Assembly (NCBI GenBank): GCA_000004985.1
Contig: GG738902.1
Length of the DNA stretch: 64,000 nucleotides
From: Naegleria gruberi
Taxonomy: Eukaryota
Strand: one strand, 5' to 3'
Made by a program: the position numbers and the translations under genes. This document shows, piece after piece, positions 1 through 64,000 of the stretch. Numbering within the stretch: position 1 is the stretch's first letter; the number at the start of each line of letters is the position of its first letter. Below the pieces are notes generated by a model. It saw only the letters and a program-made list of their open reading frames with translations. It was not told where the DNA came from and ran no database searches.

Positions 1-462
1 AATCAGTTCATGAAAATAGTATCTCTTCGGACCAACTCCATTATCAGAATCTGGATTTAAATTATCAACAGCATAGAGACCAGATCTTTGCATTGGTGAC
101 ACAATATTCCATCCATTCTCCTTGGCAGCAAATGAATCCATTTCCACATCACCCACAATCGAACTAGACATCATTTTCATGCCAAATGTCGAATCAGGAT
201 AAGTTTCATATAAATTTCTCACAATTTTCCCCGGGTTTGCTATTTCTTCAACGGATAACATTGAAGCTGCATATCCAGGAATTAATATAATTGGCAATCT
301 ATAATTGTTATTACTAGTAGTAGCACCATTCAAAAAAACTCTCTTTAAATTATTTAAATTAATTGTAGGCTTTGATGATGACAGGGATGAAAATAAATTC
401 ATCATGAAAAGTAATACTACTATCAATCCCCAATAATAATTAATTATTGTTGCTCTCTTCAT
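1..462 (-). CDS. Partial CDS: 5' part of an LCAT / phospholipase A2 group XV-like lipase. The ATG is at 462 and the gene runs off the window at 1.
   Basis: Minus-strand ORF starts MKRATIINYYWGLIVVLLFMMNLFSSLSSS, which is a signal peptide. It is followed by PIILIPGYAASMLSVEEI, resembling the LCAT-family PVVLVPG..G..LEA lipase motif. The start context is A-poor but there is no upstream in-frame ATG. The gene is truncated by the window edge. Confidence 0.5.
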   Translation of the reverse strand, partial: MKRATIINYYWGLIVVLLFMMNLFSSLSSSKPTINLNNLKRVFLNGATTSNNNYRLPIILIPGYAASMLSVEEIANPGKIVRNLYETYPDSTFGMKMMSSSIVGDVEMDSFAAKENGWNIVSPMQRSGLYAVDNLNPDSDNGVGPKRYYFHELI

Positions 463-1039
463 GTTGAATCACGGTAATGTGTTGTTGATTTATAAAATTA
501 AAGCCTGTGATGATTCTTTTAATTTTCGCAAAATCAGAACAAAAAAGTTTTTAGATTTTTTTTTGAAATGTTTGGTGAATGAAAATTTCAACATGAAATT
601 CAAAGATTGAATATAAATTGTAATCGTCCAATGATTACAAACAGTGTATTTTACCGGTAAAAGTGAATCTAAATGCTTCAAGTTTGAACTTGTGGAAGGT
701 GGCTGGTTATTGATGTGGCTGCTGATTTGAGTCTATTTAAGGCTGTTGCTTATTGTTACAAATTTACTTAATCATATCTAATCTTCGTGAAGTGCATGTA
801 TGCGTCCACAATGGTGGAGATAAGATTATAATGTGGCTGTACGAAATTAATCAGCACTAAATTTTTCAAGCGAAATTAACTAAGTGTTTGGTCCCTTAGA
901 AGATAGGTCCGGCAAGAATGAGATATTTTGCGGAAACAATGATACACCAGCAAAATAGTGCCTTGTTAATTTCCTACAGATGCAAAATATATCTATCGAT
1001 TTAATTATTTGCTTCTATTGTGTCTTTCAAGTTATGCAT

Positions 1040-1750
1040 TTATAAATCCACTCCGATGATATTCTTTGTACATTTCATCAAGTCCTTATCAGAGGAAATA
1101 CATTGATAGAAATCAACATCTACTGAATCATAGTTGAAACATTTTTGAATTTGTTTTGCACACACGACGCTAGTAGTGCATGTTGAGAAGCTGACAATAT
1201 TGATTCGATCATCTCCAGCAATCCATTCTTCCAAGCTTCTTTCCTTGTCGCAATGACGGCTAACCATTTCAAACATTTGTTGAGCTATTTGAGGGTTGAG
1301 AGGATTCTTCTCATCCACATTGACAGTAGATCCAAACTTTTTCAAGCTCAATTCGGACAACTTGTTCCACTTGGCGAAAGCTTGCTTTGGGTTCATATGT
1401 AAAATCTGATCAATTCTACTTCCCATTTCTCCAATATTGTCTTGATTCTTTGTTAGGAATAAATCAATATTTCTACTTGGTTTTCTCAAGTCTCCATCAA
1501 ACAATTCTGAAATTTTCTGTTGTGCTTCATCATCACTCTTTGTTTTGTAAATTTCCTCAGTGACCTTATCAAGTTGAACCAAATCCAAATCCAAAACATC
1601 TTTCTTATTCACATTCGGAGTCTTGGATGTTTGCATTGGTGATCCCAATTCTCTGTTCATCAAATAGCACATGCAAGTATTATAGAGGGAAAGAATAACA
1701 GTGTGTTTTAAGGTATTTTGAGGTTCTTTCACGCGAACAGCTTCGGCCAT
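1040..1750 (-). CDS. Hypothetical protein of about 236 aa from the first ATG. The ORF track begins at an upstream GTG.
   Basis: Long minus-strand ORF running MAEAVRVKEPQNTLKH...KNIIGVDL. I recognise no family motif. The start was re-anchored to the first ATG at 1750. Confidence 0.45.
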   Translation of the reverse strand: MAEAVRVKEPQNTLKHTVILSLYNTCMCYLMNRELGSPMQTSKTPNVNKKDVLDLDLVQLDKVTEEIYKTKSDDEAQQKISELFDGDLRKPSRNIDLFLTKNQDNIGEMGSRIDQILHMNPKQAFAKWNKLSELSLKKFGSTVNVDEKNPLNPQIAQQMFEMVSRHCDKERSLEEWIAGDDRINIVSFSTCTTSVVCAKQIQKCFNYDSVDVDFYQCISSDKDLMKCTKNIIGVDL

Positions 1751-2031
1751 GATTGCTTGCTTGTTGCATGGAAAATTCTTAATCACTGTGGCGTTCAGTT
1801 TTTTAAAGTGAATACGTGGAATGAAAGTGTCGGAAGGCTTAAACTAATCAAACATTTTTTATTAAGTTGAAATTTGAAAAACCTTAAAAAATTTACGTTC
1901 ACCGTTAGTACTAATTACTACAATTAGTCGTTTTGTAAACTCTAAAGTGACCAATTTTCAAGGAAAAGAATTCAGTAAACCATCCACTGGAAGAAGATAG
2001 TTCGGAAAAATATTAAAACTTTACAAAAAAA

Positions 2032-2871
2032 ATGCTCAACTTTGATGAACTGGGCATTGTTATTCAATTCTTATCAATTCACGAGCTTGTTTCCTATAGG
2101 GTTGTATCTAGACAGTGGAATAAATTCATCACTCACAATAATATTCTCTGGCAACACTTTTGCAATCAGTACCTGAGGAATGATTTATTCCACTTTGATA
2201 AAGATGATGAAATTCTAAACGAACTAATGCAACAAGATGAAGATCATACATTAGATTCCGATTCAACTTTTTATTACAGATTATTTAGAAAATTATTCTT
2301 CTTTCCGAAACTAATTGCTATGAGGGAAGGCCAATATAATATTGATGAGATAAAGATCATGAGTTTACCAGAGGGATTTGAGAGATTCTTTCTTGAAGAT
2401 GAATATTCGGGGAGGGTTTCAAGATTTGGATTTATTGCCATGCTGATTAGCTGCTTGTCTGGAAAGCATCAAAACTTGGTCGAGTTGGATTACTGGAATG
2501 ATTTGATTCAGATAGGAAATTCGGATGGAAAGGTAGTTGTGATGGAGATTCCTTTGTGTTCATTGTTTGCTGCCATTCTGTTTGCTCTTCCACGGCTGAG
2601 TTCTCTGTGTGGAGATGAAATGTTTGTTCTCACACCAAAAAGATTGAAAAGGTATGAGAGATTTCCTGCTTTTTGTGATTTGTGGTATGCCTTTGAGGAT
2701 AGACCAAGGAAGAATAATATTTTGGAGTGGGATGTGGATGATGATAGAGAAATATTTCCATATTCTCTTAATGTGAGCTATTCTATTTTCAAAAAGGTCA
2801 GTTTTAGCATTGAGTTTACAAACGACTGGAAAGAGTTGAAATTGGAAGTGGGATTTTGGATTGATTACTAG
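2032..2871 (+). CDS. F-box domain protein.
   Basis: The N-terminus LGIVIQFLSIHELVSYRVVSRQWNKFI has an F-box-like L..L...L.....V.K.W pattern. The ATG context is AAAAAAAATG. Confidence 0.6.
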   Translation: MLNFDELGIVIQFLSIHELVSYRVVSRQWNKFITHNNILWQHFCNQYLRNDLFHFDKDDEILNELMQQDEDHTLDSDSTFYYRLFRKLFFFPKLIAMREGQYNIDEIKIMSLPEGFERFFLEDEYSGRVSRFGFIAMLISCLSGKHQNLVELDYWNDLIQIGNSDGKVVVMEIPLCSLFAAILFALPRLSSLCGDEMFVLTPKRLKRYERFPAFCDLWYAFEDRPRKNNILEWDVDDDREIFPYSLNVSYSIFKKVSFSIEFTNDWKELKLEVGFWIDY

Positions 2872-2891
2872 CTCTGTGAACATAAATTGTT

Positions 2892-4865
2892 TCATGGATA
2901 CATCCTCTTGAATTCACTTTTCAATTCATCTCCCTTCTTTAAAGCTACACATTGATGAAAACAATTGTCACAATCGAGCATTGGAATGAATTTGTGTTCA
3001 AAGCGACAAAAACATTGAGCAATACATAGTAACCATTTAGGCAATCCTAAAGGATTATTCCCTCCTTCTTGGCCTTCAGCTTCATTAGAGTAGCAGCAGC
3101 AACAAGTTGCACACCAACATGAGGTAATTGCACAACAATTACACAAAGCACAAATCCTACTTAGGCAACACAATCTTCTATAATTACTATCCATCACACC
3201 AACTGCAGTTAATTCAGTCATATTTTCATTTGGAGATGTATCTTCCTTAACTTGCCCTATTAAAACACTTGGAAAAGAGGGGAAACTAAAAAGGTGATGA
3301 TCAAAAATTGCTCGCTCTCTTTTGAATGTAATCTTTTCAAAATCAACCTTAATTGACTCAGAATCGTTCGCTATGGAAAATAATTCATTTCTATGATCAA
3401 TTTTGAATTTCTCAAAGAATTCTTGCCTCTTTTCATCGGATAGTAATAAATCAGAATTGTAAATGTGCTTGAAAAACTGTTTGATGAATTGTACTCTCTG
3501 CTTATCATTCATTGTTTCTAATGAGGCATAGATGAGAAATTCAGGAATTATACCTCCATTAATTTTAAAATATCTATGTGTGTTGAGATGAGGAAATTTA
3601 ACACTACCTCTCAAAAGTCCATCCCTGTATTTCTTGATAATATTGTTTCGAACTGTAAGGTAATAGTAAACGTCTTCTCTGTCCATTAGTTTGATATCAT
3701 TTACAATACTTTTGGAATATAATTGCGTCAAGTCTATTGAGAATTCGTCCATTCTTGGTATTATCTTGTGTCTTAATAAGTAGTATGCAATTATAAGAGA
3801 GTTGTTTCGGTAAGTTTCAATATGACTCATAAACTTGTATAATTTCCTGTGTTCATTGCATATAGATCCCACGTACAAATTAATTTCATCTCGTACTGTC
3901 TCTGAAATGAAAAAACCTTTCCTTCTCCTCTTAGTACAGAATATGGTTGATTCTGTGCTAATTCTGTCTGATCGATCTGGTCCATTTGAATCCTCAAATC
4001 TCAAATGGAGTATCACTTTTTTAGTCAATCTACATGGATTTACCTTCATATCTTTATCCATGAACGGTTGAGATTTCCAATTTTCATATAAATTAATTAA
4101 TGAAATATGTTTCTTAAGCTTTTTCTCCTGATCCTCTGCATTTTTCACCACATGAAATAGCTTGTAAGCTTCCTCATCTGATGGTCTAGCATTAACTGTT
4201 GCCAAATAACTATACAAGTTCTCGTTCTTTGGAACGGCAACCTCCCTATGTATCACCTTCTCCATATCTTCCAACAATTCACTTCCCATCTCAAAATCAA
4301 TCTCAATTTCCGAATCAGATATCTTTCTAAATGAACTGCCAAATATCGTATTAAAAGCACGACAGTAAAACTCCACAACAGATGGCTTTCTATCTTCCAG
4401 AATATCCTCCTGAGTGAAATCTGATACAAATACTTTTGGTGCATCTTGAAATGGAACGAAAATATGAAAGAACAATCGTGGCATGTATGCTTCTTCAATT
4501 CTATGCAATAATGATGTACTTCTAATCGATTCCTTGACACTTTTCGATATTGATTCCTTCGTTGAGGGATTATCCATGATTCCCGAACCTTCCATTAGTG
4601 AATTCCACGTTCTGCAGCATGCCTTGAGCGATTGCATTTCATAACTTGCCCTATTGGGACAATATGATAATATATTCTCCAAGGAATCATGATCTAAATT
4701 AGTAATATTATTAGCATTGCTTGATTTTTTCACAATTAATTGATGATGAATGTCCTCTTCGTGATTGCTAATAATCGGAGGAATAGTAGCAGTTGCTTCA
4801 ATCTCTTCTTCTTGTTTGTGATGATTGTTTGGAGAGAGTTCGTCCAAGAGAACGTTTTCTTCCAT
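2892..4865 (-). CDS. Hypothetical 657-aa protein with a cysteine-rich C-terminus.
   Basis: Uninterrupted ORF. The C-terminal 100 aa are extremely Cys-rich (CCLSRICALCNCCAITSCWCATCCCCY...CDNCFHQC). The ATG lies in A-rich context. No confident homology. Confidence 0.5.
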   Translation of the reverse strand: MEENVLLDELSPNNHHKQEEEIEATATIPPIISNHEEDIHHQLIVKKSSNANNITNLDHDSLENILSYCPNRASYEMQSLKACCRTWNSLMEGSGIMDNPSTKESISKSVKESIRSTSLLHRIEEAYMPRLFFHIFVPFQDAPKVFVSDFTQEDILEDRKPSVVEFYCRAFNTIFGSSFRKISDSEIEIDFEMGSELLEDMEKVIHREVAVPKNENLYSYLATVNARPSDEEAYKLFHVVKNAEDQEKKLKKHISLINLYENWKSQPFMDKDMKVNPCRLTKKVILHLRFEDSNGPDRSDRISTESTIFCTKRRRKGFFISETVRDEINLYVGSICNEHRKLYKFMSHIETYRNNSLIIAYYLLRHKIIPRMDEFSIDLTQLYSKSIVNDIKLMDREDVYYYLTVRNNIIKKYRDGLLRGSVKFPHLNTHRYFKINGGIIPEFLIYASLETMNDKQRVQFIKQFFKHIYNSDLLLSDEKRQEFFEKFKIDHRNELFSIANDSESIKVDFEKITFKRERAIFDHHLFSFPSFPSVLIGQVKEDTSPNENMTELTAVGVMDSNYRRLCCLSRICALCNCCAITSCWCATCCCCYSNEAEGQEGGNNPLGLPKWLLCIAQCFCRFEHKFIPMLDCDNCFHQCVALKKGDELKSEFKRMYP

Positions 4866-4941
4866 TTTTTAAAGATCCAAACAAAGAACATGCAAGATGT
4901 TCTGTGATGTGGTGTGAAAATTTACTACAGAGCTCTTCGAT

Positions 4942-5976
4942 CTAGTTGAGAGAAGGATTGATGTGAAAAAGTTTGGCTTGTTGGGATTTGTCATTCTCTG
5001 AGAAGGTTTGTAATAGTCTGAGTTTCCATGGGATTGGCTCGCCACCCAATTGATAATCTTTCAATTCTTGTAGGGAACGAGTGGAGGAAGGTGGCGTCCT
5101 TCCTTTAGTGAGGATTTTGGAAATGTTGATATATTCAGTTTGGTCAATTGAATTTTCCTTTGATAATCCAGACAAGACGCCATGAAAGTAGAGATTAATT
5201 TCAGAGAGGAAGTTAATGTACTGATTTCTTTCCTCATTTGAGCCATATCTCCATTGATCGAGTTGTGAAACAGTTGATTCTGAAAGTATTTGAAAAGCAC
5301 ATTGAATATCCCCGTTAGAAAATTGAAACCTCTGAACCACTGTATATAAGAAATTATCCAAGAAGGCATTCGATTCCTGATACAATGCAACCATTGAATT
5401 AAAATCACACACCAAACCCATATCTAAAATGGTTGCCAAATCCAACAATTTAATTCCTCTCACTGACACTGATCCAAATATCGATGTTGGAACATTTGGT
5501 ATTCCAATATTTCCACAACTATTCTTTCCACTCGCTATTGATATTTTAAAAACAATTCTTGGCACACCTTCACCTTGTCTTTCACTCAAAAAGGAAATGG
5601 CCTCAATCTCTGCCTTAATTTTCAAAGCATTCTTCATAATATTATTCATTCTCTGATGTTTATACATTATCTGACAATACAATTGAGGAATTGATGATAT
5701 TGAGACTTGTCCCTCATCTTCCTCTCCAAGCTTTCTAATCTTTTCAAAAAGTTTACTTGTAATATACTCAACAAAGTCATCGGGAATCTCATGAATATTA
5801 CCGAATTGTATAATTACTAGAGTCATTATTTGTGTTCGGATGGGTTCTCTATCGAGAATACTACTACTCGGAGGAGATGAAGGCTTTGAATTATTAGTAT
5901 TTGATGAAGAAGCCTTCTTTACGGAAACTTGATTGGAATGTTTATCCTTTTTACCAAATAAACCACATAGAACCAT
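4942..5976 (-). CDS. Hypothetical protein with a possible degenerate class III nucleotidyl-cyclase-like (pseudo-cyclase) core.
   Basis: TLVIIQFGNIHEI resembles the VTVLFADIVGFT beta-strand of cyclase homology domains, but with the metal-binding Asp replaced. ...IVFKISIASGKNSCGNIGIP...IFGSVSVRG resembles the IGIHTG.VV.GVIG...Y.LFGDTVN block. The match is weak. Confidence 0.35.
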   Translation of the reverse strand: MVLCGLFGKKDKHSNQVSVKKASSSNTNNSKPSSPPSSSILDREPIRTQIMTLVIIQFGNIHEIPDDFVEYITSKLFEKIRKLGEEDEGQVSISSIPQLYCQIMYKHQRMNNIMKNALKIKAEIEAISFLSERQGEGVPRIVFKISIASGKNSCGNIGIPNVPTSIFGSVSVRGIKLLDLATILDMGLVCDFNSMVALYQESNAFLDNFLYTVVQRFQFSNGDIQCAFQILSESTVSQLDQWRYGSNEERNQYINFLSEINLYFHGVLSGLSKENSIDQTEYINISKILTKGRTPPSSTRSLQELKDYQLGGEPIPWKLRLLQTFSENDKSQQAKLFHINPSLN

Positions 5977-6245
5977 CTTTCAATCTCTTTTTACTTAGAA
6001 TTTGAATTTTACTAATAATTAATATTAATGTTATCGAAAATTAATTTCAAATGGAAGGAATTTAATTCGATTTTTTGTGATGAAAGAGATACACTGCTCT
6101 TTGTTCTTTCATGATTCTTTGTAATTCGGAACCACTAATTATACGAGTCGCCGAAACATAAAGGTTCATATCACATTATTTTTTTTAATTTTATTTTTAA
6201 TTATTTAAAACAATCGTTTATGGCGGGAATTTATTCAATAATTTA

Positions 6246-7246
6246 TTAATACAGATAAGGTAACATGTACTGAACTACCAATTGTTCACTTTCAATCCAT
6301 AACATGTGATTAATACCGGGAACAACATGAACGATCAATCTTTTCTGAGAATCCAATGTCTTTAATCCAAAAACATCGTTCTTATAAATTTGTTGATCTG
6401 GCATGAGTGATTGTGCTAATTGATTTTGATTATTCAATGCGTAAAATCCAAATAATGCAGAGTAGTAAGGTTTGATAACTTCATCATCTGGACTTGTTGT
6501 CAAAACCATCTTGTCAATTTGAAGGAAATTGGAACGGAATTGATATTTACTGGCATAGTCATGAATTAAGGAATCATTATTCACAACTGCTAGAAATTGA
6601 CTGTTTTGTCTATATTCATCATAGTGGAATGGCTAAATAATTCCAAAATTTCCAATAATTCAATTTTTTTACAATACAAATAAGAATTTTGTAATGATAA
6701 GATTTACAATGTTCAACCTACATCTTTCCAATAACCGGCAACTGACATGGTCTTTTGAAAGAAATCTGTATAAAAGAAATGGAATGCTTCCTCTTTTGTT
6801 AAATTCCAAAGAAATGGAAAGTTCTTTTTCCATTCTTGTTCCCAGCTCAAAATTCCAGGAATTCCAAATTGACCATTTTGAACACCAGATAAACTGATAA
6901 ATACCTTAACTCCATGATTAGGATATAATTGAATAAATGATCTACAAATCAATCCACCTTGTGAATGGCAAATCAAATGATAATTCTTGAAATTGTAAAG
7001 ATTTTGTAATTCTTGAACTTTGGAAGCAAAATCTTCAACTTGATCCATCATATTCATTAAGAGTGATGTTTCAGTATTGGTGCTAGGTACTGAATAGATG
7101 AGAGTCCCTTGAGGAACATACTTTGCAAGATACTTTTTGACATCTGACATTGAATTATTATCAGCAGTAACACCATGCATCAAAAGAATCGGAAGAAAAG
7201 GTCCTTTGACATCTAAATGATGTTTTTTGTTCTTCCCTCCTGTCAT
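6246..7246 (-). CDS. Palmitoyl-protein thioesterase (PPT1 family), encoded in two exons: 6722..7246 and 6246..6632, with an intron at 6633..6721.
   Basis: LLMHGVTADNN, CHSQGG and YWKD match the GFSQGG and YWHDP blocks of PPT1. The second exon PFHYDEYRQNSQFLAVVNND...NDVFGLKTLDSQKRLIVHVVPGINHMLW aligns to the PPT1 C-terminus. The donor is GTAGGT and the acceptor is TTATTTAG. The start is uncertain; see the finding on the upstream signal-peptide ORF. Confidence 0.7.
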
Positions 7247-7576
7247 ATGATCTTATAGAAATTTGTGATGACAAGACATTGACAGTTAATAAAGAAACAA
7301 TAAACACTAAACAATAAACAGTTAATCTCGTGACTTCTCTCCCGTTGTTGTTGAAGAGTTTCATCTTTTTTTTCTGATGTTTTTTGTAATTTCAAGAGCA
7401 GAATCCGAATTGTGAAATTTCAAGGGATTCTTCTGCCGAATCTCAATTATCCACACACAAGTTCACTATCCTGTTTCCACCTTTTTAACAGTTACGGATA
7501 ATCATCTCCTAAATCCAATGAAGAAATTACAAAATTTTCTTCCTTTCAAAATCACAAAATTACAAAGTTTAAAAAA

Positions 7577-8368
7577 ATGAAAAATCCTCAACGACTCTGC
7601 ACCACTTGCCTTGAAGAAGAGAATGAGGAGTTGCTGGCTACTCATTCATGTTCGACATGTTCATTGAAAGATCTTTGCTCATATCATGCTAAAAAACATG
7701 AGAGAAATTTGCATCAAATTATTCAATTAATTCCCGGAATGATTGGAGGAGGAGTAGATGGTGAGGAGAAGGCTCCATTTTGTAAGGATCATTTCATTCC
7801 GATTAATTGTTATTGTAGTGATTGCAATGTTTTAATTTGTTCAACTTGTATTGTGAGTGGTGGACATTTAACTCATGGAATTTCATTGATTTCGGAAGTT
7901 GTTATGAAGGAAAGGAAGATTATAGGGGAAGAATTGGAGAGATTTATAAATCGGGTGGAGGAATGGAGAAGTATTCATCAAATGGAAGAAAATCATCTTT
8001 TGGCAGAAATTGAAAAAGTAAAAACGAAAGGAAAAGAATTGGAAAAACAAATTCATTTAAAATTTGATGAATTACACAATAATTTGACGAGTAGGAAACA
8101 GGAGTTGATAACTCAAGTTTACTCAGTAGTAGAGAGACAGTGTGCAATTGTAAATTATGTTAAGAAAAATGTTAATGTGGAAGAATTGAAGCAAGAATTT
8201 AAAGATTTGTTAATTATGGATGGATATACAATGATGGAAAAGAAAACTAGAGTTTTGAAAAAGTCAATTGCTGATTTCGATCTCTTATTGGATCAATTAT
8301 TGCATCATGTTAGCTTGGAATGTCTTGATAATTTTACAATTCGAAATATTGACACGGATGATATATAA
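7577..8368 (+). CDS. B-box zinc-finger / coiled-coil protein.
   Basis: There are two Cys/His clusters: CTTCLEE...CSTCSLKDLCSYHAKKH and CKDHFIPINCYCSDCNVLICSTCIVSGGHLTHG, the second with B-box spacing. A charged coiled-coil segment follows. Confidence 0.55.
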   Translation: MKNPQRLCTTCLEEENEELLATHSCSTCSLKDLCSYHAKKHERNLHQIIQLIPGMIGGGVDGEEKAPFCKDHFIPINCYCSDCNVLICSTCIVSGGHLTHGISLISEVVMKERKIIGEELERFINRVEEWRSIHQMEENHLLAEIEKVKTKGKELEKQIHLKFDELHNNLTSRKQELITQVYSVVERQCAIVNYVKKNVNVEELKQEFKDLLIMDGYTMMEKKTRVLKKSIADFDLLLDQLLHHVSLECLDNFTIRNIDTDDI

Positions 8369-10397
8369 TTAAGAATTGCAACTCTGGGACAAATAGCTGT
8401 TGAAAAGGATGATGATGAACAAGACATCAAGATTGAGTAGTGACTCTTTTCTGAAAATATAGATACAGTCCCATTCACTTTTCCACACAGTAATGCCTGG
8501 TTGATATGAATTTCAAAAATTAGATTCCAAAATAGAGTAATCATGTTTTTGTGATTGTTCCTCCAAACATTTACCCACAGAAAAATGATTACGTGTTTTG
8601 ATTCAATTAACTTAGGATTATCATTTTGTATTTAAGGAATTTAACAGCTGCAGGTTATCTATATGGATTCTATATATTAGATTTTGATCATTTTTTGCCA
8701 GTTTTTATGATTTTACATATTTTAGTTTGTTATCTCAATATATATATATATTTCAAATGGAAACCCCACTTATTAATTAGTAGCTTAATTTTTTTTTTGT
8801 TATAAATGGAGAAAAACCTAAATTATTGATCAATAGGAGTTGCTTAATGACTACTAAAACAGAAAAATTGTTCAAGATGAATAGAAACAATATCAGACTC
8901 GTATCATTTCGTTCTGTTGGTAATCTGTTGAAATACCTTTTACTCCTTAAACACAAAGAAGAACAATTCTTGGAGTTTTTTTGCAAACTTTCCCTTACTG
9001 TAGTGCCATAAAAATTGAACATTCAAATATATATATATATTGATAAAAATAGAACTCGTTACTAATTTCACAACACAACACCCCATAAATTGGATAGTTG
9101 TAATTTTCTAATATATATATATAACAGAATTATTACAATATTCGCCTTTTTTAAGGTGTTCTATTTGTTTTCTATCTAGTAATTTAACTTTAATGTGGTA
9201 TGTTTTGCTTTTCAAAGAGAAAATCTTACTAAATAATCTTGAATGTAATCTCTCCTGTTTCTTTTCACCCTTATTGAATAATATTTTCTTGATTGCTCTC
9301 CTTTTATGAGAAGAAGTTTGGGTAACCTAATATATATTTTCATTTATTTAACATGGCTAAAAAAAATACAATAAATTTCAATTTCTGCATTAATTGGATT
9401 GTAGAGGGTCAATATTTACTGAGGGTGTTGAAGGCTTACCTTTACAGGAAGTTTGTACAACAAGATTTATTGTTCTCTCCTAAAAAACCTGTAATGGGAT
9501 GTTTGAAAATCGTTGACAAGAACGTTTGTACGTTTTTAATTATTGATAGAGAATGCTGCTTACCAAGATGTAAGTAGTACATGTTGAACAGCATTGAAAA
9601 CAATACAACTGAGTGCATTGTGATATGTTGATATCACCAAATCGGTATCACTATTTTAGGGTGTTGTTCAAAGAGGAAATACTTTTTCTGAAAAACAGTA
9701 CATTTAAACTCTTTCGTAGTTTGTTATATATATATATATTACAAAAAGTTCTCCTATTCCTAAATACTTACTTGTTGTTTTTTTGTAAGTTTTGATCCTC
9801 TTCAAGTCAGATTGAATTAGTCCAATTATTGTTTAAATAAACAAGATTATCTGCTGAAATTCCTGAAATCGGAATTCATTAAACTGATTTTGTCATAATG
9901 CATGTTGTTGAAAATATTTCAATTTAATAATCTTTAAATATTGATTAAGAAAGGAAACCAGTAAATTTATCTTTAAATAATATATTAGTTTCTTTATGGA
10001 AAGGTATGAGTTTTCGTGGTTATTTCAGTGATCAAATTATCTTTATTTAGCTTCCTTATTACCTTTTGTTCTAATATATATATATATTTCAAAATAAATC
10101 AAGAGTATACATTTTTCGCAAAGTTTAATCTCTTGATAGTTAGTAATCTGAAAGGGAATCTTCACCTATTTATCTCTCAGTTTTCATAAAGAAAAATATA
10201 TAAAACAAAATGATAATCCTAAGATTAATTGGTCAACCAGACAATTTTATACAAAGTTTTGATTTTTACAATTTTCAACTGACAAGAGAAAATAAAATCT
10301 AATAAAATCAACAAAATTGCAAATCTTCTTCATTTATTCCTCGATATTTTCCAATTATGACAATTATTTAATAAATTAGTTTAATCATTACAAAAAA

Positions 10398-11961
10398 ATG
10401 GCACAACATAATTCTTCATCCTCTCCGATCACTGCTTCAAACAATGACCATCAGCAACGAATTCTCAGCAATAATAATAATAATAAGGAAAAGGAAGAAT
10501 TGGGAGAAGATGAAATTTCGATTCCGATCATGGCAACAAACAATGATCAATTAAATAATAAGAATGTAGAAAATGTAATTATTAATAATAATGAAGAAGA
10601 AGAGGATGATCCGATAAGTAATATTGAGGAAAATGTTGAAGAGAAAGGACTTTTACAAGAAACAAGCACGGAACAATCAACAACAGGTTTAACAAGAGGA
10701 AATATTCTTCTCATTTTGCAATATATAGTTTTGTATTTTACCTCGAGTATAGTATTGACGAGTTTTATTAAATTTACTGTCTCGTATAGTAATTTTAGGT
10801 TTCCATTGACGTTCCTAACTCTGCAGATGGGATTGAACACAATTGTTTGTGGAATTATCTCGTTTTTCATTATTAAGAGGAGAGTGACTAGTGTGGCGTT
10901 TGTGAATAGATCGGAGGAAGAGGGAATGTCTGGTGTATCAGCTGTTCCAAATAATAAGGAAATTTACTCACATTTATTCAATTGGAATTCATTCAAATCA
11001 TTGGCACCTTTTGGTGTTCTGACTGGTTTTGACTATGCATGCTCAACTCTTGGTTTGAAATTTATTACCATCTCGCTGTATACAATGCTGAAATCTTCCG
11101 TTCCTGTATTTGTAATGATTATTTCATTTATTTGCAAAATGGAAAAAGTGAAATTTATTTTAATTATTTCAATAGTTTTGATTTCAATTGGAGTTGGAAT
11201 GACATCGAAGGGTACAATTCATTTTGATATTATTGGATTTGTACTAGTAATGGTTGCTGTTGTTTTTACTGCACTACGTAAGTTGTTCAACTTGAAAATC
11301 TCATTCATCATTTTTAGGTCTTGTGATTGCACAATATGTTTTACAACGTAGTAATACTCAAATTATCTACACAAGATTGAGCTCTGCAGAGTCTTTGGAC
11401 TCTCCAACCATTGGAAATCCAAGTACTCCTACGGCTCAACCTTCAACTGCTGCAGCAAGTATTGAAACTGGACAAACATTTGAGTATTTCTATGCCAGGG
11501 ATAGTGGAGAGCAATTCAGAGCTTCTAAAGTAGAAATTTCATCTGTGCAAATCTTCTTCTATACTGCACCTGTCATTGCCCTAACTGTGTTACCAATTGC
11601 TCTCATATTGGAATTGAATTCAATTATATCTGTTTTTTCCAATCTGCAACAAGCAGTCGATGCAACTCACAGTATTCACATGTTGAGATTCCTCTTCATT
11701 TTGAAATTTGTTGCAATGGTATTTGTTGGATCAATGTTAGGTATAATATTGAATGTGAGTGAATTTCTCCTCATCAAACAAACATCATCACTCACTCTCA
11801 CAGTCCTCTCAATCTTTAAAGAATTGCTAATGATTGCCATTGCAGTAATGATATTTGGTGATCATATTGGAGTGTTGGGCTACATTGGATATGGACTCTG
11901 TTTAATAGGCCTAATCATTTACAAGGTCCACCGATTTCTAGATTCTAAATCTTCACATTAG
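10398..11961 (+). CDS. SLC35 / TPT-family (nucleotide-sugar or triose-phosphate-type) transporter with an N-rich acidic N-terminal extension. Two exons: 10398..11277 and 11318..11961.
   Basis: About 10 predicted TM helices are split over two ORFs (…SLYTMLKSSVPVFVMIISFI…; …IFKELLMIAIAVMIFGDHIGVLGYIGYGLCLIGLIIYK). The two ORFs are joined in frame by a 40-nt GTAAGT...TTTTTAG intron with consistent phase 1. Confidence 0.6.
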
Positions 11962-12218
11962 ACTGTTCAATTCTATCATCTTCTAACATATTCATCGAAA
12001 GTGAGCTATTGTGACTTTATAAACTTCATTTCTGTGTGCAATAGTTAAATTGTTTTTGTTTTCATAAAATCCATATTAACATGTGCCGATTCCATTTGCA
12101 CTTCAAAATAAATTTCCAAATTGCGGACATTAAGGGTAACCTTGTAATTTTTGCTGAAATCCCACTAATAGAAGAAGTAAAAAGGAAGATAATTGAAGAA
12201 AAAAAATTGATAATCAAA

Positions 12219-12737
12219 ATGAGCGGTGAAAAGGACGTTATGATTGCCTACTTGTTGTGGTTCTTTGTGGGTATGCTTGGTATTCATAGGTATGTGGATA
12301 GTGTTTGTTGCATTATTAATTGTGTCCCGTATGATTTTTTATATTGTTGTTATTGATGATGATCAAATTGATAATGTTGATGGTATGATGCTGATCATTT
12401 TGTGTAGATTCTACTTGGATTCACCAGTGATGGGTATTGTTTACTTCTTAACCGGTGGTTTATGTGGTGTAAGTTTATAATATTATTAGTACATATTAAC
12501 ATGTTTAATTTATCTTTATTAATTTTGATCATCTTCACATCTAATATTTAGATCGGTTGGTTAATTGATATCTGTTTAATTCCGGGTATGGTTGAAGATT
12601 GCAATAGACAATTCTCTACCATTCATCACACTACCACCACTACCTATGTTACTACTTCACCAACTCCTCAACAACCAATGTATGGTTCAGGCTACAGTCA
12701 ACCAACTGTTTATCAACAACCAACTACCTATGTTTAA
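12219..12737 (+). CDS. TM2-domain protein encoded in three exons: 12219..12289, 12408..12468 and 12552..12737.
   Basis: The spliced product [57 protein letters not shown]... reconstitutes the TM2 signature (LW.F.G..G.HRFYLG...G..GIWWLIDL). The donors are GTATGT and GTAAGT and the acceptors are TGTGTAG and ATATTTAG. The tail is Q/T/P-rich. Confidence 0.7.
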
Positions 12738-12989
12738 ATAACATGAAGCATCATTCTAACAATTCATTAATAACAACAAATATTTGGCTTATTAGAGTTT
12801 CATCTAATTTTCCAAAAATTGCAATAATAAAAAAACAAATCTATTTATTAAATCGATAATTATTTGACCATCTAATTCAAATTACCAGTAGTATCCGGTC
12901 AACATTCTTCACTTATCATTCGAATCTATTAATTGATCAAACCAATTAAATAATTAATAAATTGCCAATCATCAATATTATATTAAAAA

Positions 12990-14669
12990 ATGAATAATCA
13001 ACAACCGCCTCCATTTCTCAACTCTTCCCAATATCAGCAGCAACAACAACAATACTCGAATAATACAACAGGATCGGGTGTTGTTGGAGGCTATTCAAAT
13101 GTTCCTCATCCACTTGATCCACTCTCTTCGCAGAGAATGACCACTTCCTTTTCAGCATCACCTCTTCCACCACTTCCTCAGGGTCATCATCATATTAATC
13201 ATCAACATTATCAATCATTTAATCAGCCTTCACCAACACTTTCTGGCGGTATGAATACGAGTGGTTATTTAAGTACGACAGGAGGTATGCCACACTCTCA
13301 TAGTTCTTCATCAATTGCTTCTGCAACTTCATCGGTTGGTGTTGGACAACCACCAGAATATATGATGCGTTCGGGAACTGTATTTACTGCTGGTCCTGGT
13401 ATTGGAAGTTCAATTTCACTCTCACAACAACATGAAGCTGTCAGAGCCTTTTTGAAGGGAAATGATTTTCCAATTAGAACACCTAAAAAAGTACAAGACA
13501 TCAAGGGAACTTCATTGGAAGAATGTGTAGAATTGGCAAAAAGTGAATCATGGAAAGAATTTTTAAAAGTATGTGAAAAACAAGTCAAAGAACCTGGTCA
13601 ACAGCATATTATGTTACAATGGAGATTATCTCAATTGGTCACACTTTTGAGATTGAATCAAACTGAATATGCTCAAATGTGTATCGATAGTATGGGAGAT
13701 TTGGAAAACAATTCCACCTATTTCTATGAGAAATATCCAAATATTTACAATGTAAATCAACAAAGCAAGACTGGTAACATGATGCCATTTACAATTTTGA
13801 TTATCAAGGCCATTCTTCCACTATTACAATATTTAAAGAATCCAAATGCTCAACAACAACAACAACAGCAGCAACAGAGTCAAAATCCAAATCTCCCTCC
13901 CCTTCCAGGGAGTGATGGATCTGCAATTGCTATGGAAAGATTGTATGCCCTGTTGAAGATTTGTGCAGATCAAATCAAAGAAGGTGGTGGATTTTTGTAC
14001 AGTAAGAGATGTAAACTTCATTCCAAAATGACTATTGTCTACACACCATTCGAAGGAACACAAGAAGAATGGAAGTTGAGAGAACAAAGAGTTGTATTTT
14101 ATATTATTACTTGTCACATTGCTAGAAAGGAATACTATTTGGCAATTCAAATTTTGGAAAAGCTGTTAAAGCATTACTCTGGTTTGATAGAATCAGATTT
14201 TAGTACTTATCAAAGACTCGAGTCATTGTTGGGTTGTTTATATCTTCAACAAGGTCTTTTGAAACCAGCAAGAGATCACTTTGTAAATGTAGAAAAGAGA
14301 GAAACAAATCCAGAAAGATCAACCCTTGTCAGAGCAAACAGTGGTTATCTCAAGTTTGCTTATGGCCATTTTGTAGATGCTTGTAAAGAGTTTACATTCA
14401 TTCTTACAGAGTTGGATCCTCTCAGTGTCAATGCTGCCAATAATAGATCTATTTGCATGTTGTATATGTGTGAACTTGGGAAGGCTATTGATGGCGTTGA
14501 GGAATTTGTGAGACAAGATCCAGCTGTTACTTTGGAACATAATTTAGTCTATAACCTCTGTACATTATACGATTTGGAGAGTACTGAGAGCAGTGAAAAG
14601 AAGATGATTATTAGCTCTCTAGCTCACAGATTTAAAGGAGACGATTTTGGAAATTGGATTATCCAATAA
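12990..14669 (+). CDS. Q-rich protein with C-terminal TPR-like helices. It may be related to TRAPPC12/TTC15, at low confidence.
   Basis: Long ORF with a polyQ and low-complexity N-terminal half. The C-terminal half contains paired amphipathic helices (…YYLAIQILEKLLKHY…LLGCLYLQQGLLKPARDHF…). Confidence 0.4.
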   Translation: MNNQQPPPFLNSSQYQQQQQQYSNNTTGSGVVGGYSNVPHPLDPLSSQRMTTSFSASPLPPLPQGHHHINHQHYQSFNQPSPTLSGGMNTSGYLSTTGGMPHSHSSSSIASATSSVGVGQPPEYMMRSGTVFTAGPGIGSSISLSQQHEAVRAFLKGNDFPIRTPKKVQDIKGTSLEECVELAKSESWKEFLKVCEKQVKEPGQQHIMLQWRLSQLVTLLRLNQTEYAQMCIDSMGDLENNSTYFYEKYPNIYNVNQQSKTGNMMPFTILIIKAILPLLQYLKNPNAQQQQQQQQQSQNPNLPPLPGSDGSAIAMERLYALLKICADQIKEGGGFLYSKRCKLHSKMTIVYTPFEGTQEEWKLREQRVVFYIITCHIARKEYYLAIQILEKLLKHYSGLIESDFSTYQRLESLLGCLYLQQGLLKPARDHFVNVEKRETNPERSTLVRANSGYLKFAYGHFVDACKEFTFILTELDPLSVNAANNRSICMLYMCELGKAIDGVEEFVRQDPAVTLEHNLVYNLCTLYDLESTESSEKKMIISSLAHRFKGDDFGNWIIQ

Positions 14670-14674
14670 ATTTA

Positions 14675-17600
14675 TTATTGGCTTGTCATTTTGACCACTT
14701 CAGATGTTGGAATTGTCAATGCTTCCATATTGTCGTCGTGATATATTTCAGTAGCATTTTGTACTGGTGGTAAAATAATAGTGCTGTATGGAGGAGGTAA
14801 TATTCCATTACTTACTGGCATATTTCCATATGCTGTAGTGTTGACAGAAGGAGGTTCATAAGAATAATATGCAGTTCTTGGTGGAGATCTTGGAGGACTC
14901 GAAGTAAATGCTGATAATGGTTGAGGATATGGAGTATAGATTGGAGGTGGAGTATTGAGTATTGGTACATCAAACATTTCATACTCATTTCTTCTCTTGT
15001 TGAGAGGAGTATTGGCTTCCTTAGTTGGGAAGAAGACTTCATAGTCAGCAAAGGTATGTGTAGTCTTATTGGTTGAACTAGTTGGACTTCTGTGAACAGA
15101 TTGTTGTTGAGGAGTAGTATAGATTGACTGCTGTTTCTTATTGAGTGGTTTACCACTGGTTGATTTGATTGATTTAGAACTACTACTTGGAGGAGCTTTG
15201 ATGGCACACTTCTTTCTCTTTGGTGCTTGAATGCAAGCAATGAAAAGGAATAAAAAGAACCAAATAGCAAAACCAAGAAGGAATAACCCAAAGGTTGCTG
15301 CAATACATAGATATCTTGCAAGCTCAAATTTGTTTGGAACATAGAGAACCTTTGATCCTTTGCATTGTAAATTACTCCAACCAACAGCACTCAAACCACC
15401 CTCAATGTTTGCCACTTCGAGTGGAGTGGTTGGTTTGTTGGAATTTACGAAAAACTCAGTAATAGGATTAGATGTTGAATGTACATTCAAACACTTGTAA
15501 GTATTTCCAAGTGTGATCATCTCAAAATCAGTATACACTGAATCAGTATAAGTACCAGATTGGACAACACAACAAGCATAGGCAGAATTACTTAATAACA
15601 ATTCGACGTTTGTGTCTTTCATCAAGCTTACTGTTTCAAAGATGGTGATACCTACAACAGATCCAAATCCTCCCAACCATAACACTGCAAGTAGTAAAAG
15701 CATTGTTCCCACTATAAACACAGAGCAATACCTCCTTTTTCTTTCATCCTGACTTTTAACACATCCTCTGCAAACTCTGATGGCAAGAAACATGGGAAGA
15801 GTTGCGAACAGAGCAGGAATGAATGATTCCCACTCCTTTTCATTTTCAATGTTAATCTTCTTTTTCCTGATTGTTTGAATACAGAATACGCAAGTGAAAA
15901 AGAGAGAATACAAGAGAACAATACCAACAATACATCCAGCAGTAATATACGACTCAAAGAAGTAATTTTCAAGGTACACGTTTTCCCCAGATTCTACATT
16001 TTCAGCAGTTCCTCTGAACGAAGCACTTGCAAACGTTTGATCTGTTGGGAATCTTATTAAAATCTTTGAGTATGTTGCAAGTTTGGAAGCATCAACATCC
16101 AAGATGAATTTGAGGGCTTTCAAGGTTGTTTGATGTTGCTTGTAGACATAGTCGTTTCTTGTGGGAGTAATTGTTTCCAACTTGTTTGGATATAACGAAA
16201 TTGCGTATACTGTTGGAGTCGGAACTGAGGTAAATTGTTGACTGAATAATTCAATCAAATACTGTCCAGTGTCTTTGGCATCACTGTAATCCACTTCAAC
16301 AATAGTTCCAGGGTTTACAACAAATTTGGTCAAGTAAGAAGATGATGAGATTGAAGCCTTTGATGGGGTTGTTGTCATTAAATAACTGAACTTGGCTTGA
16401 GAGGAAAAAGAGGAAGAATCGCATGATTGGGGAGAATATGTTTCCAGAGGATGTATGAGCATATAGATAGCCTTATCTTGTAGTTTCAAATATGGAGTGT
16501 TCACAAAAGATGTACCTGAACTAGTCTCAAAGATTATTCCATTTTCGTATCCAATAATGTTGACCTTGTAATTGGTTTGAGATGAAATATCTAGCTTAAT
16601 ATTATAGTTATTAGAGTCTACAGGTTTTCCTACCCCAAGATAAATATTGTACTTCCTACCTGATAACATTAAATTTTGACTGTCCATCAACATTGTAATT
16701 TGGAAATTATTAGAAACAGTATTTACAACCATTCGTTGCGTTACATCTTCTGTTGGAGAAGCATAATATGGTAATTGAATTGTATTATATCCAGGTGAGG
16801 AGAGAGAGAAGGCAAGTTGAGGGGAAGATATGGATTGTACAACATAGTTAACTGTTGTATTTGAAATTGTAAAGGCAGGATCTAATTGAAGGTTAAATTT
16901 CCAAACTCCATTAAGGGATGGCTGAAGCCATGTCGAAATACCAATAGTGTTTGTGAATTCATTCAGACAGTTAACAGTGACAGTCTTAGAAAAAGCAAGA
17001 ACAAATCTCTGAAGAGTTCCTTGTGCGGCTGTTAATTTCAATGTTGGAGGTGTTAAATTGAATTGACCCTGACTTATTACCGGTTGTAAATTCTGAACAG
17101 TTACAAAAGCAAGAAGGTAACTGTCCTCTGTTGGGTTATAGGAGATATAGTAAGGGTAGGATCCTGTTGAAGATTGAGGCAAAGCTTGGCTGTAAACACC
17201 ATCAAGGGGCAGGGAGGGTGGATTTAAGTACATGTTTGGAATTGAAAAGGACAATACTGCAGAACAAGTATCACAATTGTTCTCTACAATCACTATCAAT
17301 GATCCAATAGGAATTTGCTTAAATGAGATTATGTGTGTATAAGTGTTTGAAGCAGAAATGACTTGGTGGGCTTTTGAAACATCGAGAGTGATAGGCATTT
17401 CACCACTTTGGATAATGAATAAATAGTATGGACGAGTGGAGAGTGCAGACGTAGAAATTTCTATATCTTGTGGTGTATTATCCCGAGTGGAGTAGCTTAT
17501 AATTTTTAAGGCATTTACCTCACCATTAACAATTGGTTTAGGAATTGTAAAAGATTGATCAATAGCCATACTCTTAATGCCTTAGTAGTTGAGTTAATTA

Positions 17601-19143
17601 TTTTAACAATTGGCTTATACTTACTCTTTTTCAACATTGTAATAGTACCTGTGGTGTTAGAAACTTTACTATTCGTGATCTTGAAAGTTAGAGATGTTGC
17701 TCCATTCAGTTTAGAATTTAACAATGTTGATGGAATAATAAAGGAAGTGGTTGTGACAGAGATTTGAGGAATCGTTATTGTCTGTAATGTGGCGGAAGAT
17801 GATACAACAATCGTTCCGTTGAAGGTGCTGTTAAAACTAATGTAGGTCTGAATGAAAGCAATCGCTGTGGTAGTGACATACGAAGCAATGATAACTCTCT
17901 TTGAATTATCAACCTTGAATGCTAGTGCTTTTTCATAAACTGAATAATAGGTATTGGGAGAATAAGGATCGACATTGACTGTCGAGTTGCTATTTGTTGT
18001 GGTATTATTATTACTTGCAGTATTGTTGGATGTCTGGGTTGAATTTGTGATTACATTACTAGTAGAATTGACAGACGAATTGGGTATGCCAGTATTATTT
18101 GTTTTAGACAAGTATGTGAGCGAGATTGAGGAGGATTGAACTCTTGAGCTTATCAAAGGATCATAATATTTTCCATTCATACGAGTTGCGTAAGTAACAG
18201 TGGAAGTGGTATTTGTTGTGATATTGCTGTCGTTTCTCCATTTATACATGATGTAAACTTGAATTGATTGACTGGCTTGTAATGTCACATAACTGACATA
18301 AAGACTGGCTGTGTTTGAGCTGCTTATTGGTATGAGAGTATATGATTTGATGGCTGTTTGTACATTTGTTGAATGATTAACCCTAACAAGCTTTACAATT
18401 GAAATATCGAGGTTTGAAATGCTTAGAGATTCGAACTTGATATCCAGATATACGTCTGTTATTGTATCTATACCAGAGTTTTTAATGGTCACAACATTGG
18501 TTGAATTTCTATTTGATTGATTTGATGCAATGACTACCGTTGATGGTTTTGAAGTGATACCCAAATCCACAACAGGTGTTGTTGAAGGAACATAACACAG
18601 ATACAAATACATGGATTGAATTAACAATTCCTCTGGTGTCAATCTCTTCAATGTCAGCTTGTTAGAATAATCTTTCAAATACACATACGAAAGACCAGTA
18701 ACATCCACACTTGATGCTTTCGAAATTCCCAAATTACAAGCATCCTTCGTACCACAATAAACACTGGGATTCAGATAGGGATATTTCATTATATTCAAAT
18801 CATTAATAAGCATTGAATAATTTGCTGAAAAACTCGATGAGGAGGAACATGAAGTAAATCGATAATTAATTTTCGATCCAACCATTCCCTGATAAATCAA
18901 TACTTTCCTACTCGACCCACCAGTATATGAAAATGTTCCATTCAATGAGGTACTTTTCCAACTCTTGTTATAATCATTGCAAACGTAGGAATAATAATTA
19001 TTGGGTGTAAAGAAAACTTCAACATTCTCGCATGTGGGTGAAACATTCTGACCGAAGACTGTAATGTTATTATGTATTACTAGGAAGAATAATACAAGGA
19101 AGACTATTTGATAAGCATTTAAAACTTTTGCAATATTTATCAT
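14675..19143 (-). CDS. Large S/T/N-rich, mucin-like transmembrane surface glycoprotein. It is read as two overlapping ORFs (17515..19143 and 14675..17569) that probably form one gene.
   Basis: The upstream ORF has a signal peptide (MINIAKVLNAYQIVFLVLFFLVIHN) and dense N-x-S/T sites. The downstream ORF continues the same composition. It ends with several TM helices and a proline-rich cytoplasmic tail carrying PPxY-like motifs (PPPYSTI, PPIYTPYP). The junction at 17515..17569 is unresolved; it may be a 54-nt intron or a frameshift. Confidence 0.5.
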
Positions 19144-19654
19144 GTTGATGTTGTTGGTAATAGTTGTATTTAAGAGTTAGGTATTTATGATGATTGTTGT
19201 TTTTATAATCCGATAATGATTATAGCATCATTAAGAGACTATGTTTTTCAGCTATTCTTTTAATGTTGTTATTGTGCTTATTTAAAAATTCTAGTGGAGG
19301 GATAATTCATTTCCATTTGAGAAAAAAATCCCAACTCAGAATTTGCATCTCCTATTCTCTCTGTAGTAAAAAATGGCGCCTTTAAAAAAACATCAACAAG
19401 CCTATCAAAGCACATTAAGGTCAATGTTGATAAAAAAACTGTATTGTGTAAAGGGAACTCGAGTTTGTCGTTGAGGATGTATAGTTGAATACAATGACAA
19501 TATATTCGGATCCCTTTGAAAGGGAATACGTTTCATGTAACATGTTGTGATGCCTTTTCATGAACAAAAGATATTAAGCTGGTCTGGTTAATACATCTAT
19601 TAGTGTTATTCTCAATTAAAATGATGGGATTGGATTAAAAAATGGTCAGTTTTA

Positions 19655-19897
19655 TTATAAACCAGGGTAACTATCAACAAACTCAACAGTGAAATCAGGA
19701 TAATCCTCAACGATTTGAATCTTGAAATCTGGGTAGCTGTCAACTTCTTCCCAAAGACCAACACTGATTGGATAACTATCAACCATTTGAACTCTGAGAT
19801 CAGGATAACCGTCAACTACTTGTACCTTATAATCAGGGTAGCTATCAACAAATTCAATCTTTCCAAAGATTTTAGCAAGTTCTGATTTAGAAACCAT
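19655..19897 (-). CDS. Small 80-aa protein made of six tandem 11-residue repeats (VDSYPDFKVQ.).
   Basis: ATG in strong A-rich context. The protein is MVSKSELAKIFGKI followed by EFVDSYPDYKV / QVVDGYPDLRV / QMVDSYPISVGLWEE / VDSYPDFKI / QIVEDYPDFTV / EFVDSYPGL. The period is 11 with alternating hydrophobic and polar residues, which looks like beta-strand repeats. Confidence 0.45.
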   Translation of the reverse strand: MVSKSELAKIFGKIEFVDSYPDYKVQVVDGYPDLRVQMVDSYPISVGLWEEVDSYPDFKIQIVEDYPDFTVEFVDSYPGL

Positions 19898-20337
19898 TTT
19901 TTTTTGTTTTGTGTAATGAATAAACGTGTGCGGTTTTATCCACTTGCAGAATGCATGTGTGTTAGTTGCAGTGAGGAATAATCGGAACTAATAATGTTTG
20001 ACCTTAATTCTCTGTTCACTGAATGTTACATGCATTTGGAGACAAAACTGGATCTAACCAAAGACCAGGATGAGGGTGGGATTTTCTTTGTAATCCTCTC
20101 TCTTCTCAGTTAAACAATAAGAACACCCTCAGAGAAAATTCAATTTCTATCATGGGTCAACTACAAGTATAGGATACTTCTGACAAACATAATTCAGTTG
20201 ACCTTCACTGGAAAGTTCATACCTTGATCCAAAACCAGTCCTCAAAAGTTCATTATTTTTATTATTAAAAAAAATTGCCAAGTCCTTTGTTGGAGGTTTG
20301 AAATTCATCGTCGTCGTCTTTGAGAAGGATAATAATA

Positions 20338-23300
20338 ATGGCCAGTAGCAGTAATAATAATTGTATTCTCACCACATCGGATGATGGTGACTCTATCTAT
20401 TTTGTCTCATCACGGGATAAGCAACATACACTCAAGCAATTACAAACGAGTACGGAACATTTTCAAAAGAAGGAATACAAAGTAGCCATTGAAATATTGG
20501 AGAAGTGTGTTCAGATACCCTCGGATACATTGATCACTGTTTCAGGGTGTGATTTCAATGATGGAGAATGTATCAAGGGAATAGCTGAACAAGCTGATAA
20601 ACAAATTGTTGAATTAATTGGAAAGATGTTTATCACTAAAGGACTTTGCTATTTTAATTCGACAATTGTTGCTGAGAGTGATGAAAAGAAGGATCTGTAT
20701 TTTACTAAAGCACTGCAAGATTTTGCTGCAGTTGCCAGACACTACAAACTGTACAAACAATTGTATTATTATGATAATCAACAATCACTCTTGCAAGATA
20801 TCGATGGCTTGTATGTATTTGTTACAACTATGAAGTCGTACTTCCTTGAGGGAAGATGTCTTCAACAATTGAGGGGATATCAAGTGGACGGAATTTCATC
20901 TCTGGAGAAGGCAGTCATTGCATTTAGTGAGGCAATTCAAATGGCCGAGTATTTGAAGAGTAATTCATCAGGGGTGGCCAGTGAGAAGGTTTGTCTCTCT
21001 GCTCTCGAACAATTGCCACAATATTATCTCAATAGAGCCCTCTCTCATAATGATATCAATTCTTACAGACCAGCAGAGGCCGATTTTACGAGTTACATCT
21101 CACTGATTGGTAATACTAACGATAAAGAAAGAAAATCTACATTATTCATGATTGCTTATCATAATAGAGGAATTTCACTTTCCTACATGCAAAAGTACGT
21201 GGAGGCAATTGAGGATTTCACAAAATCAATTGAACATTACCAGGAAATTCCACAAAATAGTCCAGACAAGAAACAACAATTTGATAGCTTTTTAGAAACT
21301 CACTCCAAAAGGGCTAAAGCAATTCATAGATTCATTGTGGATCATGTACACGACTGCAGAGATAATAACGACAAAGCAATGATGGACAAGATTTTGAAAC
21401 TCAAAACTCTTGCATGTGAAGATTTTGAATTTGTAAGCAAACACAAGCCTAATAGTGTTTATAATAATCATTTCAACACGAGCCAAATTTTGAATATGGT
21501 GGCAACCATTCTCTCCCCAATATTACCAAAGGAAGTTCAATTTGAGCTTTACTCTCAATCTATTCCACACTTGAGAGAATGCATCAAACAGGGAAATAAC
21601 TACAAGACAAGTTTGGATCTTGCTAAAGCATTGTCAAAAACTGGAACTGGTCAAAATGAAGAAATTCTCGATTTGTATAATAGAGCTGTGAAATTATTGG
21701 ATGTTGAATCAAGCAAAAAAGTTTCTGGAGAGCAGAAGGCAAATATATTCTTTGAGAGAGGAGTTTTGTACAACAAAATGGAAAGAGTAGAACAAGCCAT
21801 TATGGACTTTACTACTTCTATTGATTTACATCAACAGTTTTTGGAAGCTTACTTTAATAGAGCCATTCTTTATTATACTAAAAGTAGAAATACAATTTTA
21901 GCTATTAAGGATTTGGAAAAAGTTATTGAAATCGATCCTAAAGATACCACTGCCTTGATAGAACTGGCAGTTTTATTGGCCTCTAATGGTCAAGTTGAGG
22001 AAGGTACCAAGAGATTGAATCAAACCTTAGAATGTGACCCAAACAATGAAACAGCTCACAAATATTTGAAAATTCTCCAAGAAAATGAATCTCCTCTTCC
22101 CTCCAATGATATTTTCGAGATTAGAGAAGATCATGTCGAGGAAGTGCCTTTCACTATTCGTCAAGTTCAAAGACCCACTTCTGACAACTTTGGATTCAAA
22201 CTCTTCAAAAAGAAGACTAAGGAGGTTGATCCTGAAGAACAACTGAAGCAGTCAGTACCTCCACCAAAAACAAGATCTACCAATTCAATGTTTTTGGACA
22301 ACTCTCTTCCACCAATAACCAGTTCCATTCTAGGAGCTGGAACTAGAGCAGATTTTGATCTTCCACCTCACATTGTAAATTTGGATACAGATCTTGTCTG
22401 GTTACGTCCTTCACAAATAACTGGTGTAACCAAGCCAGCACTTTTTGTCGATGGTTCCAATTATAAGGATGTCATTCAAGGTTCTCTTGGTAATTGTTGG
22501 ATGCTTAGTGCAATGGCCATTGTTGCTTCTCATGATTTTGTAATGAAAAAGGTTGTTGTTGAATCAAAAACAAACTCTGCAATTGGAAAATACACATTTT
22601 GCCTTTTCAAGGAGGGACGGAATAAGGAAATTACTATTGATGACTTGATTCCTTGTGATGTAACTACAAATTCGTATGTGTTCTCCAGATCAGCAGATCC
22701 CAACGAGTTGTGGGTGCCACTGTTGGAGAAGGCTTACGCAGCTCTCTATGGAAATTATTTCTCCTTGAAGGGAGGTCATTTGAAAGATGCTCTCGTTGAT
22801 CTTACTGGTGGTATTTCATTTTCATATGATATTGACCCAAAAAAGATTGAGGAAGTGTGGCAATACCTTTCGTGCCTACCAAAGCAAAACAGCTCAAGTA
22901 GCTCCTTCAAATTGATGGGTGCAAGATCCGAGACATCAGCTTCTGACTATACTGGTATTATCAATTTCCATGCCTATGCTATTTTGGATGCTATAGAGTT
23001 CCCTCCACATTTAACCAATAGTCAGAGAGTAAGATTAATCAAAATGAAAAATCCTTGGGCTAACGGAATTGAATGGAAGGGAGAGTGGTCAGATTATTGC
23101 CCTCGCTGGAGTCCAGAGCTTAGAAAATATGTAGGAAATGACTTTAATTCTCAAGATGGTATTTTTTACATGTCATTGGAATATTTTGTTGTCCAATGGA
23201 ATATGATTGAAGGTGTGGAAATTTTCGTAAATGGAAAATGGAATGAATTCTTAGCGACTGGAAGATTTGATTCAAATATTAGAAGCGATAACAATTGGAT

Positions 23301-23679
23301 GTTAGATGTTTTGGAAGAAACCCAATTCTTTATTGAAAACCCATATGAAAATAATCGTTTGGTAATTTCACTCACTCAGTTGGACACCAGATATGTTCAC
23401 GATTCAAAGGATGATGATTCATGTATTGCAGTTCATTTGATTAGAGTTGATCAGCCATCCCCATCTAGATTGATCAAGATCAACAAGAAGGATATCATAG
23501 TTCAAGGTGATTACAAATACGACAGAGAAATAGTCGTTGATTGTTGTCTTCCATCAGGTTCCTACGTTGCCATACCTCACGAATATTTTACTACCAATTG
23601 TAAAAATACTGAACTGGGAGCATATACCATTAGAATTTTATCAGAAAGTAAGGTAAAGGTCACTACGATCAATCCTTAA
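20338..23679 (+). CDS. Calpain-family cysteine protease with a long N-terminal TPR-repeat region.
   Basis: The catalytic Cys motif is QGSLGNCWMLSAMAIVASH. The His block is HAYAILDA and the Asn/Trp block is KNPWANGIEWKGEW. The N-terminal 600 aa contain TPR-like 34-aa units. The first ATG is at 20338; the track start is TTG. Confidence 0.8.
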   Translation: MASSSNNNCILTTSDDGDSIYFVSSRDKQHTLKQLQTSTEHFQKKEYKVAIEILEKCVQIPSDTLITVSGCDFNDGECIKGIAEQADKQIVELIGKMFITKGLCYFNSTIVAESDEKKDLYFTKALQDFAAVARHYKLYKQLYYYDNQQSLLQDIDGLYVFVTTMKSYFLEGRCLQQLRGYQVDGISSLEKAVIAFSEAIQMAEYLKSNSSGVASEKVCLSALEQLPQYYLNRALSHNDINSYRPAEADFTSYISLIGNTNDKERKSTLFMIAYHNRGISLSYMQKYVEAIEDFTKSIEHYQEIPQNSPDKKQQFDSFLETHSKRAKAIHRFIVDHVHDCRDNNDKAMMDKILKLKTLACEDFEFVSKHKPNSVYNNHFNTSQILNMVATILSPILPKEVQFELYSQSIPHLRECIKQGNNYKTSLDLAKALSKTGTGQNEEILDLYNRAVKLLDVESSKKVSGEQKANIFFERGVLYNKMERVEQAIMDFTTSIDLHQQFLEAYFNRAILYYTKSRNTILAIKDLEKVIEIDPKDTTALIELAVLLASNGQVEEGTKRLNQTLECDPNNETAHKYLKILQENESPLPSNDIFEIREDHVEEVPFTIRQVQRPTSDNFGFKLFKKKTKEVDPEEQLKQSVPPPKTRSTNSMFLDNSLPPITSSILGAGTRADFDLPPHIVNLDTDLVWLRPSQITGVTKPALFVDGSNYKDVIQGSLGNCWMLSAMAIVASHDFVMKKVVVESKTNSAIGKYTFCLFKEGRNKEITIDDLIPCDVTTNSYVFSRSADPNELWVPLLEKAYAALYGNYFSLKGGHLKDALVDLTGGISFSYDIDPKKIEEVWQYLSCLPKQNSSSSSFKLMGARSETSASDYTGIINFHAYAILDAIEFPPHLTNSQRVRLIKMKNPWANGIEWKGEWSDYCPRWSPELRKYVGNDFNSQDGIFYMSLEYFVVQWNMIEGVEIFVNGKWNEFLATGRFDSNIRSDNNWMLDVLEETQFFIENPYENNRLVISLTQLDTRYVHDSKDDDSCIAVHLIRVDQPSPSRLIKINKKDIIVQGDYKYDREIVVDCCLPSGSYVAIPHEYFTTNCKNTELGAYTIRILSESKVKVTTINP

Positions 23680-23704
23680 TAGTAATTGTTTCATCAACAT
23701 TTAT

Positions 23705-25279
23705 CTACATTTTGACTTTCTTTGTTGATGGTTCTGTTTCATAGTCAGTTAGAGTGTCGCAATTATCCCTCTTTTTAGAAATTTCCTCTCCATCCTTAAC
23801 CAGTAACTCCGCAAGTTTAGTTTTGTTCACTTTGCATTCCTCTAGCGTATATTCATTTATATGGGGTGAATAAAGTGATTTTTCAATAGTTAAACGACCT
23901 TGACCTGTTTGGTATGACAGACATTTGACTGGAGCGAATTTGCTCTTGATATGATTCTTAACTTGGTAGTTTTGCTGAAATGTTTTGGAAAGTAAGGTTG
24001 GTGAATTAACAAATTCCAATACCTGTTGACAATCGTAACATGTACAATCAGTTGTTGCTCCAAGATTAAAAGTGACTGGAACTGGGATTTTCTCTTTGCC
24101 ATTCGTAAGATCATCACAATAATTCAAACACATCTTGACAAGTTTCTGCATTAAAGGATCTTTGATATTTTCAGGAGTTTGTGAAATATGGAAAAGGAGT
24201 GGAATAATGATATGATGATAATGTGCTTTTCCTACAAGTGTAATTAGAGTTCTTTCATGATTTTTGGAGAACAAAATCGGTGTTTCACTATAAACAGTCT
24301 GTTTGTTGTAATGGTGTCCATTAGAAAAACCATCAACTGTTATTTTACCAATAAATTCTTCCAATTCAGTTTTTCTATTACAAGCCAAGCAAATTTCGAA
24401 TATTTTCACTAGCTCATCAACTTCATAAAAGTCGTCCTTTAGTAACAGAGTAACTAGCTTATTCAAAACAAGCCCAAGTATACTTCTCTCCTTATCATTC
24501 TTTCCAATGTAATTGTGAAATTTCATAACTAAATTCAATTTGTTTGATTTCTCAGCATGCTTCCAAAAATCTTCTGAAATTACATCAAAGAAACCAGTAC
24601 AATCACTCAATTTCAAAAAAGAAATGCACTGTAGCATATTCTCAATATCAACAGTTTTTACAGTCCAACATCTTCTCAACGCCTCAAATATGAATGTTAT
24701 GTTACTATGTTTGATTCCTGTCAAGAGCAATTTGTCAATATCCATCCTGATTTTTGAAGTAATATTCCTCATGGAACTGTAGTCCAATTCTATATTGCTT
24801 TGTATATAAACCTCCATGAATAAATCAAAATTAAGATTGACAGAACCGCAACGTGATCTATAAATCTCTTCCAATTTGTATTTGATAATTTCGTTTTTAA
24901 GGTCATACCTATCTGCAGCCGAAACGAAACGAAGAACACTATTAATATCTAATGTTTTCAAATATCCTTGAAGTGCTAGATGGATTTGTTTGTTAAAATA
25001 TTTTTCCAATTGAATCAAATCTTCAATACTGCACTTGCTACCTTTGATAGATAATAGTTTGTTAACAAGTCCAACATCTTTGAGTTTTTTAAGGTAATTA
25101 ACTTCCATTTCTTTGTAATTTGCAATAATATACTCCATGTATTTTTTAATCTTATTGAGAAGCTCTGTATTGGAATTATTCTTGTTATATTCACTCCACA
25201 ATTTAGCAAGATATTCCATTGCAACTTGTATTCCAAGACGAAGGGATAATTCTCCCATCTTTTTCTGAGAACAAATCAT
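23705..25279 (-). CDS. Hypothetical protein of about 524 aa.
   Basis: Uninterrupted ORF from MMICSQKKMGELSL to the acidic tail. No recognisable motifs. It converges on the calpain gene with only 25 bp between stop codons. Confidence 0.45.
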   Translation of the reverse strand: MICSQKKMGELSLRLGIQVAMEYLAKLWSEYNKNNSNTELLNKIKKYMEYIIANYKEMEVNYLKKLKDVGLVNKLLSIKGSKCSIEDLIQLEKYFNKQIHLALQGYLKTLDINSVLRFVSAADRYDLKNEIIKYKLEEIYRSRCGSVNLNFDLFMEVYIQSNIELDYSSMRNITSKIRMDIDKLLLTGIKHSNITFIFEALRRCWTVKTVDIENMLQCISFLKLSDCTGFFDVISEDFWKHAEKSNKLNLVMKFHNYIGKNDKERSILGLVLNKLVTLLLKDDFYEVDELVKIFEICLACNRKTELEEFIGKITVDGFSNGHHYNKQTVYSETPILFSKNHERTLITLVGKAHYHHIIIPLLFHISQTPENIKDPLMQKLVKMCLNYCDDLTNGKEKIPVPVTFNLGATTDCTCYDCQQVLEFVNSPTLLSKTFQQNYQVKNHIKSKFAPVKCLSYQTGQGRLTIEKSLYSPHINEYTLEECKVNKTKLAELLVKDGEEISKKRDNCDTLTDYETEPSTKKVKM

Positions 25280-25364
25280 CACTGCCCAAACTTCCTCATA
25301 TGTTTCCGTTGATATATGGTCGAACGTATCAACCTAAACACAAATGAAAGATTAGTATGAAATT

Positions 25365-26681
25365 TCACAAAAACATTACCTTTTTCGAAACTGACTTGGC
25401 ATTTTCCAAGGCATCTTCTGGACTAATCTTTTCCTCTGATATTTCGTATTTGCAAATGGACGGTTTATCCTTTCTTAAAGCACTGGTAATGAAATAATCT
25501 GGTGAATCTGAGCCATATCTATCTTCGTCAGATCCTTCAACTTCTTTTTGTAATTTCACCAATAATATTCCCAAGTCATGAAACTTTTCAGTGTAACGTT
25601 TGAGAGTTGAGACTAAATTCTGGTCTTTTCCCTTTAAATGACTATAAGACAACTCTTGTCTTTTGTATTTTTCAGCTAATACTCTTATCATATATGAATC
25701 ATTTTTGAATTGGTCAACTATTAACTTTACAGTATTCAAAAATGGAGAATTTTCAATAGCTGGTGGTTCAGTTTCATTATAATCCATAATATAAACCATA
25801 AATACTCGGTGTCCTCTAGTAACTTTTGGTATTTTGATTTCACAATCAGGGTGAAAGGCAATATAATAAGTTGTGAATGTGGAATTTTCTGTAAAGTTGA
25901 ATTTCTCCACATGTCCATTATATTCGACACAAATATCTGTATCTTCTGATTCAAAATCAGATGGCAATTGAATTAGCATTGCTGAAAAAACATTGTCGTC
26001 AATTGGTGATCCAGAGAAACTGCATCCTTCACTTAATACCATTATTGAATCTTCATACATGTTAAACCTTATAGATTCGTCAATTCCCAACTTGTTCCTA
26101 ATCTCAGAGTTTACAAATTGCTCCCAAGCACGACTCCAATTATTGTTTTTCACACAACACATAAAATTGTAAGGATTATTAACATTAGTTTTGGTACATG
26201 TATAGGAAAATCTCTTCAAATCATTCATATATTCATTGGATATTATTGGCAAACTGAGCATCATACTGTTTTGTTTATCAGAATAATCACCACTTGCATT
26301 GCGCACTTCAATACCTGGAAGAAAACTCATCGAATCATCCAATTTACCTCCACATGCAAAATTTGCAAATTGTAAACTTCCTTCCGAAACCAAACCACAA
26401 AATCTCTCAAGTGCTTCATGTACCTTTCCACCTCCAATCAATTCTTGTATTTGTGAATCAATTCGTGTTGCAACTTTGGTTTTATATAGAATTTTCTCTT
26501 GTTCAATTTCTTCTTCTTCGGAATCAACAATTTGATTCGAATTGGCTTCTTCTTCTTCAGAGGAGATGATCATTGTATGAGGCAAAGTATCGCCATTGAT
26601 CATCATTTCTTCATCAGCATCATCAATGATGATAATGGGACCGTTTGGTGCTTGCATTTTTTTTGTCTTTGGTTTTTCCAT
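25365..26681 (-). CDS. Hypothetical protein of 438 aa with an acidic N-terminus. It has a possible HxD...H metal-binding pair, which is speculative.
   Basis: ORF MEKPKTKKMQAPNGPIIIIDDADEE... It contains IAFHPDCEIKIPKVTRGHRVFMVY, where an HxD is followed by GH 13 residues later. This is reminiscent of 2OG-Fe oxygenases but is atypical. Confidence 0.4.
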   Translation of the reverse strand: MEKPKTKKMQAPNGPIIIIDDADEEMMINGDTLPHTMIISSEEEEANSNQIVDSEEEEIEQEKILYKTKVATRIDSQIQELIGGGKVHEALERFCGLVSEGSLQFANFACGGKLDDSMSFLPGIEVRNASGDYSDKQNSMMLSLPIISNEYMNDLKRFSYTCTKTNVNNPYNFMCCVKNNNWSRAWEQFVNSEIRNKLGIDESIRFNMYEDSIMVLSEGCSFSGSPIDDNVFSAMLIQLPSDFESEDTDICVEYNGHVEKFNFTENSTFTTYYIAFHPDCEIKIPKVTRGHRVFMVYIMDYNETEPPAIENSPFLNTVKLIVDQFKNDSYMIRVLAEKYKRQELSYSHLKGKDQNLVSTLKRYTEKFHDLGILLVKLQKEVEGSDEDRYGSDSPDYFITSALRKDKPSICKYEISEEKISPEDALENAKSVSKKVMFL

Positions 26682-26987
26682 TCATTGTTGGAATTTTCTA
26701 GTGATCAATTTGGCCTAATGAAGCACCAATAAATTTGTTTCAGTAAATCACCATTTCATCTGAATTTGAATTCATCGGATTACTAGTATAATTACTTTCT
26801 TCACAAGTTTTGTCTTCACTTTCCTCCAAAAATTTAAAGAGCTTTGTGGGAAGGCTGAATACCACCTTGTTGAGAGTTGGCAAATTCCATTAGTTTGTTT
26901 AAATTGTTGGTTTTCTATTAGAAACATAGTAAATTATTGTTATCATTAAAAGAGGAGAATTTATGTACAATGTTAAAATCAAATCAT

Positions 26988-29528
26988 TTAGCAAGATTTG
27001 TTGACTAGTTCAGCAAGAAGTTTTTTCATGTCCTCTCTATTAAAAACATCCAAAGTTACAATTTGAATTTGATTTCTCTTTTCATCATTCGAAACTTGAT
27101 TTAAAAATTGTTTGATAATGTACTTGGTATTCAATTCTAGATATTCATCAGTGACTTGAATTGATTGCTCAGGTTCTTTGAGGTCATCTTCGGTGAGTGG
27201 AATAATTCTCTCAGGAGGGTTGTTGAATTTGAGACAAGAATCAATCATTTCTTGAGTGATTCCTTCCTCAGATTGTTCATGCGTAAGAGATTCCTTAATT
27301 TGCTTTCGTTGACTTTCTAATTGTTGCTCCAATGTAGATAAATTAATGGAAACACTCACACAACGATTGTCTTGGAATCTTCTGGTCTTTCCTGAAGAGG
27401 CTTCAATAGAAACCTCAATGAAACTGCTTTGTCTTGAATGAGATTCATCCAATGATGATGAGCTTTCGTCAGTGACATTTCTTGTTGTTGCTGGCTTAAT
27501 GACTTGATCGGAAAGTTTTGGTTCTTCAAAGGTTTCAACCTTTTCCATACAAACAACTGGAGAATCCACAGAATCTTCGTCTCTCAAATGAGATGGAATT
27601 GGAGATTTCTTTTCTGGAGTGGCAGGAGGTGGAATTTGTGGGCTAACTTGAATAGTTTCCTTCTTTTCTGGCATGGTTGTTGGGTCAATTTTAGATGTTC
27701 TCTTTTGCATAATTTCCTCTGGGAATGGATCAAGACGAACGAAATTTTCTGGAGTTTCAGATAGTAAATTAGAAAGATAGGCATCTGACAAGTCGCAGTA
27801 AACTAATTTTCTCTTGAGTGATTCCTTCTTTGTAAAGACGAGAATGAATGGAACATGTTCCAATTCTGGCATGTTAACAGTTCTGTTGAAAAATTCCAAC
27901 GAATCAATTAATTGATTTTTCAATGTCAACAAATGGTTGTGTTGTAAACTTTGATGACGTGATAGGAAATTAGATGAAGCACTGTCGATGAGTGGCTTGA
28001 ATTTTGGTGATTTCAAAGTCTTTTTCTTGGCTCTTTCCTTTTCCAATAGATCAGTATGTTTCACATTGACACTACTACCAGTTGGTGATGTCAAGGTGGA
28101 AATGAGCTTGTCATTGGATGAGGCATCACTACCACTTTCATAAACTGGTTTTTCAAGAGTCAATACCTTATCTACAAGTGGAGAACCAGGAGTTCTCGAA
28201 TCAGTTATTGAAATTGTGGAGCCGTACAATCCCAAAATATCATCAACTGAATACTGATTGTAACAAGTGAGTGAAACAAAGTACAAAATGGCAACTCCCT
28301 GAGTTTTGATTGGTTTCTTACTGGAAGTAGCATTTTGTTCACTTGAATTGGCGGATGTATTGCTGTCAGTTGTGGTATTGAGTGGAGTAGATGAAGCATT
28401 TACAGATGATGAGCTAGGTGCTGTATTTTCAGATTTCTTCTTCTTCTTCTCTTCCTTTTCCTTATCCTTTCCAGAGGAGGTTGTTGAACTTGTCAATGGT
28501 TGAGATTCTTCATAGAGCTTGGAGAGCAAAATCTTCTTCCACTTTTTTCTATCTGATCTAACACCTGCACTGTCAATCATGTGAAGTGAACGAATGATTG
28601 GTTTTGGTTTTTGAGGGAGTGCATTCTTTTCAGAGTCCTTACTCTTTTTAGAGGAGCTTGTTGATGTGGTTGCATTCTCAGTGGTAGATGTGCTCTTTCT
28701 CTCTGTAATGATTTTAATTTCACTCTCATAGAAACCTCGAGTCATATTCGAAGCTAACAAGTATTCAGTTTCAGATTTCAATTCTGTATCAGAAAATCCC
28801 TTTCTAGCTCTTCTCAATCTTTCTGCTATTTGATTACAATGAGTAATGACATAATTGAAATGTTCGAAATGTTGCCATTGTGGTTGTTTTGGAACTGTAT
28901 TCACATTTCCATTTTTATCCAACACATTTCCTGAAATAATCGATCCCACTTGAGTATTTCCAAACAAGTACAATAATTCTGGTGAAATTTTGTTATAATA
29001 CAAGATGGTGTAAATTTTGTGTAAAATTGTCTCAGTTGCCCACAACATTGAAATTTGTTGCATCATTCCTGCATCACTCCATAACAATTCTGGCTTAACA
29101 ATTGCTTGTTGCAGTAAACACCGAGAAGCATCTCCCTGTTCTCCACCATTCTCATTCTCACCTGCCCCTGCCTCATTCGAGCACTGTTCCACGATTGAAA
29201 TTTTTACAATTTTCAACAATTTTTCATCAATTAAATTTTTTGATGATGGAAATCGATAATCAATTTCGTTGAAAATTTTCTTCTTGACACAAATAATGAA
29301 CAATAACCATGAGAACATGCTGCTGAGTAATTCTTCGTGGAATTTTAGTGAATTTTTGGACATGCTGCCACCCAATAGGAGATTGGACATTTTGCAGAAG
29401 GATGTCTTTCCCGAATTGCTTACACCCATAAGGAGAAGGTGATGGAGTTGTTGTTGTTGTTGCTGTTGTTGGAGATTATAGTCGAAGGGTTGATCTTCGT
29501 CTCCGTGCCGACTCATTTGTTGTCCCAT
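26988..29528 (-). CDS. Divergent heterotrimeric G-protein alpha-subunit-like protein of 846 aa, with a myristoylation-type N-terminus and large low-complexity insertions.
   Basis: MGQQMS has Gly2 followed by Ser6. The P-loop LLLMGVSNSGKTS matches LLLLGAGESGKST. HMIDSAGVRSDRKKWKKI matches FDVGGQRSERKKWIHCF. GVAILYFVSLTCYNQ matches VTAIIFCVALSDYD. PFILVFTKKES matches IILFLNKKDL. IQIVTLDVFNRE matches the TCAT region. Confidence 0.7.
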   Translation of the reverse strand: MGQQMSRHGDEDQPFDYNLQQQQQQQQLHHLLLMGVSNSGKTSFCKMSNLLLGGSMSKNSLKFHEELLSSMFSWLLFIICVKKKIFNEIDYRFPSSKNLIDEKLLKIVKISIVEQCSNEAGAGENENGGEQGDASRCLLQQAIVKPELLWSDAGMMQQISMLWATETILHKIYTILYYNKISPELLYLFGNTQVGSIISGNVLDKNGNVNTVPKQPQWQHFEHFNYVITHCNQIAERLRRARKGFSDTELKSETEYLLASNMTRGFYESEIKIITERKSTSTTENATTSTSSSKKSKDSEKNALPQKPKPIIRSLHMIDSAGVRSDRKKWKKILLSKLYEESQPLTSSTTSSGKDKEKEEKKKKKSENTAPSSSSVNASSTPLNTTTDSNTSANSSEQNATSSKKPIKTQGVAILYFVSLTCYNQYSVDDILGLYGSTISITDSRTPGSPLVDKVLTLEKPVYESGSDASSNDKLISTLTSPTGSSVNVKHTDLLEKERAKKKTLKSPKFKPLIDSASSNFLSRHQSLQHNHLLTLKNQLIDSLEFFNRTVNMPELEHVPFILVFTKKESLKRKLVYCDLSDAYLSNLLSETPENFVRLDPFPEEIMQKRTSKIDPTTMPEKKETIQVSPQIPPPATPEKKSPIPSHLRDEDSVDSPVVCMEKVETFEEPKLSDQVIKPATTRNVTDESSSSLDESHSRQSSFIEVSIEASSGKTRRFQDNRCVSVSINLSTLEQQLESQRKQIKESLTHEQSEEGITQEMIDSCLKFNNPPERIIPLTEDDLKEPEQSIQVTDEYLELNTKYIIKQFLNQVSNDEKRNQIQIVTLDVFNREDMKKLLAELVNKSC

Positions 29529-29759
29529 TTTGTGATGATGAGGTTATTGTTTTGTGGTTGTGATGATTTGATTGTTTTGTGTTTGTTGGAAAGTAGACGA
29601 AAGAGATTCGTATTTTTTTTTTAAAGTCAAGGTCTTGATGGTTGATGGACGTTTTGCAAGTTTGAATAAACAAATTGGGAATTTGAACGAATTCGGAAAA
29701 GCTTAAACTATGTCGTTGGCAAGTTTTATTCTTTCAATTTGCTTTCTAATAATTTTCTG

Positions 29760-31193
29760 TTATTGGAAACCTACAAATGCAAAAATCAATAATAAAACCA
29801 AGTAGGTGAAAGTAAATAATGAATTGCTAGACGATTCTCTAATGCTCTTTCCAGGTTGAATATTCTTGGATTGTTGTGGAATCAAAATACTATTCGAAAC
29901 TTTAGGAGTAATTGGTGAGCTTTCTTTTGGAACTATTTCAATAATTGACATTGTGTCACTAGCAAGGAAAGTTACATTACTTGAAAAACTCAAACTTTCA
30001 TTACTCATGTTTCCATCCAAATCGAATGTATATTTCGAAACTCGAGAAATTTCCATGGAAACATTAAGGTTGACTGAAACTGGAGAGAAACTCATGATTC
30101 CATTATTGTATGAGAAAACTTCTTGCCAAATCAATAGATACTTATTTCCATTACTCTTTTGAAGCCACAATTTTTGTAAGTTTGCATTTTTAGTTTCGTT
30201 TGTTCTCAATTCGAAACTCAATTCTTTCAACCCAAAAATAGCAAGTTTAGGATTTTCACTCAATACTTGAATCATTCCCTTCAGTGCTCTATAAACTGGT
30301 TTTGGAGATGGAGAATCAATATTATCAGTCGAATTATATCTCAACAATCCAAAGAACTCGCCATCATCACACATTTCGTATAGATAAGTCTTTGAGATTC
30401 CTCTCATGTATTGCAACACCAAAGATCTCAAAGTATATCTCGCTTGGATAATCTCAGGAACCCAATAAATTACATGAGCAGGCAATGTTTGCCATCCAGT
30501 TTCAGTTGTAATAATAGGTTTCGAATAACCACCCTGCAAGAGTGTTAAATTCTTGAAATAATCAATGGTTCCAGTGAATCCATATTGAGTCTGAGGTCCC
30601 CATCCCTTCACAGGATTATAAGTTCCATAATAATTATGCATATTCACATAGTCAACCCATTTACTGACATCACCCAAAGCTTCGTAAGCAGAAAGTGAGG
30701 TTAACGAAGGAGCGTAAACTGGAAAACTCGAGTTGTGATTTTCCCAAAGGAATTGAGTCCAGTTTCGTGTGATTTCAACCCAATTAGAGAGTCCTTTCAA
30801 ATCATATTCGTTGACTCCTTCGTAAGCTTCGAAAATGTCTGGAACTTTCTGTGGATAGTTTCGAATTAAATCTGCTGGTCTAGAAGGGTTATCTGTTAGG
30901 AAAACACCTTTGATTCCGTTTCGTCCGAGGTAGTTGTGTCTGTCGTAGTAATATTGTGGACCATCACGTAACGAATCTCTGATATGTCTAATGCCAGACT
31001 CTATTAGAAACTTGGCGAAAGTTTCCCAGTGATTATTGTAACAACTATTTGGATACGACAAGTGTGTATTAACTCCGATTGTGTCCACGAAAGCGTCAGC
31101 ACTTTGTGGAATGGCAATACTTGCTTTCGTTCTTGAACTAGTTTCGAACAGCAGAATCGCGAGAAGTAACAACCAAGCGTTTAGTTTCACCAT
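29760..31193 (-). CDS. Secreted glycoside hydrolase (GH5-like clan A fold), possibly GPI-anchored or carrying a C-terminal TM.
   Basis: From the second ATG (A8 context) there is a signal peptide MVKLNAWLLLLAILLFETSSRTKA. Conserved ...NEYD... and ...IITTETGW... blocks match the acid/base and nucleophile motifs of clan GH-A. The C-terminal tail FTFTYLVLLLIFAFVGFQ is hydrophobic. Confidence 0.55.
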   Translation of the reverse strand: MVKLNAWLLLLAILLFETSSRTKASIAIPQSADAFVDTIGVNTHLSYPNSCYNNHWETFAKFLIESGIRHIRDSLRDGPQYYYDRHNYLGRNGIKGVFLTDNPSRPADLIRNYPQKVPDIFEAYEGVNEYDLKGLSNWVEITRNWTQFLWENHNSSFPVYAPSLTSLSAYEALGDVSKWVDYVNMHNYYGTYNPVKGWGPQTQYGFTGTIDYFKNLTLLQGGYSKPIITTETGWQTLPAHVIYWVPEIIQARYTLRSLVLQYMRGISKTYLYEMCDDGEFFGLLRYNSTDNIDSPSPKPVYRALKGMIQVLSENPKLAIFGLKELSFELRTNETKNANLQKLWLQKSNGNKYLLIWQEVFSYNNGIMSFSPVSVNLNVSMEISRVSKYTFDLDGNMSNESLSFSSNVTFLASDTMSIIEIVPKESSPITPKVSNSILIPQQSKNIQPGKSIRESSSNSLFTFTYLVLLLIFAFVGFQ

Positions 31194-31485
31194 TTTTTTT
31201 AACTGGAACCACAAGATCTCATCAAAAATCAACATTCAAACTCTTGAATTTTCCAACATTGCATTGTAAAAAGTTAACTTGACTTTCAAAGATTCGGCAA
31301 AGAACAACAAGGAACAACAAAGTTGGATTGAAACAAATTGATGATACACAGAAATCCATTAGAATGGATTTTTTCTCTTTTTAAGATTGATATTAACTCT
31401 AATAACACACCCTTTGGAACTTTGGCGTAACATTCCAGGAACAATGAATTCAATTCTTATTACAATTTTTCATTTTAAAAAAAAA

Positions 31486-32768
31486 ATGCTCAACACATCT
31501 GCTGCTACCGGAATCAACCAATCTAATAATAGCATCAATAATAACCTAAAAGACGAGAAGAATGATGATGAAATAACTAGTGAAGTGTGTCCTCTTTCAT
31601 TCTATGAAGAATCTGGTTTTTATCACAATCATTTAGAATATACAAACAAGTATTTGTATGATCCGAATCAATTTGTTGATCAATTTCATAAGAGTATAAA
31701 GGAGAAGAATTTTAACAAGTTGAGAAGTTTGAGAATTTTAATTCAACAGCAAACAATTGATATTTGTAGAAGTAGAGTGTATAATTATAGACCTATTGAT
31801 GGAGAATTTTCATTGGATAAGAAGAAGAGGATAGAATTGAGTGAGAAGATTCTCGTGAATGCCTCTGTAAAGAGTAAATATTATAAGAATGAAGGATTGG
31901 AGGTGAGTGAGAAGGTTGGAGATTTGGAAAAAACTCAAGTTTTGGTTATTAATGGTGATTGTATTGATATTGCATTCCATATTCAAGATTTGTTGATTAA
32001 GGAAGGTAAATTTGGAAAGGAAAGAGTTGCTGTATTGAATATGGCTAATCCAAATACACCTGGAGGTGGATACAAGGGAGGATGTGGGTAAGTTTCTTTC
32101 AATATTATTTAATCCAAAAATTCATATTGAAACTATATTACAGAGCTCAAGAAGAAAATTTACACAGAAGATCAAACTTGTATCAATGCTTGGACAATTA
32201 TGTAGACAAGATTGACAAGACTAGAACATGGAATTATCCAATAGGATATGAAAGTGGAGTCTATAGTCCAGATGTTACATTCTTCAGAGGATGTGAAGCT
32301 AAGGGTTATCCACTCCTTTCTGCTCCAAGATTAGTCGATGTCATTACCACTGCTGCAGTTCCAAACTCTCTCAATCATGGTGATGGAGAAATTGATGAGA
32401 GAAATATTGGCAGTATTGAGGCCATTTTAAAGATTGCAGTTCAACACGGAGTTAGAAATGTGGTCTTGTCGGCTCTTGGTTGTGGAGCTTTCAGAAACTC
32501 TCCAACAGCAATTGCTAAAGTTTTCAAGGAAAAGATTGAAGGTCCACAATTCAAAGGCCACTTTGATAGACTCTACTTTGCAATCATTGAAGATCACAAC
32601 TCAAAGAAGGGACATAATCCTGATGGAAATATCAAACCCTTTGTCCAAGTTTTCAATGATTATTTGAAGGATAGAACCGATGTAACAGAACTCACTGACT
32701 CACAATTCAATTATGATTATGATAATATGAATGATGTATATCAGCAATACTATGAAGAAAGTAGGTGA
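31486..32768 (+). CDS. Bacterial-type poly(ADP-ribose) glycohydrolase (DUF2263 / macro-fold PARG) in two exons: 31486..32087 and 32144..32768.
   Basis: Splicing GTAAGT...ATTACAG joins ...NTPGGGYKGGCG to AQEENLHRRSNLY. This creates the PARG catalytic signature GGG-X7-QEE. Downstream, ...VVLSALGCGAFRN... fits a macro-domain fold. The ATG context is AAAAAAAAATG. Confidence 0.7.
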
Positions 32769-33086
32769 GAGTATTATCAAATTGTATAATAAATAATCAA
32801 TATTAAATCCAATAACTATTAAATAATTGTACTCTCGCTTTCCGATAGCCAAATAAATATTTAATTCACCATATGGTGAGAATGACCGATTTCTTATAAT
32901 TGTGTTGGCAGTCCTGAGCCCGAGGACACAAGCAGCAAATTAATTTTTTAAGCTTAACGAAATAGCACCTCCTCAATAAACTTAAAACTTCTCACACCGC
33001 CAAGTGCGCTCTGATTCGGACACCTCAAACACCAATGCTTAATTTCTCATTTTGCATTATGATAACAGAGAAAACAAGATAAAAAA

Positions 33087-34268
33087 ATGGAACAATCGGA
33101 AGTGACCATTGCATACTTTAATAATGGCCTTGATGTGCTGAGTATGTTGAGTAGGTGGCAAGTACCAAGCTCGGAATCTGTCATGATTTTCATGTCAAGT
33201 GTTTTGTTTTGCATTGTGGCGACATTGGTTCTTCCTGGAAAGATGGTTCAGGGAGTTCCATTGAAGGATGGATCGAGGATTACATACAAGATTAATGGAT
33301 TATCGGTTGTGTTGCTTGGAACTTTATTTTATGGATTGTTGTGCTATTTCAATTTCCAAATTGGGAATGAGCTTATTTATTCATTGGTTTGTAAGAGTTT
33401 TGGACAATTGCTGGTTACAAGTTTGGTGTTTAGTTTTCTATTGACCAGTTTCTTAAATTTGAGATGTGTCCTTCAACCAGAGAGAAGTAATTACGTTTAT
33501 CCTAAATGGAATATTATCATGAATTTTTGGTGTGGTGTTGAATTGAATCCACACATTTTTGGATTTGAAATTAAGCAATTTTCGTATAGACCTGCATTCT
33601 TAATGATTGGAATTTTGAATTTAAGTTTTGCTTTCGAACAGTTTCGTCTCTATCAAACACTTTCTCAAAATTTCATAACTTTCCAAATCATTAGTTTCCT
33701 CTACTTGATTGATTGTTTCGTATTTGAAGAAGGACTCATTTTCATGTTTGATATTATTGAGGAAAACTTTGGATTCATGTTAGTTTTTGGTGATTACATG
33801 TGGACTCCATTTATTTTCACACTTCAAAATTTATATTTGATTAATGACTTTAATGTTAATCATTTCCAAACAGTTGCCAATATTTTGATATTCATTGTTG
33901 GTTATATCATCTTTAGAGGAGCCAATAATCAAAAAATTACCTTCCGTCAAGATCCAAAACAAGTTTGGCTTGGACTAATCGAACCTAAAGTATTGGAAAC
34001 TTCTCGTGATAGAAAGCTGCTCATTTCTGGATTCTGGGGAATGGCCAGAAAGATTAATTATTTAGGAGATATCCTAGTGGCCATCTCTCAAAGTTTCCCA
34101 TGTCTTCAATGTGGCCATGTCCTTCCATGGATGTATCCAATTTATTTAACACCACTTTTACTTCACAGAGCCATGAGAGATAATGAAAGATGTAAGGAAA
34201 AGTATGGAAAGTTTTGGGATGAATATTGTTCAAAGGTTAGGTGGGTTATGATTCCTGGAATTTATTAG
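33087..34268 (+). CDS. Sterol reductase of the ERG4/ERG24 family (C-14 / C-24(28) / 7-DHC reductase type).
   Basis: Multi-TM protein. The C-terminal signature is LLISGFWGMARKINYLGDIL...LLLHRAMRDNERCKEKYGKFWDEYCSKVRWVMIPGIY, matching LL.SGWW...RH.NY and RD..RC..KYG..W..Y...V.....P.I. Confidence 0.8.
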   Translation: MEQSEVTIAYFNNGLDVLSMLSRWQVPSSESVMIFMSSVLFCIVATLVLPGKMVQGVPLKDGSRITYKINGLSVVLLGTLFYGLLCYFNFQIGNELIYSLVCKSFGQLLVTSLVFSFLLTSFLNLRCVLQPERSNYVYPKWNIIMNFWCGVELNPHIFGFEIKQFSYRPAFLMIGILNLSFAFEQFRLYQTLSQNFITFQIISFLYLIDCFVFEEGLIFMFDIIEENFGFMLVFGDYMWTPFIFTLQNLYLINDFNVNHFQTVANILIFIVGYIIFRGANNQKITFRQDPKQVWLGLIEPKVLETSRDRKLLISGFWGMARKINYLGDILVAISQSFPCLQCGHVLPWMYPIYLTPLLLHRAMRDNERCKEKYGKFWDEYCSKVRWVMIPGIY

Positions 34269-34449
34269 AAATTTTTCGTAGAGATTAGAATAAACTTTCG
34301 AATTTTATGAAATTTAAAGTTTTTGAAAAGAATAATTTCAATGGCTTAATCATGATGTTTCTGATAAATAACTGAATGTAATATTTGTAGATGAAAACAT
34401 AGTCAAATGACGTCAACTGTCATCGATTAATAAAAATCAAATAAAAAAA

Positions 34450-35205
34450 ATGTCATCAGAGTTAATCGTGCCACCAACACCAAGAGGTGCAGCCTCTACA
34501 TCAGAAACAGCTCCAATCACTGAAATTGTAGCATTAAAAATTTCATACGAAATTCCAGAACAAATTTTATCCGAAAATGAACTTGATCAATCACACATTA
34601 GAATAACTTATTGTTTTCCTTCGGATACTTTAGTACAACAAGTTAAAAAACAATTTATTTCTCACTTGTTGGCTAAAGGAGTTGTTAATTTGGAAGTTTC
34701 TAATAAGAATGATGTAGATTCGAATACATTGGATCAGTTTCGTTTACTTGTTACAGGTGGAAAGGAATTATTAGTCGATAAAAAATCACTTCAAGAAAAT
34801 AGAATTGAAAATAATGGCAAACCACTTTCTGTCAATTTAATCAAAATTTCTAATAATCCATCCGAAACTGATGACGAAAATGTTGTAAACCTTTCAGATT
34901 ACGTCGAACGTGAAACTATCAAAATCAAAAAGAAACATGTCGAAGTCAAGCTCAGAATCCAAGAAAAAGTTGGTGATCAAGTTTTAACATGTGACATTTC
35001 CTGTAAAAACAATAAGAAATTTGGAGTCATTTCAAAAATGTATTGTCAACACAGAAATTATAATGCTGAAGATTTTGTGTTTGCAACAAGTGTTAATCAC
35101 GTCTTGTTGAAGAATGAAAAATCACTTTCAAGTATGGGAATGGTTGAGCAAGGAACTGTTTATGTTATTAATGTTTATCATAAGGATTTGGTTAGTTTTA
35201 AATAA
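34450..35205 (+). CDS. Hypothetical protein with two ubiquitin-like-fold segments, at low confidence.
   Basis: FRLLVTGGKELLVDKKSLQENRIENNGKPLSVNLI resembles the ubiquitin C-terminal half ([30 protein letters not shown]). A second similar block lies near the C-terminus. Confidence 0.35.
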   Translation: MSSELIVPPTPRGAASTSETAPITEIVALKISYEIPEQILSENELDQSHIRITYCFPSDTLVQQVKKQFISHLLAKGVVNLEVSNKNDVDSNTLDQFRLLVTGGKELLVDKKSLQENRIENNGKPLSVNLIKISNNPSETDDENVVNLSDYVERETIKIKKKHVEVKLRIQEKVGDQVLTCDISCKNNKKFGVISKMYCQHRNYNAEDFVFATSVNHVLLKNEKSLSSMGMVEQGTVYVINVYHKDLVSFK

Positions 35206-35269
35206 AGGAATTTTATGGAAATAAATCTATTGGAAAATTGAATTTTAACTCAAAATAGGAATGATGCAG

Positions 35270-35278
35270 AAAAAAAAA
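35270..35278 (-). terminator. Pol III oligo-T terminator for tRNA-Ala.
   Basis: Nine consecutive T on the tRNA strand (A9 on plus), 7 nt downstream of the tRNA 3' end. Confidence 0.6.
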
Positions 35279-35285
35279 GGTAAGT

Positions 35286-35357
35286 GGAGATGCGGGGTAT
35301 CGATCCCCGTACCTCTTCCATGCTAAAGAAGCGCTCTACCATGTGAGCTACATCCCC
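35286..35357 (-). tRNA. tRNA-Ala(AGC): tRNA-Ala, anticodon AGC.
   Basis: The reverse complement reads GGGGATGTAGCTCACATG(G)TAGAGCGCTTCTTTAGCATGGAAGAGGTACGGGGATCGATACCCCGCATCTCCA. It has the G3:U70 pair, the GGGGATGTAGCTCA 5' end typical of eukaryotic tRNA-Ala, and the anticodon loop TTAGCAT. A T9 run lies on the coding strand 7 nt past the 3' end. The 72-nt span reflects a D-loop read as ACATGTA; if it is ACATGGTA, as in the truncated copy at 44249, the gene is 73 nt and the end shifts by one base. Confidence 0.85.
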
Positions 35358-35632
35358 TTACATTCTTTTCGAAAACAAGTCTTAATACAACGTTGAAGAA
35401 CGATTTTTACCAGCTGGCAAGATCAAGAAATTCAAGTGTTATTTCAACAAATTATTAATAATTGAACTTAGCACATAATATTAATTTTCTCTCGGAACAT
35501 ACCTCAATTTCCGAAGTCAGACACCACTCAAAAAAAAAATGCACATCGGAATTTCACTCCCTTACTTAAATCTCACTCTTCTTTTCCGATGCCAATCAAT
35601 GAAAAAAACAAGAAAACATCAATATCTTCCAG

Positions 35633-36145
35633 ATGGCCAAAAACAAGACTGCCAAATCTCAAACTCCTCAAGTGAAACCTCAAATCCAAAAGATTGAAAA
35701 ACAACATCAACAAATCAATAATGATTTGAATAAGCAATTGAAGAAGGAAAATTCCGAAAAGAAGAAGCAACATCAAACTTCCTCAGATGCTGCTTTAAAG
35801 AATCAAGAGAGCAAGCAAGTGTCTTCAACAGGTTCATCTCCAGAAAATATTAAGACAGAAGTTACTCCTTCCAATAATCAGGCAACATCAGATTTGTCTC
35901 CTTCTTCCGAGAGCAAATCAAATGATAAGAGGGAGAAAACAATGGAAAGAATTAGAAAGGTGGTAAAACAATTGAAGGAAGATCAAAAGAAGGAAGAAAA
36001 GAAATCAAAAGTTTTGAAAACTCCACTTATTGAAGAAATTAACGAATCGGAGGAGAAGGAATGTCAATCTTCTGAATCATCTTCAGAGAAGAAAGAAGAA
36101 AACGAACGAAATGACGCAGAAGCAAGTACTGTTGAATGTAAATAA
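35633..36145 (+). CDS. K/E/S-rich low-complexity acidic-basic protein of 170 aa.
   Basis: ORF MAKNKTAKSQTPQVKPQIQK... is highly charged throughout, with no domain signature. Confidence 0.4.
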   Translation: MAKNKTAKSQTPQVKPQIQKIEKQHQQINNDLNKQLKKENSEKKKQHQTSSDAALKNQESKQVSSTGSSPENIKTEVTPSNNQATSDLSPSSESKSNDKREKTMERIRKVVKQLKEDQKKEEKKSKVLKTPLIEEINESEEKECQSSESSSEKKEENERNDAEASTVECK

Positions 36146-36183
36146 ATATTGAAAAGTTTAGTTTTGGTTTATTGGTGATCAAT

Positions 36184-37467
36184 TTACAGAATAGAGGTAG
36201 TGATTGGTTTGGAAAGATAGGATGACTTCCTTCGGGTAGGAAGTGTTTTGGAAGCTACAGAATTGAGAAGATTATCATTTTCTTGTTGTAGTTTGAGGAT
36301 TGTCTCTTCACGATCTAATCTCATCTTGTCAGCTTCATTAATGTGTGAAAATAGTTCAGAAATAGTTCGTTCTTGTTTTTTGGCAACTGTTTGAAGGTTG
36401 ATACTATTAGATTGTTCTCTCTTGACTTGTTCCTGAAGTTGCTTGATTTTCTGTTCAAGTTGTTGAATGGTATCTCGTTGTTGCTTTATCATTTCATCCT
36501 CTTCTTGTAGTCTCTTTCTATTCTTGTAAGGGGGCAGCCATTTATCGTGTTCAACCTTGAGCATTTCTTGTAAGAGTTTGTGATGCAGTGATGCAATAGA
36601 ATTTTTGGACTCATCTTCCAAAGATTTATCCACACTTTCAATTTCAGTTTCTCGACTTCCAACAATTTTCACTCTCGATTCACTCAAGAGATTGGCAAGC
36701 TTTTCCTTATCGAGACTGTTTTGAGTCTTTCCATCTTTTTCATGGAGCATGGTATTGAATGAAATGACGAGCCTGGATAAGGTTTGAGCTCTATCATGCC
36801 ATCGTTCTGCCCAATCATCAGAAATTTCCTTCTGTTGAGCCAACTCGTGGTTTCTATTCAAAAGAGTGGCATTCTGGGATTCAATTTGTGCTAAACGAGT
36901 TCTCAGCATTTCATTCTCTGTGTGAACATCTTTTGAAATGTCCTTTTGTGCACACAGATTTGCGTGAAGATAATTATTCGTCCTCACTGAATCCACAACT
37001 ATATGTTCATATTGTTTTTTACATTCTTTCTTTGTTTTGTTCAATTTTCCCTTCAAATGATCAATTTTCTGATCCCTCTTAGCTAAACTCAAATGTACAG
37101 AGAGTGGATCCATATCCAAGCATGCCCTTTCATATCTATCCTTCGTCGTTTCATCCAATGAATAATTACTATCAGAGTCTAACGAAGCAATGGAAGACAA
37201 GGAATTTGATCTTTTCAATCTTCCACCATCTCCACTTCCTCTCCTTAAATTACTAGATGATGATGATGAAAATGATGGCAACAAGTGCCTATAATAATAA
37301 TAAGGCATGTAAGGATAATAACGATTCGGAATGGAAAAGGCATCATCAACAGAACCGTGCCAAAGTACTGAAGAGGACGGAGCTGATGGATAATGATCAT
37401 AGGGATCTGCTCCTGCTGGCCAAACACTTGATGAATAGGGTCCTCCCCAACGATGATAATTGACCAT
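36184..37467 (-). CDS. Coiled-coil protein.
   Basis: The N-terminal Tyr/Pro-rich segment (YYPYMPYYYYRH) is followed by about 250 aa of heptad-like charged sequence (…LQEQVKREQSNSINLQTVAKKQE…). The track start is TTG. I chose the ATG in AAAAAAAATG context at 37467; an alternative ATG lies 54 nt upstream. Confidence 0.5.
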   Translation of the reverse strand: MVNYHRWGGPYSSSVWPAGADPYDHYPSAPSSSVLWHGSVDDAFSIPNRYYPYMPYYYYRHLLPSFSSSSSSNLRRGSGDGGRLKRSNSLSSIASLDSDSNYSLDETTKDRYERACLDMDPLSVHLSLAKRDQKIDHLKGKLNKTKKECKKQYEHIVVDSVRTNNYLHANLCAQKDISKDVHTENEMLRTRLAQIESQNATLLNRNHELAQQKEISDDWAERWHDRAQTLSRLVISFNTMLHEKDGKTQNSLDKEKLANLLSESRVKIVGSRETEIESVDKSLEDESKNSIASLHHKLLQEMLKVEHDKWLPPYKNRKRLQEEDEMIKQQRDTIQQLEQKIKQLQEQVKREQSNSINLQTVAKKQERTISELFSHINEADKMRLDREETILKLQQENDNLLNSVASKTLPTRRKSSYLSKPITTSIL

Positions 37468-37895
37468 TTTTTTTAAATCCTTTTTATTTACGATTTTTTT
37501 ATTACCAACACTTGACTTCATTTTCTGTAATGAATAACAAGCAGCAACCAACGCAAGGATGCAAATTCAGTCATTGCTCTTGTTGCTATTCGCATCAATA
37601 TTTACCACTATTTGCCGTGCCGTTATTAAATTGGCTCAAACAAATACTTGAACCAACAAGGCAAATCTTATTACCATGAACCTCAAATCAAGCAACAAGA
37701 TAACACCTCAACAATTTCATTAATACATAACACCAATTCGGCACTTGCTAGCCTTTTATTTTCACTTGTCTTGTTGTCACTTGGAAGGATAAATTGTGGC
37801 ATAAGTTCTTTTAGAGTAATTAGTCAATTAAATTTCAATTGAACTCTTTAGTCTAAGCCCTTGCAATTAATTGATATCAAAAAAAATCTGCAAAG

Positions 37896-40800
37896 ATGCC
37901 ACTACACCAAACTTTCATCTACACTGGGAAGCTACAACCAGACGAAACTAAACATACAACATTTCCAACAACAAGAACAATATCGCGGAATAGTCGAATT
38001 TCTTTCTCTTCATCAACTATAACCACAAATTTAATTATTTCAATTCTACTGCTAGCATTTATCACCTCTCTCATACAATCTCTATATTATCAGATAGTGT
38101 ATTCATCCAACAATGACAACAAACTTTATAGTCACACATTCTTTGTGAATGCTGCCACTACATGCTATGGTGTTGACAGCACGGATCCTAGTGTTTGCTC
38201 GGGTAATGGAAATTGTACCAGTAAGAATAATTGTGAGTGCAATGATGGATTTAGTGGAAACAAATGTCAAACAGAGACGGTGAAATGTTATGGTGTAGTA
38301 GATACTGATCCTACAGTATGTTCAGGTCATGGAAATTGCTCTAGTAAGAATAATTGTCTGTGTGATTCAGGGTACAGTGGTAACAAGTGTCAAACCTTTG
38401 ATGGTACTAGTTCGATATCGTGTTATGGAATCGATTCGACAGATAGTTCAGTTTGTAATTACAATGGTAATTGCACAGCAACGAATAATTGCGTTTGTAA
38501 TCAAGGATATAGTGGAAATCAGTGCCAAACATTGGATAGCTCTTTTAAATGTTATGGAGTTGACTCTACTGACGTTTCTGTTTGTAATGGAAATGGAAAT
38601 TGTACATCAACTAATAATTGTGTCTGCAAATCTGGTTACACTGGGAATCAATGTCAAAATGAAGATAGTTCATTTAAATGCTACGGGGTTGACTCGACAG
38701 ATATCTCTGTTTGTAGCGGAAATGGAAATTGTACAAGCTCAAACAATTGCGAATGCAAATCTGGTTATACTGGTAATCAATGTCAATCAATTGATAGCTC
38801 TTTCAAGTGTTATGGTGTTGATTCGATAGATATCTCTGTTTGCAATGGAAATGGTAATTGCACTAGTTCAAATAATTGTGTTTGTAAATCTGGTTACAGT
38901 GGAAATCAATGTCAAACCTATGATGGCGGTAATAGTGGTTCATTTAAATGCTATGGAGTTGATTCTAGTGATATCTCTGTTTGTAGTGGAAACGGTAACT
39001 GTACTTCTGCTAATAATTGTGAATGTAAGGCAGGTTATAGCGGCAATCAATGCCAAACCTTCTCTACCTCTTTTAAGTGTTATGGTGTTGATTCGACAGA
39101 TAGTTCAGTTTGTAATGGAAATGGCAATTGCACCTCCTCTAATAATTGCGAATGTAAATCTGGATACACAGGAAACCAATGTCAATCAATTGATAGCTCG
39201 TTCAAGTGTTATGGTGTTGATTCGATGGATGTCTCTGTTTGCAATGGAAATGGTAATTGCACTAGTTCAAACAACTGTGTTTGTAAATCTGGTTACAGTG
39301 GGAATCAATGTCAAAACAATGATGGCAGTAGCACCATTAAATGTTATGGTATTGATTCGACTGACCCATCAGTTTGCTCAGGTCATGGTATCTGTTCCTC
39401 AACCAACGACTGCCAATGTGAAAATGGTTACAGTGGAAATAAGTGTCAAACCTTTGCAAACGAAACATCTACTTTCAAATGTTATGGTGTAGATTCTTCG
39501 GATCCTACTGTTTGCTCTGGTAATGGAAACTGTACATCCACCAACAATTGCCAATGCCAATCAGGATTCAGTGGAAATAAGTGTCAAACTACAGTTAATT
39601 ATTGCTTTGGTTATGATGAAAATGATAACAATGTTTGTGGTGGTCCAGATCGAGGAAAATGTACATCTAACGATGTTTGTGAATGTAAGGGAAGCTACGT
39701 TGGTTACGATTGTGGTGCTTTTGTTTCAGACAAATCACTCATCAAAATAACCTCAAAATATTCAAAGATTCTAAGCACCAATACTGACATTAATTTCATA
39801 ACAATTAGTATTCCAAAGCTCACTAACAGCTACAAGGGAATTGAGAATAGACTCAAGAGTACTTTGGTGATTTTCAGCAGTAATGTTACTATTGATTATT
39901 CCACTACTGGAATGATTGAACAGTTTCAATTGTATAAGAACATGACACTTGGCGTCTACTCTCTCAATTTAACCATTGTTGATACTACTTATAACATTCA
40001 AGTTGCTGCTACTGTTGAGAGCTCAATATTTTCTATACTGACTCTTGAACAAACTACTCAAAGTGTGGATACCTTGACAGCAAAAGAAATTGCACAAGTT
40101 ACAAAGCAATTGAACCAAATTACAAACCAACAACAATTTATTTCTACTGTGGTTTCTACTTTGAAAGAGAATGTTAATAATTACACAATTGATGATGGTT
40201 TAGATTTGACTTCGTCACTATTAGATATTTCCAATGTCAAGTTGGATACTAAATCTAAACTGGGAATATCTGAAACCCTAAAATCATATGCTCAAAATAT
40301 GATCGAAAAGTTTGACAATTTCACAACAGAACAAGTCAAACCAGTTGCAATTAACATCGTTTCTGTTGCCTCAAATATTTTAAATCAATCTATATTTACT
40401 GAACCATCATCTAAATTTGTGGTTATCGGTAATTCTATTCAATCCGTTGAAAAGACACTTTCCCTTGTTACGATTGTTAATCCAACAGAAAATTTATCAA
40501 TTGAAACTTCGATGATTAAGGTTCTTCTCATTTCAAAATCAGAATACAAGAATTTACATACTATAGATAAGGATTATACTCTTAATCTTCCAGAATTGGG
40601 GTTTGAATATTCGTTTGGTTTGGTAAAATATGAAAATTACTTGACAGAAGATTTGCAAAACACAAGTTCAATTTCTGACATTTTGCAAGTGAGACCAATG
40701 TTGAATGGTGTTTTTAGCCCTCTCAGACATTTATCCACTCCATTCAATTTGACTTTCTCTATCAAACATTTCGGTGCGCCACCAAGTAATGAAACAGTTG

Positions 40801-42590
40801 CAACTGTGGTTTGCAAATATTGGAACGAAACAACTAATGAATGGTTGAGTGATGGATGTAGCACCACAATCCTTTCGGCTGATCAAGTCTTGTGCTCATG
40901 CTATCACACAACAAAGTTTTCCTCCTTTGTGGATTATTCTAAAGTGAATTTCAGTACCAGAACTATTCAGACATCACTAGCCGTTGCCAACATCATTTTC
41001 AGTTCCTTATTTATTGCTGCAATTCTAGTTATCCTTGTGTTGTTGGTAATTTTCAGAAAATCCCAACCTGTAAAATCAAGATTTATTACTCCCTACTTTG
41101 CATTAACTGCCCTATTGATTGATAATTTGGTTTCTGGTATTATTGCCAAAGGACTTTTACTTGGAAATTACTCATTCAATGTAGTTATCATGACAAGTGT
41201 CTGTGCAGTAATTTCAAGTGCACTATTGGCAAGTGCAGTCTGGTGCTATTTTGTCATGTCCATTCGTTTCATCATCCACAGATACTTTTACGAATACATG
41301 ATGAGAGTGGTTGAGAACAGACAACAAAAGAATGCCGTTTTGGTTAAGATTTTGAACATTTTCAAACAGGATAAGCTTCTCATCTTGTCTAGTTTGATGA
41401 TTGGTTTTGGTTTTGTCTTGTACTTTACCATTTTTATCATTTTGAAGGGAGTGGATGCTTTCTCTGATTCTCAATTCACTTACTCAACAACCATTTCATT
41501 GTTTATTATTTTACTTTTCATGACGGCGATGGTAATTGCTATTTACATTTTAGACTTTTATTTGGACTTTACAAACAAACAATTAAGAGATGAATTAGTT
41601 GACATATCTGATGAAATAATGTTATTAGAAAGTGGAGATTCAAGCTTGAACAATCTCAATTCTAGAAAATCCCTTAAAATTACAAAACCTTTCGTTGATT
41701 TGTTGGAACAATCCCATATTAAGAAGTTTTTCAATTTATTCTACTCAAATGACAAGTTAATGTTCAGACCTGAGGCCATTTTCTTCATGTTAGGTATTTC
41801 ATTCTTTACCATTTCTTACTGCTTGGGATTTGCCAGTGTCCATGACCGTTACGTATCAAATCCAACTTCTACACAAATTCAAACAGTCGACATTCTCGAT
41901 GCAGTTGCATTCCTTTTTGAAGTCTTGATGACCGTTTGTTTGATTACTAGCTTTGGAGGTTTCTCTGTTGGTTGGGCCATTTTCACTGAAACCAGAAAGA
42001 GAAGTTGCTTCAAGGAATCCAGACAAGCTTCTGTCAATGCTGAGAGAATCAAATCTCAAAGACTTGAAAGCTACGAGGATCTTACCAACAGGTTTGATGT
42101 TTACAAGCTCATGAAGAACAAGTACTTGTTAAGACTCTTCCAACAATATGCCAAGTTGGAAATGTCACTAGAAAATTATATTGTTTGGATGCGAATTGAA
42201 CATGCCAGATCTAAATTTGCCAAATTGTGGGTTGATATGGATGGAGAAGCAGCATCTATCGAGGAATGGAATTCACTCTTGGAGGAATTACTTGGATGGC
42301 TAAAGGATCACTTGGATCCAGATGCAGAACTCGCTCTCAATGTCAGCCACCACTCTGTTAAACAATTCATTGCTGCTGTGCATATGCTAGAAAGCAAAAT
42401 TGACACCATTTCAACTAAGAACAGAGATTCCCTATTCAATTTGAAAGAAATGGTTAGACAAGCCATTGATTCATTAATCATCGATGTTCTCTACAATTTA
42501 ACAGACACCTATTCAAGATTTATCATCACGGATGAATACAAAGCTCTCAAAGAAGTAGAATCTGTTACCGAAATGAATACTTTCAAATAA
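37896..42590 (+). CDS. Giant adhesion-GPCR-like receptor of 1564 aa: about 14 EGF-like repeats, a GPS-like motif, 7 TM helices and a C-terminal RGS-like domain.
   Basis: The repeat is CYGVDSTD.SVC.GNGNCTS.NNC.C..GY.GN.CQ. The GPS-like motif is VVCKYWNETTNEWLSDGCSTTILSADQVLCSCYHTTKFSSF, matching C.C.H.T.F. Seven hydrophobic helices follow. The C-terminal FDVYKLMKNKYLLRLFQQYAKLEMSLENYIVWMRIEH resembles the RGS N-terminal helices. Confidence 0.75.
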   Translation: MPLHQTFIYTGKLQPDETKHTTFPTTRTISRNSRISFSSSTITTNLIISILLLAFITSLIQSLYYQIVYSSNNDNKLYSHTFFVNAATTCYGVDSTDPSVCSGNGNCTSKNNCECNDGFSGNKCQTETVKCYGVVDTDPTVCSGHGNCSSKNNCLCDSGYSGNKCQTFDGTSSISCYGIDSTDSSVCNYNGNCTATNNCVCNQGYSGNQCQTLDSSFKCYGVDSTDVSVCNGNGNCTSTNNCVCKSGYTGNQCQNEDSSFKCYGVDSTDISVCSGNGNCTSSNNCECKSGYTGNQCQSIDSSFKCYGVDSIDISVCNGNGNCTSSNNCVCKSGYSGNQCQTYDGGNSGSFKCYGVDSSDISVCSGNGNCTSANNCECKAGYSGNQCQTFSTSFKCYGVDSTDSSVCNGNGNCTSSNNCECKSGYTGNQCQSIDSSFKCYGVDSMDVSVCNGNGNCTSSNNCVCKSGYSGNQCQNNDGSSTIKCYGIDSTDPSVCSGHGICSSTNDCQCENGYSGNKCQTFANETSTFKCYGVDSSDPTVCSGNGNCTSTNNCQCQSGFSGNKCQTTVNYCFGYDENDNNVCGGPDRGKCTSNDVCECKGSYVGYDCGAFVSDKSLIKITSKYSKILSTNTDINFITISIPKLTNSYKGIENRLKSTLVIFSSNVTIDYSTTGMIEQFQLYKNMTLGVYSLNLTIVDTTYNIQVAATVESSIFSILTLEQTTQSVDTLTAKEIAQVTKQLNQITNQQQFISTVVSTLKENVNNYTIDDGLDLTSSLLDISNVKLDTKSKLGISETLKSYAQNMIEKFDNFTTEQVKPVAINIVSVASNILNQSIFTEPSSKFVVIGNSIQSVEKTLSLVTIVNPTENLSIETSMIKVLLISKSEYKNLHTIDKDYTLNLPELGFEYSFGLVKYENYLTEDLQNTSSISDILQVRPMLNGVFSPLRHLSTPFNLTFSIKHFGAPPSNETVATVVCKYWNETTNEWLSDGCSTTILSADQVLCSCYHTTKFSSFVDYSKVNFSTRTIQTSLAVANIIFSSLFIAAILVILVLLVIFRKSQPVKSRFITPYFALTALLIDNLVSGIIAKGLLLGNYSFNVVIMTSVCAVISSALLASAVWCYFVMSIRFIIHRYFYEYMMRVVENRQQKNAVLVKILNIFKQDKLLILSSLMIGFGFVLYFTIFIILKGVDAFSDSQFTYSTTISLFIILLFMTAMVIAIYILDFYLDFTNKQLRDELVDISDEIMLLESGDSSLNNLNSRKSLKITKPFVDLLEQSHIKKFFNLFYSNDKLMFRPEAIFFMLGISFFTISYCLGFASVHDRYVSNPTSTQIQTVDILDAVAFLFEVLMTVCLITSFGGFSVGWAIFTETRKRSCFKESRQASVNAERIKSQRLESYEDLTNRFDVYKLMKNKYLLRLFQQYAKLEMSLENYIVWMRIEHARSKFAKLWVDMDGEAASIEEWNSLLEELLGWLKDHLDPDAELALNVSHHSVKQFIAAVHMLESKIDTISTKNRDSLFNLKEMVRQAIDSLIIDVLYNLTDTYSRFIITDEYKALKEVESVTEMNTFK
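38160..39720 (+). repeat. Tandem array of about 111-114-nt units encoding the EGF-like repeats of the receptor.
   Basis: Near-identical nucleotide units, each beginning aagtgttatggtgttgattcgacagat... and ending ...ggaaatcaatgtcaa. This explains the long ORFs in the other forward frames. Confidence 0.8.
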
Positions 42591-42672
42591 AATTTATTCA
42601 GGAAGCACGTATGATTAAGGCAAAGTTTTATTTAAATCCACGTATACTTTACTTCTTTATAAAATGAGATAA

Positions 42673-43910
42673 TTATCTTTTAATGGGCGGGCGTGTCTGT
42701 AAATCACTGATTGAATAATCCTGGAATATTTTCAACATGCGCTCTCTATTCATCAATTTTGTAGTGTGTGTAATTATTAAATCTCCTCTTTTACAAACGA
42801 ATTCGAATAGATCATCCCCAATATAATCCTCATGAATATAGTGAATGTAAAGAAGAATCTCAGGATACTTTGAAAAAAAGGGTGCAACTTCATAATATTC
42901 ATAACATGTACTCACTGAGACATCATACCGTAAAGTTAATTCCAAATATTTCAATCTTTCGGTTCTAGGAATATAGCGGATACACTTTGGTACAATTGAA
43001 AGAATTTGAGGTAGGAATGTAGCTTGTTCCTTGACAAAGCGAAATGTTGAGGGATCTCTTTTCACACAATTCATTACAATTTCCTGATAATTTTCAATGG
43101 CAGGATCAACATATTGGAGGGTGAGAGGATCCAACTCAAGTGCTGGTATTACAATTTCTGGATTCTTTTTGAAAGCTGCAGTCATAAATTGAAGATTGTG
43201 TGGCAGTTTTCTAATGGCCAATAGAGCCATTTCTAAATCAGATTTGAATTCAAAATAAATGTATCTGAATAAATGTGGATTAATTTCTAGAGCCATCTTG
43301 GTTAATTCTCTATCTTTTCTCAATTCCAATTTGATAAATGAAAAGGAAGCTGGATTTAATCTCATATTAATCAATGATTCTTTTACAATTTGCATATCCT
43401 GAAGAGATTCATCAAATTTTTCAAATGAAACTCCATAATTGAGCATTTCCATCATTAATTCTCTATCATTTCTATAAGAATGATTCGTTGGAAAATGATG
43501 TGCTTCCCTCTTTTTTTATCCAATTTCAGAATTTTCAAAAGATATTCAATCGATGAATCGTGACTCAAGGCATAAATTACAAATTCTCTCATTTTAAACA
43601 ATGATTCATCTAAAAGTTTTGCAATTTTTTGTGGATTTCCTTTTCCACTTTGAATTATTTGCATCATGAGTTCTTTATCTTTTCTAAAAGATTTTGGAAT
43701 TAGCTCAAGACATTCTGGATCAATTTCAAATGCCATTAACATTGATTCTCTTGTTTCTTTCCAATTATCTGGGAAATATGAAAATTTTGGATTGATTTGT
43801 TGTCCACTTTTGGCAGCCATCTTGCCTAATTCAAAATCCTTTTCCAAATTATTGACATTTGGCACATATCCATATTTGCTAGCCACCAATTCAAGAATTT
43901 CTCTATCCAT
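42673..43910 (-). pseudogene. DUF4116-like repeat protein gene. It is read as two ORFs (43455..43910 and 42673..43455) separated by a +1 frameshift at an A7 homopolymer.
   Basis: Both ORFs carry the same helical repeat (…MAFEIDPECLELIPKSFRKDKELMMQII… / …MALEINPHLFRYIYFEFKSDLEMALLAI… / NPEIVIPALELDPLTLQYVDPAIENYQEIVMNCVKRDPSTFRFV). Adding one A to the run at 43511..43517 fuses them into one continuous reading frame of about 410 aa. Confidence 0.55.
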
Positions 43911-44248
43911 ACACCAATTAGACTCTTTAAATAATGAATACAGACAATCAGAATCTCTATTCGAAGAGAGTTTCTAATAGCTATTCTATGTTCGACCACG
44001 ACACTCAAGTATATCTTGAATTTCCATTTTTTTAGAACATTCAATCAATATTTCTTTATCAACACTGCGCAACCAACCAACTCTTTTCAAATACTCCCAA
44101 TAATTTGTTTCCTTTCTCAACTGGAACAAAAGCACGCTACATGATTAACAGATCGAAGTAAAAACTAGTTTGTTCGTTGCTTAGTTGGTTATTTTCACTT
44201 TTGTATTAAGACTAATATTTAATTGAATAGATTTCTTAATGAATGTTA

Positions 44249-44307
44249 GGGGATGTAGCTCACATGGTAGAGCGCTTCTTTAGCATGGAAGAGGTACGGG
44301 GATCGAT
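44249..44307 (+). pseudogene. 3'-truncated tRNA-Ala(AGC) copy, followed by a T6 run.
   Basis: The first 59 nt, GGGGATGTAGCTCACATGGTAGAGCGCTTCTTTAGCATGGAAGAGGTACGGGGATCGAT, are identical or nearly identical to the full gene at 35286..35357. The sequence then jumps directly to CTTTTTTG. The missing segment is ACCCCGCATCTCCA plus the trailer. The T-stem and acceptor 3' strand are absent, so it cannot fold as a tRNA. Confidence 0.7.
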
Positions 44308-44308
44308 C

Positions 44309-44314
44309 TTTTTT
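44309..44314 (+). terminator. Oligo-T run immediately after the truncated tRNA-Ala copy.
   Basis: CTTTTTTG begins one base after the truncation point, so a Pol III transcript of the fragment would terminate here. Confidence 0.4.
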
Positions 44315-44785
44315 GTACGCTTCTATCTTTTTCAATGGAACAAGTTGAAATTACCTTCAATTATTTAAAATAGAATCTTTTTGTAGTATTATTTGAATAA
44401 CATTCTTAGCTAAGAACCATTAGATGACAAAAAACCAAAAACCGCCCAGCAAAACCGTTACACCATTATAAATGGTTTTTCAAAAAAAAACACCATCAAG
44501 AATTTATTCTCACCTGCAATGAAGTAACAACGACACACAGGTGCTAGTTTCAAATCCACATCAAATTACCTGTCTAGATGCCCTTTGCCAATTCTCTTTT
44601 ACCAAGAGCAAAGTGAAAGTCCCCAAAAGATGTTTCCACCATAATACAAAAACAAGTAACACATATTTTCATATATGAATAATATCTATTGCAAGATATT
44701 ATAATCACCATCAAACTATTTGACAAATAAAATTAGCCGGCTGGTTTGCCATCATAATATCCAAGTTGGATTTCAAACAACAAAA

Positions 44786-47700
44786 ATGTCCAAATTGCTT
44801 CTCCTACTATTACTTTCTCTTTTATTTGCAACAACAACAACACGAATAATCAGTGCCTACATCCTGCTACCACAACAATCAGCATCATCTTCACTTTATA
44901 ATAACCAAGATGATAATTCATCATCAACAACTATAATAACATCATCCTCATCATCATCAAATGTATTACTTTCTGCTACAGCAGCAGTGGTGGTGGAGAG
45001 GAATAAAACATTCTATATCAATGAAGCGAATGGCACACAAAGTGGTGATTGTTCCGAGCCTTCAAAAGCCTGCTCCTCCATCCTCTATTTAACTGGTTTG
45101 ATTTCACGATCGACCGATTATTTAACAAACAAGTTTTTAATCTATCTAATAGGAGATTGTATTAAATATGAACCAATAACATTCAGTACCATGACCTTGA
45201 CGAGTACTTTTATATTTCTCTCATACAATGATTCAAATAATACAAATAATAGTAGTGGCAGTACAGTTAATAGAGTGACATTGGCAAATAAGAGATGGTT
45301 AGCTCAATTTTCAAGTATGGGATTTGAAAATTTAATTGTGGACAAGATGGAAATATTTCCAGGAGATGGATTTTCATTTGTGAATTGTCTGGTTAGAGGG
45401 ATGAGTTTGAAGAGAGGATTTACTTGGATGATTGTGAAGAATACAGTGATTGAGGATTCAATTTTTGGAGATGATAGTGTCACGAGTTATATGAGGAATA
45501 AGGACGATAGACCAGTGATTGAAATTACACAGAGTAGAATTGTTCGTTCAAAGATGAATTTAGAATCAATTACTAATGTTATGAACTGTAATTTTACCGA
45601 ATCTAATATGACGATTAGCAATTCAGTATCTTCAACATTGCAGAATATTGCTGTTAACAATTCTAGAATTTTATTAAGAGTTGTCTTTTATATTAATGTG
45701 AATTATTTTGATTGCTCCAATAGTAGTTCATCATTTGCAATTGATGGAGCCAATGAGGTTAAAATTGTGAGGTTCAATTTTGAGAATTGTAATAATTATG
45801 GAGAAAGTACTCTCTTCTCTACTGTTAGGACTTTAAATATTGATCACATGAATTATATTAGAAATAAGGGTGCACTTACGTTTTTAGGAGTTTACCAAAC
45901 TAATATGGGATCATCTAATTTTATTGAGAATAGAAATGGTGCCATTCAAGTGGAAAATCATGGCGACTCACCAACATATTTTGTCGTGCAAGGTTCCAAG
46001 TTTTTGAGAAATAGCAGATTATCAAATGGTGGAGCTATTTATATGGATTCAGCTTTATCAAATTTCCATACCTATTCTAGTGTATTTGAAGATAATATGG
46101 CATTGAATGGAGGTGCTGTATATGTATTAGCATCCATTAGAAATACCTATACCAATACTGTTTTTAACAGAAATAAGGTTACAGACTGTGCTAAATGCGG
46201 TAATGGTGGAGCTCTTTATTCCAACACAAACTCTCTAGAGTGGAGATCCTCCAATTTTACAAATAATGTAGCCATTAAGGGAGGAGCTGTTTTTATTGAT
46301 AGAGTACCATCTATTACCTTTGAAACTCAGGATATTGTGTTTCAAAATAATGAAGCTCAATTTGGATCAGACTTTTTCTTTGAAAAGTATGAAGTTGACA
46401 AGTTCCCTGTTGATAAATATGCAAACTCTACTGCCAGCTCAATTATGAAGAGTTTCAAAGTACTCATGAATAATATTGAGATAGACTCAGGAAAGAACTT
46501 TGATGTCTATCCAGGTGAAACGATACAATTACAATATTCCTTTGAAGACATATTTGGAAATAGAATTGAATCTTCTCATAATCAACCTGTCATATCCTCT
46601 GATGCAAATATTACTCTATACACAGTTTTTACCTCAAATACGGACTTTAAGTTGCTCTTTGATTTGAATAATAAGGGAGAGATATCTACAACTGTTGAAT
46701 TGGTCATTGCCTATTCAGAATTTACTGTAATTAGTGAATTGCATCTCACCATTGCTCCATGTCCACAGTATCATCGTTTACAACAGGTCAATTTTAATGG
46801 ATACAAATGTGTCAAGCAAGATGTATTGCTTATTATCATTTCCTCTGTACTTTCATTTATTTCCCTGCTTATAATAATACCATTCATTTCATTCATTCTT
46901 TACAGGTTTGCACTCAAAAAGTTGTTTATATTCTACAAGAGAGAACGAGAGGAGAGAAGAATTGAAAAGCAATTGAAAGATTACCTCTTTAGAAATATTA
47001 ATGCCAATGATGAGAAACAAGGTCTCCTCAAATCTTTGACACATTCTAATATGATAATTCCAATCAGTGACATTCAAATTGTTTCCAAAATAGGAGAAGG
47101 ATCGAATGGTGTAGTATATTTGGGGCGATGGAAACAAACTGACGTTGCCCTCAAAAGTATCAAACATGATTCTACCGATATTGATATTGAAAATCAATTA
47201 GAAGAATTTGAACATGAAGCTTCCTTATTAGCAAGCTTACGTCATCCCAATGTCATTTCATTTTATGGTATTAGTTTCGGTCTCAATGTACAATACATGG
47301 TAGTTGAATATTCAGTTAATGGAAGTTTGGACAAGGCAATTCATCAATCCAAGATTAAGAAGAAGGTTCTCAGTTTTAGAGATAAGATTAATATTGTTCT
47401 TGGAATTTCAAAAGGTTTAAATTACTTGCATTCATTGAGACCACAAATGATTGTTCACAGGTATGTATTTGAATAGTCTTATTGAGATTAATACTGAAAT
47501 TATCAAATAATTTTAGAGATTTGAAACCTGGAAATATTCTATTGGATAGTAATTTTGAGCCAAAGGTAACAGATTTTGGAATGAGTCGATTTATTGGAAC
47601 TGAAAATTCATCCATGACCATGAATGTTGGTACATTACGATATTGTGCACCTGAGATATTCAACAATGACAAACACGATGCCAATCACATGGTCGATGTC

Positions 47701-48096
47701 TACTCATTCTCAATGATTATGTATGAATTATTATTTGAGGATGCTCCCTTCTCTGAAAATACTAAAAAGATGAAGAATAGAAGTTCAGGAATCTCTACAT
47801 CTGACTCCTCATCCGTAACAAGTGGAAGTGGTTCAAATAATATTAATGAAATGTACAGTATTCCAGTTCGAGTAGTGAGAGGAGAACGCCCAAGCATTCC
47901 CTTCTCGAATGAAAATGAATTGGAAATGTGGGCTGATGAGTTTATTACTGATAATGCCTCTCTAAACTACAAAGTACAAGCTCTTGAACAATATATTGAA
48001 TTGATGAAACAGTGTTGGGCTCAAGCTCCAAATCAAAGACCATCCTTTGGTCAAATTTCGGAAACCCTTTTGAATATTAGCATTTCTTTCAGATAA
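44786..48096 (+). CDS. Receptor-like protein kinase with a signal peptide, a parallel beta-helix (PbH1-type) ectodomain, one TM and a TKL/Ser-Thr-type kinase domain. Two exons: 44786..47460 and 47517..48096.
   Basis: Signal peptide MSKLLLLLLLSLLFATTTT. Repeated NGGAIY, NGGAVYV, GNGGALYS and KGGAVFI motifs. The TM is VLLIIISSVLSFISLLIIIPFISFIL. Kinase motifs are GEGSNGVVYLGRW...VALKSIK, HPNVISFYG, and HR|DLKPGNILL with DFGMSRF and YCAPE. The intron is GTATGT...TTTTAG and its phase is consistent. Confidence 0.8.
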
Positions 48097-48428
48097 GCCA
48101 GCTACATGCCAACACAATCTCTCAATGATACAATCAAGCAAATTTTCTTCATAATTTATTGTAAATTATTGTAATCATTAAATTGTTTAGCACTGAGAAT
48201 CTTGTGGATACTTGGGAACGGTTTTCATGTTCCAAAACGAGACGCAAATAACAAAAACGCGAAAAAAAATAATTAGCGAAATTTGGGCGCGGATTTACTT
48301 TTCTTCAGCAAATTTCATCATCAGCACAAAGCAGCAAGCTTATCATCACCATCATCACGGAATAATTATCTTTTCTATTTATTTATTAATCTTCAATATC
48401 TAGATTTTATCTATTTGGAGAGAAGAGA

Positions 48429-49496
48429 ATGAACATTAGAATTCTTGTAACTACTTTAATATCATGTTTAGTAATCTTTCAAGCCACAATTTTATCGGTT
48501 GAGGCTTGTTCTTTCTTGTTGAAGGGAGAACAACAATGTACTCATTGGTCCTATCAGAAAGCTGCTATATGGCAACAGGAATGTCCATTCTCATCATGTG
48601 GAGGAAGATCACAATCACCCATTTCTATTTCACTCTATCAAACGACACTCTATGAGACCTATTTCATGAATGCCAAGGCACAGAGTTTGATCATGTATGA
48701 TTTCTCTACGGATGATAAGAGATTGATTGTGTTTAGGGGAATTGATAACTTTTTTCAACAATTTAGCTTTTCTGTCATTAATAATAATCATACTATTGTG
48801 ATGGAGAGTGTGAATGAGGAGTCAATTTCGATTGAGAGATCATTTTGGATTAGAAATAATACTTGGCAAACGTTTAATTCGATAACAGTGCCATATTATT
48901 TGAAACAATTTCACTTACATTCACCTTCTGAACATTTGGTCAATTCTGAGAGTTTTGATTTGGAGTTACATTTGGTTTTCCAAAGAAATGATCTTCCTTC
49001 AAATACAAGTGAAGCTCTAGTTCCAAAACTTGCTGTTGTTGGAATATTGTACAAGGTTCTTTTGGGAGCTATTGATAATCCACTTGTTGACATTGTCATT
49101 CAAAATGTTTTACAGAAACCAAGAGTTATTGGAAAGCCAATTCCAACCACTGTTACAGGAGGATTATTATTCGACCTAGTTACTGCACGTCAACAATTTG
49201 ATCCACTTTATTCATACTTTGTTTACAATGGAAGTTTAACAACTCCAAATTGTAATGAAAATGTCATGTGGAATTTGATTAATCCAAACATTATGAGTGG
49301 TGGTTATCATTACATTTCCTCCAGACAATTAACAACATTACAACAACTCATGAATCAAAATAAGCCACACATTGCAGAAGGTGCCAACTTGGGAAAAGTT
49401 CAAATTAACACTGGCTCTGCCTATATTGGAAATAATAGACCTTTACAACCTCTGAATGGTAGAACCATCATTAATATTGTAAAGAAATTACTGTAA
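48429..49496 (+). CDS. Alpha-carbonic anhydrase, secreted.
   Basis: Signal peptide MNIRILVTTLISCLVIFQATILSVEA. HWSY...GP..W...C.GGRSQSPISI matches the alpha-CA N-terminal signature. QFHLHSPSEH and ELHLVF provide the three zinc His positions. SLTTPNC matches SLTTPPC. Confidence 0.7.
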   Translation: MNIRILVTTLISCLVIFQATILSVEACSFLLKGEQQCTHWSYQKAAIWQQECPFSSCGGRSQSPISISLYQTTLYETYFMNAKAQSLIMYDFSTDDKRLIVFRGIDNFFQQFSFSVINNNHTIVMESVNEESISIERSFWIRNNTWQTFNSITVPYYLKQFHLHSPSEHLVNSESFDLELHLVFQRNDLPSNTSEALVPKLAVVGILYKVLLGAIDNPLVDIVIQNVLQKPRVIGKPIPTTVTGGLLFDLVTARQQFDPLYSYFVYNGSLTTPNCNENVMWNLINPNIMSGGYHYISSRQLTTLQQLMNQNKPHIAEGANLGKVQINTGSAYIGNNRPLQPLNGRTIINIVKKLL

Positions 49497-49768
49497 ATAA
49501 TTGTACAAAATAAAGATATAATTCCTATGAACAACCTCCTAAATAGAAAGATAAATTGAACATTCAATTTATTATTAATTGTAAAAATAGATCAAGAACC
49601 ACAATATGAAATTCTAGTACATAAAATATCGATTCAAACTCTGTGTGAATTCCATTCATGAATGAGGCATGTAGTGTAATTCTAACATCACGATCAGCTC
49701 ATTTATCTGAAGTGTTGGTGGCGTAACTCCACCCATGCCTTTTTATCTTTCGAATTCTTTTAAAAAAA

Positions 49769-50905
49769 ATGAACGATTTCAACAAGGTACTGACAGTTGT
49801 TTTCATATTGAATTGGTTACTTTTTATTGCATTTTGGAGGAGTTATGCCCCTAATCCACAAGAAAGTTATAACTTGGGTGTTGCCGATAATGAGGGGGTT
49901 GAAGTACCATCTGCACCATTTTATGCCAAAACTGAAGTAATTAGTCCAGAGAAAGTGGACGAAAGAAAAGAAAGTTCTGTAATTGTGAAAGGAGCTTCGG
50001 GATACAAGTGTATTTTGCCACCAACCGAAACTAACAAGCAATTTTTCGCTGTTGGTGAGAATTATTATAGTGGCAGTTCGGAAATGTTGAAATTTATTTG
50101 TGAATATTTAAAGAGACGAAACTTGGTGCAAGAAATTATTCCAAAATCAAGAAAGATGATGAAGAGATTAATATACGAAACTCATTTGATGGAAATGGTG
50201 GGATTGAGAGATGCAGTGATGAAAAGATATGCCAATTCCTTGATTGATAATCAGATATATTTTGGTGGACCACAAATCAAGAAAAATAGACGATTTGTTA
50301 TTCGAATCGGATTAATTCGAAAGGCAATTATCGAATATTGCAAAAGAAAACCGCCTTCTTTCATCAACAATTTGGATACACCACTCAGGGCTGCCTTATT
50401 TAATATTCGAAATGAATTAAGAGGGGATGCACTTTTTCTATTTATCAATTTACACGATCAACAGATATTGAGAGAAATTTCTAGAGAAATTGTTTCGAAT
50501 CTGCCACAATATCTTTCTAATATTGGAAATTCTTCAGATCTTTCAAAAATGATGAAGGAGAAATTAGCAGAAACAGTTTACAAAATGTTACAACGATATG
50601 GAAACAAAGAAATTAGTACTACAATCTCTCTTGAACTGGTAGCCTCAGTATTATCAGAAAACAAAAAACTTTTCAATAACTATGAAAATTGTTTCACCAA
50701 TCATTCAACCAGACCAATGCTTGGATGTTTTGGATTTATCAAGAACATGCCAAAACCACTTTACAATGCAATGATTAAGAAATTATTTGAGAGAAGTGGT
50801 GAAATCCGGATCCTTTGCCACAATCACCAAATAAGTGCAAACGCGAAAGAAAAGTTTGAAAAAATGTTTTCATTAAGATTGGATCGATTTCTGAAGAAAT
50901 TGTAA
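49769..50905 (+). CDS. Hypothetical membrane-anchored protein of 378 aa.
   Basis: ATG in A8 context. The N-terminal TM is LTVVFILNWLLFIAFW. No recognisable domain. Confidence 0.45.
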   Translation: MNDFNKVLTVVFILNWLLFIAFWRSYAPNPQESYNLGVADNEGVEVPSAPFYAKTEVISPEKVDERKESSVIVKGASGYKCILPPTETNKQFFAVGENYYSGSSEMLKFICEYLKRRNLVQEIIPKSRKMMKRLIYETHLMEMVGLRDAVMKRYANSLIDNQIYFGGPQIKKNRRFVIRIGLIRKAIIEYCKRKPPSFINNLDTPLRAALFNIRNELRGDALFLFINLHDQQILREISREIVSNLPQYLSNIGNSSDLSKMMKEKLAETVYKMLQRYGNKEISTTISLELVASVLSENKKLFNNYENCFTNHSTRPMLGCFGFIKNMPKPLYNAMIKKLFERSGEIRILCHNHQISANAKEKFEKMFSLRLDRFLKKL

Positions 50906-51133
50906 ACTAAAGTTTTTTTAAACTATTCACAATAAAACTGATTCAATTGTAGCATTTGAACCAAATACAAGTAAAATGTTAGCTAACATTTGATAAGGTA
51001 GGTTCAATTGACTTTGAAACATTTGACAGTGCTTCCTTTTCGAATATCAAACAAGCAAATTATTATCAAATCACAGAACTTCACAATATAGAGGATTTTG
51101 CTGTTAATAATCAAAATTTGTATTGTACAATGG

Positions 51134-51970
51134 TTATTGAACAAATGGTTCAAAACCAAACTGAGTCATTCCCTTGTGCATAATATTTAATTCTATTGTC
51201 ACCTCTCCTCCAACACTTTCAGTCCTGGTTACCTCTCTTCCTTCACCTTTACAAACCATTGTCGAGTCGAAATATTCTGGGGCCACTCCCTTTACGGAAC
51301 CAATCCATTTCTGTATTAAGGATGTACTTTGAGGTTTAAACAGTTTAACTTTCAGACTGTGTTTTCCAGCTCCGATTGGTACTTGACACCATCCATATCC
51401 GATAATCTTTTGCTTTCCAGTTCCTTCTTGAACAACAAGACACAACTTTGGCCATCCATAAGGATTTGTACTTCTAAAACAAATCTCCAGAGGGAAATTC
51501 CAAATATACTTTGAGTTGAATCCTCTTGGCCTCATTGCAACCTGTGTCACACCACTTTCCAAGCTTACTCCTTCTCCAGTTGTTCTTGCAATTTCCCAAT
51601 CTTGCCCATAAACAAATTGAAAACTACACGAAATATTCATATTGCCAGGAAATTCTGCATGACTTATTACACCATTCACAATCACATAAAACGATGAAGT
51701 GGCATTATTATTTTGAACTGATGTATAATTATTATTCATGGTTGTATTATTGAGGGTGATATTTGTTGTATTCAAATTGATGCTATTCATCGGATCAAGA
51801 TTATTTACACTTGTTGATAAAATACTACTCGCTGAGGTTTCTATAATGTTGTTTGCTGCTTCAATATTTTCCGATATTATTGGCTGTTTATTTGGTCTGC
51901 CGAGCATACCTGCCGTACTTGGTCGTGAACTAACACCTGCTGGCTTTGAGCTTGATGGTCTATTGAGCAT
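51134..51970 (-). CDS. B9-domain protein (ciliary transition-zone MKS1/B9D1/B9D2 family).
   Basis: The C-terminal 170 aa include FYVIVNGVISHAEFPG...GWPKLCLVVQEGTGKQKIIGYGWCQVPIGAGKHSLKVKLFKP. This matches the B9 pattern P.l...V...D..gr....GYg...lP...G.h...v..w.P. The N-terminal 100 aa are S/N-rich. Confidence 0.7.
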   Translation of the reverse strand: MLNRPSSSKPAGVSSRPSTAGMLGRPNKQPIISENIEAANNIIETSASSILSTSVNNLDPMNSINLNTTNITLNNTTMNNNYTSVQNNNATSSFYVIVNGVISHAEFPGNMNISCSFQFVYGQDWEIARTTGEGVSLESGVTQVAMRPRGFNSKYIWNFPLEICFRSTNPYGWPKLCLVVQEGTGKQKIIGYGWCQVPIGAGKHSLKVKLFKPQSTSLIQKWIGSVKGVAPEYFDSTMVCKGEGREVTRTESVGGEVTIELNIMHKGMTQFGFEPFVQ

Positions 51971-52392
51971 TTTTTTTAAGGAATTGTTTGGATTTTGTGT
52001 AGATTTTTGGCGGGAAAGTCTAATAATACAACACTCCTCAAACGTTCTCAGATTCTAGTTTGAAGTAAATGGTTATACCTGTTTGTTTTACAGTCAGAAG
52101 ATTGGATTGTTTGAGAATAGTTGGGAAACATTGGATTCCATCTGCTGTGAAAGATTCTATAAAAGAAATTAAAGTATATCTTTCAAAAGACGAAGTAACT
52201 ATTTTAAGGGAAGGCGAGGTTTACCATTTGTCTAAATAATTATGACAAAGAATGTACGTTGGTTCATATGTACTAAAATGAGCATGCTTTGTGTTTTGAA
52301 AATTAGAACCAATTCCATCCAGTAAATAACAAGTTTGAAACTAAACATTGCAAACAGAGAAAAACAGTAAGGTTAATCCAAATCAAAAAAAA

Positions 52393-53763
52393 ATGTCCGA
52401 AAAACAACCTTCATCAAACTCTTCAAACAACAATAACACAAAGCATGATAGTAATAATAGTAATAATAATAACGACAATGGAATGACCAATAAGATTGGA
52501 CATAAACAATTCATCTTGGAAAAACCCATCGATACAATATTTACAACAAGTAATTCTTCATCAAGAAGTTTCATAACACCACTAACACCAGAACAACAGG
52601 AAAGGTTGAAAATGATCGATCCAAAGCAGGCTATGATGTTGTATTTTGTTACAAGTACATTCTTTTCACGTCTGTTTGCTCATCCATTGGACAGAATTTC
52701 AACCATTCTCCGAACACAACATGTTCTTCCAAATGCGTATGGTACAAGCTTTTATACAAATTTGCCAACAGCAGTATCTTCATCATTGGTACAACCACAG
52801 CAACAGGCTCCTTTTAGAGGTGCCATTGATGCTTTGAAAAAACTTCCAAAGGATAGAACATTGTGGAGAGGATTGGCTCCCGATGTTTATGGGTAGGTTC
52901 CATATAAACTATGGATTTTAATATTTGGATTAACATTTGGAAATTGGATTTTTATTAATCTGGAAATTTATTATTATGGATTTTTTAATATTTAATTAAA
53001 TCAATTTGGATTTATTAATATTTCGGAAAGTCGCTTATGTGCAAAAGTAGTGGAATTACAATTTGCAGATGAAATTAACAACTTTATTCAACCTTGGATG
53101 GGAACTCTTGTAGAACAAGATCCAAACGATCCAAGAAAGAAACTTTTAAATACAAAGGTGTTGGCTACCTCTGTAATATCTGGTGCTGTTGCATCCTTCC
53201 TTATTTCTTATCCATTCAGTGTTGTTTCAACAAGAATGCAATCCAATTTAATTCCACTCCATGAAGTGAAATATAATATGGATTGGCAAATGGTGAACAA
53301 GACCAACTTTTCCAATGTATGGCAATCATTTAAATCAATCTATCAATTTGAAGGAATAAGAGGATTCTATACTGGTTTATCAGCTGCTGTATCTGGTCTT
53401 GCTGTTTATAGAGGCATCTATTTTGCCTTATTCGATTCATTGAGACGATTGGGAATGAGTGACAATTATTCATTGAGTGAGAAATTCTTATATAGTCAAG
53501 GTTGTATATTCACTGCTGGTCTCAGTGCTTATCCTTTCCGTCTCATTGGTGATCGATTGAAAGCTCAAGCTGTCTTTAGAAAATTATACACGGAGGAGGA
53601 AACTCAGCTATTCTATAGAGGAACTTTGGATGCCATGAAAAAGATTTACCAACAAGAGGGAATTAGAGGATATTACAGAGGATTTGTTTTTTCATTGGGC
53701 ACAAGTTATGCAGGTGCCATCTTACTAAGCATGTTTGTTGCCCTTGGATCGAGACAATTTTAA
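52393..53763 (+). CDS. Mitochondrial carrier family protein in two exons: 52393..52892 and 53031..53763.
   Basis: Three P.[DE]..[KR] carrier signatures are present: HPLDRISTILRTQ, YPFSVVSTRMQS and YPFRLIGDRLKAQ. Exon 1 ends ...RGLAPDVYG (phase 2), followed by a GTAGGT donor. The acceptor GGAAAG at 53030 restores the frame, giving ...VYGRLCAKVVELQFADEINNF. The intron is 138 nt. Confidence 0.65.
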
Positions 53764-53909
53764 CTGTCACCCTTTAGCAAATGTTCCACAAGATCAGTAG
53801 ATAAATAATAATTAATTGTACAAAACAAATTTCATGAATGGATCAACAACAATAACAGTACTGATTAAAATAGTATTAAGGTTAGCAAAAATTTTATTGA
53901 GGGAATAAC

Positions 53910-54791
53910 TTATTCAGTCTTCTTTACATCAGTCTTCTTCCTCTTATAACTTTGAATATAAAAGTTCAAGAACAAGGCCAAGAAGGCAGCAACAGTCAAG
54001 TCAACCAAGAAGAATGGATAATAATTACCAGCACAAGTTTGGTTATCTCCATACTTGAACCACAACCAAACCTTTGGAACAACCAAATCAAAAACAAATT
54101 GAATAATTTGCATTCTGGTAATCCATGGCTTGATAACATTCAAACAACCTGGAGTAAAGATTGGAGAATTCTTAACAGTACAAACATAAAAGTAGAAATA
54201 CATGATAACGTGAACACCAGCATTCAAAGTTGAAGGGAACCACATCATTTGTGACTTTTCCAAAATGACATACCAACACAATAATAAGGTAATCATGTGA
54301 TGGAAGGTATGCAAGAAAGTCAAACTCTTACACTTGATCATTAAAAAGACAGTATCTAACAATTCATAATATTTGGACAAGTAGAAAATGTACAACCAGA
54401 AAGGAACTGCACCCTTTCCCATTCTATTAGGAACATCACAAGTTAAGGCAGAGAGTTTTTCCATAAAGCTAGCTTCTGGAATTTCATTAACAACTTCAAC
54501 AGCTTCACCAACAAATCCCAAAACCATGATCAAACTCAACACACTGAGGAAAATATTGTGGAATTTAATGAACATTTCCAAGAGTGGATGTTTCATTGGT
54601 GTATTATTTCTAACCTTTTTCATATACAGTGGAAGTAAATAAAGAGACAATCCATAACCAACAACAGCTGTTGCTGGATAGATCCAGTGAGATATTGGTG
54701 CTTCATTGTAAATGTACTTGAAATCGTGAATGTACTGGGACATTCCTTCACCATTAGGAATGAATTGTAAAAGTCTATCGATGAACACCAT
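53910..54791 (-). CDS. ELO-family fatty-acid elongase.
   Basis: Motifs KYYELLDTVF (K..E..DT), FLHTFHHMIT (H..HH), HVIMYFYFYV (H..MY.YY) and TRMQIIQFV (T..Q..Q), with a di-lysine C-terminus. The start was set at the first ATG; the track start is TTG. Confidence 0.75.
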   Translation of the reverse strand: MVFIDRLLQFIPNGEGMSQYIHDFKYIYNEAPISHWIYPATAVVGYGLSLYLLPLYMKKVRNNTPMKHPLLEMFIKFHNIFLSVLSLIMVLGFVGEAVEVVNEIPEASFMEKLSALTCDVPNRMGKGAVPFWLYIFYLSKYYELLDTVFLMIKCKSLTFLHTFHHMITLLLCWYVILEKSQMMWFPSTLNAGVHVIMYFYFYVCTVKNSPIFTPGCLNVIKPWITRMQIIQFVFDLVVPKVWLWFKYGDNQTCAGNYYPFFLVDLTVAAFLALFLNFYIQSYKRKKTDVKKTE

Positions 54792-55949
54792 ACTGATTCG
54801 AGATGATGATGAATATAAGAGTGGGTGTTGAGTGTGTTGGTTTTTTTCAAAAGTTTGAGCATACAGTCTTTGCACCAACCAGCCTTTATGGTTCAAACAA
54901 CAACAAGATCATCTTCACAGCCTCATTGGAAATTTTCAATAATTGAAACATCATCAACAAGGTGATGCTTGAAGCTGTTGTTTTTTGATTTTTACTCCAA
55001 CAACGGATCCTACAAATTGAAAAGTCCAAAATTGTGCGGTATGAAGCAATTTGTGTTATTAGGAAGTAAATAATATTGATAAGGTGGACGAGAATGGTGG
55101 AGGATCATTGATTGAGGATTATATGATGATTATTTTAATAATTAATATTGATCATCTTGTGTTGAATATTAATGTCGATTTTGTTGAGGTCTGAAGCCTA
55201 ATTGAACCGTAATTAAAATGGATGTTCACCACGCCTGTTGCCGATCCGATTTGTAATACTAGACAAACTCTTATTAAATAAATAGGCATGACCATCATCA
55301 ATGCACAATAATAATTTAATATACGATCGTCATGATGATGATGATGCAACTTTAACGTTGATGATGATGAGCATGGAAGGATGAAAGTTCTCCTGACGCG
55401 TGAATTTCAAAATGTGTATTTACTTTTGAAACTTCGTTAATAATAATAACAGAGAATTAAATAGTGGAATATCAACGGTACTATTATAATCTGTTATTGA
55501 TAATTTATTGTAAGGAAATTGAATTCAAATTGTAAGGTGGAGCAAATTTTCACACAGTACCAACTTGCTTCCATTATCGGTCTATTTTGATTTTGTCCGT
55601 TAGAGTGAAATTCCACCATTTGGAAAATTTTATTATTTGGGATTGTGAAATTTGACAGTGGTCACAGACCTTTTTTGTGGTTGTATAATAACTAGTAATT
55701 TACAGTAATGATAAGGTTGTTTGACTTTGAGGTGGAGTAAGGATGTCCTTCATGAGTGTCCTTACTTGTCGAACAAGGCATTTCGGTCACAAATGATTTT
55801 CAATACCAAGACTGCAAATATTACTTGTGAAAATAAGAAAAGGTGATAGATGTGTTTAGCCTAAAGGTTTAGGTCTGAAAACAGATTAGGATAATTTTCT
55901 TCAATTCGAATTAAAAAAATACCATTGAGATTGACCATCAAACGTCAAT

Positions 55950-57269
55950 ATGACTGAACAACAAACAGTGTTAATTGATGATCTTCAATTAATTTCAAAT
56001 CAATTTCCATGTGGTGATATTCTTTGGGAAATTTTATCATTTTGTAATGATTTTACATTTATTGTAATGAATTGTGCACTAGTTTCCAAACAGTGGTACC
56101 ATGTCATTTTGGAAAGATGTAAACTCTCATTAACCTGCAATTCGGATCAGAAATTGAAGGGAAAATTTCTTGAAAGAGTTTCAAATTTCACAGTTAAAAA
56201 GAATGAAGAAGGAAATTTGTTTAATTGTCAAATTTTTGAATGTTTGAAGAATTTGACAAGAATTGATATCAGTGATAATGAAATTAGCGATGAAAGGGTT
56301 AAGCATTTTGGTAATTTGACTCATTTGACAAATCTTGTAATTAATTGTAACGACATTGGTGTAGAGGGAGCTAAATGTCTTTGTCAACTGAATCAATTAA
56401 CAAGGCTTAATATTGGAAACAACAGTCTTGAGACTGAAGGTGCTAAATACATTAGTGAACTGAAGAATTTGACCAAACTTGATATCGCTCGCAACTGTAT
56501 TGGTGATAGAGGTGCTCAATTTATTACTGAAATGAAACAACTGACTTCTCTAAACCTTAACAGGAATGGAATTGAATATTTAGGAGCAAAATTTATTAGT
56601 GAAATGTATCAATTAACGAGTCTTGATATCAGTAACAATGACATTGGTTCTGAAGGAGCTAAACAAATTAGCAAACTCGACCAATTGACCAAACTATATA
56701 TTTACGATAATAATATTGGTGATGAAGGAGCTATGCACATTAGCGAAATGAAACAACTAACTAATCTCGATATTAGCAGGAATGATATTGACTCAGAAGG
56801 TGCCAAATCCATATGTGAACTCTATCAATTAACAAATCTCAATATTTGTTCGAATTACATTGGTGAAACAGGTGCCAAGCATATCAGTGAAATGAATAAT
56901 TTGACCATTCTTGAAATTGGCAGTAATGAAATTGGATCTGAAGGAGCGTATCATATCAGCAGAATGCACCAATTGACTAGGCTCATGATTTTTGCTAATG
57001 ATATTGGAGAAAAAGGGGCCAAACATGTTTCTGAGATGAAACAATTAACTAAACTCGATATTTATGATAATAATATTGGTGATGAGGGAACTATACACAT
57101 TAGCGAAATGAAACAATTAACCTACCTCGATGTTTCAGCCAATAATATTGGTCACGAAGGTGCTGAATATATTAGGAAATTGAATCGATTGACATTTCTT
57201 AATGTTCACTATAATTCATTCAGTGATAGTGAATCAGAACTTATAGAAAAGGAGTTAATGAAGGATTAA
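55950..57269 (+). CDS. F-box plus ribonuclease-inhibitor-type leucine-rich-repeat protein.
   Basis: N-terminal F-box-like LWEILSFCNDFTFIVMNCALVSKQWYHVI. About 14 repeats of 28-29 aa follow: QLTxLxIxxNxIGxEGAKxISEMK. Confidence 0.75.
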   Translation: MTEQQTVLIDDLQLISNQFPCGDILWEILSFCNDFTFIVMNCALVSKQWYHVILERCKLSLTCNSDQKLKGKFLERVSNFTVKKNEEGNLFNCQIFECLKNLTRIDISDNEISDERVKHFGNLTHLTNLVINCNDIGVEGAKCLCQLNQLTRLNIGNNSLETEGAKYISELKNLTKLDIARNCIGDRGAQFITEMKQLTSLNLNRNGIEYLGAKFISEMYQLTSLDISNNDIGSEGAKQISKLDQLTKLYIYDNNIGDEGAMHISEMKQLTNLDISRNDIDSEGAKSICELYQLTNLNICSNYIGETGAKHISEMNNLTILEIGSNEIGSEGAYHISRMHQLTRLMIFANDIGEKGAKHVSEMKQLTKLDIYDNNIGDEGTIHISEMKQLTYLDVSANNIGHEGAEYIRKLNRLTFLNVHYNSFSDSESELIEKELMKD

Positions 57270-57485
57270 CATGAATAAAAATTACTAATCTTAATTATTT
57301 ACGGTAATATTGAACAAAGATTGTAAAAGTGTTGTTTAATGTAATTGGAAGGAATGTGGAATTTGAGACGGATTAAGGATAACACCCAAGTCGAAAGTGG
57401 TCGCATTCTTTTCCTTTCACTGAAATTCTTGTTGTCAACTTTTACTGACAAGTGACAGCAACATAATTAAAAAAAATAGCAATAA

Positions 57486-58568
57486 ATGAACAATTACGAT
57501 GTAAGTTTCGTCTACCAACCATCTCATCATCCAACATGATTTCATCATCTCATCCACAGTTCGATTCCATCAACAAGGAAAGCAAAAAACAAGTGTAAGT
57601 TCAAATTTGAATCACAAGTCCAATATAATGTTGAAATAATATTCACAAACAGTGCTTGTCGTATCGTTGTCGGTGTTTGCATCCTTGGTTGCTGTATCTT
57701 TGCTGTCATTGCTGCTGTCGTCTTGGCTGCAGTCTTCTTCCCAAGAAGTCCAAATATTGTTAGTCAGTATGTATATATATATTAGAATCATTCATCATTC
57801 TCATCATCATATTTTGTTGTTGATTGGAATATCATCATCTTTATCGGAATGATATTAGACAATTGTATTTTACTCAATTTTCAGTGGATTTTTGTCCTGC
57901 TCAAAGTAAGAGCAATAATTCGGCATGTTGTGTTGGAAGTTCGTGTACCTTTTCCTATAATAATGCAACATTGGGTATTGCTTCGTATTTTGTGGTGCGA
58001 GCTACGAATGGTAACTTGTTTAATATATCATTGAATGCGTAGGTTTTATGATAATTTGATGATGAAATATTAATTCTTGATGGATGATGATGGTGTGGAT
58101 TTTATGTATTGATGTGATAATTGATGATTTTAGAGTCAAGATTGAAATCATGTATGGATCGGAAGTGATCGGTTCGAGTGCTTCGGAGAGTTATCCTGTT
58201 GGTCCACAAACTACTCAAGGTTTGTACTCATTGAAAATTACTTTATTCCTTAATTAATTAATTAATTCAATTTAAATTTAATAATTTTATTTGAAAATAC
58301 AAATAATAATGTGGAATGAAATGTAGATGTTAATGTACCAATTATATGGAAATCTTCTCTGAGTAGTAATGTAATGAAATCAATCATGTGCCAACTCACA
58401 GGTAATAACAATGCCTTACCTTATACATTCACGTTAAGTATGGGTTCAGTGACTTACTTCCTCAATACATTTGCATTCTCAAGTCAAACAGCAAGTCTTC
58501 AAGCTTCCATAGATGTTTGCTCATCCAATTGTAAAGTACAATACTACTCTTCAATGTGTCCAACCTAA
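57486..58568 (+). CDS. NDR1/HIN1-like (LEA_2 / WHy-like) membrane protein encoded in six short exons: 57486..57500, 57560..57594, 57653..57766, 57859..58038, 58134..58219 and 58327..58568.
   Basis: The spliced product has a TM helix RIVVGVCILGCCIFAVIAAVVLAAVFFPRSPNIVSQQLYFTQFSVDF...FSYNNATLGIASYFVVRATNGNLFNISLNAAVKIEIMYGSEVIGS...PVGPQTTQDVNVPI... This fits the LEA_2 topology. All junctions use GTAAGT, GTATGT, GTAGGT or GTTTGT donors with YAG acceptors and consistent phases. The 5-aa first exon is tentative. Confidence 0.5.
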
Positions 58569-58986
58569 TGATATAGTCATTCACATGTGGACATGAAATT
58601 TAATAAAAATTCAAGAAAACAATCTTTTTCTCAATGTTGGAATACATGAAAATTAAGAACTTGTAAGTCCCAATTAATGTAAATTCCTTGTCTGATTTGG
58701 CGAGATATGTTACAATGGAAAAATTCATTAAAATTCATCTGCGTCTCACTTTACTGGTCAGAACTTCTCCCGCCAAATCGTAAACGAGTAACCAATCATA
58801 ACTGTTACGCTTGAAAAATTTACTTTAGAAAAAAAAAACTCAATTCTCTCCCCTCTACACTCTTTCAGTTGTTGTTGCAACAAATTTTTATCGTAGTGAG
58901 GGTTTTTATATATTTTGTATAGTTCATCATCCAAATCCAAATCATCATCAACCACCTTACTTACTATATTATTTATTAAATCGAGA

Positions 58987-61900
58987 ATGGGTTGCGGAAA
59001 TTCAAAATCAACACTCGGTGTAGTTGAGACCGTCGAAGAAAAACCAAAACAACAAGCCACTGTCAATAACACCACTAATACTACCACTGCTGTCATGACA
59101 GGAACACTTGAACCAGAGGCACCAAAGAAGAAGGATGGTTTCTGTTACTTCTTTGGTCTTGACAGTCAAACTAAGGAAAACCTCACTGAAGGGAATAAGG
59201 ATATGAAGGAACTACTTGGAGGAAAAGGTGCTAACTTGTGCGAAATGTGCAATTTAGGTATTAATGTTCCTCCTGGATTTACTGTTTCTACAGAAGCCTG
59301 TGAACACTTTAGCCAGCTTCATAACCTTGCTACTTCAGCAGGAGAAGAAGGAGCTGAAAAAAAGAATCTCACTTTACCAGAAAACATTCAAACACAAGTC
59401 GACGAATATCTCAAAAAATTGGAACAAGCAACTGGAAAGAAATTTACCGATTCATATGAAAATGATACAGATAAGGTTCTCTTAATTTCTGTGAGATCAG
59501 GAGCTGCCATTTCAATGCCTGGAATGATGGACACTATTCTTAACCTTGGTATTTGTGACAAGAATATTACTCAACTCGTTAAAAACTTTGGTGGAAATGA
59601 AAAATTCGCTTGGGATTCATATCGTAGTCTCGTTCAAATGTTCGGTGAAGTTGTCATGTCAGTCAAGCCAGAACATTTCGAAGACAATATCAAAAAGCAA
59701 AAGGAAAAGAGAGGTATTACTCATGATTCTGAATTGAATTTGGAAGAAATTCAACAAATCGTTCAAGATCACAAACTTACTATTTTCGAACAAACTGGAG
59801 GTGAAGACTTCCCACAAGATGTTCGTCAACAATTGTACAGAGCTATTATTGCTGTCTTTAACTCATGGCACAATAAGCGTGCTGTGCAATATAGAAAGAT
59901 TCACAACATTACTGGTCTTAAGGGAACTGCTGTAAATATTCAATCCATGGTCTTTGGTAATGTTGATGAACGTTCATGTTCTGGTGTCTGTTTCAGTAGA
60001 AATCCTTCAACAGGTGAAAATCTATTCTATGGTGAATATATGATTCAAGCACAAGGTGAAGCTATTGTTGCTGGTCAAAGAACTCCAGAAAAGATTGAAA
60101 CCTTGGCTACTAACTTCCCAGAATGTAACACTAGTTTGAAGGAAATCAGTACCAAATTGGAAAAGCACTTTAAGGATGTCCAAGATATGGAATTCACAAT
60201 TGAACAAAATACTCTCTATATGTTGCAATGCAGAAATGGTAAAAAGACAATTCAAGCTTCTCTCAAGATTTACTGTGACATGATAGATGAAGGTCTTATC
60301 AATGAAAGAGAAGCCATCTCAAAGATTGATGCTACTCAACTCAACCAAATGCTCCATCCATTCTTGGATGATTCTGAAAAGGCTCATCACGAACCTTTGG
60401 CAACTGGTTTACCAGCAAGTCCTGGTGCTGTAGTTGGTAGAATTGCTTTCACCAGTGAACAAGCCATTAAAATGTCTGAAACCAGAAAGGAAGATGGTGA
60501 TGTCATCTTGGTCAGAGAACAAACAAGCACTGAAGATTTGGCTGGTATGCATGCTTCTCAAGGTTTCTTGACTACTAATGGTGGTCTTACTTCTCATGCT
60601 GCTGTTGTTTCTCGTCAACAAGGTAAATGCTGTGTAAGTGGATGTAGCTTGCTTTATGTCACTAGTGAAGAATCTTGTACAATTAATGGAACCCTCTTTA
60701 ATCAAGGTGATATTATTACTATTGATGGTTCAACTGGTAATGTCTACGGTAAGGCTCTCAAGACAACTAGACCAGGTATTTCTCAACCTGACTTTGTCAG
60801 AATTATGGATATTGAAAAGAAGTACAGAACTATGAGTGTCTATGCTAACGCTGATACATCTGTCGATGCTCATAAGGCTGTTGAATTCGGTGCTGAAGGT
60901 ATTGGATTGTGTAGAACTGAGCACATGTTCTTTGAAAAGACAAGAATAGTTGACATGAGAAGAATGATTGTTGCCTCCACCACAGAAAAGAGACAAGAAG
61001 CTATTAATGTTCTCAAAGATTATCAACGTTCTGATTTCCTTTCCCTCTTCCATGCTATGGAAGGAAAGAAGGTCACTATTAGATTGTTAGATCCTCCACT
61101 TCACGAATTTTTACCAGAAGATCCACAAGAAATTGAAGAATTGGCTTTGGCTCTTGGTGAATCTGTTAAGGATGTTACCCTTACTGTCTCTCAACTCAAG
61201 GAAAAGAATCCAATGTTGGGTCATCGTGGTTGTAGATTGGGTATTACCTTCCCCGAGATTACTCAAATGCAAGTTGAAGCCATTTTTGAAGCTGCTATTG
61301 ATGCTACTCATAAGGGCGAAGTTGTTGTTGATATTATGGTTCCATTAGTTCAATCTGTTCAAGAACTTGTCAACCAAAAGGAAATTATTGAAAAAGTTGC
61401 TTCATCATTGTTTGCCAAGCATGAAGACAGAAAATATCTCATTCATTACAGAGTTGGTTGTATGATTGAAACTCCAAGAGCTGTTTTGATGGCTAAAGAA
61501 CTTGCTGGTGTTGCTGATTTCTTCAGTATTGGAAGTAATGACTTGACTCAAATGACCTTTGGTTTCAGTAGAGACGACAGTGGTAAATTCCTTAAATATT
61601 ATCTCGAACGTGACTTGATTGAAAATGATCCATTCGAAGTTTTGGATACAGAAGGTGTTGGAAAGATTATTCAACTCACTGTCCAAACTGGTAGAGAAGC
61701 AAAGAATGGTTTGACTGTTGGTTTGTGCGGTGAACATGGTGGTGAATCTCACTCTGTTAAATTCTTGTACCAATGCGGTCTTTCATATGTCAGTTGTTCA
61801 CCTTATAGAATTCCAATCGCTAGACTTTCTGCTGCTCAAGAATCTGTCAAGAATTGGAGAAATGTTATTTGTGTTAATGGTGGTCCAGGATCAGGAAAGG

Positions 61901-62412
61901 GCACACAATGTGCCAAACTTGTTGAAAAGTATGGTTTTATCCATTATAGTACAGGTGATTTGTTGAGAGCTGAAGCTGCTAAGGATACAGAACAGGGTAG
62001 AATGATCTCGTCATACATTAAGGAAGGTAAGATTGTGCCTGGTGCTGTTACTCTTGGTTTGTTAAGAAATGCTATTTTGAACCATCCTAAAAAGGATGCT
62101 ACGTTCTTGATCGATGGCTTCCCAAGAGAAATGCAACAAGCTGTTGACTTTGAAGCTCATGTCTGTAAATTCAAGTTTGTCCTCTTCTTTGATTGTCCAG
62201 AAGAAATTTTGGAACAAAGATTGTTAGAAAGAGGTAAGACGAGTGGTAGATCTGATGACAATGCCGAAAGTATTAAGAAGAGATTCAAGACCTATAGCGA
62301 CCAAACAATGCCAGTTATTGGATACTTTAAGAAGACTGATAGAGTCAAGACAATTGATAGTTCAAAGACACAAGAAGAAGTGTTTGCTGAAGTATGCAAA
62401 TTATTTGATTAA
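58987..62412 (+). CDS. Pyruvate phosphate dikinase fused in-frame to an AK1 / UMP-CMP-kinase-type nucleoside monophosphate kinase, with an MGCGNSK myristoylation-type N-terminus.
   Basis: PPDK blocks: GGKGANLCEM, SVRSGAAISMPGMMDTILNLG, the catalytic His in GGLTSHAAVVSRQQG with CCVSGC, GLCRTEHMFF, NPMLGHRGCRLGITFPEI, IETPRAVL...GSNDLTQMTFGFSRDD, CGEHGG and CSPYRIPIARLSAAQ. The same frame continues into ICVNGGPGSGKGTQC...STGDLLRAE...LIDGFPRE...RGKTSGRSDDN. No stop or intron lies between the two halves. Confidence 0.85.
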   Translation: MGCGNSKSTLGVVETVEEKPKQQATVNNTTNTTTAVMTGTLEPEAPKKKDGFCYFFGLDSQTKENLTEGNKDMKELLGGKGANLCEMCNLGINVPPGFTVSTEACEHFSQLHNLATSAGEEGAEKKNLTLPENIQTQVDEYLKKLEQATGKKFTDSYENDTDKVLLISVRSGAAISMPGMMDTILNLGICDKNITQLVKNFGGNEKFAWDSYRSLVQMFGEVVMSVKPEHFEDNIKKQKEKRGITHDSELNLEEIQQIVQDHKLTIFEQTGGEDFPQDVRQQLYRAIIAVFNSWHNKRAVQYRKIHNITGLKGTAVNIQSMVFGNVDERSCSGVCFSRNPSTGENLFYGEYMIQAQGEAIVAGQRTPEKIETLATNFPECNTSLKEISTKLEKHFKDVQDMEFTIEQNTLYMLQCRNGKKTIQASLKIYCDMIDEGLINEREAISKIDATQLNQMLHPFLDDSEKAHHEPLATGLPASPGAVVGRIAFTSEQAIKMSETRKEDGDVILVREQTSTEDLAGMHASQGFLTTNGGLTSHAAVVSRQQGKCCVSGCSLLYVTSEESCTINGTLFNQGDIITIDGSTGNVYGKALKTTRPGISQPDFVRIMDIEKKYRTMSVYANADTSVDAHKAVEFGAEGIGLCRTEHMFFEKTRIVDMRRMIVASTTEKRQEAINVLKDYQRSDFLSLFHAMEGKKVTIRLLDPPLHEFLPEDPQEIEELALALGESVKDVTLTVSQLKEKNPMLGHRGCRLGITFPEITQMQVEAIFEAAIDATHKGEVVVDIMVPLVQSVQELVNQKEIIEKVASSLFAKHEDRKYLIHYRVGCMIETPRAVLMAKELAGVADFFSIGSNDLTQMTFGFSRDDSGKFLKYYLERDLIENDPFEVLDTEGVGKIIQLTVQTGREAKNGLTVGLCGEHGGESHSVKFLYQCGLSYVSCSPYRIPIARLSAAQESVKNWRNVICVNGGPGSGKGTQCAKLVEKYGFIHYSTGDLLRAEAAKDTEQGRMISSYIKEGKIVPGAVTLGLLRNAILNHPKKDATFLIDGFPREMQQAVDFEAHVCKFKFVLFFDCPEEILEQRLLERGKTSGRSDDNAESIKKRFKTYSDQTMPVIGYFKKTDRVKTIDSSKTQEEVFAEVCKLFD

Positions 62413-62435
62413 ATGTAAATAAATATATAAATATT

Positions 62436-63311
62436 CTAATTTCCATACGTCTCTGCAAACTTTTGAAGTAAATATTGGTAAGCTGTTTTGTTAACAGATT
62501 CAATAAAAAACTCCTTGTCTGGTTGTCCAAAGAATGCAATACTATACCTATCTGATTCATAATTAGACAGGACAACTTGATGAGGAACACTCTTATATTC
62601 TTGATCAGTCCATTCTTGCATCAAATCTCCACAATTTACAATAATGGCATCTTTAACACAAGGTGCATCAATCATTTCATTAGTGATTCGGTCCAAAACT
62701 TTCAAACCACCTGTACTATCCTGACATAACAATGTTATTGAACCATAGTCAGAGTGAATTCCACATCCATTACTAAATTTTGGAGCACTTGAATCAAGTT
62801 TAGGATAATGTAAATATCTCAAACTATGTTCCATTTCAGAGTGAGCCAGAGCAAAATCATCCGTTTGTTTACTCAATCCTCTCTGTAAATCACCCAATAA
62901 TTCAATCAATAGACCATGCAATTCCAAGAATAGTTTCTTTGAAAATTCCTCAAATCCCTTAACAGAACCATGTTCATCTTCATTAGGAAAATAAACTTTT
63001 CCATAATCTACATCCGACTTGGACATTCGAACATTGTAAGCCTCCTTCAGATCAATGTCCTTTCCATTTAATTTCTCACTATTCGTACTAATGTAACCAC
63101 TTTCTCCCTTCACTGTATGAAGTTCTTGTTTCACTTGTTTCGGCAATTCAAAAAACAGTTTTGAAAATTCAAAAGCTTGATCAATTAATGGAATTAATGG
63201 ATGATCAACAAGATAGAAAAATCCGATACTGTTCAGGGCATGTTTAATTTCGTCCAATCTCGTGTCGCTGTTGTATGAAATGATGGGAATTAAAGTTTCG
63301 TTTGGTTTCAT
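62436..63311 (-). CDS. 2-oxoglutarate/Fe(II)-dependent dioxygenase (isopenicillin-N-synthase-like fold).
   Basis: GCGIHSDYGSITLL has the H.D motif. KSVPHQVV supplies the distal His and RYSIAFFGQP the R.S motif. The first ATG at 63311 is in AAAAAAATG context; the track start is GTG. Confidence 0.7.
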   Translation of the reverse strand: MKPNETLIPIISYNSDTRLDEIKHALNSIGFFYLVDHPLIPLIDQAFEFSKLFFELPKQVKQELHTVKGESGYISTNSEKLNGKDIDLKEAYNVRMSKSDVDYGKVYFPNEDEHGSVKGFEEFSKKLFLELHGLLIELLGDLQRGLSKQTDDFALAHSEMEHSLRYLHYPKLDSSAPKFSNGCGIHSDYGSITLLCQDSTGGLKVLDRITNEMIDAPCVKDAIIVNCGDLMQEWTDQEYKSVPHQVVLSNYESDRYSIAFFGQPDKEFFIESVNKTAYQYLLQKFAETYGN

Positions 63312-63597
63312 TTTTTTGAGTTTCGTAAGGTAGGTACTTTCCCAAGTCCACACATAACTTGGTTAAAATTCACAGATTTCTTCAATAAATCTTTATTAGA
63401 AAGTTCCTTTCCTCAACATTTTCATCCAATTATTGAAGGGAAGATTTGGCGCCAAAAAATTTCCGGATATTGTAAACTGGTTCTGCTGGTTGCAAAGCAT
63501 TTTTCCAGCAAAACAAAAGTTTGTGTTTTCTACCAACTGACAAACCTATTTAAGACGAAACCAATTCGAAACACCACTAAACAAAAACAACAAAAAA

Positions 63598-64000
63598 ATG
63601 CCAAAACGTGATTCAGCAAGCAACAAAGAACAAGTAGTAGAAAACTCAACCGCCACAACTTCAAGACCACCCAACAAGAAACGCAAATCTTCAAGTCAAC
63701 CAACTTGTGCTGCTTTGGATTATTCGATTGAAGAATTGAGAAAACTCATCAATATTACATTATTCACCAGAAGAATGGACAATGATGAGAATGAAAAGAA
63801 TGCAAAGGATTGGAAACAATGGAATGAATGCAAAGATGCAGAACTCAATCTATTCGAAAGTAATTCTCGTCTCGTACGAAAGGTTTCTCATATTACGGAT
63901 TTTGATTTGAGTGAACAATCTGCTTCTAAAATACGTTTAGGCATTCGAGTTGATAACAAAACAAACATGGATCTGGAAATGCAAGTTTTCATTGATGAAA
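63598..64000 (+). CDS. 5' part of a hypothetical gene that runs off the window.
   Basis: ATG in AAAAAAATG context. The open frame MPKRDSASNKEQVVENSTATTSRPPNKKRKSS... has no stop before position 64000. A basic N-terminus (KKRK) suggests a nuclear protein. Confidence 0.4.
   Translation, partial: MPKRDSASNKEQVVENSTATTSRPPNKKRKSSSQPTCAALDYSIEELRKLINITLFTRRMDNDENEKNAKDWKQWNECKDAELNLFESNSRLVRKVSHITDFDLSEQSASKIRLGIRVDNKTNMDLEMQVFIDE

What the first reader, a model, noticed from the sequence alone, without database searches (positions are those of the whole stretch)
19655..19897. 80-aa protein built from six 11-residue VDSYPDFKVQ repeats
This compact gene has an excellent start context. Almost all of the protein is a period-11 repeat with an invariant D-[SGD]-Y-P-[DIG] turn and alternating hydrophobic residues such as F/V-K/R-V-Q. 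That pattern suggests a stack of beta-hairpins, or a small beta-solenoid. I cannot assign it to a known repeat family. It sits head-to-head about 440 bp from the calpain gene and directly upstream of the large surface glycoprotein gene.
Basis: seen in the sequence. Interest (0 to 1): 0.55.

Follow-up and report, generated by a model that had tools for sequence, protein, structure and literature searches.

The report
Bacterial-type knotted mini-protein gene in Naegleria
The 80-codon repeat gene is real and belongs to a known, mostly bacterial family (Pfam PF19647/DUF6150) whose solved member has the most complex protein knot known (7_1); this copy sits unannotated in the genome of the amoeba Naegleria gruberi, most likely after transfer from bacteria.

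Summary

The window is Naegleria gruberi: the neighbouring calpain is 100% identical to an NCBI N. gruberi protein. The 80-aa protein is absent from the protein collection, so it appears to be unannotated. At least 280 bacterial species encode relatives. The syntenic spacer in N. lovaniensis lacks the gene. Codon usage and start context are host-like.

Best reading: a domesticated, leaderless copy of bacterial origin that encodes a hyperstable knotted protein. The biochemical function of the whole family is unknown. Novelty: new member of a known kind, in an unusual host.

The parts
19655..19897 (-). Complete CDS (80 aa plus TAA stop) of a leaderless PF19647/DUF6150 '7(1) septoil knot' domain protein: MVSKSELAKIFGKIEFVDSYPDYKVQVVDGYPDLRVQMVDSYPISVGLWEEVDSYPDFKIQIVEDYPDFTVEFVDSYPGL
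19865..19897 (-). N-terminal 11 residues (MVSKSELAKIF). They are hydrophilic, contain a short predicted helix (residues 4-7) and carry no signal peptide. They align with the linker just before the domain in bacterial homologs.
   Evidence: Alignment A1. DSSP on the models. Leaderless bacterial forms start at the same point, e.g. L016 MSKPDVSKIFGKI.
19832..19864 (-). Unit 1: β1 plus turn motif (GKIEFVDSYPD, residues 12-22)
   Evidence: Strand E12-16 in the models. G12 and D22 are invariant in the family alignment.
19799..19831 (-). Unit 2: β2 plus turn motif (YKVQVVDGYPD, residues 23-33)
   Evidence: Strand E23-27. D33 is invariant in A3.
19760..19798 (-). Unit 3: β3 plus a degenerate turn motif (LRVQMVDSYPI, residues 34-44) plus the 2-residue insertion S45-V46. 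Together these give the single 13-residue spacing.
   Evidence: Strand E34-39. YP spacing. This is the long β3-β4 loop, and it aligns with the NSSSFCEE loop of Q9PR55.
19727..19759 (-). Unit 4: G-x-W element plus β4 plus turn motif (GLWEEVDSYPD, residues 47-57)
   Evidence: G47, W49 and P56 are invariant across 121 family members. Strand E48-51.
19694..19726 (-). Unit 5: β5 plus turn motif (FKIQIVEDYPD, residues 58-68)
   Evidence: Strand E58-62. D68 is invariant.
19658..19693 (-). Unit 6: β6 plus C-terminal cap motif (FTVEFVDSYPG-L, residues 69-80). The protein ends 1 residue after the cap motif.
   Evidence: Strand E69-73. V74 and P78 are invariant in both family alignments and G79 in A1 (90% or more in A3). 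244 of 267 family members end within 4 residues of the final [FYW]PG.
19898..19912 (-). Start context acaaaacaaaaaaaaATGg: a run of A immediately upstream of the ATG
   Evidence: Sequence. The same A-run context appears at many large ORFs of the window.
19651..19656 (-). AATAAA hexamer overlapping the stop codon (…GGTTTATAATAAAAC…), a possible polyadenylation signal. This is inferred only.
   Evidence: Sequence. An AATAAA lies within 60 nt after the stop in 8 of the 19 other ORFs examined.

Best explanation
Window 19655..19897 (-) is an unannotated, intact gene of Naegleria gruberi. It encodes a leaderless 80-aa member of the PF19647 (DUF6150, '7(1) septoil knot domain') family. The 'repeats' are six β-strands, each followed by a tight [DE]-x-Y-P-D turn; this is the family's S-F-P-D motif with Tyr in place of Phe. 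In the solved homolog Q9PR55 these units wind into a pseudo-five-fold mini-barrel whose backbone is a 7_1 torus knot, with the aromatic residue of every turn pointing outward. The gene most likely entered the Naegleria lineage from a bacterium. It has since taken on host codon usage and a host-type start context, and it lacks the signal peptide that most bacterial members carry, so the product should stay in the cytosol. No biochemical function is known for any member of the family. My working mechanism, which is inferred and not shown, is that it acts as a non-enzymatic, hyperstable module resistant to unfoldases and proteases, and that its ring of exposed aromatic and acidic turns serves as a multivalent binding surface. 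The extreme C-terminal position of the domain probably reflects the need to thread the chain end when the knot forms.
For: Family membership is supported as follows.
- phmmer finds 13 homologs at E 7e-28 to 5e-9 with 43-68% identity, and all carry precomputed PF19647.5.
- A profile search finds 4025 clusters at E<=1e-5; one of them is named '7(1) septoil knot domain-' by UniRef.
- The profile finds 1564 representatives in the 50%-identity library.
- PDB 8iwa (Q9PR55) matches at E 2.3e-6 over residues 14-71, aligned to chain residues 27-86. That range covers the published knotted core, residues 27-83 (PMC9278004).

Fold:
- AF2 with 14 sequences gives pLDDT 95.1, with 2 of 5 models confident.
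- AF2 with 121 sequences gives pLDDT 87-94 in all five models.
- Both predictions have six strands.
- The paper describes six β-strands, SFPD in every loop and pseudo-five-fold symmetry (PMC10840475).

The repeats are old. Each Naegleria unit is most similar to the same-position unit of the bacterial homologs: diagonal values 0.53-0.73 against off-diagonal 0.31-0.59.

Host and integration:
- The adjacent calpain is 100% identical over 1113 aa to an NCBI 'predicted protein [Naegleria gruberi]' on a 305,921-bp contig.
- Other genes in the window are eukaryotic: G-alpha, ERG4/ERG24 and TPT.

Unannotated status: the exact sequence is not in the 15-billion-protein collection, and no homolog above 68% identity was found.

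Bacterial origin:
- 280 confirmed loci were found among bacterial species representatives, including the Pseudomonas fluorescens group, Verrucomicrobiota, Planctomycetota, Leptospira and Photorhabdus.
- None of the named hits is eukaryotic.
- The syntenic glycoprotein-calpain spacer of N. lovaniensis has no homolog.

Domestication and selection:
- GC is 35.8%, GC3 is 25.9% and the CAI-like score is 0.74. Host genes in the window score 0.66-0.75; bacterial homologs have a median of 0.41 and median GC of 50%.
- The start context is the A-run typical of window genes.
- All 10 family-invariant residues are retained.
- In DNA of about 33% GC, an 80-codon frame stays open by chance with probability of roughly 0.002 (my own calculation).

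Leaderless bacterial forms of 78-80 aa exist: L016, L024, L049, L056 and L071.

C-terminal constraint: 244 of 267 members end within 4 residues after the last [FYW]PG.

Stability and ClpXP resistance of the family's solved member are documented in PMC10840475.
Against: - No transcript or peptide evidence could be examined, and the gene is absent from the existing annotation.
- The local Pfam copy (PF19647.4) gives no hit for this protein. It also barely detects accepted members.
- The knot type of the model could not be computed because coordinates are not exposed. A homolog, P73136, is predicted to be 5_1 rather than 7_1 (PMC9278004).
- The donor cannot be named. The NJ grouping with Pseudomonas rests on about 75 aligned, repetitive residues.
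- Low-GC bacterial homologs exist (L081 at 26% GC, L071 at 28%). Host-like composition therefore does not prove long residence.
- Function is unknown for the whole family. No neighbouring gene is conserved across the 80 bacterial loci.
Confidence: 0.85

Rival explanations
1. The ORF is a non-functional relic of a bacterial DNA insertion. It happens to remain open but is neither transcribed nor translated.
For: It is not in the N. gruberi protein annotation. No expression data were available. No ortholog is present at the syntenic site of N. lovaniensis. The third turn motif is degenerate: SYPI instead of S[FY]PD.
Against: The reading frame is intact from the domain start to the family-typical C-terminal end. 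All 10 family-invariant residues are present. Codon usage and GC3 cannot be told apart from host genes, and the A-run start context is host-typical. A neutral sequence that had drifted to host composition would be expected to have acquired stops: about 7% of random codons at 33% GC are stops, by my own calculation.
Confidence: 0.1
2. It is a novel period-11 β-hairpin-stack or β-solenoid repeat protein with no known family.
For: The period-11 repeat is real. The local Pfam and NCBIfam scans give no significant hit.
Against: Homology to PF19647 proteins is highly significant, as is homology to PDB 8iwa. The model's only structural neighbour in the PDB is 8iwa, and that is a knotted six-stranded barrel, not a solenoid (PMC10840475).
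Confidence: 0.02
3. The ORF is bacterial contamination or a chimeric assembly, not part of the Naegleria genome.
For: All of the nearest relatives that carry an organism name are bacterial.
Against: The ORF lies 440 bp from one eukaryotic gene and 511 bp from another, inside a 64-kb stretch of eukaryotic genes. Its GC, GC3 and codon usage are host-like, not like the closest (Pseudomonas) homologs. No bacterial flanking genes are present.
Confidence: 0.02
4. It is an ancient, vertically inherited eukaryotic gene that most eukaryotes, including N. lovaniensis, have lost. On this reading it was not horizontally acquired.
For: Composition is fully host-like. The transfer direction cannot be proven from an 80-aa repeat protein.
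Against: No eukaryote-labelled protein appears among the 13 closest hits or the 120 best profile hits. The gene is absent from the syntenic N. lovaniensis spacer. It is 60-64% identical over all 80 residues to its closest homologs in several bacterial phyla and sits inside their diversity in a distance tree.
Confidence: 0.05

Closest known systems
Q9PR55 / UU089.1 of Ureaplasma (PDB 8iwa, 8iwb, 8iwc, 8jrm, 8w68), the experimentally verified 7_1-knotted protein (PMC10840475; predicted in PMC9278004)
   Same: Both are homologous by sequence (E 2.3e-6, about 30-34% identity). Both have six β-strands joined by five aromatic-Pro-Asp turns. The model superposes on the crystal structure at 2.1-2.3 Å over 64-66 residues. 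Both are small: 80 aa here against 89 aa. The alignment spans the published knotted core.
   Different: Tyr replaces Phe in every turn (S-Y-P-D against S-F-P-D). The window protein carries an extra C-terminal DSYPGL cap that Q9PR55 lacks; Q9PR55 ends 3 residues after the aligned region. Its β3-β4 loop is 2 residues shorter. The host is a eukaryote rather than a mollicute. The knot type of the Naegleria protein was not computed.
Bacterial PF19647 / DUF6150 ('7(1) septoil knot domain-containing') proteins, e.g. those of the Pseudomonas fluorescens group (L005-L012), Verrucomicrobiales and Planctomycetota
   Same: Identity to the closest homologs is 60-64% over all 80 residues, and up to 69% in the best BLAST segment. 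The unit order is the same, the G-x-W element is the same and the C-terminal [FY]PG end is the same. The Pseudomonas forms share the Tyr variant of the turn motif.
   Different: Most bacterial members have an N-terminal signal peptide and linker, with a median of 46 residues before the domain; the Naegleria protein has 11 hydrophilic residues and no signal peptide. In that respect it resembles only a minority of bacterial forms: L016, L024, L049, L056 and L071. Codon usage is eukaryote-host-like.
P73136 of Synechocystis, a homolog predicted by AlphaFold to form a 5_1 knot (PMC9278004)
   Same: It belongs to the same family as Q9PR55, with 48% identity to it according to the paper.
   Different: It has one winding fewer. 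I could not test which of the two topologies the Naegleria protein adopts. Its six strands align with the six strands of Q9PR55, which favours 7_1.

Membership tests
Pfam PF19647 (DUF6150 / 7(1) septoil knot domain) | Significant sequence similarity to accepted family members | tested here: met
   There are 13 hits at E 7e-28 to 5e-9, all with precomputed PF19647.5. The profile of the window protein plus its five nearest hits recovers 4025 clusters, and all 120 listed carry PF19647.5.
Pfam PF19647 (DUF6150 / 7(1) septoil knot domain) | Score above the Pfam gathering threshold with the family HMM | tested here: inconclusive
   The local copy holds PF19647.4, and it gives no hit for the window protein at E<=10. 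The same model also misses P0001, P0004, P0006 and P0010, and scores P0012 at only 16 bits against a cut-off of 27, although all of these carry PF19647.5 in the precomputed table. Version .5 could not be run here.
Pfam PF19647 (DUF6150 / 7(1) septoil knot domain) | S-[FY]-P-D-type tetrapeptide in each of the five loops between six β-strands (PMC10840475) | tested here: met
   The motifs are SYPD (19-22), GYPD (30-33), SYPI (41-44), SYPD (54-57) and DYPD (65-68). Each lies between predicted strands E12-16, 23-27, 34-39, 48-51, 58-62 and 69-73. The third motif is degenerate, as it is in Q9PR55.
Pfam PF19647 (DUF6150 / 7(1) septoil knot domain) | Three-dimensional fold of the solved member (8iwa) | tested here: met
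Pfam PF19647 (DUF6150 / 7(1) septoil knot domain) | Backbone forms a 7_1 (or, in some members, 5_1) torus knot | not testable with these tools
Pfam PF19647 (DUF6150 / 7(1) septoil knot domain) | Domain sits at the extreme C-terminus and ends with [FYW]-P-G plus 1-4 residues (an empirical feature seen here) | tested here: met
   244 of 267 members end within 4 residues after the motif. The window protein ends YPG-L-stop.
Pfam PF19647 (DUF6150 / 7(1) septoil knot domain) | N-terminal signal peptide (typical of the family, not defining) | tested here: not met
   The window protein starts MVSKSELAKIFGK with no hydrophobic stretch. No upstream in-frame ATG exists. Five of the 80 bacterial loci are likewise leaderless.

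The most novel reading that the evidence does not exclude
Naegleria gruberi expresses a domesticated, cytosolic 7_1-knotted protein acquired from bacteria. Within everything sampled here, that would be the first eukaryotic member of the most complex known protein-knot family. It would show that such a knot folds in a eukaryotic cytosol without the secretion route most bacterial members use. It might also act as a proteasome- or unfoldase-resistant module.
Probability: 0.45. Interest if true: 0.5.

Novelty: new member of a known kind. Interest (0 to 1): 0.38.

Why it matters
The repeat that looked unassignable is the signature of the DUF6150/septoil-knot family, whose solved member is the smallest and most complex protein knot known. 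Three modest things follow from finding an intact, host-adapted and apparently unannotated copy in a free-living amoeba.
1. It corrects the N. gruberi gene catalogue, which missed this small gene.
2. It is a clean candidate for bacterium-to-protist gene transfer, with a defined insertion site relative to N. lovaniensis.
3. It offers a natural leaderless, eukaryote-encoded variant for people who study how deep knots fold and resist unfoldases.

It does not reveal a new kind of protein or system, and the function of the family remains unknown.

Tried and rejected
- Pfam and NCBIfam scans of the protein gave only noise hits (BA_2335-like at E 1.3; GlySarMtase at E 0.15). The local PF19647.4 model is too weak for this subfamily.
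- Tandem Repeats Finder found nothing at DNA level.
- The exact-sequence look-up of the 80-aa protein failed. Encoding-contig look-ups of three other window ORFs also failed. The organism was identified through a homology search with the calpain instead.
- The afdb50 fold library was unavailable.
- Model coordinates are not exposed, so the knot type could not be computed.
It worked with a 6-sequence domain alignment.
- I searched for a conserved neighbour gene around 80 bacterial loci, hoping for a functional clue. No cluster occurs in more than 7 loci, so only lineage-level synteny is present.
- Mobile-element vehicles: there is no hit in GenBank phages, only 3 plasmid or chromid records and 5 IMG/VR contigs. 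This gives no support for a viral or plasmid route.
- An Rfam scan of 18500-21000 found no RNA family.
- No convincing flanking direct or inverted repeats mark an insertion.
- Domain fusions gave no functional lead: P0106 has two Tudor-like domains plus the knot domain, and P0158 is an 817-aa protein with a C-terminal knot domain.
- The opposite-strand ORF (19715..19885 +, 56 aa, TTG start) and the other-frame ORF (19612..19815 -, 67 aa) have nothing to recommend them.

Full report
**Observation.** Window 19655..19897 on the minus strand is an 80-codon ORF that starts with ATG and ends with TAA. The sequence is MVSKSELAKIFGKIEFVDSYPDYKVQVVDGYPDLRVQMVDSYPISVGLWEEVDSYPDFKIQIVEDYPDFTVEFVDSYPGL. 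The dipeptide YP occurs at residues 20, 31, 42, 55, 66 and 77, giving spacings of 11, 11, 13, 11 and 11. Lag-11 self-identity is 20 positions; none of 20,000 shuffles reached that at any lag, and the maximum was 18. The repeat is therefore real. Tandem Repeats Finder sees nothing at DNA level. The only DNA repeat is a 78%-identical 80-nt pair that corresponds to the two three-unit halves of the protein. The ATG is the first one in frame, with a stop 31 codons upstream. The neighbours are as described: the calpain/TPR gene starts at 20338 (+), 440 bp away and divergent, and a 542-aa S/T/N-rich ORF lies 511 bp downstream on the same strand.

**Family.** The local Pfam and NCBIfam scans gave nothing useful. 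A phmmer search of the 5.8-billion-cluster collection gave 13 hits at E 7e-28 to 5e-9 with 43-68% identity, and every one carries a precomputed PF19647.5 domain. The local Pfam copy calls PF19647.4 'DUF6150' and is a weak model: it misses four of five accepted members. UniRef names a Pseudomonas member '7(1) septoil knot domain-…'. Against PDB sequences the protein matches 8iwa_A, 'Uncharacterized protein UU089.1', at E 2.3e-6, with residues 14-71 aligned to chain residues 27-86. That protein is Q9PR55 of Ureaplasma. AlphaFold predicted it to contain a 7_1 knot with a knotted core at residues 27-83 (PMC9278004), and crystallography and NMR confirmed this (PMC10840475). That paper describes six β-strands, a conserved SFPD tetrapeptide in all the loops between strands, and pseudo-five-fold symmetry with the Phe side chains pointing outward.

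**The repeats are ancient.** Each Naegleria unit is most similar to the positionally equivalent unit of 78 bacterial homologs: diagonal values are 0.53-0.73 against 0.31-0.59 off the diagonal. The gene is therefore not a degenerate fragment of a larger repeat protein, and it did not arise by recent slippage.

**Host.** The adjacent 1113-aa calpain/TPR protein is 100% identical to an NCBI 'predicted protein [Naegleria gruberi]' on a 305,921-bp contig, and its N. lovaniensis ortholog is 48% identical. Other window genes are eukaryotic: G-alpha, ERG4/ERG24 and TPT. The window is about 33% GC throughout. The 80-aa protein is not in the collection as an exact sequence, and no hit above 68% identity exists. 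It therefore appears to be missing from the N. gruberi annotation.

**Origin.**
- A scan of one genome per bacterial or archaeal species found 280 confirmed loci. The best 80 are from the Pseudomonas fluorescens group, Verrucomicrobiota, Planctomycetota, Vulcanimicrobiota, Leptospira, Photorhabdus, Bacteroidota and others.
- A profile search of 1.84 billion representatives found 1564 members.
- None of the named hits is eukaryotic.
- In N. lovaniensis the orthologous glycoprotein and calpain genes are adjacent in the same arrangement. The spacer there is about 600 bp and has no homolog (tblastn E > 1), whereas the N. gruberi spacer is 1194 bp.
- A distance tree places the Naegleria sequence with the Pseudomonas sequences, which share the Tyr variant. 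About 75 repetitive residues cannot carry much weight, so I do not name a donor.
- Phage, plasmid and IMG/VR searches give no support for a particular vehicle.

**Is it a live gene?** No expression data could be consulted. The indirect evidence favours a functional gene.
- The frame is intact from the point where the family domain begins to the family-typical end.
- All ten residues that are invariant in 121 members are present.
- GC is 35.8%, GC3 is 25.9% and the codon-adaptation score is 0.74. These fall inside the range of the surrounding host genes (0.66-0.75) and far from the bacterial homologs, whose medians are 0.41 and 50% GC.
- The ATG is preceded by the run of A that many genes in this window have.
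- An AATAAA overlaps the stop codon.

There is a caveat. A few bacterial homologs are themselves low in GC (26-28%), so host-like composition does not prove long residence.

**Leaderless form.** Most bacterial members have a signal peptide and linker, with a median of 46 residues before the domain (sequences). The Naegleria protein has 11 hydrophilic residues. A minority of bacterial genes are likewise 78-80 aa and leaderless: L016, L024, L049, L056 and L071. The donor may already have been of this type. I infer a cytosolic location in Naegleria.

**Mechanism and function.**
- Shown: homology, fold, and the role of the repeats as strand-plus-turn units.
- Established for the solved homolog: the 7_1 knot, resistance to 7.2 M urea, and resistance to ClpXP unfolding; the authors suggest the aromatic side chains act as 'linchpins' for strand register (PMC10840475).
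- Observed here across the family: the domain is almost always at the extreme C-terminus, with 244 of 267 members ending within 4 residues after the last [FYW]PG. This holds even in fusion proteins (P0106, P0158). It fits a folding route in which the chain end must be threaded.
- Inferred, with low confidence: the protein is non-enzymatic and acts as a hyperstable module that presents a ring of aromatic and acidic turns for binding. There are no conserved polar residues apart from the turn Asp and Ser.

No conserved neighbour gene in bacteria gives a clue to function.

**Comparison and verdict.** The protein is a member of PF19647/DUF6150 by sequence, motif, fold and C-terminal architecture. 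The knot itself and the Pfam gathering score could not be tested properly here. It differs from typical members in three ways: it is eukaryote-encoded, it is leaderless, and it uses Tyr in all turns. Novelty: new member of a known kind in an unusual host. Interest is moderate to low (0.38). It amounts to a missed small gene and a tidy candidate for horizontal transfer of a structurally remarkable protein, and it is not a new kind of system.

Noticed in passing
window 14675..17569 (-) and 17515..19143 (-): The 964-aa and 542-aa S/T/N-rich ORFs overlap at their ends. Together they correspond to a single 1377-aa gene call in N. lovaniensis (L001 5040..9274), so they are probably one large surface-protein gene with an intron or frame change. 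Neither ORF has a Pfam hit.
   Followed up: partly
L001 9404..10000 (N. lovaniensis) compared with window 19144..20337: Synteny of glycoprotein followed by calpain is conserved between the two Naegleria species. The spacer is about 600 bp in N. lovaniensis and lacks the knot gene, against 1194 bp in N. gruberi. A DDE_3 transposase gene lies about 1.6 kb beyond the calpain gene in N. lovaniensis.
   Followed up: partly
Homologs P0003, P0008, P0011, P0012, P0158; loci L005, L009, L046, L063: Some bacterial homologs change the same position in all repeats at once. Ser becomes His in every turn (DHYPD / DHFPD), or one residue is inserted in every turn (DSHYPD in P0012). Likewise, Phe becomes Tyr in all six turns in Naegleria and in several Pseudomonas homologs. 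This concerted change across ancient repeats suggests the turns act together as a symmetric ring, possibly a ligand or metal site.
   Followed up: no
Family-wide (267 sequences in /data); window residues 77-80: The knot domain is nearly always at the extreme C-terminus. 189 of 267 members have exactly 2 residues after the final [FYW]PG, and 244 have 4 or fewer. This holds even for the 817-aa protein P0158 and the Tudor-like fusion P0106.
   Followed up: partly
window 19665-19744 and 19770-19849: An 80-nt direct repeat, 78% identical and 105 nt apart, corresponds to units 4-6 and units 1-3 of the protein. This implies a three-unit super-repeat inside the gene. I did not test whether it reflects the family's ancient internal duplication plus codon bias, or gene conversion.
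   Followed up: no
P0014, P0016-P0018, P0023, P0044 (representative library): Tandem two-domain versions of the knot domain exist in bacteria. In P0023 and P0044 a well-conserved first copy is followed by a degenerate second copy. If both copies fold, these would be doubly knotted chains.
   Followed up: no
window 26988..29528 (-): An 846-aa ORF has a G-protein alpha domain only in its C-terminal part (best stretch 537-584), so it carries an unusually long N-terminal extension.
   Followed up: no

What the first reader, a model, noticed from the sequence alone, without database searches (positions are those of the whole stretch)
26988..29528. G-alpha-like protein with substituted switch II, NKxD and TCAT motifs and large insertions
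Alignment by eye to Gi-alpha is clear at the P-loop, the SERKKW box, the beta-strand after switch II, the NKxD region and the C-terminal helix. However, DVGGQ is replaced by DSAGV, so the catalytic Gln and one Gly are lost. NKKD is replaced by TKKE and TCAT by TLDV. About 500 aa of S/T/K/E low-complexity sequence are inserted. This looks like a myristoylated G-alpha scaffold that probably cannot hydrolyse GTP, and perhaps cannot bind it with normal specificity. It could be a pseudo-GTPase regulator. It lies about 8 kb from a 7TM-RGS receptor gene.
Basis: partly seen in the sequence, partly recalled or inferred. Interest (0 to 1): 0.6.

Follow-up and report, generated by a model that had tools for sequence, protein, structure and literature searches.

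The report
Catalytically dead G-alpha-like protein of Naegleria
This Naegleria gruberi gene encodes a conserved, much enlarged relative of G-protein alpha subunits that keeps its phosphate- and magnesium-binding residues but has lost every residue needed to hydrolyse GTP, so it is probably a permanently "on" or non-cycling signalling scaffold rather than a switch.

Summary
Window 26988..29528 (-) is one uninterrupted 846-aa ORF, identical to N. gruberi XP_002671904.1 (NAEGRDRAFT_81415). It matches Pfam G-alpha above the curated cut-off (53.7 vs 48.8 bits).

The motif changes are real and conserved in N. lovaniensis, N. fowleri, Willaertia magna and two environmental sequences:
- DVGGQ -> DSAGV
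- NKKD -> TKKE (TKKD or TKMD in two relatives)
- TCAT -> TLDV

The switch-I arginine finger is Ser (R178 -> S260). The P-loop Gly/Glu pair is Ser/Asn (G42/E43 -> S37/N38). All phosphate and Mg2+ ligands are invariant: GxxxxGKT, T263, D319, G322.

The core is under purifying selection (dN/dS 0.12). An AF2 model of the loop-deleted core (pTM 0.75) matches full-length G-alpha structures, with both the Ras-like and helical domains.

About 490 extra residues sit in surface loops. Only part of this is low complexity, and several blocks are invariant.

The most likely reading is a GTPase-dead, probably nucleotide-bound, N-myristoylated G-alpha derivative. It would work like Rnd/RhoH or, loosely, plant XLG. 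No biochemistry was done.

The neighbouring 7TM-RGS gene exists, with only a weak RGS match, but the linkage is absent in N. lovaniensis.

Deviant G-alphas in Naegleria are already noted in the literature, so interest is moderate.

The parts
26988..29528 (-). Complete intron-less CDS (846 aa plus stop) of the G-alpha-like protein, N. gruberi NAEGRDRAFT_81415
   Evidence: Pfam G-alpha 53.7 bits
29511..29528 (-). N-terminus MGQQMS (aa 1-6): N-myristoylation consensus (Gly2, Ser6), with no Cys for palmitoylation. It is followed by a short, non-conserved Q/T-rich stretch instead of a normal alphaN helix.
   Evidence: sequence; conserved as MGQ..S in N. lovaniensis, N. fowleri and env P0005
29403..29426 (-). 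G1 / P-loop G35VSNSGKT42. GxxxxGK[ST] is intact. The G42 equivalent is Ser37 and the E43 equivalent is Asn38.
28764..29351 (-). All-helical domain (aa ~60-255). It carries a 21-aa acidic/Gly loop (aa 113-133) and a ~45-aa Naegleria-specific expansion (aa ~170-215).
   Evidence: AF2 helices at core 53-230, which map to aa 60-258; Foldseek matches to full-length G-alphas
28725..28757 (-). Switch I LASNMTRGFYE (aa 258-268). The Arg finger R178 is Ser260, the Mg2+ ligand T181 is kept as Thr263, and the RGS-contact T182 is Arg264.
28605..28700 (-). Insertion in the beta2-beta3 hairpin (aa 277-308). S/T/K-rich low complexity.
28524..28577 (-). G3 / switch II IDSAGVRSDRKKWKKILL (aa 318-335). DxxG is kept, G202 is Ala321 and the catalytic Q204 is Val323. 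RSDRKKW is invariant.
28311..28505 (-). Insertion in the alpha2-beta4 loop (aa 342-406). S/T/K/E low complexity, variable in length between species.
27948..28220 (-). Insertion in the beta4-alpha3 loop (aa 437-527). It has conserved blocks such as K.KH.DLLEK.R..K..LK.P..KPLIDS.SS.FLSRH.SL.HN.
27822..27833 (-). G4 T566KKE569 in place of NKxD (TKKD in env P0004, TKMD in Willaertia)
27150..27716 (-). Insertion between alphaG and alpha4 (aa 605-793). It is P/S/E-rich and variable, but holds the invariant block R722CVSVSINL (window 27327-27365) and the block MIDSCLKF.NP.E..PLTEDDLKEPE.
26991..27149 (-). alpha4-beta6-G5-alpha5 (aa 794-846). G5 is T825LDV828 (window 27045-27056) in place of TCAT. alpha5 ends 8 residues short of a canonical G-alpha C-terminus.
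   Evidence: (bridge via P0019 'VTSAT')

Best explanation
The gene encodes a functional but non-catalytic derivative of a heterotrimeric G-protein alpha subunit. The family is restricted, as far as public data show, to the vahlkampfiid amoebae Naegleria and Willaertia.

Shown:
- It keeps the G-alpha fold, with a Ras-like domain and an inserted helical domain.
- It keeps every residue that grips the phosphates and Mg2+: P-loop Gly/Lys/Thr, switch-I Thr263, and switch-II Asp319 and Gly322.
- It keeps the switch-II RSDRKKW segment.
- The three positions that make a G-alpha a GTPase are all replaced. The Ras-G12-equivalent Gly is Ser, the switch-I arginine finger is Ser/Thr, and the switch-II Gln is Val/Leu.
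- The base-recognition boxes are relaxed (TKK[E/D], TLDV).
- The receptor-coupling C-terminal tail is 8 residues short.
- The alphaN region is short and unconserved.
- About 400 residues of partly disordered, Ser/Thr-rich loops have been added on the surface.
- The core is under strong purifying selection.

Inferred:
- The protein loads a nucleoside triphosphate, most likely GTP, and then stays in the 'on' conformation because it cannot hydrolyse it.
- It is tethered to membranes by N-myristoylation.
- It acts as a constitutive adaptor. Its output would be set by abundance, by partners binding switch II and the conserved loop blocks, or by phosphorylation of the loops, and not by a receptor/RGS-driven GTPase cycle. 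This is how Rnd/RhoH small GTPases work.
For: Homology and fold:
- Pfam G-alpha is above threshold.
- There are four collinear HMM blocks.
- The AF2 core model has pLDDT 72 and pTM 0.75, with beta1-alpha1, helical domain, beta2, beta3, alpha2, beta4, alpha3, beta5, alphaG, alpha4, beta6 and alpha5 in order.
- The 50 Foldseek PDB hits listed, ranked best-first, are all full-length G-alphas, with E 4e-12 to 1e-10 and target-normalised TM 0.67-0.81.

Residue map:
- G35, G40, K41, T42, T263, D319, G322 and K567 are identical in N. gruberi, N. lovaniensis, N. fowleri and Willaertia (39% core identity), as are those of these positions that the N-terminally truncated environmental P0004 covers.
- S37, S260 (Thr in Willaertia), A321 (Ser in Willaertia) and V323 (Leu in Willaertia) replace G42, R178, G202 and Q204.

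Not a pseudogene or an error:
- The ORF is intact in five assemblies.
- For N. lovaniensis vs N. fowleri, dN/dS is 0.117 in the core (dS 0.415) and 0.39 in the loops.
- N. gruberi vs N. lovaniensis identity is 70% in the core and 29% in the loops.

Lineage restriction: an HMM search of 1.84 billion representative proteins found only 5 proteins at E<1e-10, all from this family. Canonical G-alphas scored only E 1e-6 to 1e-4.

Why these substitutions matter:
- Established knowledge, not tested here: G-alpha-i1 R178C and Q204L, and Ras G12/Q61 substitutions, abolish GTPase activity while preserving GTP binding.
- G-alpha-i1 G42V is described as GTPase-deficient and constitutively active in PMC9283941.
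- Rnd1-3 and RhoH lack the G12-equivalent Gly; RhoH additionally has altered switch II. They behave as constitutively active, GAP-insensitive proteins controlled by expression, phosphorylation and turnover (PMC13236570).
Against: - No nucleotide-binding or hydrolysis measurement exists.
- The G4 and G5 boxes are non-canonical: N269 -> Thr, D272 -> Glu in Naegleria, and the TCAT Ala -> Asp. Guanine affinity could be low and the protein could be nucleotide-free in vivo, as proposed for plant XLG2.
- The AF2 model was built with canonical G-alphas in the alignment and on a spliced construct, so it is biased toward the G-alpha fold. The full-length model with 4 sequences failed (pLDDT 32).
- Hydrophobic substitutions of the catalytic Gln occur in GTPases that still hydrolyse by other means (HAS-GTPases; own knowledge).
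- Myristoylation, membrane location, partners and phosphorylation are all inferred.
- Expression of the N. gruberi gene was not checked.
Confidence: 0.55

Rival explanations
1. Nucleotide-free pseudo-GTPase. The pocket no longer holds guanine nucleotide at cellular concentrations, and the protein acts purely as a protein-protein interaction scaffold, for example sequestering G-beta-gamma or other partners. This is what has been proposed for plant XLG2.
For: - Both base-recognition boxes are degenerate: TKKE for NKxD and TLDV for TCAT.
- The E43-R178 'lid' pair over the nucleotide is lost.
- XLGs are a precedent for G-alpha derivatives that work without nucleotide (PMC8584482).
Against: - XLGs show weak conservation and outright loss of nucleotide-binding motifs. 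Here GxxxxGKT, the Mg2+ Thr, and the DxxG Asp and gamma-phosphate Gly are invariant down to Willaertia at 39% core identity. That is hard to explain if nothing is bound.
- The G4 Lys is invariant, and the acidic residue is kept as D or E.
Confidence: 0.22
2. Still a cycling GTPase that uses a non-canonical catalytic mechanism. The missing Arg/Gln function would be supplied in cis by a conserved loop block, for example the invariant Arg722 of RCVSVSINL. Alternatively it would be supplied in trans by a dedicated GAP, as RapGAP does for Rap, or by dimerisation and cations as in HAS-GTPases.
For: - The Gln is replaced by a hydrophobic residue (Val/Leu), the signature of HAS-GTPases (own knowledge).
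- Invariant blocks of unknown role lie inside the insertions.
- Close Naegleria paralogues already lack the arginine finger (Tyr) while keeping DTGGQ. This clade may therefore have evolved an alternative to the in-cis Arg.
Against: - Three independent catalytic determinants are lost together (G42, R178, Q204 equivalents).
- The RGS-contact T182 is Arg/Lys, which argues against canonical RGS GAP action.
- The RCVSVS block is placed with pLDDT <50 in the model, so no structural support exists.
- No candidate GAP was identified.
Confidence: 0.13
3. Decaying gene, mis-annotation, or in-frame introns mistaken for coding insertions.
For: - The match to canonical G-alphas is very weak: 20% core identity to GNAI1, and hhalign finds only the P-loop.
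- The insertions are long and compositionally biased.
Against: - The 2.5-kb frame is open in a 34% GC genome.
- The same architecture is open in N. lovaniensis, N. fowleri, Willaertia (two copies) and environmental contigs.
- Core dN/dS is 0.12 and loop dN/dS is 0.39, below 1.
- The loops contain invariant blocks.
Confidence: 0.03

Closest known systems
Long Naegleria G-alpha paralogues: N. lovaniensis C9374_014751 and C9374_011780, N. fowleri FDP41_001721, and the F-box-G-alpha FDP41_002612
   Same: - They are the nearest non-family relatives found.
- The N-terminus is MGQ.
- The P-loop is G..GSGK[ST], the G4 starts with Thr (FTK..), and the G5 is degenerate with Asp (V[ID]D[LI]).
- The arginine-finger position is already not Arg (Tyr).
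- They carry loop insertions (559-611 aa) and a short alpha5 tail.
   Different: - They keep DTGGQ (both Gly and the catalytic Gln), the G42-equivalent Gly and switch-I KTTG.
- They score 99-228 bits against a canonical G-alpha HMM, versus 17-27 bits for this family.
- Their G4 ends in Asn (TK[KR]N), not Glu/Asp.
Plant extra-large G proteins (XLG1-3)
   Same: They are enlarged G-alpha derivatives with deviant catalytic motifs that are thought to signal without a GTPase cycle (PMC8584482).
   Different: - XLGs add a long N-terminal Cys-rich/NLS domain. Here the extra ~490 aa are internal loop insertions and the N-terminus is only 27 aa before beta1.
- XLGs have poorly conserved nucleotide-binding motifs. 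Here the phosphate/Mg2+ ligands are invariant.
- The origin is independent: the nearest relatives are Naegleria G-alphas.
Rnd1-3 / RhoH (GTPase-deficient atypical Rho proteins)
   Same: - The logic is the same: the G12-equivalent Gly is lost (in RhoH also with changes in the G3/switch II motif), the protein is constitutively active (GTP-loaded on synthesis in the case of the Rnds) and GAP-insensitive, and it is lipid-anchored.
- Regulation is by expression, phosphorylation and turnover (PMC13236570).
   Different: - They belong to a different GTPase family (small Rho, with no helical domain).
- GTP binding of the Naegleria protein is unproven.
GTPase-dead mutants of canonical G-alphas (G-alpha-i1 G42V, R178C, Q204L; G-alpha-q Q209L)
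   Same: The same three positions are altered, here naturally and all together. G42V is described as GTPase-deficient and constitutively active in PMC9283941, and Q209L as constitutively signalling in PMC12033907 (abstract).
   Different: Those are single engineered or oncogenic changes in otherwise canonical proteins with intact NKxD, TCAT, alphaN and C-terminal tail.
N. fowleri G-alpha-6 (Bosch et al. 2022)
   Same: It is a Naegleria G-alpha with a low-complexity insertion N-terminal to switch I and no detectable activation by GTP or GppNHp, and RGS domains do not bind it (PMC9283941).
   Different: - G-alpha-6 is about 383 aa and is still activated by AlF4-/Mg2+, so it has a competent catalytic site.
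- It is not shown to be related to this family.

Membership tests
Heterotrimeric G-protein alpha subunit (Pfam PF00503) | Profile match above the curated gathering score | tested here: met
   53.7 bits vs 48.8, E 2.3e-14. The margin is small; orthologues also carry PF00503.
Heterotrimeric G-protein alpha subunit (Pfam PF00503) | Ras-like domain with an all-helical domain inserted between alpha1 and switch I | tested here: met
   The AF2 core model (pTM 0.75) matches full-length G-alpha structures with TM 0.67-0.81. Caveat: the alignment contained canonical G-alphas.
Heterotrimeric G-protein alpha subunit (Pfam PF00503) | G1 P-loop GxxxxGK[ST] | tested here: met
   G35VSNSGKT42, invariant in the family. 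The inner G42/E43 are S/N.
Heterotrimeric G-protein alpha subunit (Pfam PF00503) | Switch I with an in-cis arginine finger and a Mg2+-binding Thr (R-x-x-T-x-G) | tested here: not met
   The Arg position is Ser260 (Thr in Willaertia). Thr263 is kept.
Heterotrimeric G-protein alpha subunit (Pfam PF00503) | G3 DxxGQ with the catalytic Gln | tested here: not met
   DSAGV: D and G are kept, and Gln is Val (Leu in Willaertia).
Heterotrimeric G-protein alpha subunit (Pfam PF00503) | G4 NKxD and G5 TCAT guanine-recognition boxes | tested here: not met
   TKKE (TKKD/TKMD in relatives) and TLDV/VLDI/IIDA/VLNC.
Heterotrimeric G-protein alpha subunit (Pfam PF00503) | C-terminal alpha5 tail that inserts into the receptor | tested here: not met
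   There are 18 residues after the G5 box, versus 27 after TCAT in GNAI1. It ends ...ELVNKSC.
Heterotrimeric G-protein alpha subunit (Pfam PF00503) | Binding to G-beta-gamma, GTP binding and GTP hydrolysis | not testable with these tools
   Sequence hints only: RSDRKKW is kept, alphaN is short and unconserved.
Plant XLG (extra-large G protein) | Long N-terminal Cys-rich/NLS extension before the G-alpha-like domain; land-plant lineage | tested here: not met
   The P-loop starts at aa 35 and the extra length lies in internal loops. The nearest relatives are Naegleria G-alphas.
GTPase-deficient, constitutively GTP-bound GTPases (Rnd/RhoH-type functional class) | Substitutions at the Ras G12 and Q61 equivalents with retained P-loop Lys/Thr, Mg2+ Thr and DxxG | tested here: met
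   S37 and V323 are substituted. G35, G40, K41, T42, T263, D319 and G322 are invariant.
GTPase-deficient, constitutively GTP-bound GTPases (Rnd/RhoH-type functional class) | Demonstrated GTP binding without hydrolysis | not testable with these tools
   Needs purified protein.
HAS-GTPases (hydrophobic residue in place of the catalytic Gln, still active) | Hydrophobic substitution of Gln plus an alternative catalytic device (K-loop, dimerisation) | tested here: inconclusive
   Val/Leu is present at the position. No alternative device was identified. Known HAS-GTPases are other families (own knowledge).

The most novel reading that the evidence does not exclude
Vahlkampfiid amoebae, including the pathogen N. 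fowleri, have evolved a heterotrimeric-G-protein counterpart of Rnd/RhoH, independently of plant XLGs. It would be a myristoylated G-alpha that loads GTP once and never hydrolyses it. It would have given up receptor, RGS and possibly G-beta-gamma coupling. Its signalling would be gated by phosphorylation of, or partner binding to, about 400 residues of inserted loops containing invariant motifs such as RCVSVSINL, an R-x-x-S site.
Probability: 0.3. Interest if true: 0.55.

Novelty: new member of a known kind. Interest (0 to 1): 0.4.

Why it matters
Naegleria has one of the largest G-alpha repertoires known, 44 in N. gruberi according to PMC8584482. Its G-protein system runs on self-activating G-alphas and 7TM-RGS proteins (PMC9283941).

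A conserved member that has lost the whole catalytic apparatus but kept the phosphate/Mg2+ site would be a natural 'locked' G-alpha. Three uses follow:
- It would be a comparison point for plant XLGs in the debate over nucleotide-independent G-alpha signalling.
- It would be a test case for which G-alpha surfaces remain under selection once cycling is lost.
- Because an orthologue exists in N. fowleri (XP_044567528.1), it is an uncharacterised component of a pathway that has been proposed as a drug target.

It is not a new principle. Deviant catalytic motifs in some Naegleria G-alphas have already been remarked on (citing Anantharaman et al. 2011).

Tried and rejected
- hhalign of the four-orthologue profile against GNAI1 aligned only the P-loop, because the insertions break local alignment. 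It was replaced by phmmer/HMM domain hits and E-INS-i alignment.
- Full-length AF2 with 4 sequences gave pLDDT 32 and was unusable. A spliced 519-aa core with 37 sequences worked.
- MAFFT twice placed canonical beta6/TCAT/alpha5 on the invariant 'RCVSVSINLSTLEQQLE' block. I rejected this for four reasons. The HMM aligns alpha4 to aa 797-821. The bridging paralogue P0019 has 'VTSAT' aligned to 'VTLDV'. AF2 builds beta6 at 822-826 and alpha5 at 831-845 with pLDDT about 90. The 730-749 helix is too polar for a buried alpha5.
- A GoLoco-like '...SQR' in that block was considered and dropped, because the Q-R is not conserved (QK, QT in relatives).
- The word-indexed homologue searches were swamped by low-complexity words or found no canonical G-alphas. 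The exhaustive HMM search and a search seeded with P0008 were needed.
The weak RGS of the 37896..42590 ORF appeared only with Pfam at relaxed E and with PDB phmmer.
- Conserved-neighbour lead: the 251-aa ORF 34450..35205 is adjacent to the orthologue in three other assemblies. It gave only a sub-threshold PI3K_rbd hit (E 0.045) and no PDB hit. By eye its C-terminus looks SUMO/ubiquitin-like. No functional link is claimed.
- Literature: no paper in the library mentions the accessions. Anantharaman et al. 2011 is not held, so I could not check whether this exact protein is in their list of deviant G-alphas.


Full report
**1. What is at the coordinates**

Window 26988..29528 (-) is a single 846-aa ORF from the first available ATG to the stop. 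The window is about 34% GC throughout. The protein is identical over its full length to the NCBI 'predicted protein [Naegleria gruberi]', accessions XP_002671904.1 / EFC39160.1 / UniProt D2VVS8 / NAEGRDRAFT_81415. No paper in the searchable library mentions these identifiers or the N. fowleri orthologue's locus tag.

**2. Is it a G-alpha?**

Yes, but a very divergent one.
- Pfam G-alpha (PF00503) scores 53.7 bits (E 2.3e-14) against a gathering score of 48.8.
- PDB phmmer hits are all G-alphas, through the P-loop and switch II.
- An HMM I built from 28 canonical G-alphas returned, plus GNAI1, hits four collinear blocks, adding alpha4 (aa 797-821).
- Core identity to GNAI1 is only 20%.
- In an exhaustive HMM search of 1.84 billion representative proteins, only five proteins reach E<1e-10, all members of this family. 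Ordinary G-alphas appear only at E 1e-6 to 1e-4.

**3. Fold**

Full-length AF2 with four sequences failed (pLDDT 32). I then spliced out the five large loops to make a 519-aa core (map) and aligned it with 36 relatives (A3). AF2 gave pLDDT 72 and pTM 0.75.

The model has the complete G-alpha secondary-structure order:
- beta1 (aa 27-35), alpha1 (41-51)
- a helical domain (60-258)
- beta2 (266-274), beta3 (312-320), alpha2/switch II (324-340)
- beta4 (412-419), alpha3 (539-551), beta5 (561-566), alphaG (568-577)
- alpha4 (794-809), beta6 (822-826), alpha5 (831-845)

The 50 Foldseek PDB hits listed, ranked best-first, are all full-length G-alphas (Gs, Golf, Gq, G13, Gi1, Gt), with E 4e-12 to 1e-10 and target-normalised TM 0.67-0.81. 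Caveat: the alignment contained canonical G-alphas, so this shows compatibility with the fold. It is not independent discovery of the fold.

**4. Residue map (GNAI1 numbering in brackets)**

Kept and invariant in N. gruberi, N. lovaniensis, N. fowleri and Willaertia, and in environmental P0004 for the positions that N-terminally truncated sequence covers (G35, T263, D319, G322, K567):
- G35, G40, K41, T42 (P-loop G40, G45, K46, S47)
- T263 (T181, Mg2+ ligand)
- D319 and G322 (D200, G203 of DxxG)
- R324-S-D-R-K-K-W330 (R205 to W211)
- K567 (K270)

Replaced:
- S37 (G42, the Ras G12 equivalent)
- N38 (E43)
- S260, Thr in Willaertia (R178, the arginine finger)
- R264, Lys in Willaertia (T182, the main RGS contact)
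- A321 (G202; Ras has Ala here)
- V323, Leu in Willaertia (Q204, the catalytic Gln)
- T566 (N269)
- E569, Asp in P0004 and Willaertia (D272)
- T825-L-D-V (T-C-A-T)

Only 18 residues follow the G5 box, versus 27 after TCAT in GNAI1. The receptor-inserting tail is therefore missing.

The region before beta1 is 27 aa, Q/T-rich and unconserved. It does not look like a normal alphaN helix.

The N-terminus fits the N-myristoylation pattern in N. gruberi (MGQQMS), N. lovaniensis, N. fowleri and env P0005, but not strictly in Willaertia.

**5. The C-terminal alignment needed care**

MAFFT twice aligned canonical beta6-TCAT-alpha5 to the invariant block R722CVSVSINLSTLEQQ. I rejected this in favour of the extreme C-terminus for three reasons:
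- The HMM places alpha4 at 797-821.
- The N. fowleri paralogue P0019 has a recognisable 'VTSAT...VRELLEYVFDTII' aligned to 'VTLDVFNREDMKKLLAELV'.
- AF2 builds beta6/alpha5 there with pLDDT about 90.

**6. The insertions**

The protein is 492 aa longer than GNAI1. The large loops are:

| Location | Residues | Length |
|---|---|---|
| Helical domain loop | 113-133 | 21 aa |
| beta2-beta3 hairpin | 277-308 | 32 aa |
| alpha2-beta4 loop | 342-406 | 65 aa |
| beta4-alpha3 loop | 437-527 | 91 aa |
| alphaG-alpha4 region | 605-793 | 189 aa |

A further ~45-aa expansion sits inside the helical domain.

The beta2-beta3 and alpha2-beta4 loops are 88% S/T/K/E/N/Q/P/D and vary in length between species. 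The two largest loops are about 65% such residues and contain blocks invariant across the four Naegleria-type sequences, for example ILGLYGSTISIT at the C-terminal edge of the core just before the beta4-alpha3 insertion, KPLIDS.SS.FLSRH, RCVSVSINL and CLKF.NP.E..P..E.D.

These stretches are coding, not introns. They are open in every orthologue, and their dN/dS is below 1 (0.39).

**7. Family, distribution and selection**

Members found:
- N. lovaniensis XP_044544108.1 (949 aa)
- N. fowleri XP_044567528.1 (953 aa)
- Willaertia magna KAL9644722.1 and KAL9644768.1 (897 and 903 aa)
- Two environmental fragments

For the unsaturated N. lovaniensis / N. fowleri pair, dN/dS is 0.117 in the core (dS 0.415) and 0.39 in the loops. 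N. gruberi vs N. lovaniensis identity is 70% in the core and 29% in the loops. This is a maintained gene, not a pseudogene.

The nearest other proteins are long Naegleria G-alpha paralogues: P0017, P0050, P0018, P0008, and the F-box-G-alpha P0019. They already have several of this family's traits:
- Tyr at the arginine-finger position
- Thr at the first G4 position (P0019 keeps a canonical FNKKD)
- a degenerate G5

They still keep DTGGQ, KTTG and the G42-equivalent Gly. The family therefore looks like the end point of stepwise erosion of the catalytic machinery within a Naegleria-specific G-alpha clade (inference).

**8. Mechanism**

From established G-protein biochemistry, the G42, R178 and Q204 equivalents are the determinants of GTP hydrolysis. 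Single substitutions at any one of them give GTPase-deficient, GTP-bound proteins. Examples are G-alpha-i1 G42V (quoted in PMC9283941) and Q209L in G-alpha-q (abstract of PMC12033907).

All three are replaced here. Every phosphate/Mg2+ ligand and the gamma-phosphate-sensing Gly are invariant even at 39% core identity.

The most economical reading is a protein that still binds a nucleoside triphosphate and adopts the 'on' switch conformation but does not turn over. Rnd1-3 and RhoH work this way, and are instead controlled by abundance, phosphorylation and degradation (PMC13236570).

Three features argue that it is uncoupled from the receptor/RGS cycle: the missing alpha5 tail, the unconserved alphaN and the T182 -> Arg change.

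The relaxed G4 and G5 boxes leave open weak or altered base specificity. Plant XLGs are thought to be nucleotide-free, but there the nucleotide motifs themselves are poorly conserved (PMC8584482).

My probabilities are:
- about 0.55 for 'hydrolysis-dead but nucleotide-binding'
- about 0.22 for 'empty pocket'
- about 0.13 for 'still hydrolyses by a non-canonical route'
- about 0.03 for artefact or decay

**9. Genomic context**

The ORF 37896..42590 (+), 8.4 kb from the gene's 5' end, has these features:
- ten EGF_2 repeats
- a GPS-like CxW...CxCxHxT motif and a multi-TM region
- a C-terminal RGS-like box with the F..F...E.S.EN...W signature
- a sub-threshold Pfam RGS score (18.1 vs 23.9 bits)
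- weak PDB hits to RGS5 and RGS3 (E about 0.1)

This fits the EGF/GPS-bearing 7TM-RGS proteins that Bosch et al. describe in N. fowleri, which has 28 7TM-RGS plus 79 other RGS genes.

The +/-10 kb around the N. lovaniensis orthologue contains no match to this ORF or to other window genes. The one exception is a 251-260-aa gene, window 34450..35205 (+), which flanks the orthologue in N. lovaniensis, the N. fowleri-like contig and an environmental contig. It belongs to no recognisable family.

I therefore treat the 7TM-RGS proximity as coincidental.

**10. Novelty**

[quoted passage not shown] 2011). I could not access the cited paper.

Bosch et al. list 13 N. fowleri G-alphas, five of them uncharacterised. 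Whether the orthologue is among them is unknown.

The kind, a catalytically deviant G-alpha, is known. This particular conserved family is not described in anything I could search. Its distinguishing features are the triple catalytic loss, the intact phosphate site and the giant loops. I rate it a new member of a known kind, with moderate interest (0.4).

Noticed in passing
window 37896..42590 (+): A 1564-aa adhesion-GPCR-like protein. It has ten EGF_2/teneurin-type EGF repeats, DUF7949, a GPS-like motif (CKYWNETTNEWLSDGCSTTILSADQVLCSCYHTTKF), a multi-TM region and a C-terminal sub-threshold RGS box (Pfam 18.1 bits vs 23.9; PDB RGS5/RGS3 at E about 0.1). It is probably one of the Naegleria 7TM-RGS family.
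   Followed up: partly
window 34450..35205 (+); L001 12965-13747, L002 5563-6345, L003 2330-3091: A 251-260-aa gene with no family assignment lies next to the G-alpha-like gene in N. lovaniensis, an N. fowleri-like contig and an environmental contig, and about 5 kb away (rearranged orientation) in N. gruberi. Its C-terminal ~100 aa are almost invariant. By eye it looks ubiquitin/SUMO-like. The only hits are a weak PI3K_rbd match (E 0.045) and no PDB match.
   Followed up: partly
P0008, P0017, P0050, P0018 (N. lovaniensis C9374_014751 / C9374_011780, N. fowleri FDP41_001721): The sister clade of long Naegleria G-alphas keeps DTGGQ. It has Tyr at the arginine-finger position and TK[KR]N instead of NKxD. 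The Asp -> Asn change is the classic switch to xanthine-nucleotide specificity in other GTPases. Its G5 is V[ID]D[LI].
   Followed up: partly
P0019 (N. fowleri FDP41_002612, 766 aa): A G-alpha fused to an F-box domain (Pfam PF12937 plus PF00503 in the precomputed annotation). This is an unusual architecture linking a G-alpha to SCF ubiquitin ligases.
   Followed up: no
window 58915..62412 (+): An 1165-aa ORF that fuses a complete pyruvate phosphate dikinase (PPDK_N, PEP-utilizers, PEP-utilizers_C) to a C-terminal adenylate kinase domain (ADK, E 1.7e-48).
   Followed up: no
window 31387..32091 (+) and 32082..32768 (+): Two overlapping ORFs carry the N-terminal (profile 11-96) and C-terminal (profile 97-145) halves of a microbial-type PARG catalytic domain. 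This is most likely one gene interrupted by a short intron or a frameshift.
   Followed up: no
window 14675..17569 (-) and 17515..19143 (-): Two large ORFs that overlap by 55 nt on the same strand. Both are Ser/Thr/Asn-rich with no Pfam hits. The upstream one starts with a signal-peptide-like segment and the downstream one ends with about four TM helices and a Pro/Tyr-rich tail. They are probably one ~1500-aa surface protein split by an intron or frameshift.
   Followed up: no
window 20320..23679 (+): A TPR-repeat protein fused to a calpain protease domain (Peptidase_C2, E 5.5e-69) and calpain domain III.
   Followed up: no
L003 3..338 and 332..2314: In the environmental contig the orthologue is called as two genes in different frames. 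Aa 140-226 of the N. gruberi protein match L003 3-266. This indicates an intron or frameshift, or an assembly error, in the helical-domain region of that organism.
   Followed up: no

What the first reader, a model, noticed from the sequence alone, without database searches (positions are those of the whole stretch)
31486..32768. Bacterial-type PARG whose catalytic GGG-X7-QEE signature is assembled only after splicing
The PARG signature glycine-rich loop ends exon 1 and the QEE catalytic glutamates begin exon 2. The family (DUF2263) is predominantly bacterial, with patchy eukaryotic distribution. A spliceosomal intron placed exactly inside the active-site motif shows the gene is a resident, expressed nuclear gene rather than contamination. 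If it was acquired horizontally, it has since gained an intron. Its presence implies ADP-ribosylation signalling in this organism.
Basis: partly seen in the sequence, partly recalled or inferred. Interest (0 to 1): 0.5.

Follow-up and report, generated by a model that had tools for sequence, protein, structure and literature searches.

The report
Annotated Naegleria microbial-type PARG gene, one intron
This is a real two-exon Naegleria gruberi gene for a bacterial-type poly(ADP-ribose) glycohydrolase whose catalytic motif is split by a 56-base intron, but the gene is already annotated and the family already published for this organism, so it is ordinary.

Summary
Exon 1 is 31486..32087, the GTAAGT...TTACAG intron is 32088..32143, and exon 2 is 32144..32768. 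Together they give a 408-aa protein carrying GGGYKGGCGAQEE.

The product scores as microbial-type PARG (PF10021 1.8e-26; TIGR02452 1.5e-43). It aligns without gaps across the splice junction to the Deinococcus and Thermomonospora PARG crystal-structure sequences. Its predicted fold matches those structures best.

The window is Naegleria gruberi, and the spliced protein is exactly XP_002671836.1 / UniProt D2VVT0 (NAEGRDRAFT_81416). Perina et al. 2014 already reported up to seven bactPARG genes in N. gruberi, three of them with an intact signature. N. gruberi PARPs are also published.

A 99%-identical environmental contig supports the intron. It has four differences in the 56 intron bases, including a 1-nt indel, against three synonymous changes in 882 exon bases.

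Horizontal transfer is neither shown nor excluded. The heterolobosean copies form one clade and are not nested among the sampled bacteria.

One side observation: eukaryotic homologues repeatedly carry introns inside this glycine-rich loop. This is probably because glycine codons concentrate proto-splice sites there. Transcription and enzyme activity remain untested here.

The parts
31486..32087 (+). Exon 1 (602 nt): Met1 to the first two bases of the Gly201 codon. It encodes a disordered N-terminus, N-terminal helices, the first part of the macrodomain and GGGYKGGC(G) of the signature.
   Evidence: The start matches the deposited protein XP_002671836.1 and the MLN... start of paralogue D2V883.
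32088..32143 (+). Spliceosomal intron, 56 nt, GTAAGT...TTACAG, phase 2, 20% GC. An in-frame TAA at 32089..32091, overlapping the exon-intron boundary by one base, stops the unspliced reading.
   Evidence: The near-identical environmental contig L005 has 3 substitutions and a 1-nt insertion here, against 3 synonymous changes in 882 exon nt. The protein alignment to PDB PARGs and to the intronless Willaertia genes is ungapped across the junction.
32144..32768 (+). Exon 2 (625 nt including TGA at 32766..32768): third base of Gly201, AQEE, the rest of the macrodomain and a C-terminal extension.
32062..32156 (+). Genomic span coding the catalytic loop GGG-X7-QEE (aa 193-205), interrupted by the intron. 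E204 and E205 are coded at 32151..32156.
   Evidence: motif match. G193-G195, G199, G201, A202, Q203, E204 and E205 are invariant in 64 homologues. They align to the QEE of TcPARG and DrPARG.
32478..32492 (+). Diphosphate-binding loop G313-C314-G315-A316-F317, which contains the G[A,V][F,Y] patch.
   Evidence: G313, C314 and G315 are invariant and A316 nearly invariant. It aligns to GCGVF of TcPARG and DrPARG. The motif definition is from PMC7050489.
32592..32642 (+). Loop D351-F367 (DHNSKKGHNPDGNIKPF). It stands where TcPARG and DrPARG have the 'ribose cap' (D261...R268 / D260...T267). It is five residues longer here and carries a conserved HNPxGN motif.
   Evidence: The residue equivalent to R268/T267 could not be assigned.

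Best explanation
The locus is the Naegleria gruberi nuclear gene NAEGRDRAFT_81416 (XP_002671836.1, UniProt D2VVT0). It has two exons separated by one ordinary 56-nt U2-type intron. After splicing it encodes a 408-aa single-domain macrodomain hydrolase of the microbial-type PARG family (PF10021 / TIGR02452).

By homology, it should bind the terminal ADP-ribose of a poly(ADP-ribose) chain in the macrodomain cleft, holding the diphosphate with the GCGAF loop. One of the two signature glutamates, E204 or E205, would serve as the catalytic acid/base that cleaves the ribose-ribose O-glycosidic bond and releases ADP-ribose. In this way it would reverse the products of the organism's PARPs. Like characterised bacterial-type PARGs, it may also remove ADP-ribose from nucleic-acid ends.

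It is one of three close N. gruberi paralogues with an intact signature. The position of the intron inside the motif has no functional meaning. Glycine codons make this loop rich in G|G and AG|G sites, where introns tend to sit.

Shown: gene structure, family membership by sequence and predicted fold, conservation of catalytic residues, residency in the genome, and long-term purifying selection.
Inferred: transcription and splicing in vivo, enzymatic activity, substrate, and exo versus endo mode.
For: - Gene model. It is exactly identical to the deposited protein.
- Organism: three neighbouring ORF products are exact N. gruberi RefSeq proteins on one 305,921-bp scaffold.
- Family: PF10021 at 93.7 bits against a cut-off of 23.5. 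TIGR02452 at 149.3 bits against a cut-off of 50. DrPARG 4e-19 and TcPARG 6e-18, ungapped through the junction. The family profile against TcPARG gives 1.3e-46.
- Fold: AlphaFold2 pLDDT 87.9, pTM 0.89. The best PDB matches are TcPARG (target-normalised TM 0.78-0.79) and DrPARG (0.69-0.74), ahead of generic macrodomains.
- Catalytic and diphosphate-loop residues are invariant in 64 homologues.
- Intron: canonical ends and low GC. In L005, 4 of 56 intron positions differ, including a 1-nt indel, against 3 of 882 exon positions, all synonymous third positions (Fisher p = 3.5e-4).
- Selection: pN 0.27-0.33 against pS about 0.7 versus N. lovaniensis and Willaertia.
- Literature: N. gruberi has up to seven bactPARGs, three with the full motif (PMC4245714). 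N. gruberi has PARP1-like and other PARPs (PMC2964712). Bacterial-type PARGs also reverse RNA/DNA ADP-ribosylation (PMC11833690).
Against: - No transcript, cDNA or protein evidence for this gene could be obtained here.
- Identity to the two biochemically characterised enzymes is only about 25%.
- The C-terminal cap loop differs in length and sequence, so the mode of action and even the preferred substrate may differ.
- No member of this closer subfamily (heterolobosean, rotifer, Bacteroidales or Sphaerochaeta-like) was found to have been assayed.
- With three near-paralogues and seven family members in the genome, this copy could be redundant or little expressed.
Confidence: 0.85

Rival explanations
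1. The enzyme's real substrate is not protein-linked poly(ADP-ribose). Instead it would act on ADP-ribosylated nucleic acid (2'-OH RNA or 5'-phosphate ends) or another ADP-ribose conjugate. It would then work in repair of, or defence against, ADP-ribosylating toxins from the bacteria Naegleria eats, rather than in PARP signalling.
For: Bacterial-type PARGs (SCO0909, DrPARG) efficiently reverse 2'-OH RNA and phosphate-end ADP-ribosylation (PMC11833690). The family is expanded in N. gruberi to as many as seven genes, which looks more like a conflict or defence family than a housekeeping eraser. The cap loop differs from TcPARG and DrPARG.
Against: The same catalytic machinery hydrolyses PAR in every assayed member. 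N. gruberi has PARPs with the HYE triad, so PAR is expected to exist. Nothing in the neighbourhood points to a toxin or defence module.
Confidence: 0.25
2. This copy is a recently duplicated paralogue that is silent or decaying (an unexpressed gene or incipient pseudogene). The intact reading frame would merely reflect its youth.
For: It has a sister paralogue, D2V883, at 72% identity (94% bootstrap) and a third, D2VUB9. No expression data were found. A related environmental homologue (L004) carries an in-frame TGA. The L005 strain has lost the stop codon through a 45-nt deletion.
Against: 28% amino-acid divergence from its closest paralogue, with no stop or frameshift in 1,227 nt of a 34%-GC genome, requires long purifying selection. 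All 25 family-invariant residues are kept. The three exon polymorphisms against L005 are all synonymous, and the only indel lies in the intron. pN is far below pS.
Confidence: 0.07
3. The gene is a recent bacterial acquisition by Naegleria that gained its intron afterwards.
For: The family is abundant in bacteria (573 confirmed bacterial loci; best about 37% identity over residues 57-372). The Willaertia homologues and the L004 homologue have no intron, so the intron was probably gained within Naegleria.
Against: The seven heterolobosean sequences form one clade (100% bootstrap) with at least two paralogue lineages shared by Naegleria and Willaertia. Any transfer therefore predates that split. 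The clade is not nested in the 40 closest bacterial sequences, and eukaryote-labelled sequences group together, though weakly (48%). The best non-heterolobosean hits are eukaryotic or unlabelled at 40-42%. Perina et al. find bactPARGs in five of six eukaryotic supergroups.
Confidence: 0.1

Closest known systems
Naegleria gruberi bactPARG family as catalogued by Perina et al. 2014 (PMC4245714); UniProt D2VVT0 / XP_002671836.1
   Same: It is this gene. The spliced product is identical residue for residue to the deposited protein. D2VVT0, D2V883 and D2VUB9 all carry GGG-X7-QEE, matching the paper's count of three intact copies out of as many as seven.
   Different: Nothing differs. The paper does not list accession numbers in the text held here, so the one-to-one assignment of the 'three' is my inference.
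Thermomonospora curvata PARG (PDB 3SIG/3SIH/3SII, E115A mutant 3SIJ), the founding bacterial-type PARG
   Same: Single macrodomain, GGG-X-QEE catalytic loop, GCG[AV]F diphosphate loop, and the best structural match to the predicted model (target-normalised TM 0.78-0.79). The family profile matches it at E = 1.3e-46.
   Different: About 25% identity. The Naegleria protein has roughly 80 extra N-terminal and 40 extra C-terminal residues. The cap loop after the conserved Asp is five residues longer, with an HNPxGN motif, and the Arg268 equivalent cannot be assigned. The gene is eukaryotic and spliced.
Deinococcus radiodurans PARG (PDB 5ZDA-5ZDG)
   Same: Best single-sequence PDB match (4e-19), ungapped across the splice junction. 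The catalytic glutamates and diphosphate loop are the same.
   Different: 22-25% identity. DrPARG has Thr267 in the cap and shows endo- as well as exo-activity. The corresponding residue here is unknown.
Canonical eukaryotic PARG (human PARG, Tetrahymena PARG)
   Same: Same catalytic signature GGG-X6-8-QEE and same chemistry on a macrodomain core (PMC7050489).
   Different: Canonical PARGs have an additional alpha-helical accessory domain and a tyrosine clasp. The protein here matched only the microbial-type Pfam family at E <= 0.1.

Membership tests
Microbial (bacterial)-type PARG, Pfam PF10021 (formerly DUF2263) / NCBIfam TIGR02452 | Profile match above the curated cut-offs | tested here: met
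   PF10021 at 93.7 bits against 23.5. TIGR02452 at 149.3 bits against 50, covering residues 105-354 on model positions 12-257 of 266.
Microbial (bacterial)-type PARG | Catalytic loop signature GGG-X6-8-QEE with both glutamates | tested here: met
   GGGYKGGCGAQEE at residues 193-205 of the spliced product. It aligns to the QEE of TcPARG and DrPARG. The residues are invariant in 64 homologues.
Microbial (bacterial)-type PARG | Diphosphate-binding loop with the G[A,V][F,Y] hydrophobic patch (PMC7050489) | tested here: met
   G313-C314-G315-A316-F317 aligns to GCGVF in both crystal-structure sequences.
Microbial (bacterial)-type PARG | Macrodomain fold without the accessory domain of canonical PARGs | tested here: met
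   On a predicted model only: AlphaFold2 pLDDT 87.9. The top Foldseek hits are TcPARG and DrPARG, followed by generic macrodomains. At E <= 0.1 the only Pfam family matched was PF10021.
Microbial (bacterial)-type PARG | C-terminal 'ribose cap' (Asp261/Arg268 in TcPARG) that restricts the enzyme to exo-glycohydrolase action | tested here: inconclusive
   The Asp is conserved (D351), but the loop is five residues longer and the Arg/Thr position cannot be aligned with confidence.
Microbial (bacterial)-type PARG | Hydrolysis of poly(ADP-ribose), abolished by mutating the catalytic glutamate | not testable with these tools
   This needs recombinant protein. No assay of this protein or of a close relative was found in the literature searched.
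Spliceosomal (U2-type, GT-AG) intron | GT...AG ends, removal restores a conserved reading frame, and the sequence is free to vary and to take indels | tested here: met
   GTAAGT...TTACAG. The alignment across the junction is ungapped. A near-identical strain has a 1-nt insertion plus 3 substitutions in the 56 nt, against synonymous-only changes in the exons.
Spliceosomal (U2-type, GT-AG) intron | Observed removal from mRNA | not testable with these tools
   No cDNA or RNA-seq data for N. gruberi were accessible.

The most novel reading that the evidence does not exclude
Introns cluster inside the 13-codon catalytic loop of eukaryotic microbial-type PARG genes. Two position-and-phase identities span supergroups: N. 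lovaniensis with the rotifer Adineta vaga, and Anaeramoeba with the fungus Glomus. Near-misses of 1 nt and 7 nt involve this N. gruberi gene. The most novel reading is that these are remnants of one or two very old introns that later slid or were lost. That would make the 'bacterial-type' PARG an ancestral eukaryotic gene rather than a patchwork of transfers. It would also provide a rare documented case of intron sliding.
Probability: 0.15. Interest if true: 0.4.

Novelty: already known. Interest (0 to 1): 0.15.

Why it matters
It matters little beyond confirming the annotation. The gene model, its family assignment and the presence of both PARPs and bacterial-type PARGs in N. gruberi are already in public databases and in the literature.

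Two modest points could be useful. First, nobody appears to have assayed a member of this eukaryote/Bacteroidales-like subfamily, whose cap loop differs from the two crystallised enzymes. Its substrate (PAR or ADP-ribosylated nucleic acids) and its exo or endo mode are therefore open. Second, the repeated placement of introns in the glycine-rich catalytic loop is a neat small example of how codon composition may steer intron positions.

Tried and rejected
1. I first thought the window came from an unsequenced Naegleria species, or held an unannotated third paralogue, because the homology search listed no self hit (best 72%). This was rejected. Exact look-ups show the window is N. gruberi and the spliced product is XP_002671836.1. 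Its 90% cluster is represented by a 216-aa ENA fragment.

2. I could not get the gene structures of the two closest paralogues. Whether D2V883 shares the intron is therefore unknown.

3. A JGI metagenome scan with a heterolobosean alignment gave no close relatives (best 40-46%). A tblastn screen of those 80 loci flagged no locus lacking a match across the loop. That screen does not catch interruptions such as the one in L124, which had been found separately.

4. I tested intron clustering as evidence of an ancient intron. Under a uniform null, 5 of 17 introns in the loop gives P = 2e-4. The loop, however, holds 9-23% of all G|G sites and 0-50% of all AG|G sites of these genes. When introns are restricted to such sites the excess disappears (P = 0.08 and 0.39). 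The mundane explanation therefore suffices.

5. Alternative GT..AG pairs near the junction all delete part of the motif.

6. The Perina 2014 supplement and literature searches for the locus tag and accessions returned nothing. Slade et al. 2011 is not held.

7. An Rfam and tRNA scan found nothing overlapping the locus.

Full report
**Observation.**
- An ATG at 31486 opens a frame that runs to 32087 and, if read on, stops at once at the TAA at 32089..32091 (...GGCG*).
- A 56-nt segment follows at 32088..32143. It begins GTAAGT, ends TTACAG, and is 20% G+C against about 35% for the flanking coding sequence.
- From 32144 a second frame runs to a TGA at 32766..32768.
- Removing 32088..32143 gives a 1,227-nt CDS and a 408-aa protein with GGGYKGGCGAQEE at residues 193-205.
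- The junction falls after the second base of the Gly201 codon. The glycine-rich part of the signature is in exon 1 and AQEE is in exon 2.
- Of the seven frame-preserving GT..AG pairs nearby, only this one keeps the X7 spacing.

**What the product is.** The spliced protein belongs to the microbial-type PARG family by sequence and predicted fold.
- It matches Pfam PF10021 (PARG_cat_microb, formerly DUF2263) at 93.7 bits against a cut-off of 23.5.
- It matches NCBIfam TIGR02452 at 149.3 bits against a cut-off of 50.
- Among solved structures its only significant sequence matches are the Deinococcus radiodurans PARG (5ZDA-5ZDG, 4e-19) and the Thermomonospora curvata PARG (3SIG and related entries, 6e-18). 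Both alignments run through the splice junction without a gap: NMANPNTPGGGYKGGCGAQEENLHRRSNLY against NFASAKNPGGGFLGGAQAQEEDLCRGSGLY.
- A profile of 64 homologues matches TcPARG at 1.3e-46 over nearly its whole length.
- In that alignment G193-G195, G199, G201, A202, Q203, E204, E205 and G313-C314-G315 are invariant.
- G315-A316-F317 fits the G[A,V][F,Y] patch of the diphosphate loop described by Rack et al. (PMC7050489).
- An AlphaFold2 model built on the alignment is confident (pLDDT 87.9, pTM 0.89; residues 1-24 disordered). Its best PDB matches are TcPARG (target-normalised TM 0.78-0.79) and DrPARG (0.69-0.74), ahead of generic macrodomains.

**Where it comes from, and whether it is known.**
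- Exact look-ups of three neighbouring ORF products return Naegleria gruberi RefSeq proteins on one 305,921-bp scaffold. One of them is the ERG24 sterol reductase immediately downstream.
- The spliced 408-aa protein is identical to XP_002671836.1 / EFC39092.1 / UniProt D2VVT0 (NAEGRDRAFT_81416). UniRef names it 'Microbial-type PARG catalytic domain-containing protein'.
- It did not appear as a self hit because its 90% cluster is represented by a 216-aa ENA fragment.
- Perina et al. 2014 (PMC4245714) state that bactPARGs occur in all eukaryotic supergroups except Plantae. They also state that N. gruberi has up to seven, of which only three keep the full GGG-X6-8-QEE motif.
- D2VVT0 and its paralogues D2V883 (72% identical) and D2VUB9 (56%) all carry it, which fits that count.
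- N. gruberi PARPs are also published. They include a PARP1-like Clade 1B member and two unclassified proteins with the HYE triad (PMC2964712; PMC4245714).

**Evidence that the intron is real.** No cDNA was accessible, but three lines agree.
- First, homology. The intronless Willaertia magna genes and the bacterial enzymes align without a gap across the junction.
- Second, form: canonical ends, low G+C and an immediate stop codon.
- Third, polymorphism. An ENA metagenome contig (L005, ERZ929261) is 99% identical to window 31829..32910. In 882 aligned exon bases it differs at three positions, all synonymous third positions. In the 56 intron bases it differs at four positions, including a 1-nt insertion that would shift the frame if the segment were coding (Fisher p = 3.5e-4).
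- Long-term purifying selection is also evident. pN is 0.27-0.33 against a saturated pS of about 0.7 versus N. lovaniensis and Willaertia.

**Residency and origin.**
- The gene sits among ordinary eukaryotic genes: a calpain-TPR protein, a G-alpha-domain protein, ERG24, an EGF-repeat protein and a kinase. No PARP lies nearby. The gene has the composition of the window.
- In a rough neighbour-joining tree (307 columns, 100 bootstraps) the seven heterolobosean sequences form one clade (100%). The window gene and D2V883 are sisters (94%).
- Eukaryote-labelled sequences separate from the 40 closest bacterial sequences only weakly (48%).
- Bacterial homologues reach about 37% identity (Dysgonomonadaceae, Prevotella, Sphaerochaeta and others). 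The best non-heterolobosean hits, which include rotifers, EukProt proteins and unlabelled metagenome sequences, reach 40-42%.
- Any transfer therefore predates the Naegleria-Willaertia split and is not demonstrable. A recent bacterial origin is unlikely.
- Because both Willaertia paralogues and an environmental heterolobosean-like homologue (L004) lack introns, the intron was most simply gained within Naegleria.

**Mechanism.** This part is inferred from the characterised family members.
- The macrodomain cleft would bind the terminal ADP-ribose, and the GCGAF loop would strain the diphosphate.
- One of the signature glutamates, E204 or E205, would protonate the leaving group. Water would then attack the oxocarbenium intermediate, releasing ADP-ribose (PMC7050489; PMC6445106).
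- What cannot be decided is exo versus endo action. The loop that forms the 'ribose cap' in TcPARG (Asp261...Arg268) and DrPARG (Asp260...Thr267) is five residues longer here (DHNSKKGHNPDGNIKPF). It carries a conserved HNPxGN motif.
- Bacterial-type PARGs also reverse ADP-ribosylation of RNA 2'-OH and of phosphorylated nucleic-acid ends (PMC11833690). Such a substrate is a live alternative for this expanded family in a bacterivorous amoeba.

**Side observation on intron positions.** I mapped annotated proteins onto their genomic loci.
- N. lovaniensis has an intron 7 nt upstream of the N. gruberi site, in phase 1 of the Gly199 codon.
- Adineta vaga has one at exactly that position and phase.
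- Anaeramoeba and Glomus cerebriforme share one in phase 1 of the third Gly of GGG.
- Balamuthia has one in phase 0 directly after the Gly201 equivalent, 1 nt from the N. gruberi site.
- Leaving out the window gene, 5 of 17 introns fall in this 13-codon stretch (uniform null P = 2e-4).
- In these A+T-rich genes, however, the loop holds 9-23% of all G|G sites and 0-50% of all AG|G sites. Under a null that restricts introns to such sites the excess is not significant (P = 0.08 and 0.39).
- Glycine codons creating proto-splice sites are therefore a sufficient explanation. An old intron with sliding cannot be excluded on this small sample of computational gene models.

**Verdict.** However, the gene, its family assignment and the ADP-ribosylation toolkit of N. 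gruberi are already known. The split signature is a curiosity without functional consequence. Interest is low.

Noticed in passing
window 32062..32156; L001 6001-7446; L166 501-1968; L167 501-5340; L168 501-2442; L169 501-2002: Eukaryotic microbial-type PARG genes repeatedly have an intron inside the GGG-X7-QEE coding stretch, at four different positions. N. lovaniensis and Adineta vaga share one position and phase. Anaeramoeba and Glomus share another. Balamuthia's is 1 nt from the N. gruberi site. The clustering is significant under a uniform null (P = 2e-4) but not once G|G or AG|G proto-splice sites are taken into account.
   Followed up: partly
L001 7031-7159 (N. lovaniensis intron 2); L166 (A. 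vaga intron 4): There is a second small cluster at the other conserved glycine motif, the diphosphate loop. N. lovaniensis has a 128-nt intron in phase 1 of the Gly in SAF^GCGAF. A. vaga has one 4 nt downstream, in phase 2 of the Cys codon. The N. gruberi gene has none there.
   Followed up: no
window 32767..32811 versus L005 939/940: The 99%-identical environmental N. gruberi-like contig has a 45-nt deletion that removes the last two bases of the stop codon. This extends the protein by YNY before a new stop. The extreme C-terminus and 3' end are therefore polymorphic.
   Followed up: partly
L004 7062..8222: An ENA metagenome contig carries an intronless heterolobosean-like homologue (about 54% identical). 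It has an in-frame TGA where all relatives have a Gly codon (DDRNI*SIEAIL). This could be a nonsense mutation, a sequencing error or read-through.
   Followed up: no
L124 about 700..870: A metagenome contig of unknown eukaryotic origin (37% GC) has its homologue interrupted between GAQ(E) and ENLHRR by about 183 nt. No GT-AG pair restores the motif. This may be a non-canonical intron, an insertion or a pseudogene.
   Followed up: partly
window 31486..31725 and 32650..32765 (aa 1-80 and about 370-408): The heterolobosean proteins share N- and C-terminal extensions absent from the crystallised bacterial enzymes: CPxSF[FY]E...YDPxQF, and a C-terminal DYDYxNM...Y helix. Apart from the disordered first 24 residues, these are modelled with moderate to high confidence. 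Their role is unknown.
   Followed up: no
window 29760..31235 (-): The divergently oriented neighbour is a 491-aa ORF with a hydrophobic N-terminus, many N-x-S/T sites and no Pfam match. Its exact ORF translation is not in the protein collection, so the deposited model probably differs in start or splicing.
   Followed up: no
window 35284..35357 (-): A tRNA-Ala(AGC) gene is the only Rfam or ARAGORN hit in the 64-kb window.
   Followed up: no

What the first reader, a model, noticed from the sequence alone, without database searches (positions are those of the whole stretch)
35286..44314. Intact tRNA-Ala(AGC) and a 3'-deleted copy in inverted orientation, each followed by an oligo-T run, bracketing about 8.9 kb
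The fragment at 44249..44307 matches the first 59 nt of the intact gene, possibly with a 1-nt D-loop difference. It includes the A box and half of the B box, and then jumps directly to a T6 run. The full gene has a T9 run after a 7-nt trailer. The two copies face opposite directions. They flank five genes: the K/E-rich protein, the coiled-coil protein, the giant receptor, the DUF4116 pseudogene and an antisense ORF region. The fragment could still be transcribed by Pol III into a 5' tRNA-half-like RNA. It could also be a footprint of an inversion or duplication, or of a tRNA-targeted element excision.
Basis: seen in the sequence. Interest (0 to 1): 0.55.

Follow-up and report, generated by a model that had tools for sequence, protein, structure and literature searches.

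The report
Broken second copy of tRNA-Ala gene
In this stretch of the Naegleria gruberi genome, a working alanine tRNA gene has a nearby inverted sister copy that has lost its last 14 bases; this is an ordinary dead gene relic from an old local duplication.

Summary
The window is Naegleria gruberi nuclear DNA. An intact tRNA-Ala(AGC) gene lies at 35285-35357 (-). At 44249-44307 (+) there is a 59/59 identical copy of tRNA nucleotides 1-59, with no D-loop difference, followed by C and T6.

Both flanks of the two copies are weakly but significantly homologous and collinear. They show about 65-79% identity over aligned bases, with indels, across roughly 190-210 bp. So the pair comes from an old DNA-level inverted duplication of a whole tDNA unit, not from retroposition or an element footprint.

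The damage is confined to about 20 nt between tRNA position 59 and the terminator. It is either a 19-nt deletion onto the gene's own oligo-T, or a same-length replacement. Perfect identity of nt 1-59 next to diverged flanks implies one of two things. Either the copy was kept intact until recently, or gene conversion homogenises it.

It is not a split, permuted or intron-containing tRNA, because no 3' piece exists in the window. No mobile-element remains and no neighbouring small-RNA gene were found. Inversion of the 8.9-kb block cannot be tested, because the nearest genomes share no synteny there. Re-inverting the block would not restore the one conserved adjacency I found.

Verdict: an ordinary truncated tRNA pseudogene, of low interest.

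The parts
35285..35357 (-). Intact tRNA-Ala(AGC) gene, 73 nt, with G3:U70, an A box and a B box (GGGATCGATACC)
   Evidence: ARAGORN. Rfam RF00005, 53.6 bits. Cloverleaf minimum-free-energy fold at -30.8 kcal/mol, z = -3.65.
35270..35278 (-). T9 run (Pol III terminator) of the intact gene, after the 6-nt trailer CTTACC (35279-35284)
   Evidence: Read directly from the sequence. T runs of 9 or more occur at only 0.08 per kb per strand.
35378..35390 (-). Upstream 13-mer TTGTATTAAGACT at -33..-21 of the intact gene. It contains a TATA-like TATTAA at about -30 and is shared exactly with the fragment's upstream flank.
   Evidence: It occurs only twice in 64 kb, both times upstream of a tRNA copy in the same relative orientation. 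The anchored upstream alignment gives p about 0.003.
35208..35252 (-). Downstream flank block homologous to the fragment's downstream flank (45 nt, 69% identity). It ends 1-3 nt from the stop codon of the 251-aa gene (35203-35205).
   Evidence: It is the best non-tRNA match in a 3 kb x 3 kb blastn comparison, and it is collinear (E = 0.026). Smith-Waterman scores against random window segments give p = 0.0003-0.008. The anchored global alignment gives p about 0.0007.
44201..44213 (+). The same 13-mer TTGTATTAAGACT upstream of the fragment, at -48..-36. It is displaced by a 15-nt indel relative to the intact copy.
44249..44307 (+). Truncated tRNA-Ala(AGC) copy: nt 1-59, 100% identical to the intact gene. 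It has the A box and B-box positions 52-59. The 3' T-stem strand, the 3' acceptor strand and the discriminator base are missing.
   Evidence: 59/59 identity. Rfam scores it at only 22 bits, below the gathering score of 29. ARAGORN does not call it.
44308..44327 (+). The lesion: 20 nt (CTTTTTTGTACGCTTCTATC) occupy the place of tRNA nt 60-73 plus the trailer. Only 5 of 20 positions match the intact copy. The stretch includes T6 at 44309-44314.
   Evidence: Global alignments under four scoring schemes. No other copy of this patch exists in the window.
44328..44332 (+). T5 run that aligns in register with the intact gene's T9 terminator. It may be the original terminator of this copy.
   Evidence: Global alignments.
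44361..44405 (+). Downstream flank block homologous to 35208-35252

Best explanation
The fragment is the relic of a second tRNA-Ala(AGC) gene.

Shown: a tDNA unit of about 200 bp (about 40-55 nt of 5' flank, the gene, the terminator and about 100 nt of 3' flank) exists twice in inverted orientation, 8.9 kb apart. The flanks have diverged to about 65-79% identity with several indels. tRNA nt 1-59 are identical in both copies. The roughly 20 nt from position 60 to the terminator are destroyed in one copy.

Inferred:
1. The duplication was DNA-mediated and old.
2. Both copies were held constant in the gene body, by purifying selection on two working genes, by gene conversion among the many identical tRNA-Ala copies of this tDNA-rich genome, or by both.
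3. One copy then suffered a small lesion. One possibility is a single 19-nt deletion (nt 60-73 plus CTTAC of the trailer), which in an intact-like ancestor yields exactly GATCGAT-C-T(n). The other is a same-length 20-nt replacement during break repair.

Without the 3' T-stem and 3' acceptor strands it cannot make a tRNA. It keeps an A box, 8 of 11 B-box positions and an oligo-T run. It may therefore still recruit TFIIIC and Pol III weakly and give a short transcript of about 65-70 nt. RNase P could not process such a transcript, so it should be unstable. This is inference and was not tested. No function need be assumed.
For: - Organism: the 251-aa ORF is 100% identical to an N. gruberi protein. 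N. gruberi has 924 tDNAs in its genome (PMC2888827). tDNA birth and death is therefore expected.
- Identity: 59/59.
- Flank homology: the best non-tRNA blastn match of a 3 kb x 3 kb comparison is the collinear downstream block (E = 0.026). Smith-Waterman scores against random window segments give p = 0.0003-0.008 downstream and 0.014-0.13 upstream, depending on the scoring scheme. Anchored global alignments give p = 0.0007 downstream and 0.003 upstream. The upstream 13-mer is unique to the two loci.
- Flank identity is 0.65-0.79 over aligned bases, with 13-15 gap columns on each side. At 70-80% per-site identity, the chance of 59/59 identical positions is 7e-10 to 2e-6. The gene body was therefore constrained or homogenised.
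- T runs of 6 or more occur at 0.8 per kb per strand, so a T6 starting 1 nt after the break has a chance probability of about 0.002. This fits a deletion ending at the gene's own terminator.
- Rfam scores the fragment below threshold (22 against 29 bits).
- No 3' piece exists anywhere in the window.
Against: - Only one genome and one window could be examined. I could not see the other N. gruberi tRNA-Ala loci. The upstream similarity could therefore partly reflect a promoter motif shared by all tRNA genes (TATA-like, at about -30) rather than common descent.
- The two models of the lesion cannot be separated. Global alignment prefers the in-register 20-nt replacement. Parsimony and the T6 adjacency favour the 19-nt deletion.
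- Perfect identity of 59 nt is also what selection on a functional fragment would give.
Confidence: 0.8

Rival explanations
1. The fragment is a maintained Pol III or TFIIIC element. It might make a stable 5' tRNA-Ala-like small RNA of about 65 nt. Alternatively it might act as a TFIIIC-bound promoter or boundary element for neighbours, as tRNA-like A/B-box elements do for snRNA genes in trypanosomatids, which are fellow Discoba.
For: - 59/59 identity beside about 70%-identical flanks.
- The A box is intact, B-box positions 52-59 are intact, and T6 follows immediately.
- A documented precedent exists. In Leishmania major, a tRNA-like sequence with A and B boxes is transcribed and drives U2 snRNA (PMC4950102).
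Against: - Lenient Rfam scans found no snRNA, 7SL or any other known small-RNA family within about 350 nt upstream of either copy, or anywhere else in the window.
- The region upstream of the fragment has no fold signal (z = +0.58). Read on the divergent strand, it has a T4 run soon after the expected start.
- The predicted 64-nt RNA folds no better than shuffled sequence (z = -1.29).
- B-box C61 and C62 are lost.
- Gene conversion or a recent lesion explains the identity without invoking function.
Confidence: 0.06
2. The two inverted tDNA copies mark, or mediated, an inversion of the 8.9-kb block between them.
For: - Inverted repeats of 83 nt at 92% identity bracket the block (I1).
- The intact tDNA unit abuts a real synteny break. 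Its homology block ends 1-3 nt after the stop codon of the 251-aa gene. In N. fowleri, N. lovaniensis and a metagenomic Naegleria-like species, the conserved convergent neighbour of that gene is a G-alpha gene.
Against: - In N. gruberi the orthologous G-alpha gene (26988-29528) lies on the other side of the 251-aa gene, outside the block. Re-inverting the block would not restore the ancestral adjacency.
- None of the bracketed genes has an ortholog in the related loci fetched, so orientation cannot be polarised.
- Only 2 of 36 window ORFs match the N. fowleri region. Breakpoints are everywhere at this evolutionary distance.
Confidence: 0.1
3. The fragment is a footprint of the insertion or excision of a tRNA-targeted mobile element, or a retroposed (SINE-like) tRNA copy.
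For: In other protists and yeasts, tRNA genes are integration targets (established knowledge: Dictyostelium TRE and DGLT-A, yeast Ty1 and Ty3). The break lies next to an oligo-T run.
Against: - No reverse transcriptase, integrase or transposase domain passes Pfam's own cut-off in any ORF of the block or its neighbours. The only related hit is a sub-cut-off hAT-like transposase match in the EGF receptor ORF (16.7 bits against a cut-off of 27).
- No LTR-like or TIR-like repeats other than the tDNA pair were found.
- Homology extends 40-55 nt upstream of the tRNA start, beyond any Pol III transcript, and into the 3' flank. The copy was therefore made from DNA, not RNA.
- There is no poly-A tail.
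Confidence: 0.02
4. The fragment is the 5' part of a split, permuted or T-loop-intron tRNA gene, and its 3' part lies elsewhere.
For: The break at position 59/60 in the T loop is one of the junction positions I recall, from my own knowledge, for permuted tRNA genes of Cyanidioschyzon merolae.
Against: - The 14-nt 3' piece ACCCCGCATCTCCA occurs only in the intact gene, even when 2 mismatches are allowed.
- T6 directly after the break would terminate Pol III.
- The diverged downstream flank shows that this was once a normal contiguous gene.
Confidence: 0.01
5. The fragment is an assembly artefact: a chimeric join inside a repeated tRNA sequence.
For: There are many identical tDNA copies in this genome (924 tDNAs).
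Against: Both flanks of the fragment are collinear homologs of the flanks of the intact copy, which a chimeric join would not give. A 73-nt repeat is also much shorter than Sanger reads (own knowledge of the N. gruberi assembly).
Confidence: 0.01

Closest known systems
Truncated tRNA pseudogenes and tDNA relics in eukaryotic nuclear genomes (survey: Bermudez-Santana et al. 2010, PMC2888827)
   Same: A partial copy of a functional tRNA gene that fails tRNA-model thresholds, in a genome with rapid tDNA turnover. N. gruberi is listed there with 924 tDNAs.
   Different: Nothing essential differs. Two details are particular to this case. The surviving 59 nt are still perfect, and the gene's flanks survive in diverged form. 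Together these date the duplication as old and the lesion, or the last gene conversion, as recent.
Concerted evolution of dispersed tRNA genes by intergenic gene conversion (S. pombe serine tRNA genes; Munz et al. 1982 and Amstutz et al. 1985, cited from my own knowledge and not read here)
   Same: Gene bodies stay identical while flanks diverge freely.
   Different: Conversion is only inferred here as one of two ways to explain 59/59 identity. No experiment or population data are available.
Trypanosomatid tRNA-like A/B-box elements that drive divergent snRNA or 7SL genes (for example L. major U2; PMC4950102)
   Same: A non-tRNA-coding, tRNA-like sequence with A and B boxes, in a member of Discoba. 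The Leishmania element is itself transcribed.
   Different: No small-RNA gene is detectable upstream of the Naegleria fragment. The fragment is a perfect partial copy of a neighbouring gene rather than a diverged tRNA-like sequence, and its B box has lost C61 and C62.
Split and permuted tRNA genes (Nanoarchaeum equitans, Cyanidioschyzon merolae; own knowledge)
   Same: A tRNA gene piece that ends inside a loop.
   Different: There is no partner piece. A terminator follows directly. The flanks show that this was once a contiguous gene.

Membership tests
Functional tRNA gene (Rfam RF00005) | Complete cloverleaf scoring at or above the Rfam gathering threshold, or called by a tRNA finder | tested here: not met
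   The fragment scores 22 bits against a threshold of 29, and ARAGORN does not call it. The intact copy scores 53.6 bits.
Functional tRNA gene (Rfam RF00005) | A 3' acceptor strand and a 3' T-stem strand that can pair with the 5' strands | tested here: not met
   After nt 59 the sequence is CTTTTTTGTACGCT. There is no CATCTCC-like strand. The minimum-free-energy fold has no acceptor or T arm.
tRNA pseudogene made by DNA-level duplication | High identity to a functional tRNA over only part of its length | tested here: met
   59/59 identity to nt 1-59 of the intact tRNA-Ala(AGC).
tRNA pseudogene made by DNA-level duplication | Homology continues into non-transcribed flanks on both sides | tested here: met
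   Upstream p about 0.003 and downstream p about 0.0007 in anchored alignments. Collinear blastn matches. The upstream 13-mer is unique to the two loci. Caveat: the upstream part could be a shared promoter motif.
Retroposed tRNA copy / tRNA-derived SINE | Homology starts at the transcript 5' end, with an A-rich tail, target-site duplications and many dispersed copies | tested here: not met
   Homology reaches -40/-55. There is no A tail. Only two copies exist in the window. Genome-wide copy number could not be tested.
Split, permuted or T-loop-intron tRNA gene | A separate 3' piece that completes the cloverleaf | tested here: not met
   ACCCCGCATCTCCA with up to 2 mismatches is found only in the intact gene. 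This was tested in the window only.
Trypanosomatid-type tRNA-like promoter element | A Pol III small-RNA gene (snRNA or 7SL) about 100 bp upstream in divergent orientation | tested here: not met
   Rfam scans at E <= 1 and E <= 10 give no such family. Fold z = +0.58. An unknown RNA family cannot be excluded.
Trypanosomatid-type tRNA-like promoter element | A and B boxes bound by TFIIIC, and the element transcribed | not testable with these tools
   The A box is intact and 8 of 11 B-box positions are intact (read from the sequence). Binding and transcription need ChIP, northern blotting or small-RNA sequencing.
Inversion between inverted repeats | Opposite orientation of the bracketed block in an outgroup with the same flanks | not testable with these tools
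   No syntenic orthologs of the bracketed genes exist in the available Naegleria loci. N. gruberi itself is not in the contig index.
tRNA-targeted mobile element footprint | Element remnants (RT or IN ORFs, LTRs or TIRs, target-site duplications) next to the tDNA | tested here: not met
   Pfam finds no such domain above its own cut-off in the eight ORFs between 33087 and 47476. The only related hit is a sub-cut-off hAT-like match (16.7 bits against 27) in the EGF receptor ORF. No further long repeats were found.

The most novel reading that the evidence does not exclude
The truncated copy is not decaying. It is kept as a Pol III or TFIIIC element in a heterolobosean. It would either be a dedicated gene for a 5' tRNA-Ala-like small RNA of about 65 nt, ending at its own T6, or a tRNA-like promoter or boundary element comparable to those of the related trypanosomatids. 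That would explain why 59 nt are perfect while the flanks have drifted to about 70% identity.
Probability: 0.05. Interest if true: 0.5.

Novelty: new member of a known kind. Interest (0 to 1): 0.13.

Why it matters
It matters little beyond annotation. It is one clear example of tDNA birth and death in a genome with an unusually large tDNA complement. It also illustrates that identity within a tRNA body says nothing about the age of a copy, whereas the flanks do. The locus could serve as a strain-level marker in the N. gruberi complex, depending on whether the lesion is present or absent. If it turned out to be transcribed, it would be a cheap test case for Pol III promoter requirements in Heterolobosea.

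Tried and rejected
1. Exact-protein look-ups of N. gruberi ORFs in the contig index found nothing. The rest of the N. gruberi genome and sister strains were therefore out of reach.
2. Synteny with N. fowleri, N. lovaniensis and a metagenomic Naegleria-like species gave little. Only the 251-aa gene and a G-alpha gene are shared. Those loci contain no tRNA genes.
3. The coiled-coil gene inside the block has no homolog outside N. gruberi. The kinase next to the fragment has only paralogs at about 30% identity. No outgroup exists for the block.
4. Two metagenome scans, one for the truncation junction and one for the tRNA body, gave 0 hits.
5. A search for the missing 3' piece of the tRNA found only the intact gene. 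The split, permuted and intron readings were rejected.
6. A search for a local template of the 20-nt patch found none.
7. Lenient Rfam scans for small-RNA genes next to either copy gave only noise-level hits, such as mir-84, SpR10 and snoRNA-like matches far below their thresholds.
8. The bacterial-type promoter and terminator scan is irrelevant for a eukaryote and gave nothing useful.
9. I looked for a one-strand C->T hypermutation pattern in the lesion, because CCCCGC appears as TTTTTT. I rejected this as over-reading, because the 59 nt next to it carry many unchanged C residues.

Full report
**Source and context.** The window has about 33-36% GC and long, mostly uninterrupted ORFs. The 251-aa ORF at 34450-35205 is 100% identical to an NCBI 'predicted protein [Naegleria gruberi]' on a 305,921-bp contig. 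Its orthologs in N. lovaniensis and N. fowleri are 68-70% identical. So this is nuclear DNA of the heterolobosean amoeboflagellate N. gruberi. A published survey counts 924 tDNAs in this genome (PMC2888827). On the ~41-Mb genome size I know for this species (not a tool result), that is about one per 44 kb. One or two tDNAs in a 64-kb window is therefore expected.

**Checking the observation.**
- ARAGORN finds exactly one tRNA gene, tRNA-Ala(AGC) at 35284-35357 on the minus strand.
- Rfam RF00005 places it at 35285-35357 with 53.6 bits. It folds into a clean cloverleaf (-30.8 kcal/mol, z = -3.65).
- The segment 44249-44307 (+) is identical to tRNA nt 1-59 at all 59 positions. The suspected D-loop difference does not exist.
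- A 26-nt probe from the 5' end hits only these two places, with none expected by chance.
- In the fragment, one C and then T6 (44309-44314) follow the break.
- In the intact gene, a 6-nt trailer CTTACC and then T9 (35270-35278) follow the discriminator base.
- The two copies are inverted with their 5' ends facing inward (pair I1: 83 nt, 92%).
- Rfam scores the fragment at 22 bits, below the threshold of 29.

**What the flanks show.** This is the main new result. The similarity does not stop at the tRNA.
- Upstream: both copies have GAATGT(A/T)A directly before +1. Both have the exact 13-mer TTGTATTAAGACT, preceded by TTCA. A 15-nt indel displaces the 13-mer in the fragment. The 13-mer occurs nowhere else in the 64 kb.
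- Downstream: a 45-nt block (35208-35252 against 44361-44405) is 69% identical. It is the best non-tRNA match in a 3 kb x 3 kb blastn comparison, and it is collinear with the tRNA (E = 0.026).
- Against random segments of the same window, Smith-Waterman scores give p = 0.0003-0.008 downstream and 0.014-0.13 upstream. Alignments anchored at the gene give p = 0.0007 downstream and 0.003 upstream.

So a whole tDNA unit of roughly 190-210 bp (35208-35397 and 44194-44405) exists twice. Because homology reaches 40-55 nt upstream of the transcription start region, the copy was made from DNA, not from a Pol III transcript. Flank identity is only 0.65-0.79 over aligned bases, with 13-15 gap columns per side. 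The duplication is therefore old on the neutral clock.

**The contrast with the gene body.** If nt 1-59 had evolved like the flanks, 59/59 identity would have a probability of 7e-10 at 70% per-site identity and 2e-6 at 80%. The gene body was therefore held constant. Either both copies were working genes under purifying selection until one was damaged recently, or gene conversion among the many identical tRNA-Ala copies keeps overwriting the homologous 59 nt. Conversion among dispersed tRNA genes is an established phenomenon in S. pombe (own knowledge). I cannot separate these two readings with one genome.

**The lesion.** The damage is confined to the roughly 20 nt between position 59 and the terminator. 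Two readings fit.
- (i) A single 19-nt deletion. Removing nt 60-73 plus CTTAC from a sequence like that of the intact copy gives exactly GATCGAT-C-T(n), which is what is seen. T runs of 6 or more occur at only 0.8 per kb per strand. A T6 starting one base after a random breakpoint therefore has a chance of about 0.002. This argues that the T6 is the gene's own terminator.
- (ii) A same-length replacement. All four global alignments put the T5 at 44328-44332 opposite the T9 of the intact gene. That leaves exactly 20 nt in both copies between position 59 and the T run, with only 5 of 20 positions identical. No template for this patch exists in the window.

Either way the copy cannot make a tRNA.

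**Alternatives tested.**
- Split, permuted or T-loop-intron gene: the 14-nt 3' piece occurs only in the intact gene, even with 2 mismatches allowed. A terminator follows the break. Rejected.
- Mobile-element footprint or SINE: no reverse transcriptase, integrase or transposase domain passes Pfam's cut-off in the bracketed or adjacent ORFs. What is found is ERG4/ERG24, an EGF-repeat receptor, DUF4116 and a protein kinase. There are no other long repeats, and the 5' flank is homologous. Rejected.
- Trypanosomatid-style tRNA-like promoter. In L. major, a tRNA-like sequence with A and B boxes drives the U2 snRNA gene and is itself transcribed (PMC4950102). Naegleria belongs to the same supergroup, so I looked for a divergent small-RNA gene. 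Lenient Rfam scans found nothing credible near either copy or anywhere in the window. The 180 nt upstream of the fragment fold no better than shuffles (z = +0.58). Not supported, though an unknown RNA family cannot be excluded.
- Assembly chimera: unlikely, because both flanks of the fragment are collinear homologs of the flanks of the intact copy.

**Inversion and synteny.**
- The suggested comparison with related genomes could be done only in part. N. gruberi proteins are not in the contig index.
- Three other Naegleria lineages were available: N. fowleri, N. lovaniensis and a metagenomic species. In all three, the ortholog of the 251-aa gene is followed convergently by a G-alpha gene, and no tRNA gene is present within the fetched loci.
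- The orthologous G-alpha gene of N. gruberi (26988-29528, 52-56% aa identity over its full length) lies 4.9 kb on the other side of the 251-aa gene. Three unrelated genes lie between them.
- The conserved adjacency is therefore broken at the 3' end of the 251-aa gene, where the tDNA unit begins. Its homology block ends 1-3 nt after the stop codon.
- This is suggestive, but only 2 of 36 window ORFs match the N. fowleri region at all. Breakpoints are dense at this evolutionary distance.
- Re-inverting the 8.9-kb block would not restore the ancestral adjacency.
- The bracketed genes have no usable orthologs. An inversion of the block is therefore neither supported nor excluded.

**Could the fragment be transcribed?** The A box (TAGCTCACATGG) and B-box positions 52-59 (GGATCGAT) are intact. 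Positions 61 and 62 are C->T. A TATA-like stretch lies near -30. T6 follows directly. Weak Pol III transcription into a primary transcript of about 65-70 nt is therefore plausible. Such an RNA lacks the acceptor and T-arm helix that RNase P needs (established knowledge). It also has no notable fold (z = -1.29). I expect it to be unstable. This step is inference only.

**Verdict.** This is an ordinary truncated tRNA pseudogene, the damaged twin of a nearby working gene. It arose from an old local inverted duplication of a tDNA unit of about 200 bp in a genome that is very rich in tDNAs. It is a new instance of a well-known kind, and its interest is low. The only non-trivial open point is whether the perfect 59 nt reflect a very recent lesion, ongoing gene conversion, or (least likely) selection on a Pol III or TFIIIC element.

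Noticed in passing
window 26988-29528 (-) and 34450-35205 (+); L001 10001-13763, L004 10001-13747, L006 2361-5120: A microsynteny break. In N. fowleri, N. lovaniensis and a metagenomic Naegleria-like species, the 251-aa gene and a G-alpha gene are immediate convergent neighbours. In N. gruberi the orthologous G-alpha gene lies 4.9 kb away on the other side, with three other genes between (a 491-aa ORF, PARG and ERG4/ERG24). The tRNA-Ala unit sits directly after the stop codon of the 251-aa gene.
   Followed up: partly
window 42673-43455 and 43455-43910 (-): The DUF4116-repeat gene is split into two adjacent ORFs in different frames. The junction lies near an A7 run at about 43480. It could be a frameshift (pseudogene or sequencing error) or a very short intron. 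A 103-aa ORF on the opposite strand (43666-43977) is probably spurious.
   Followed up: partly
window 31387-32091 and 32082-32768 (+): A microbial-type PARG catalytic domain is split across two overlapping ORFs in different frames (profile positions 11-96 and 97-145). This suggests a frameshift or a short intron.
   Followed up: no
window 44720-47476 and 47482-48096 (+): The protein kinase domain is split between two ORFs 5 nt apart in different frames, at about profile position 122-126. A short intron is likely. The large N-terminal part has only distant relatives that carry PF02415 (Chlamydia polymorphic-membrane-protein-type repeat) domains.
   Followed up: no
window 37896-42590 (+), repeats 38155-39700: A 1564-aa ORF with 11-12 tandem 129-nt (43-aa) EGF-like repeats at 63-78% DNA identity, a DUF7949 domain, and a weak C-terminal RGS-like match below the Pfam cut-off. 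It looks like a receptor-like protein.
   Followed up: no
window 36184-37551 (-): The coiled-coil protein inside the block has no detectable homolog outside N. gruberi in a search of 5.8 billion proteins. It appears to be a lineage-specific gene.
   Followed up: no
window 35430-35610 (+): The region between the intact tRNA gene and the K/E-rich ORF folds somewhat better than shuffled sequence (z = -2.39; 3 of 200 shuffles fold as well). It matches no known RNA family.
   Followed up: no
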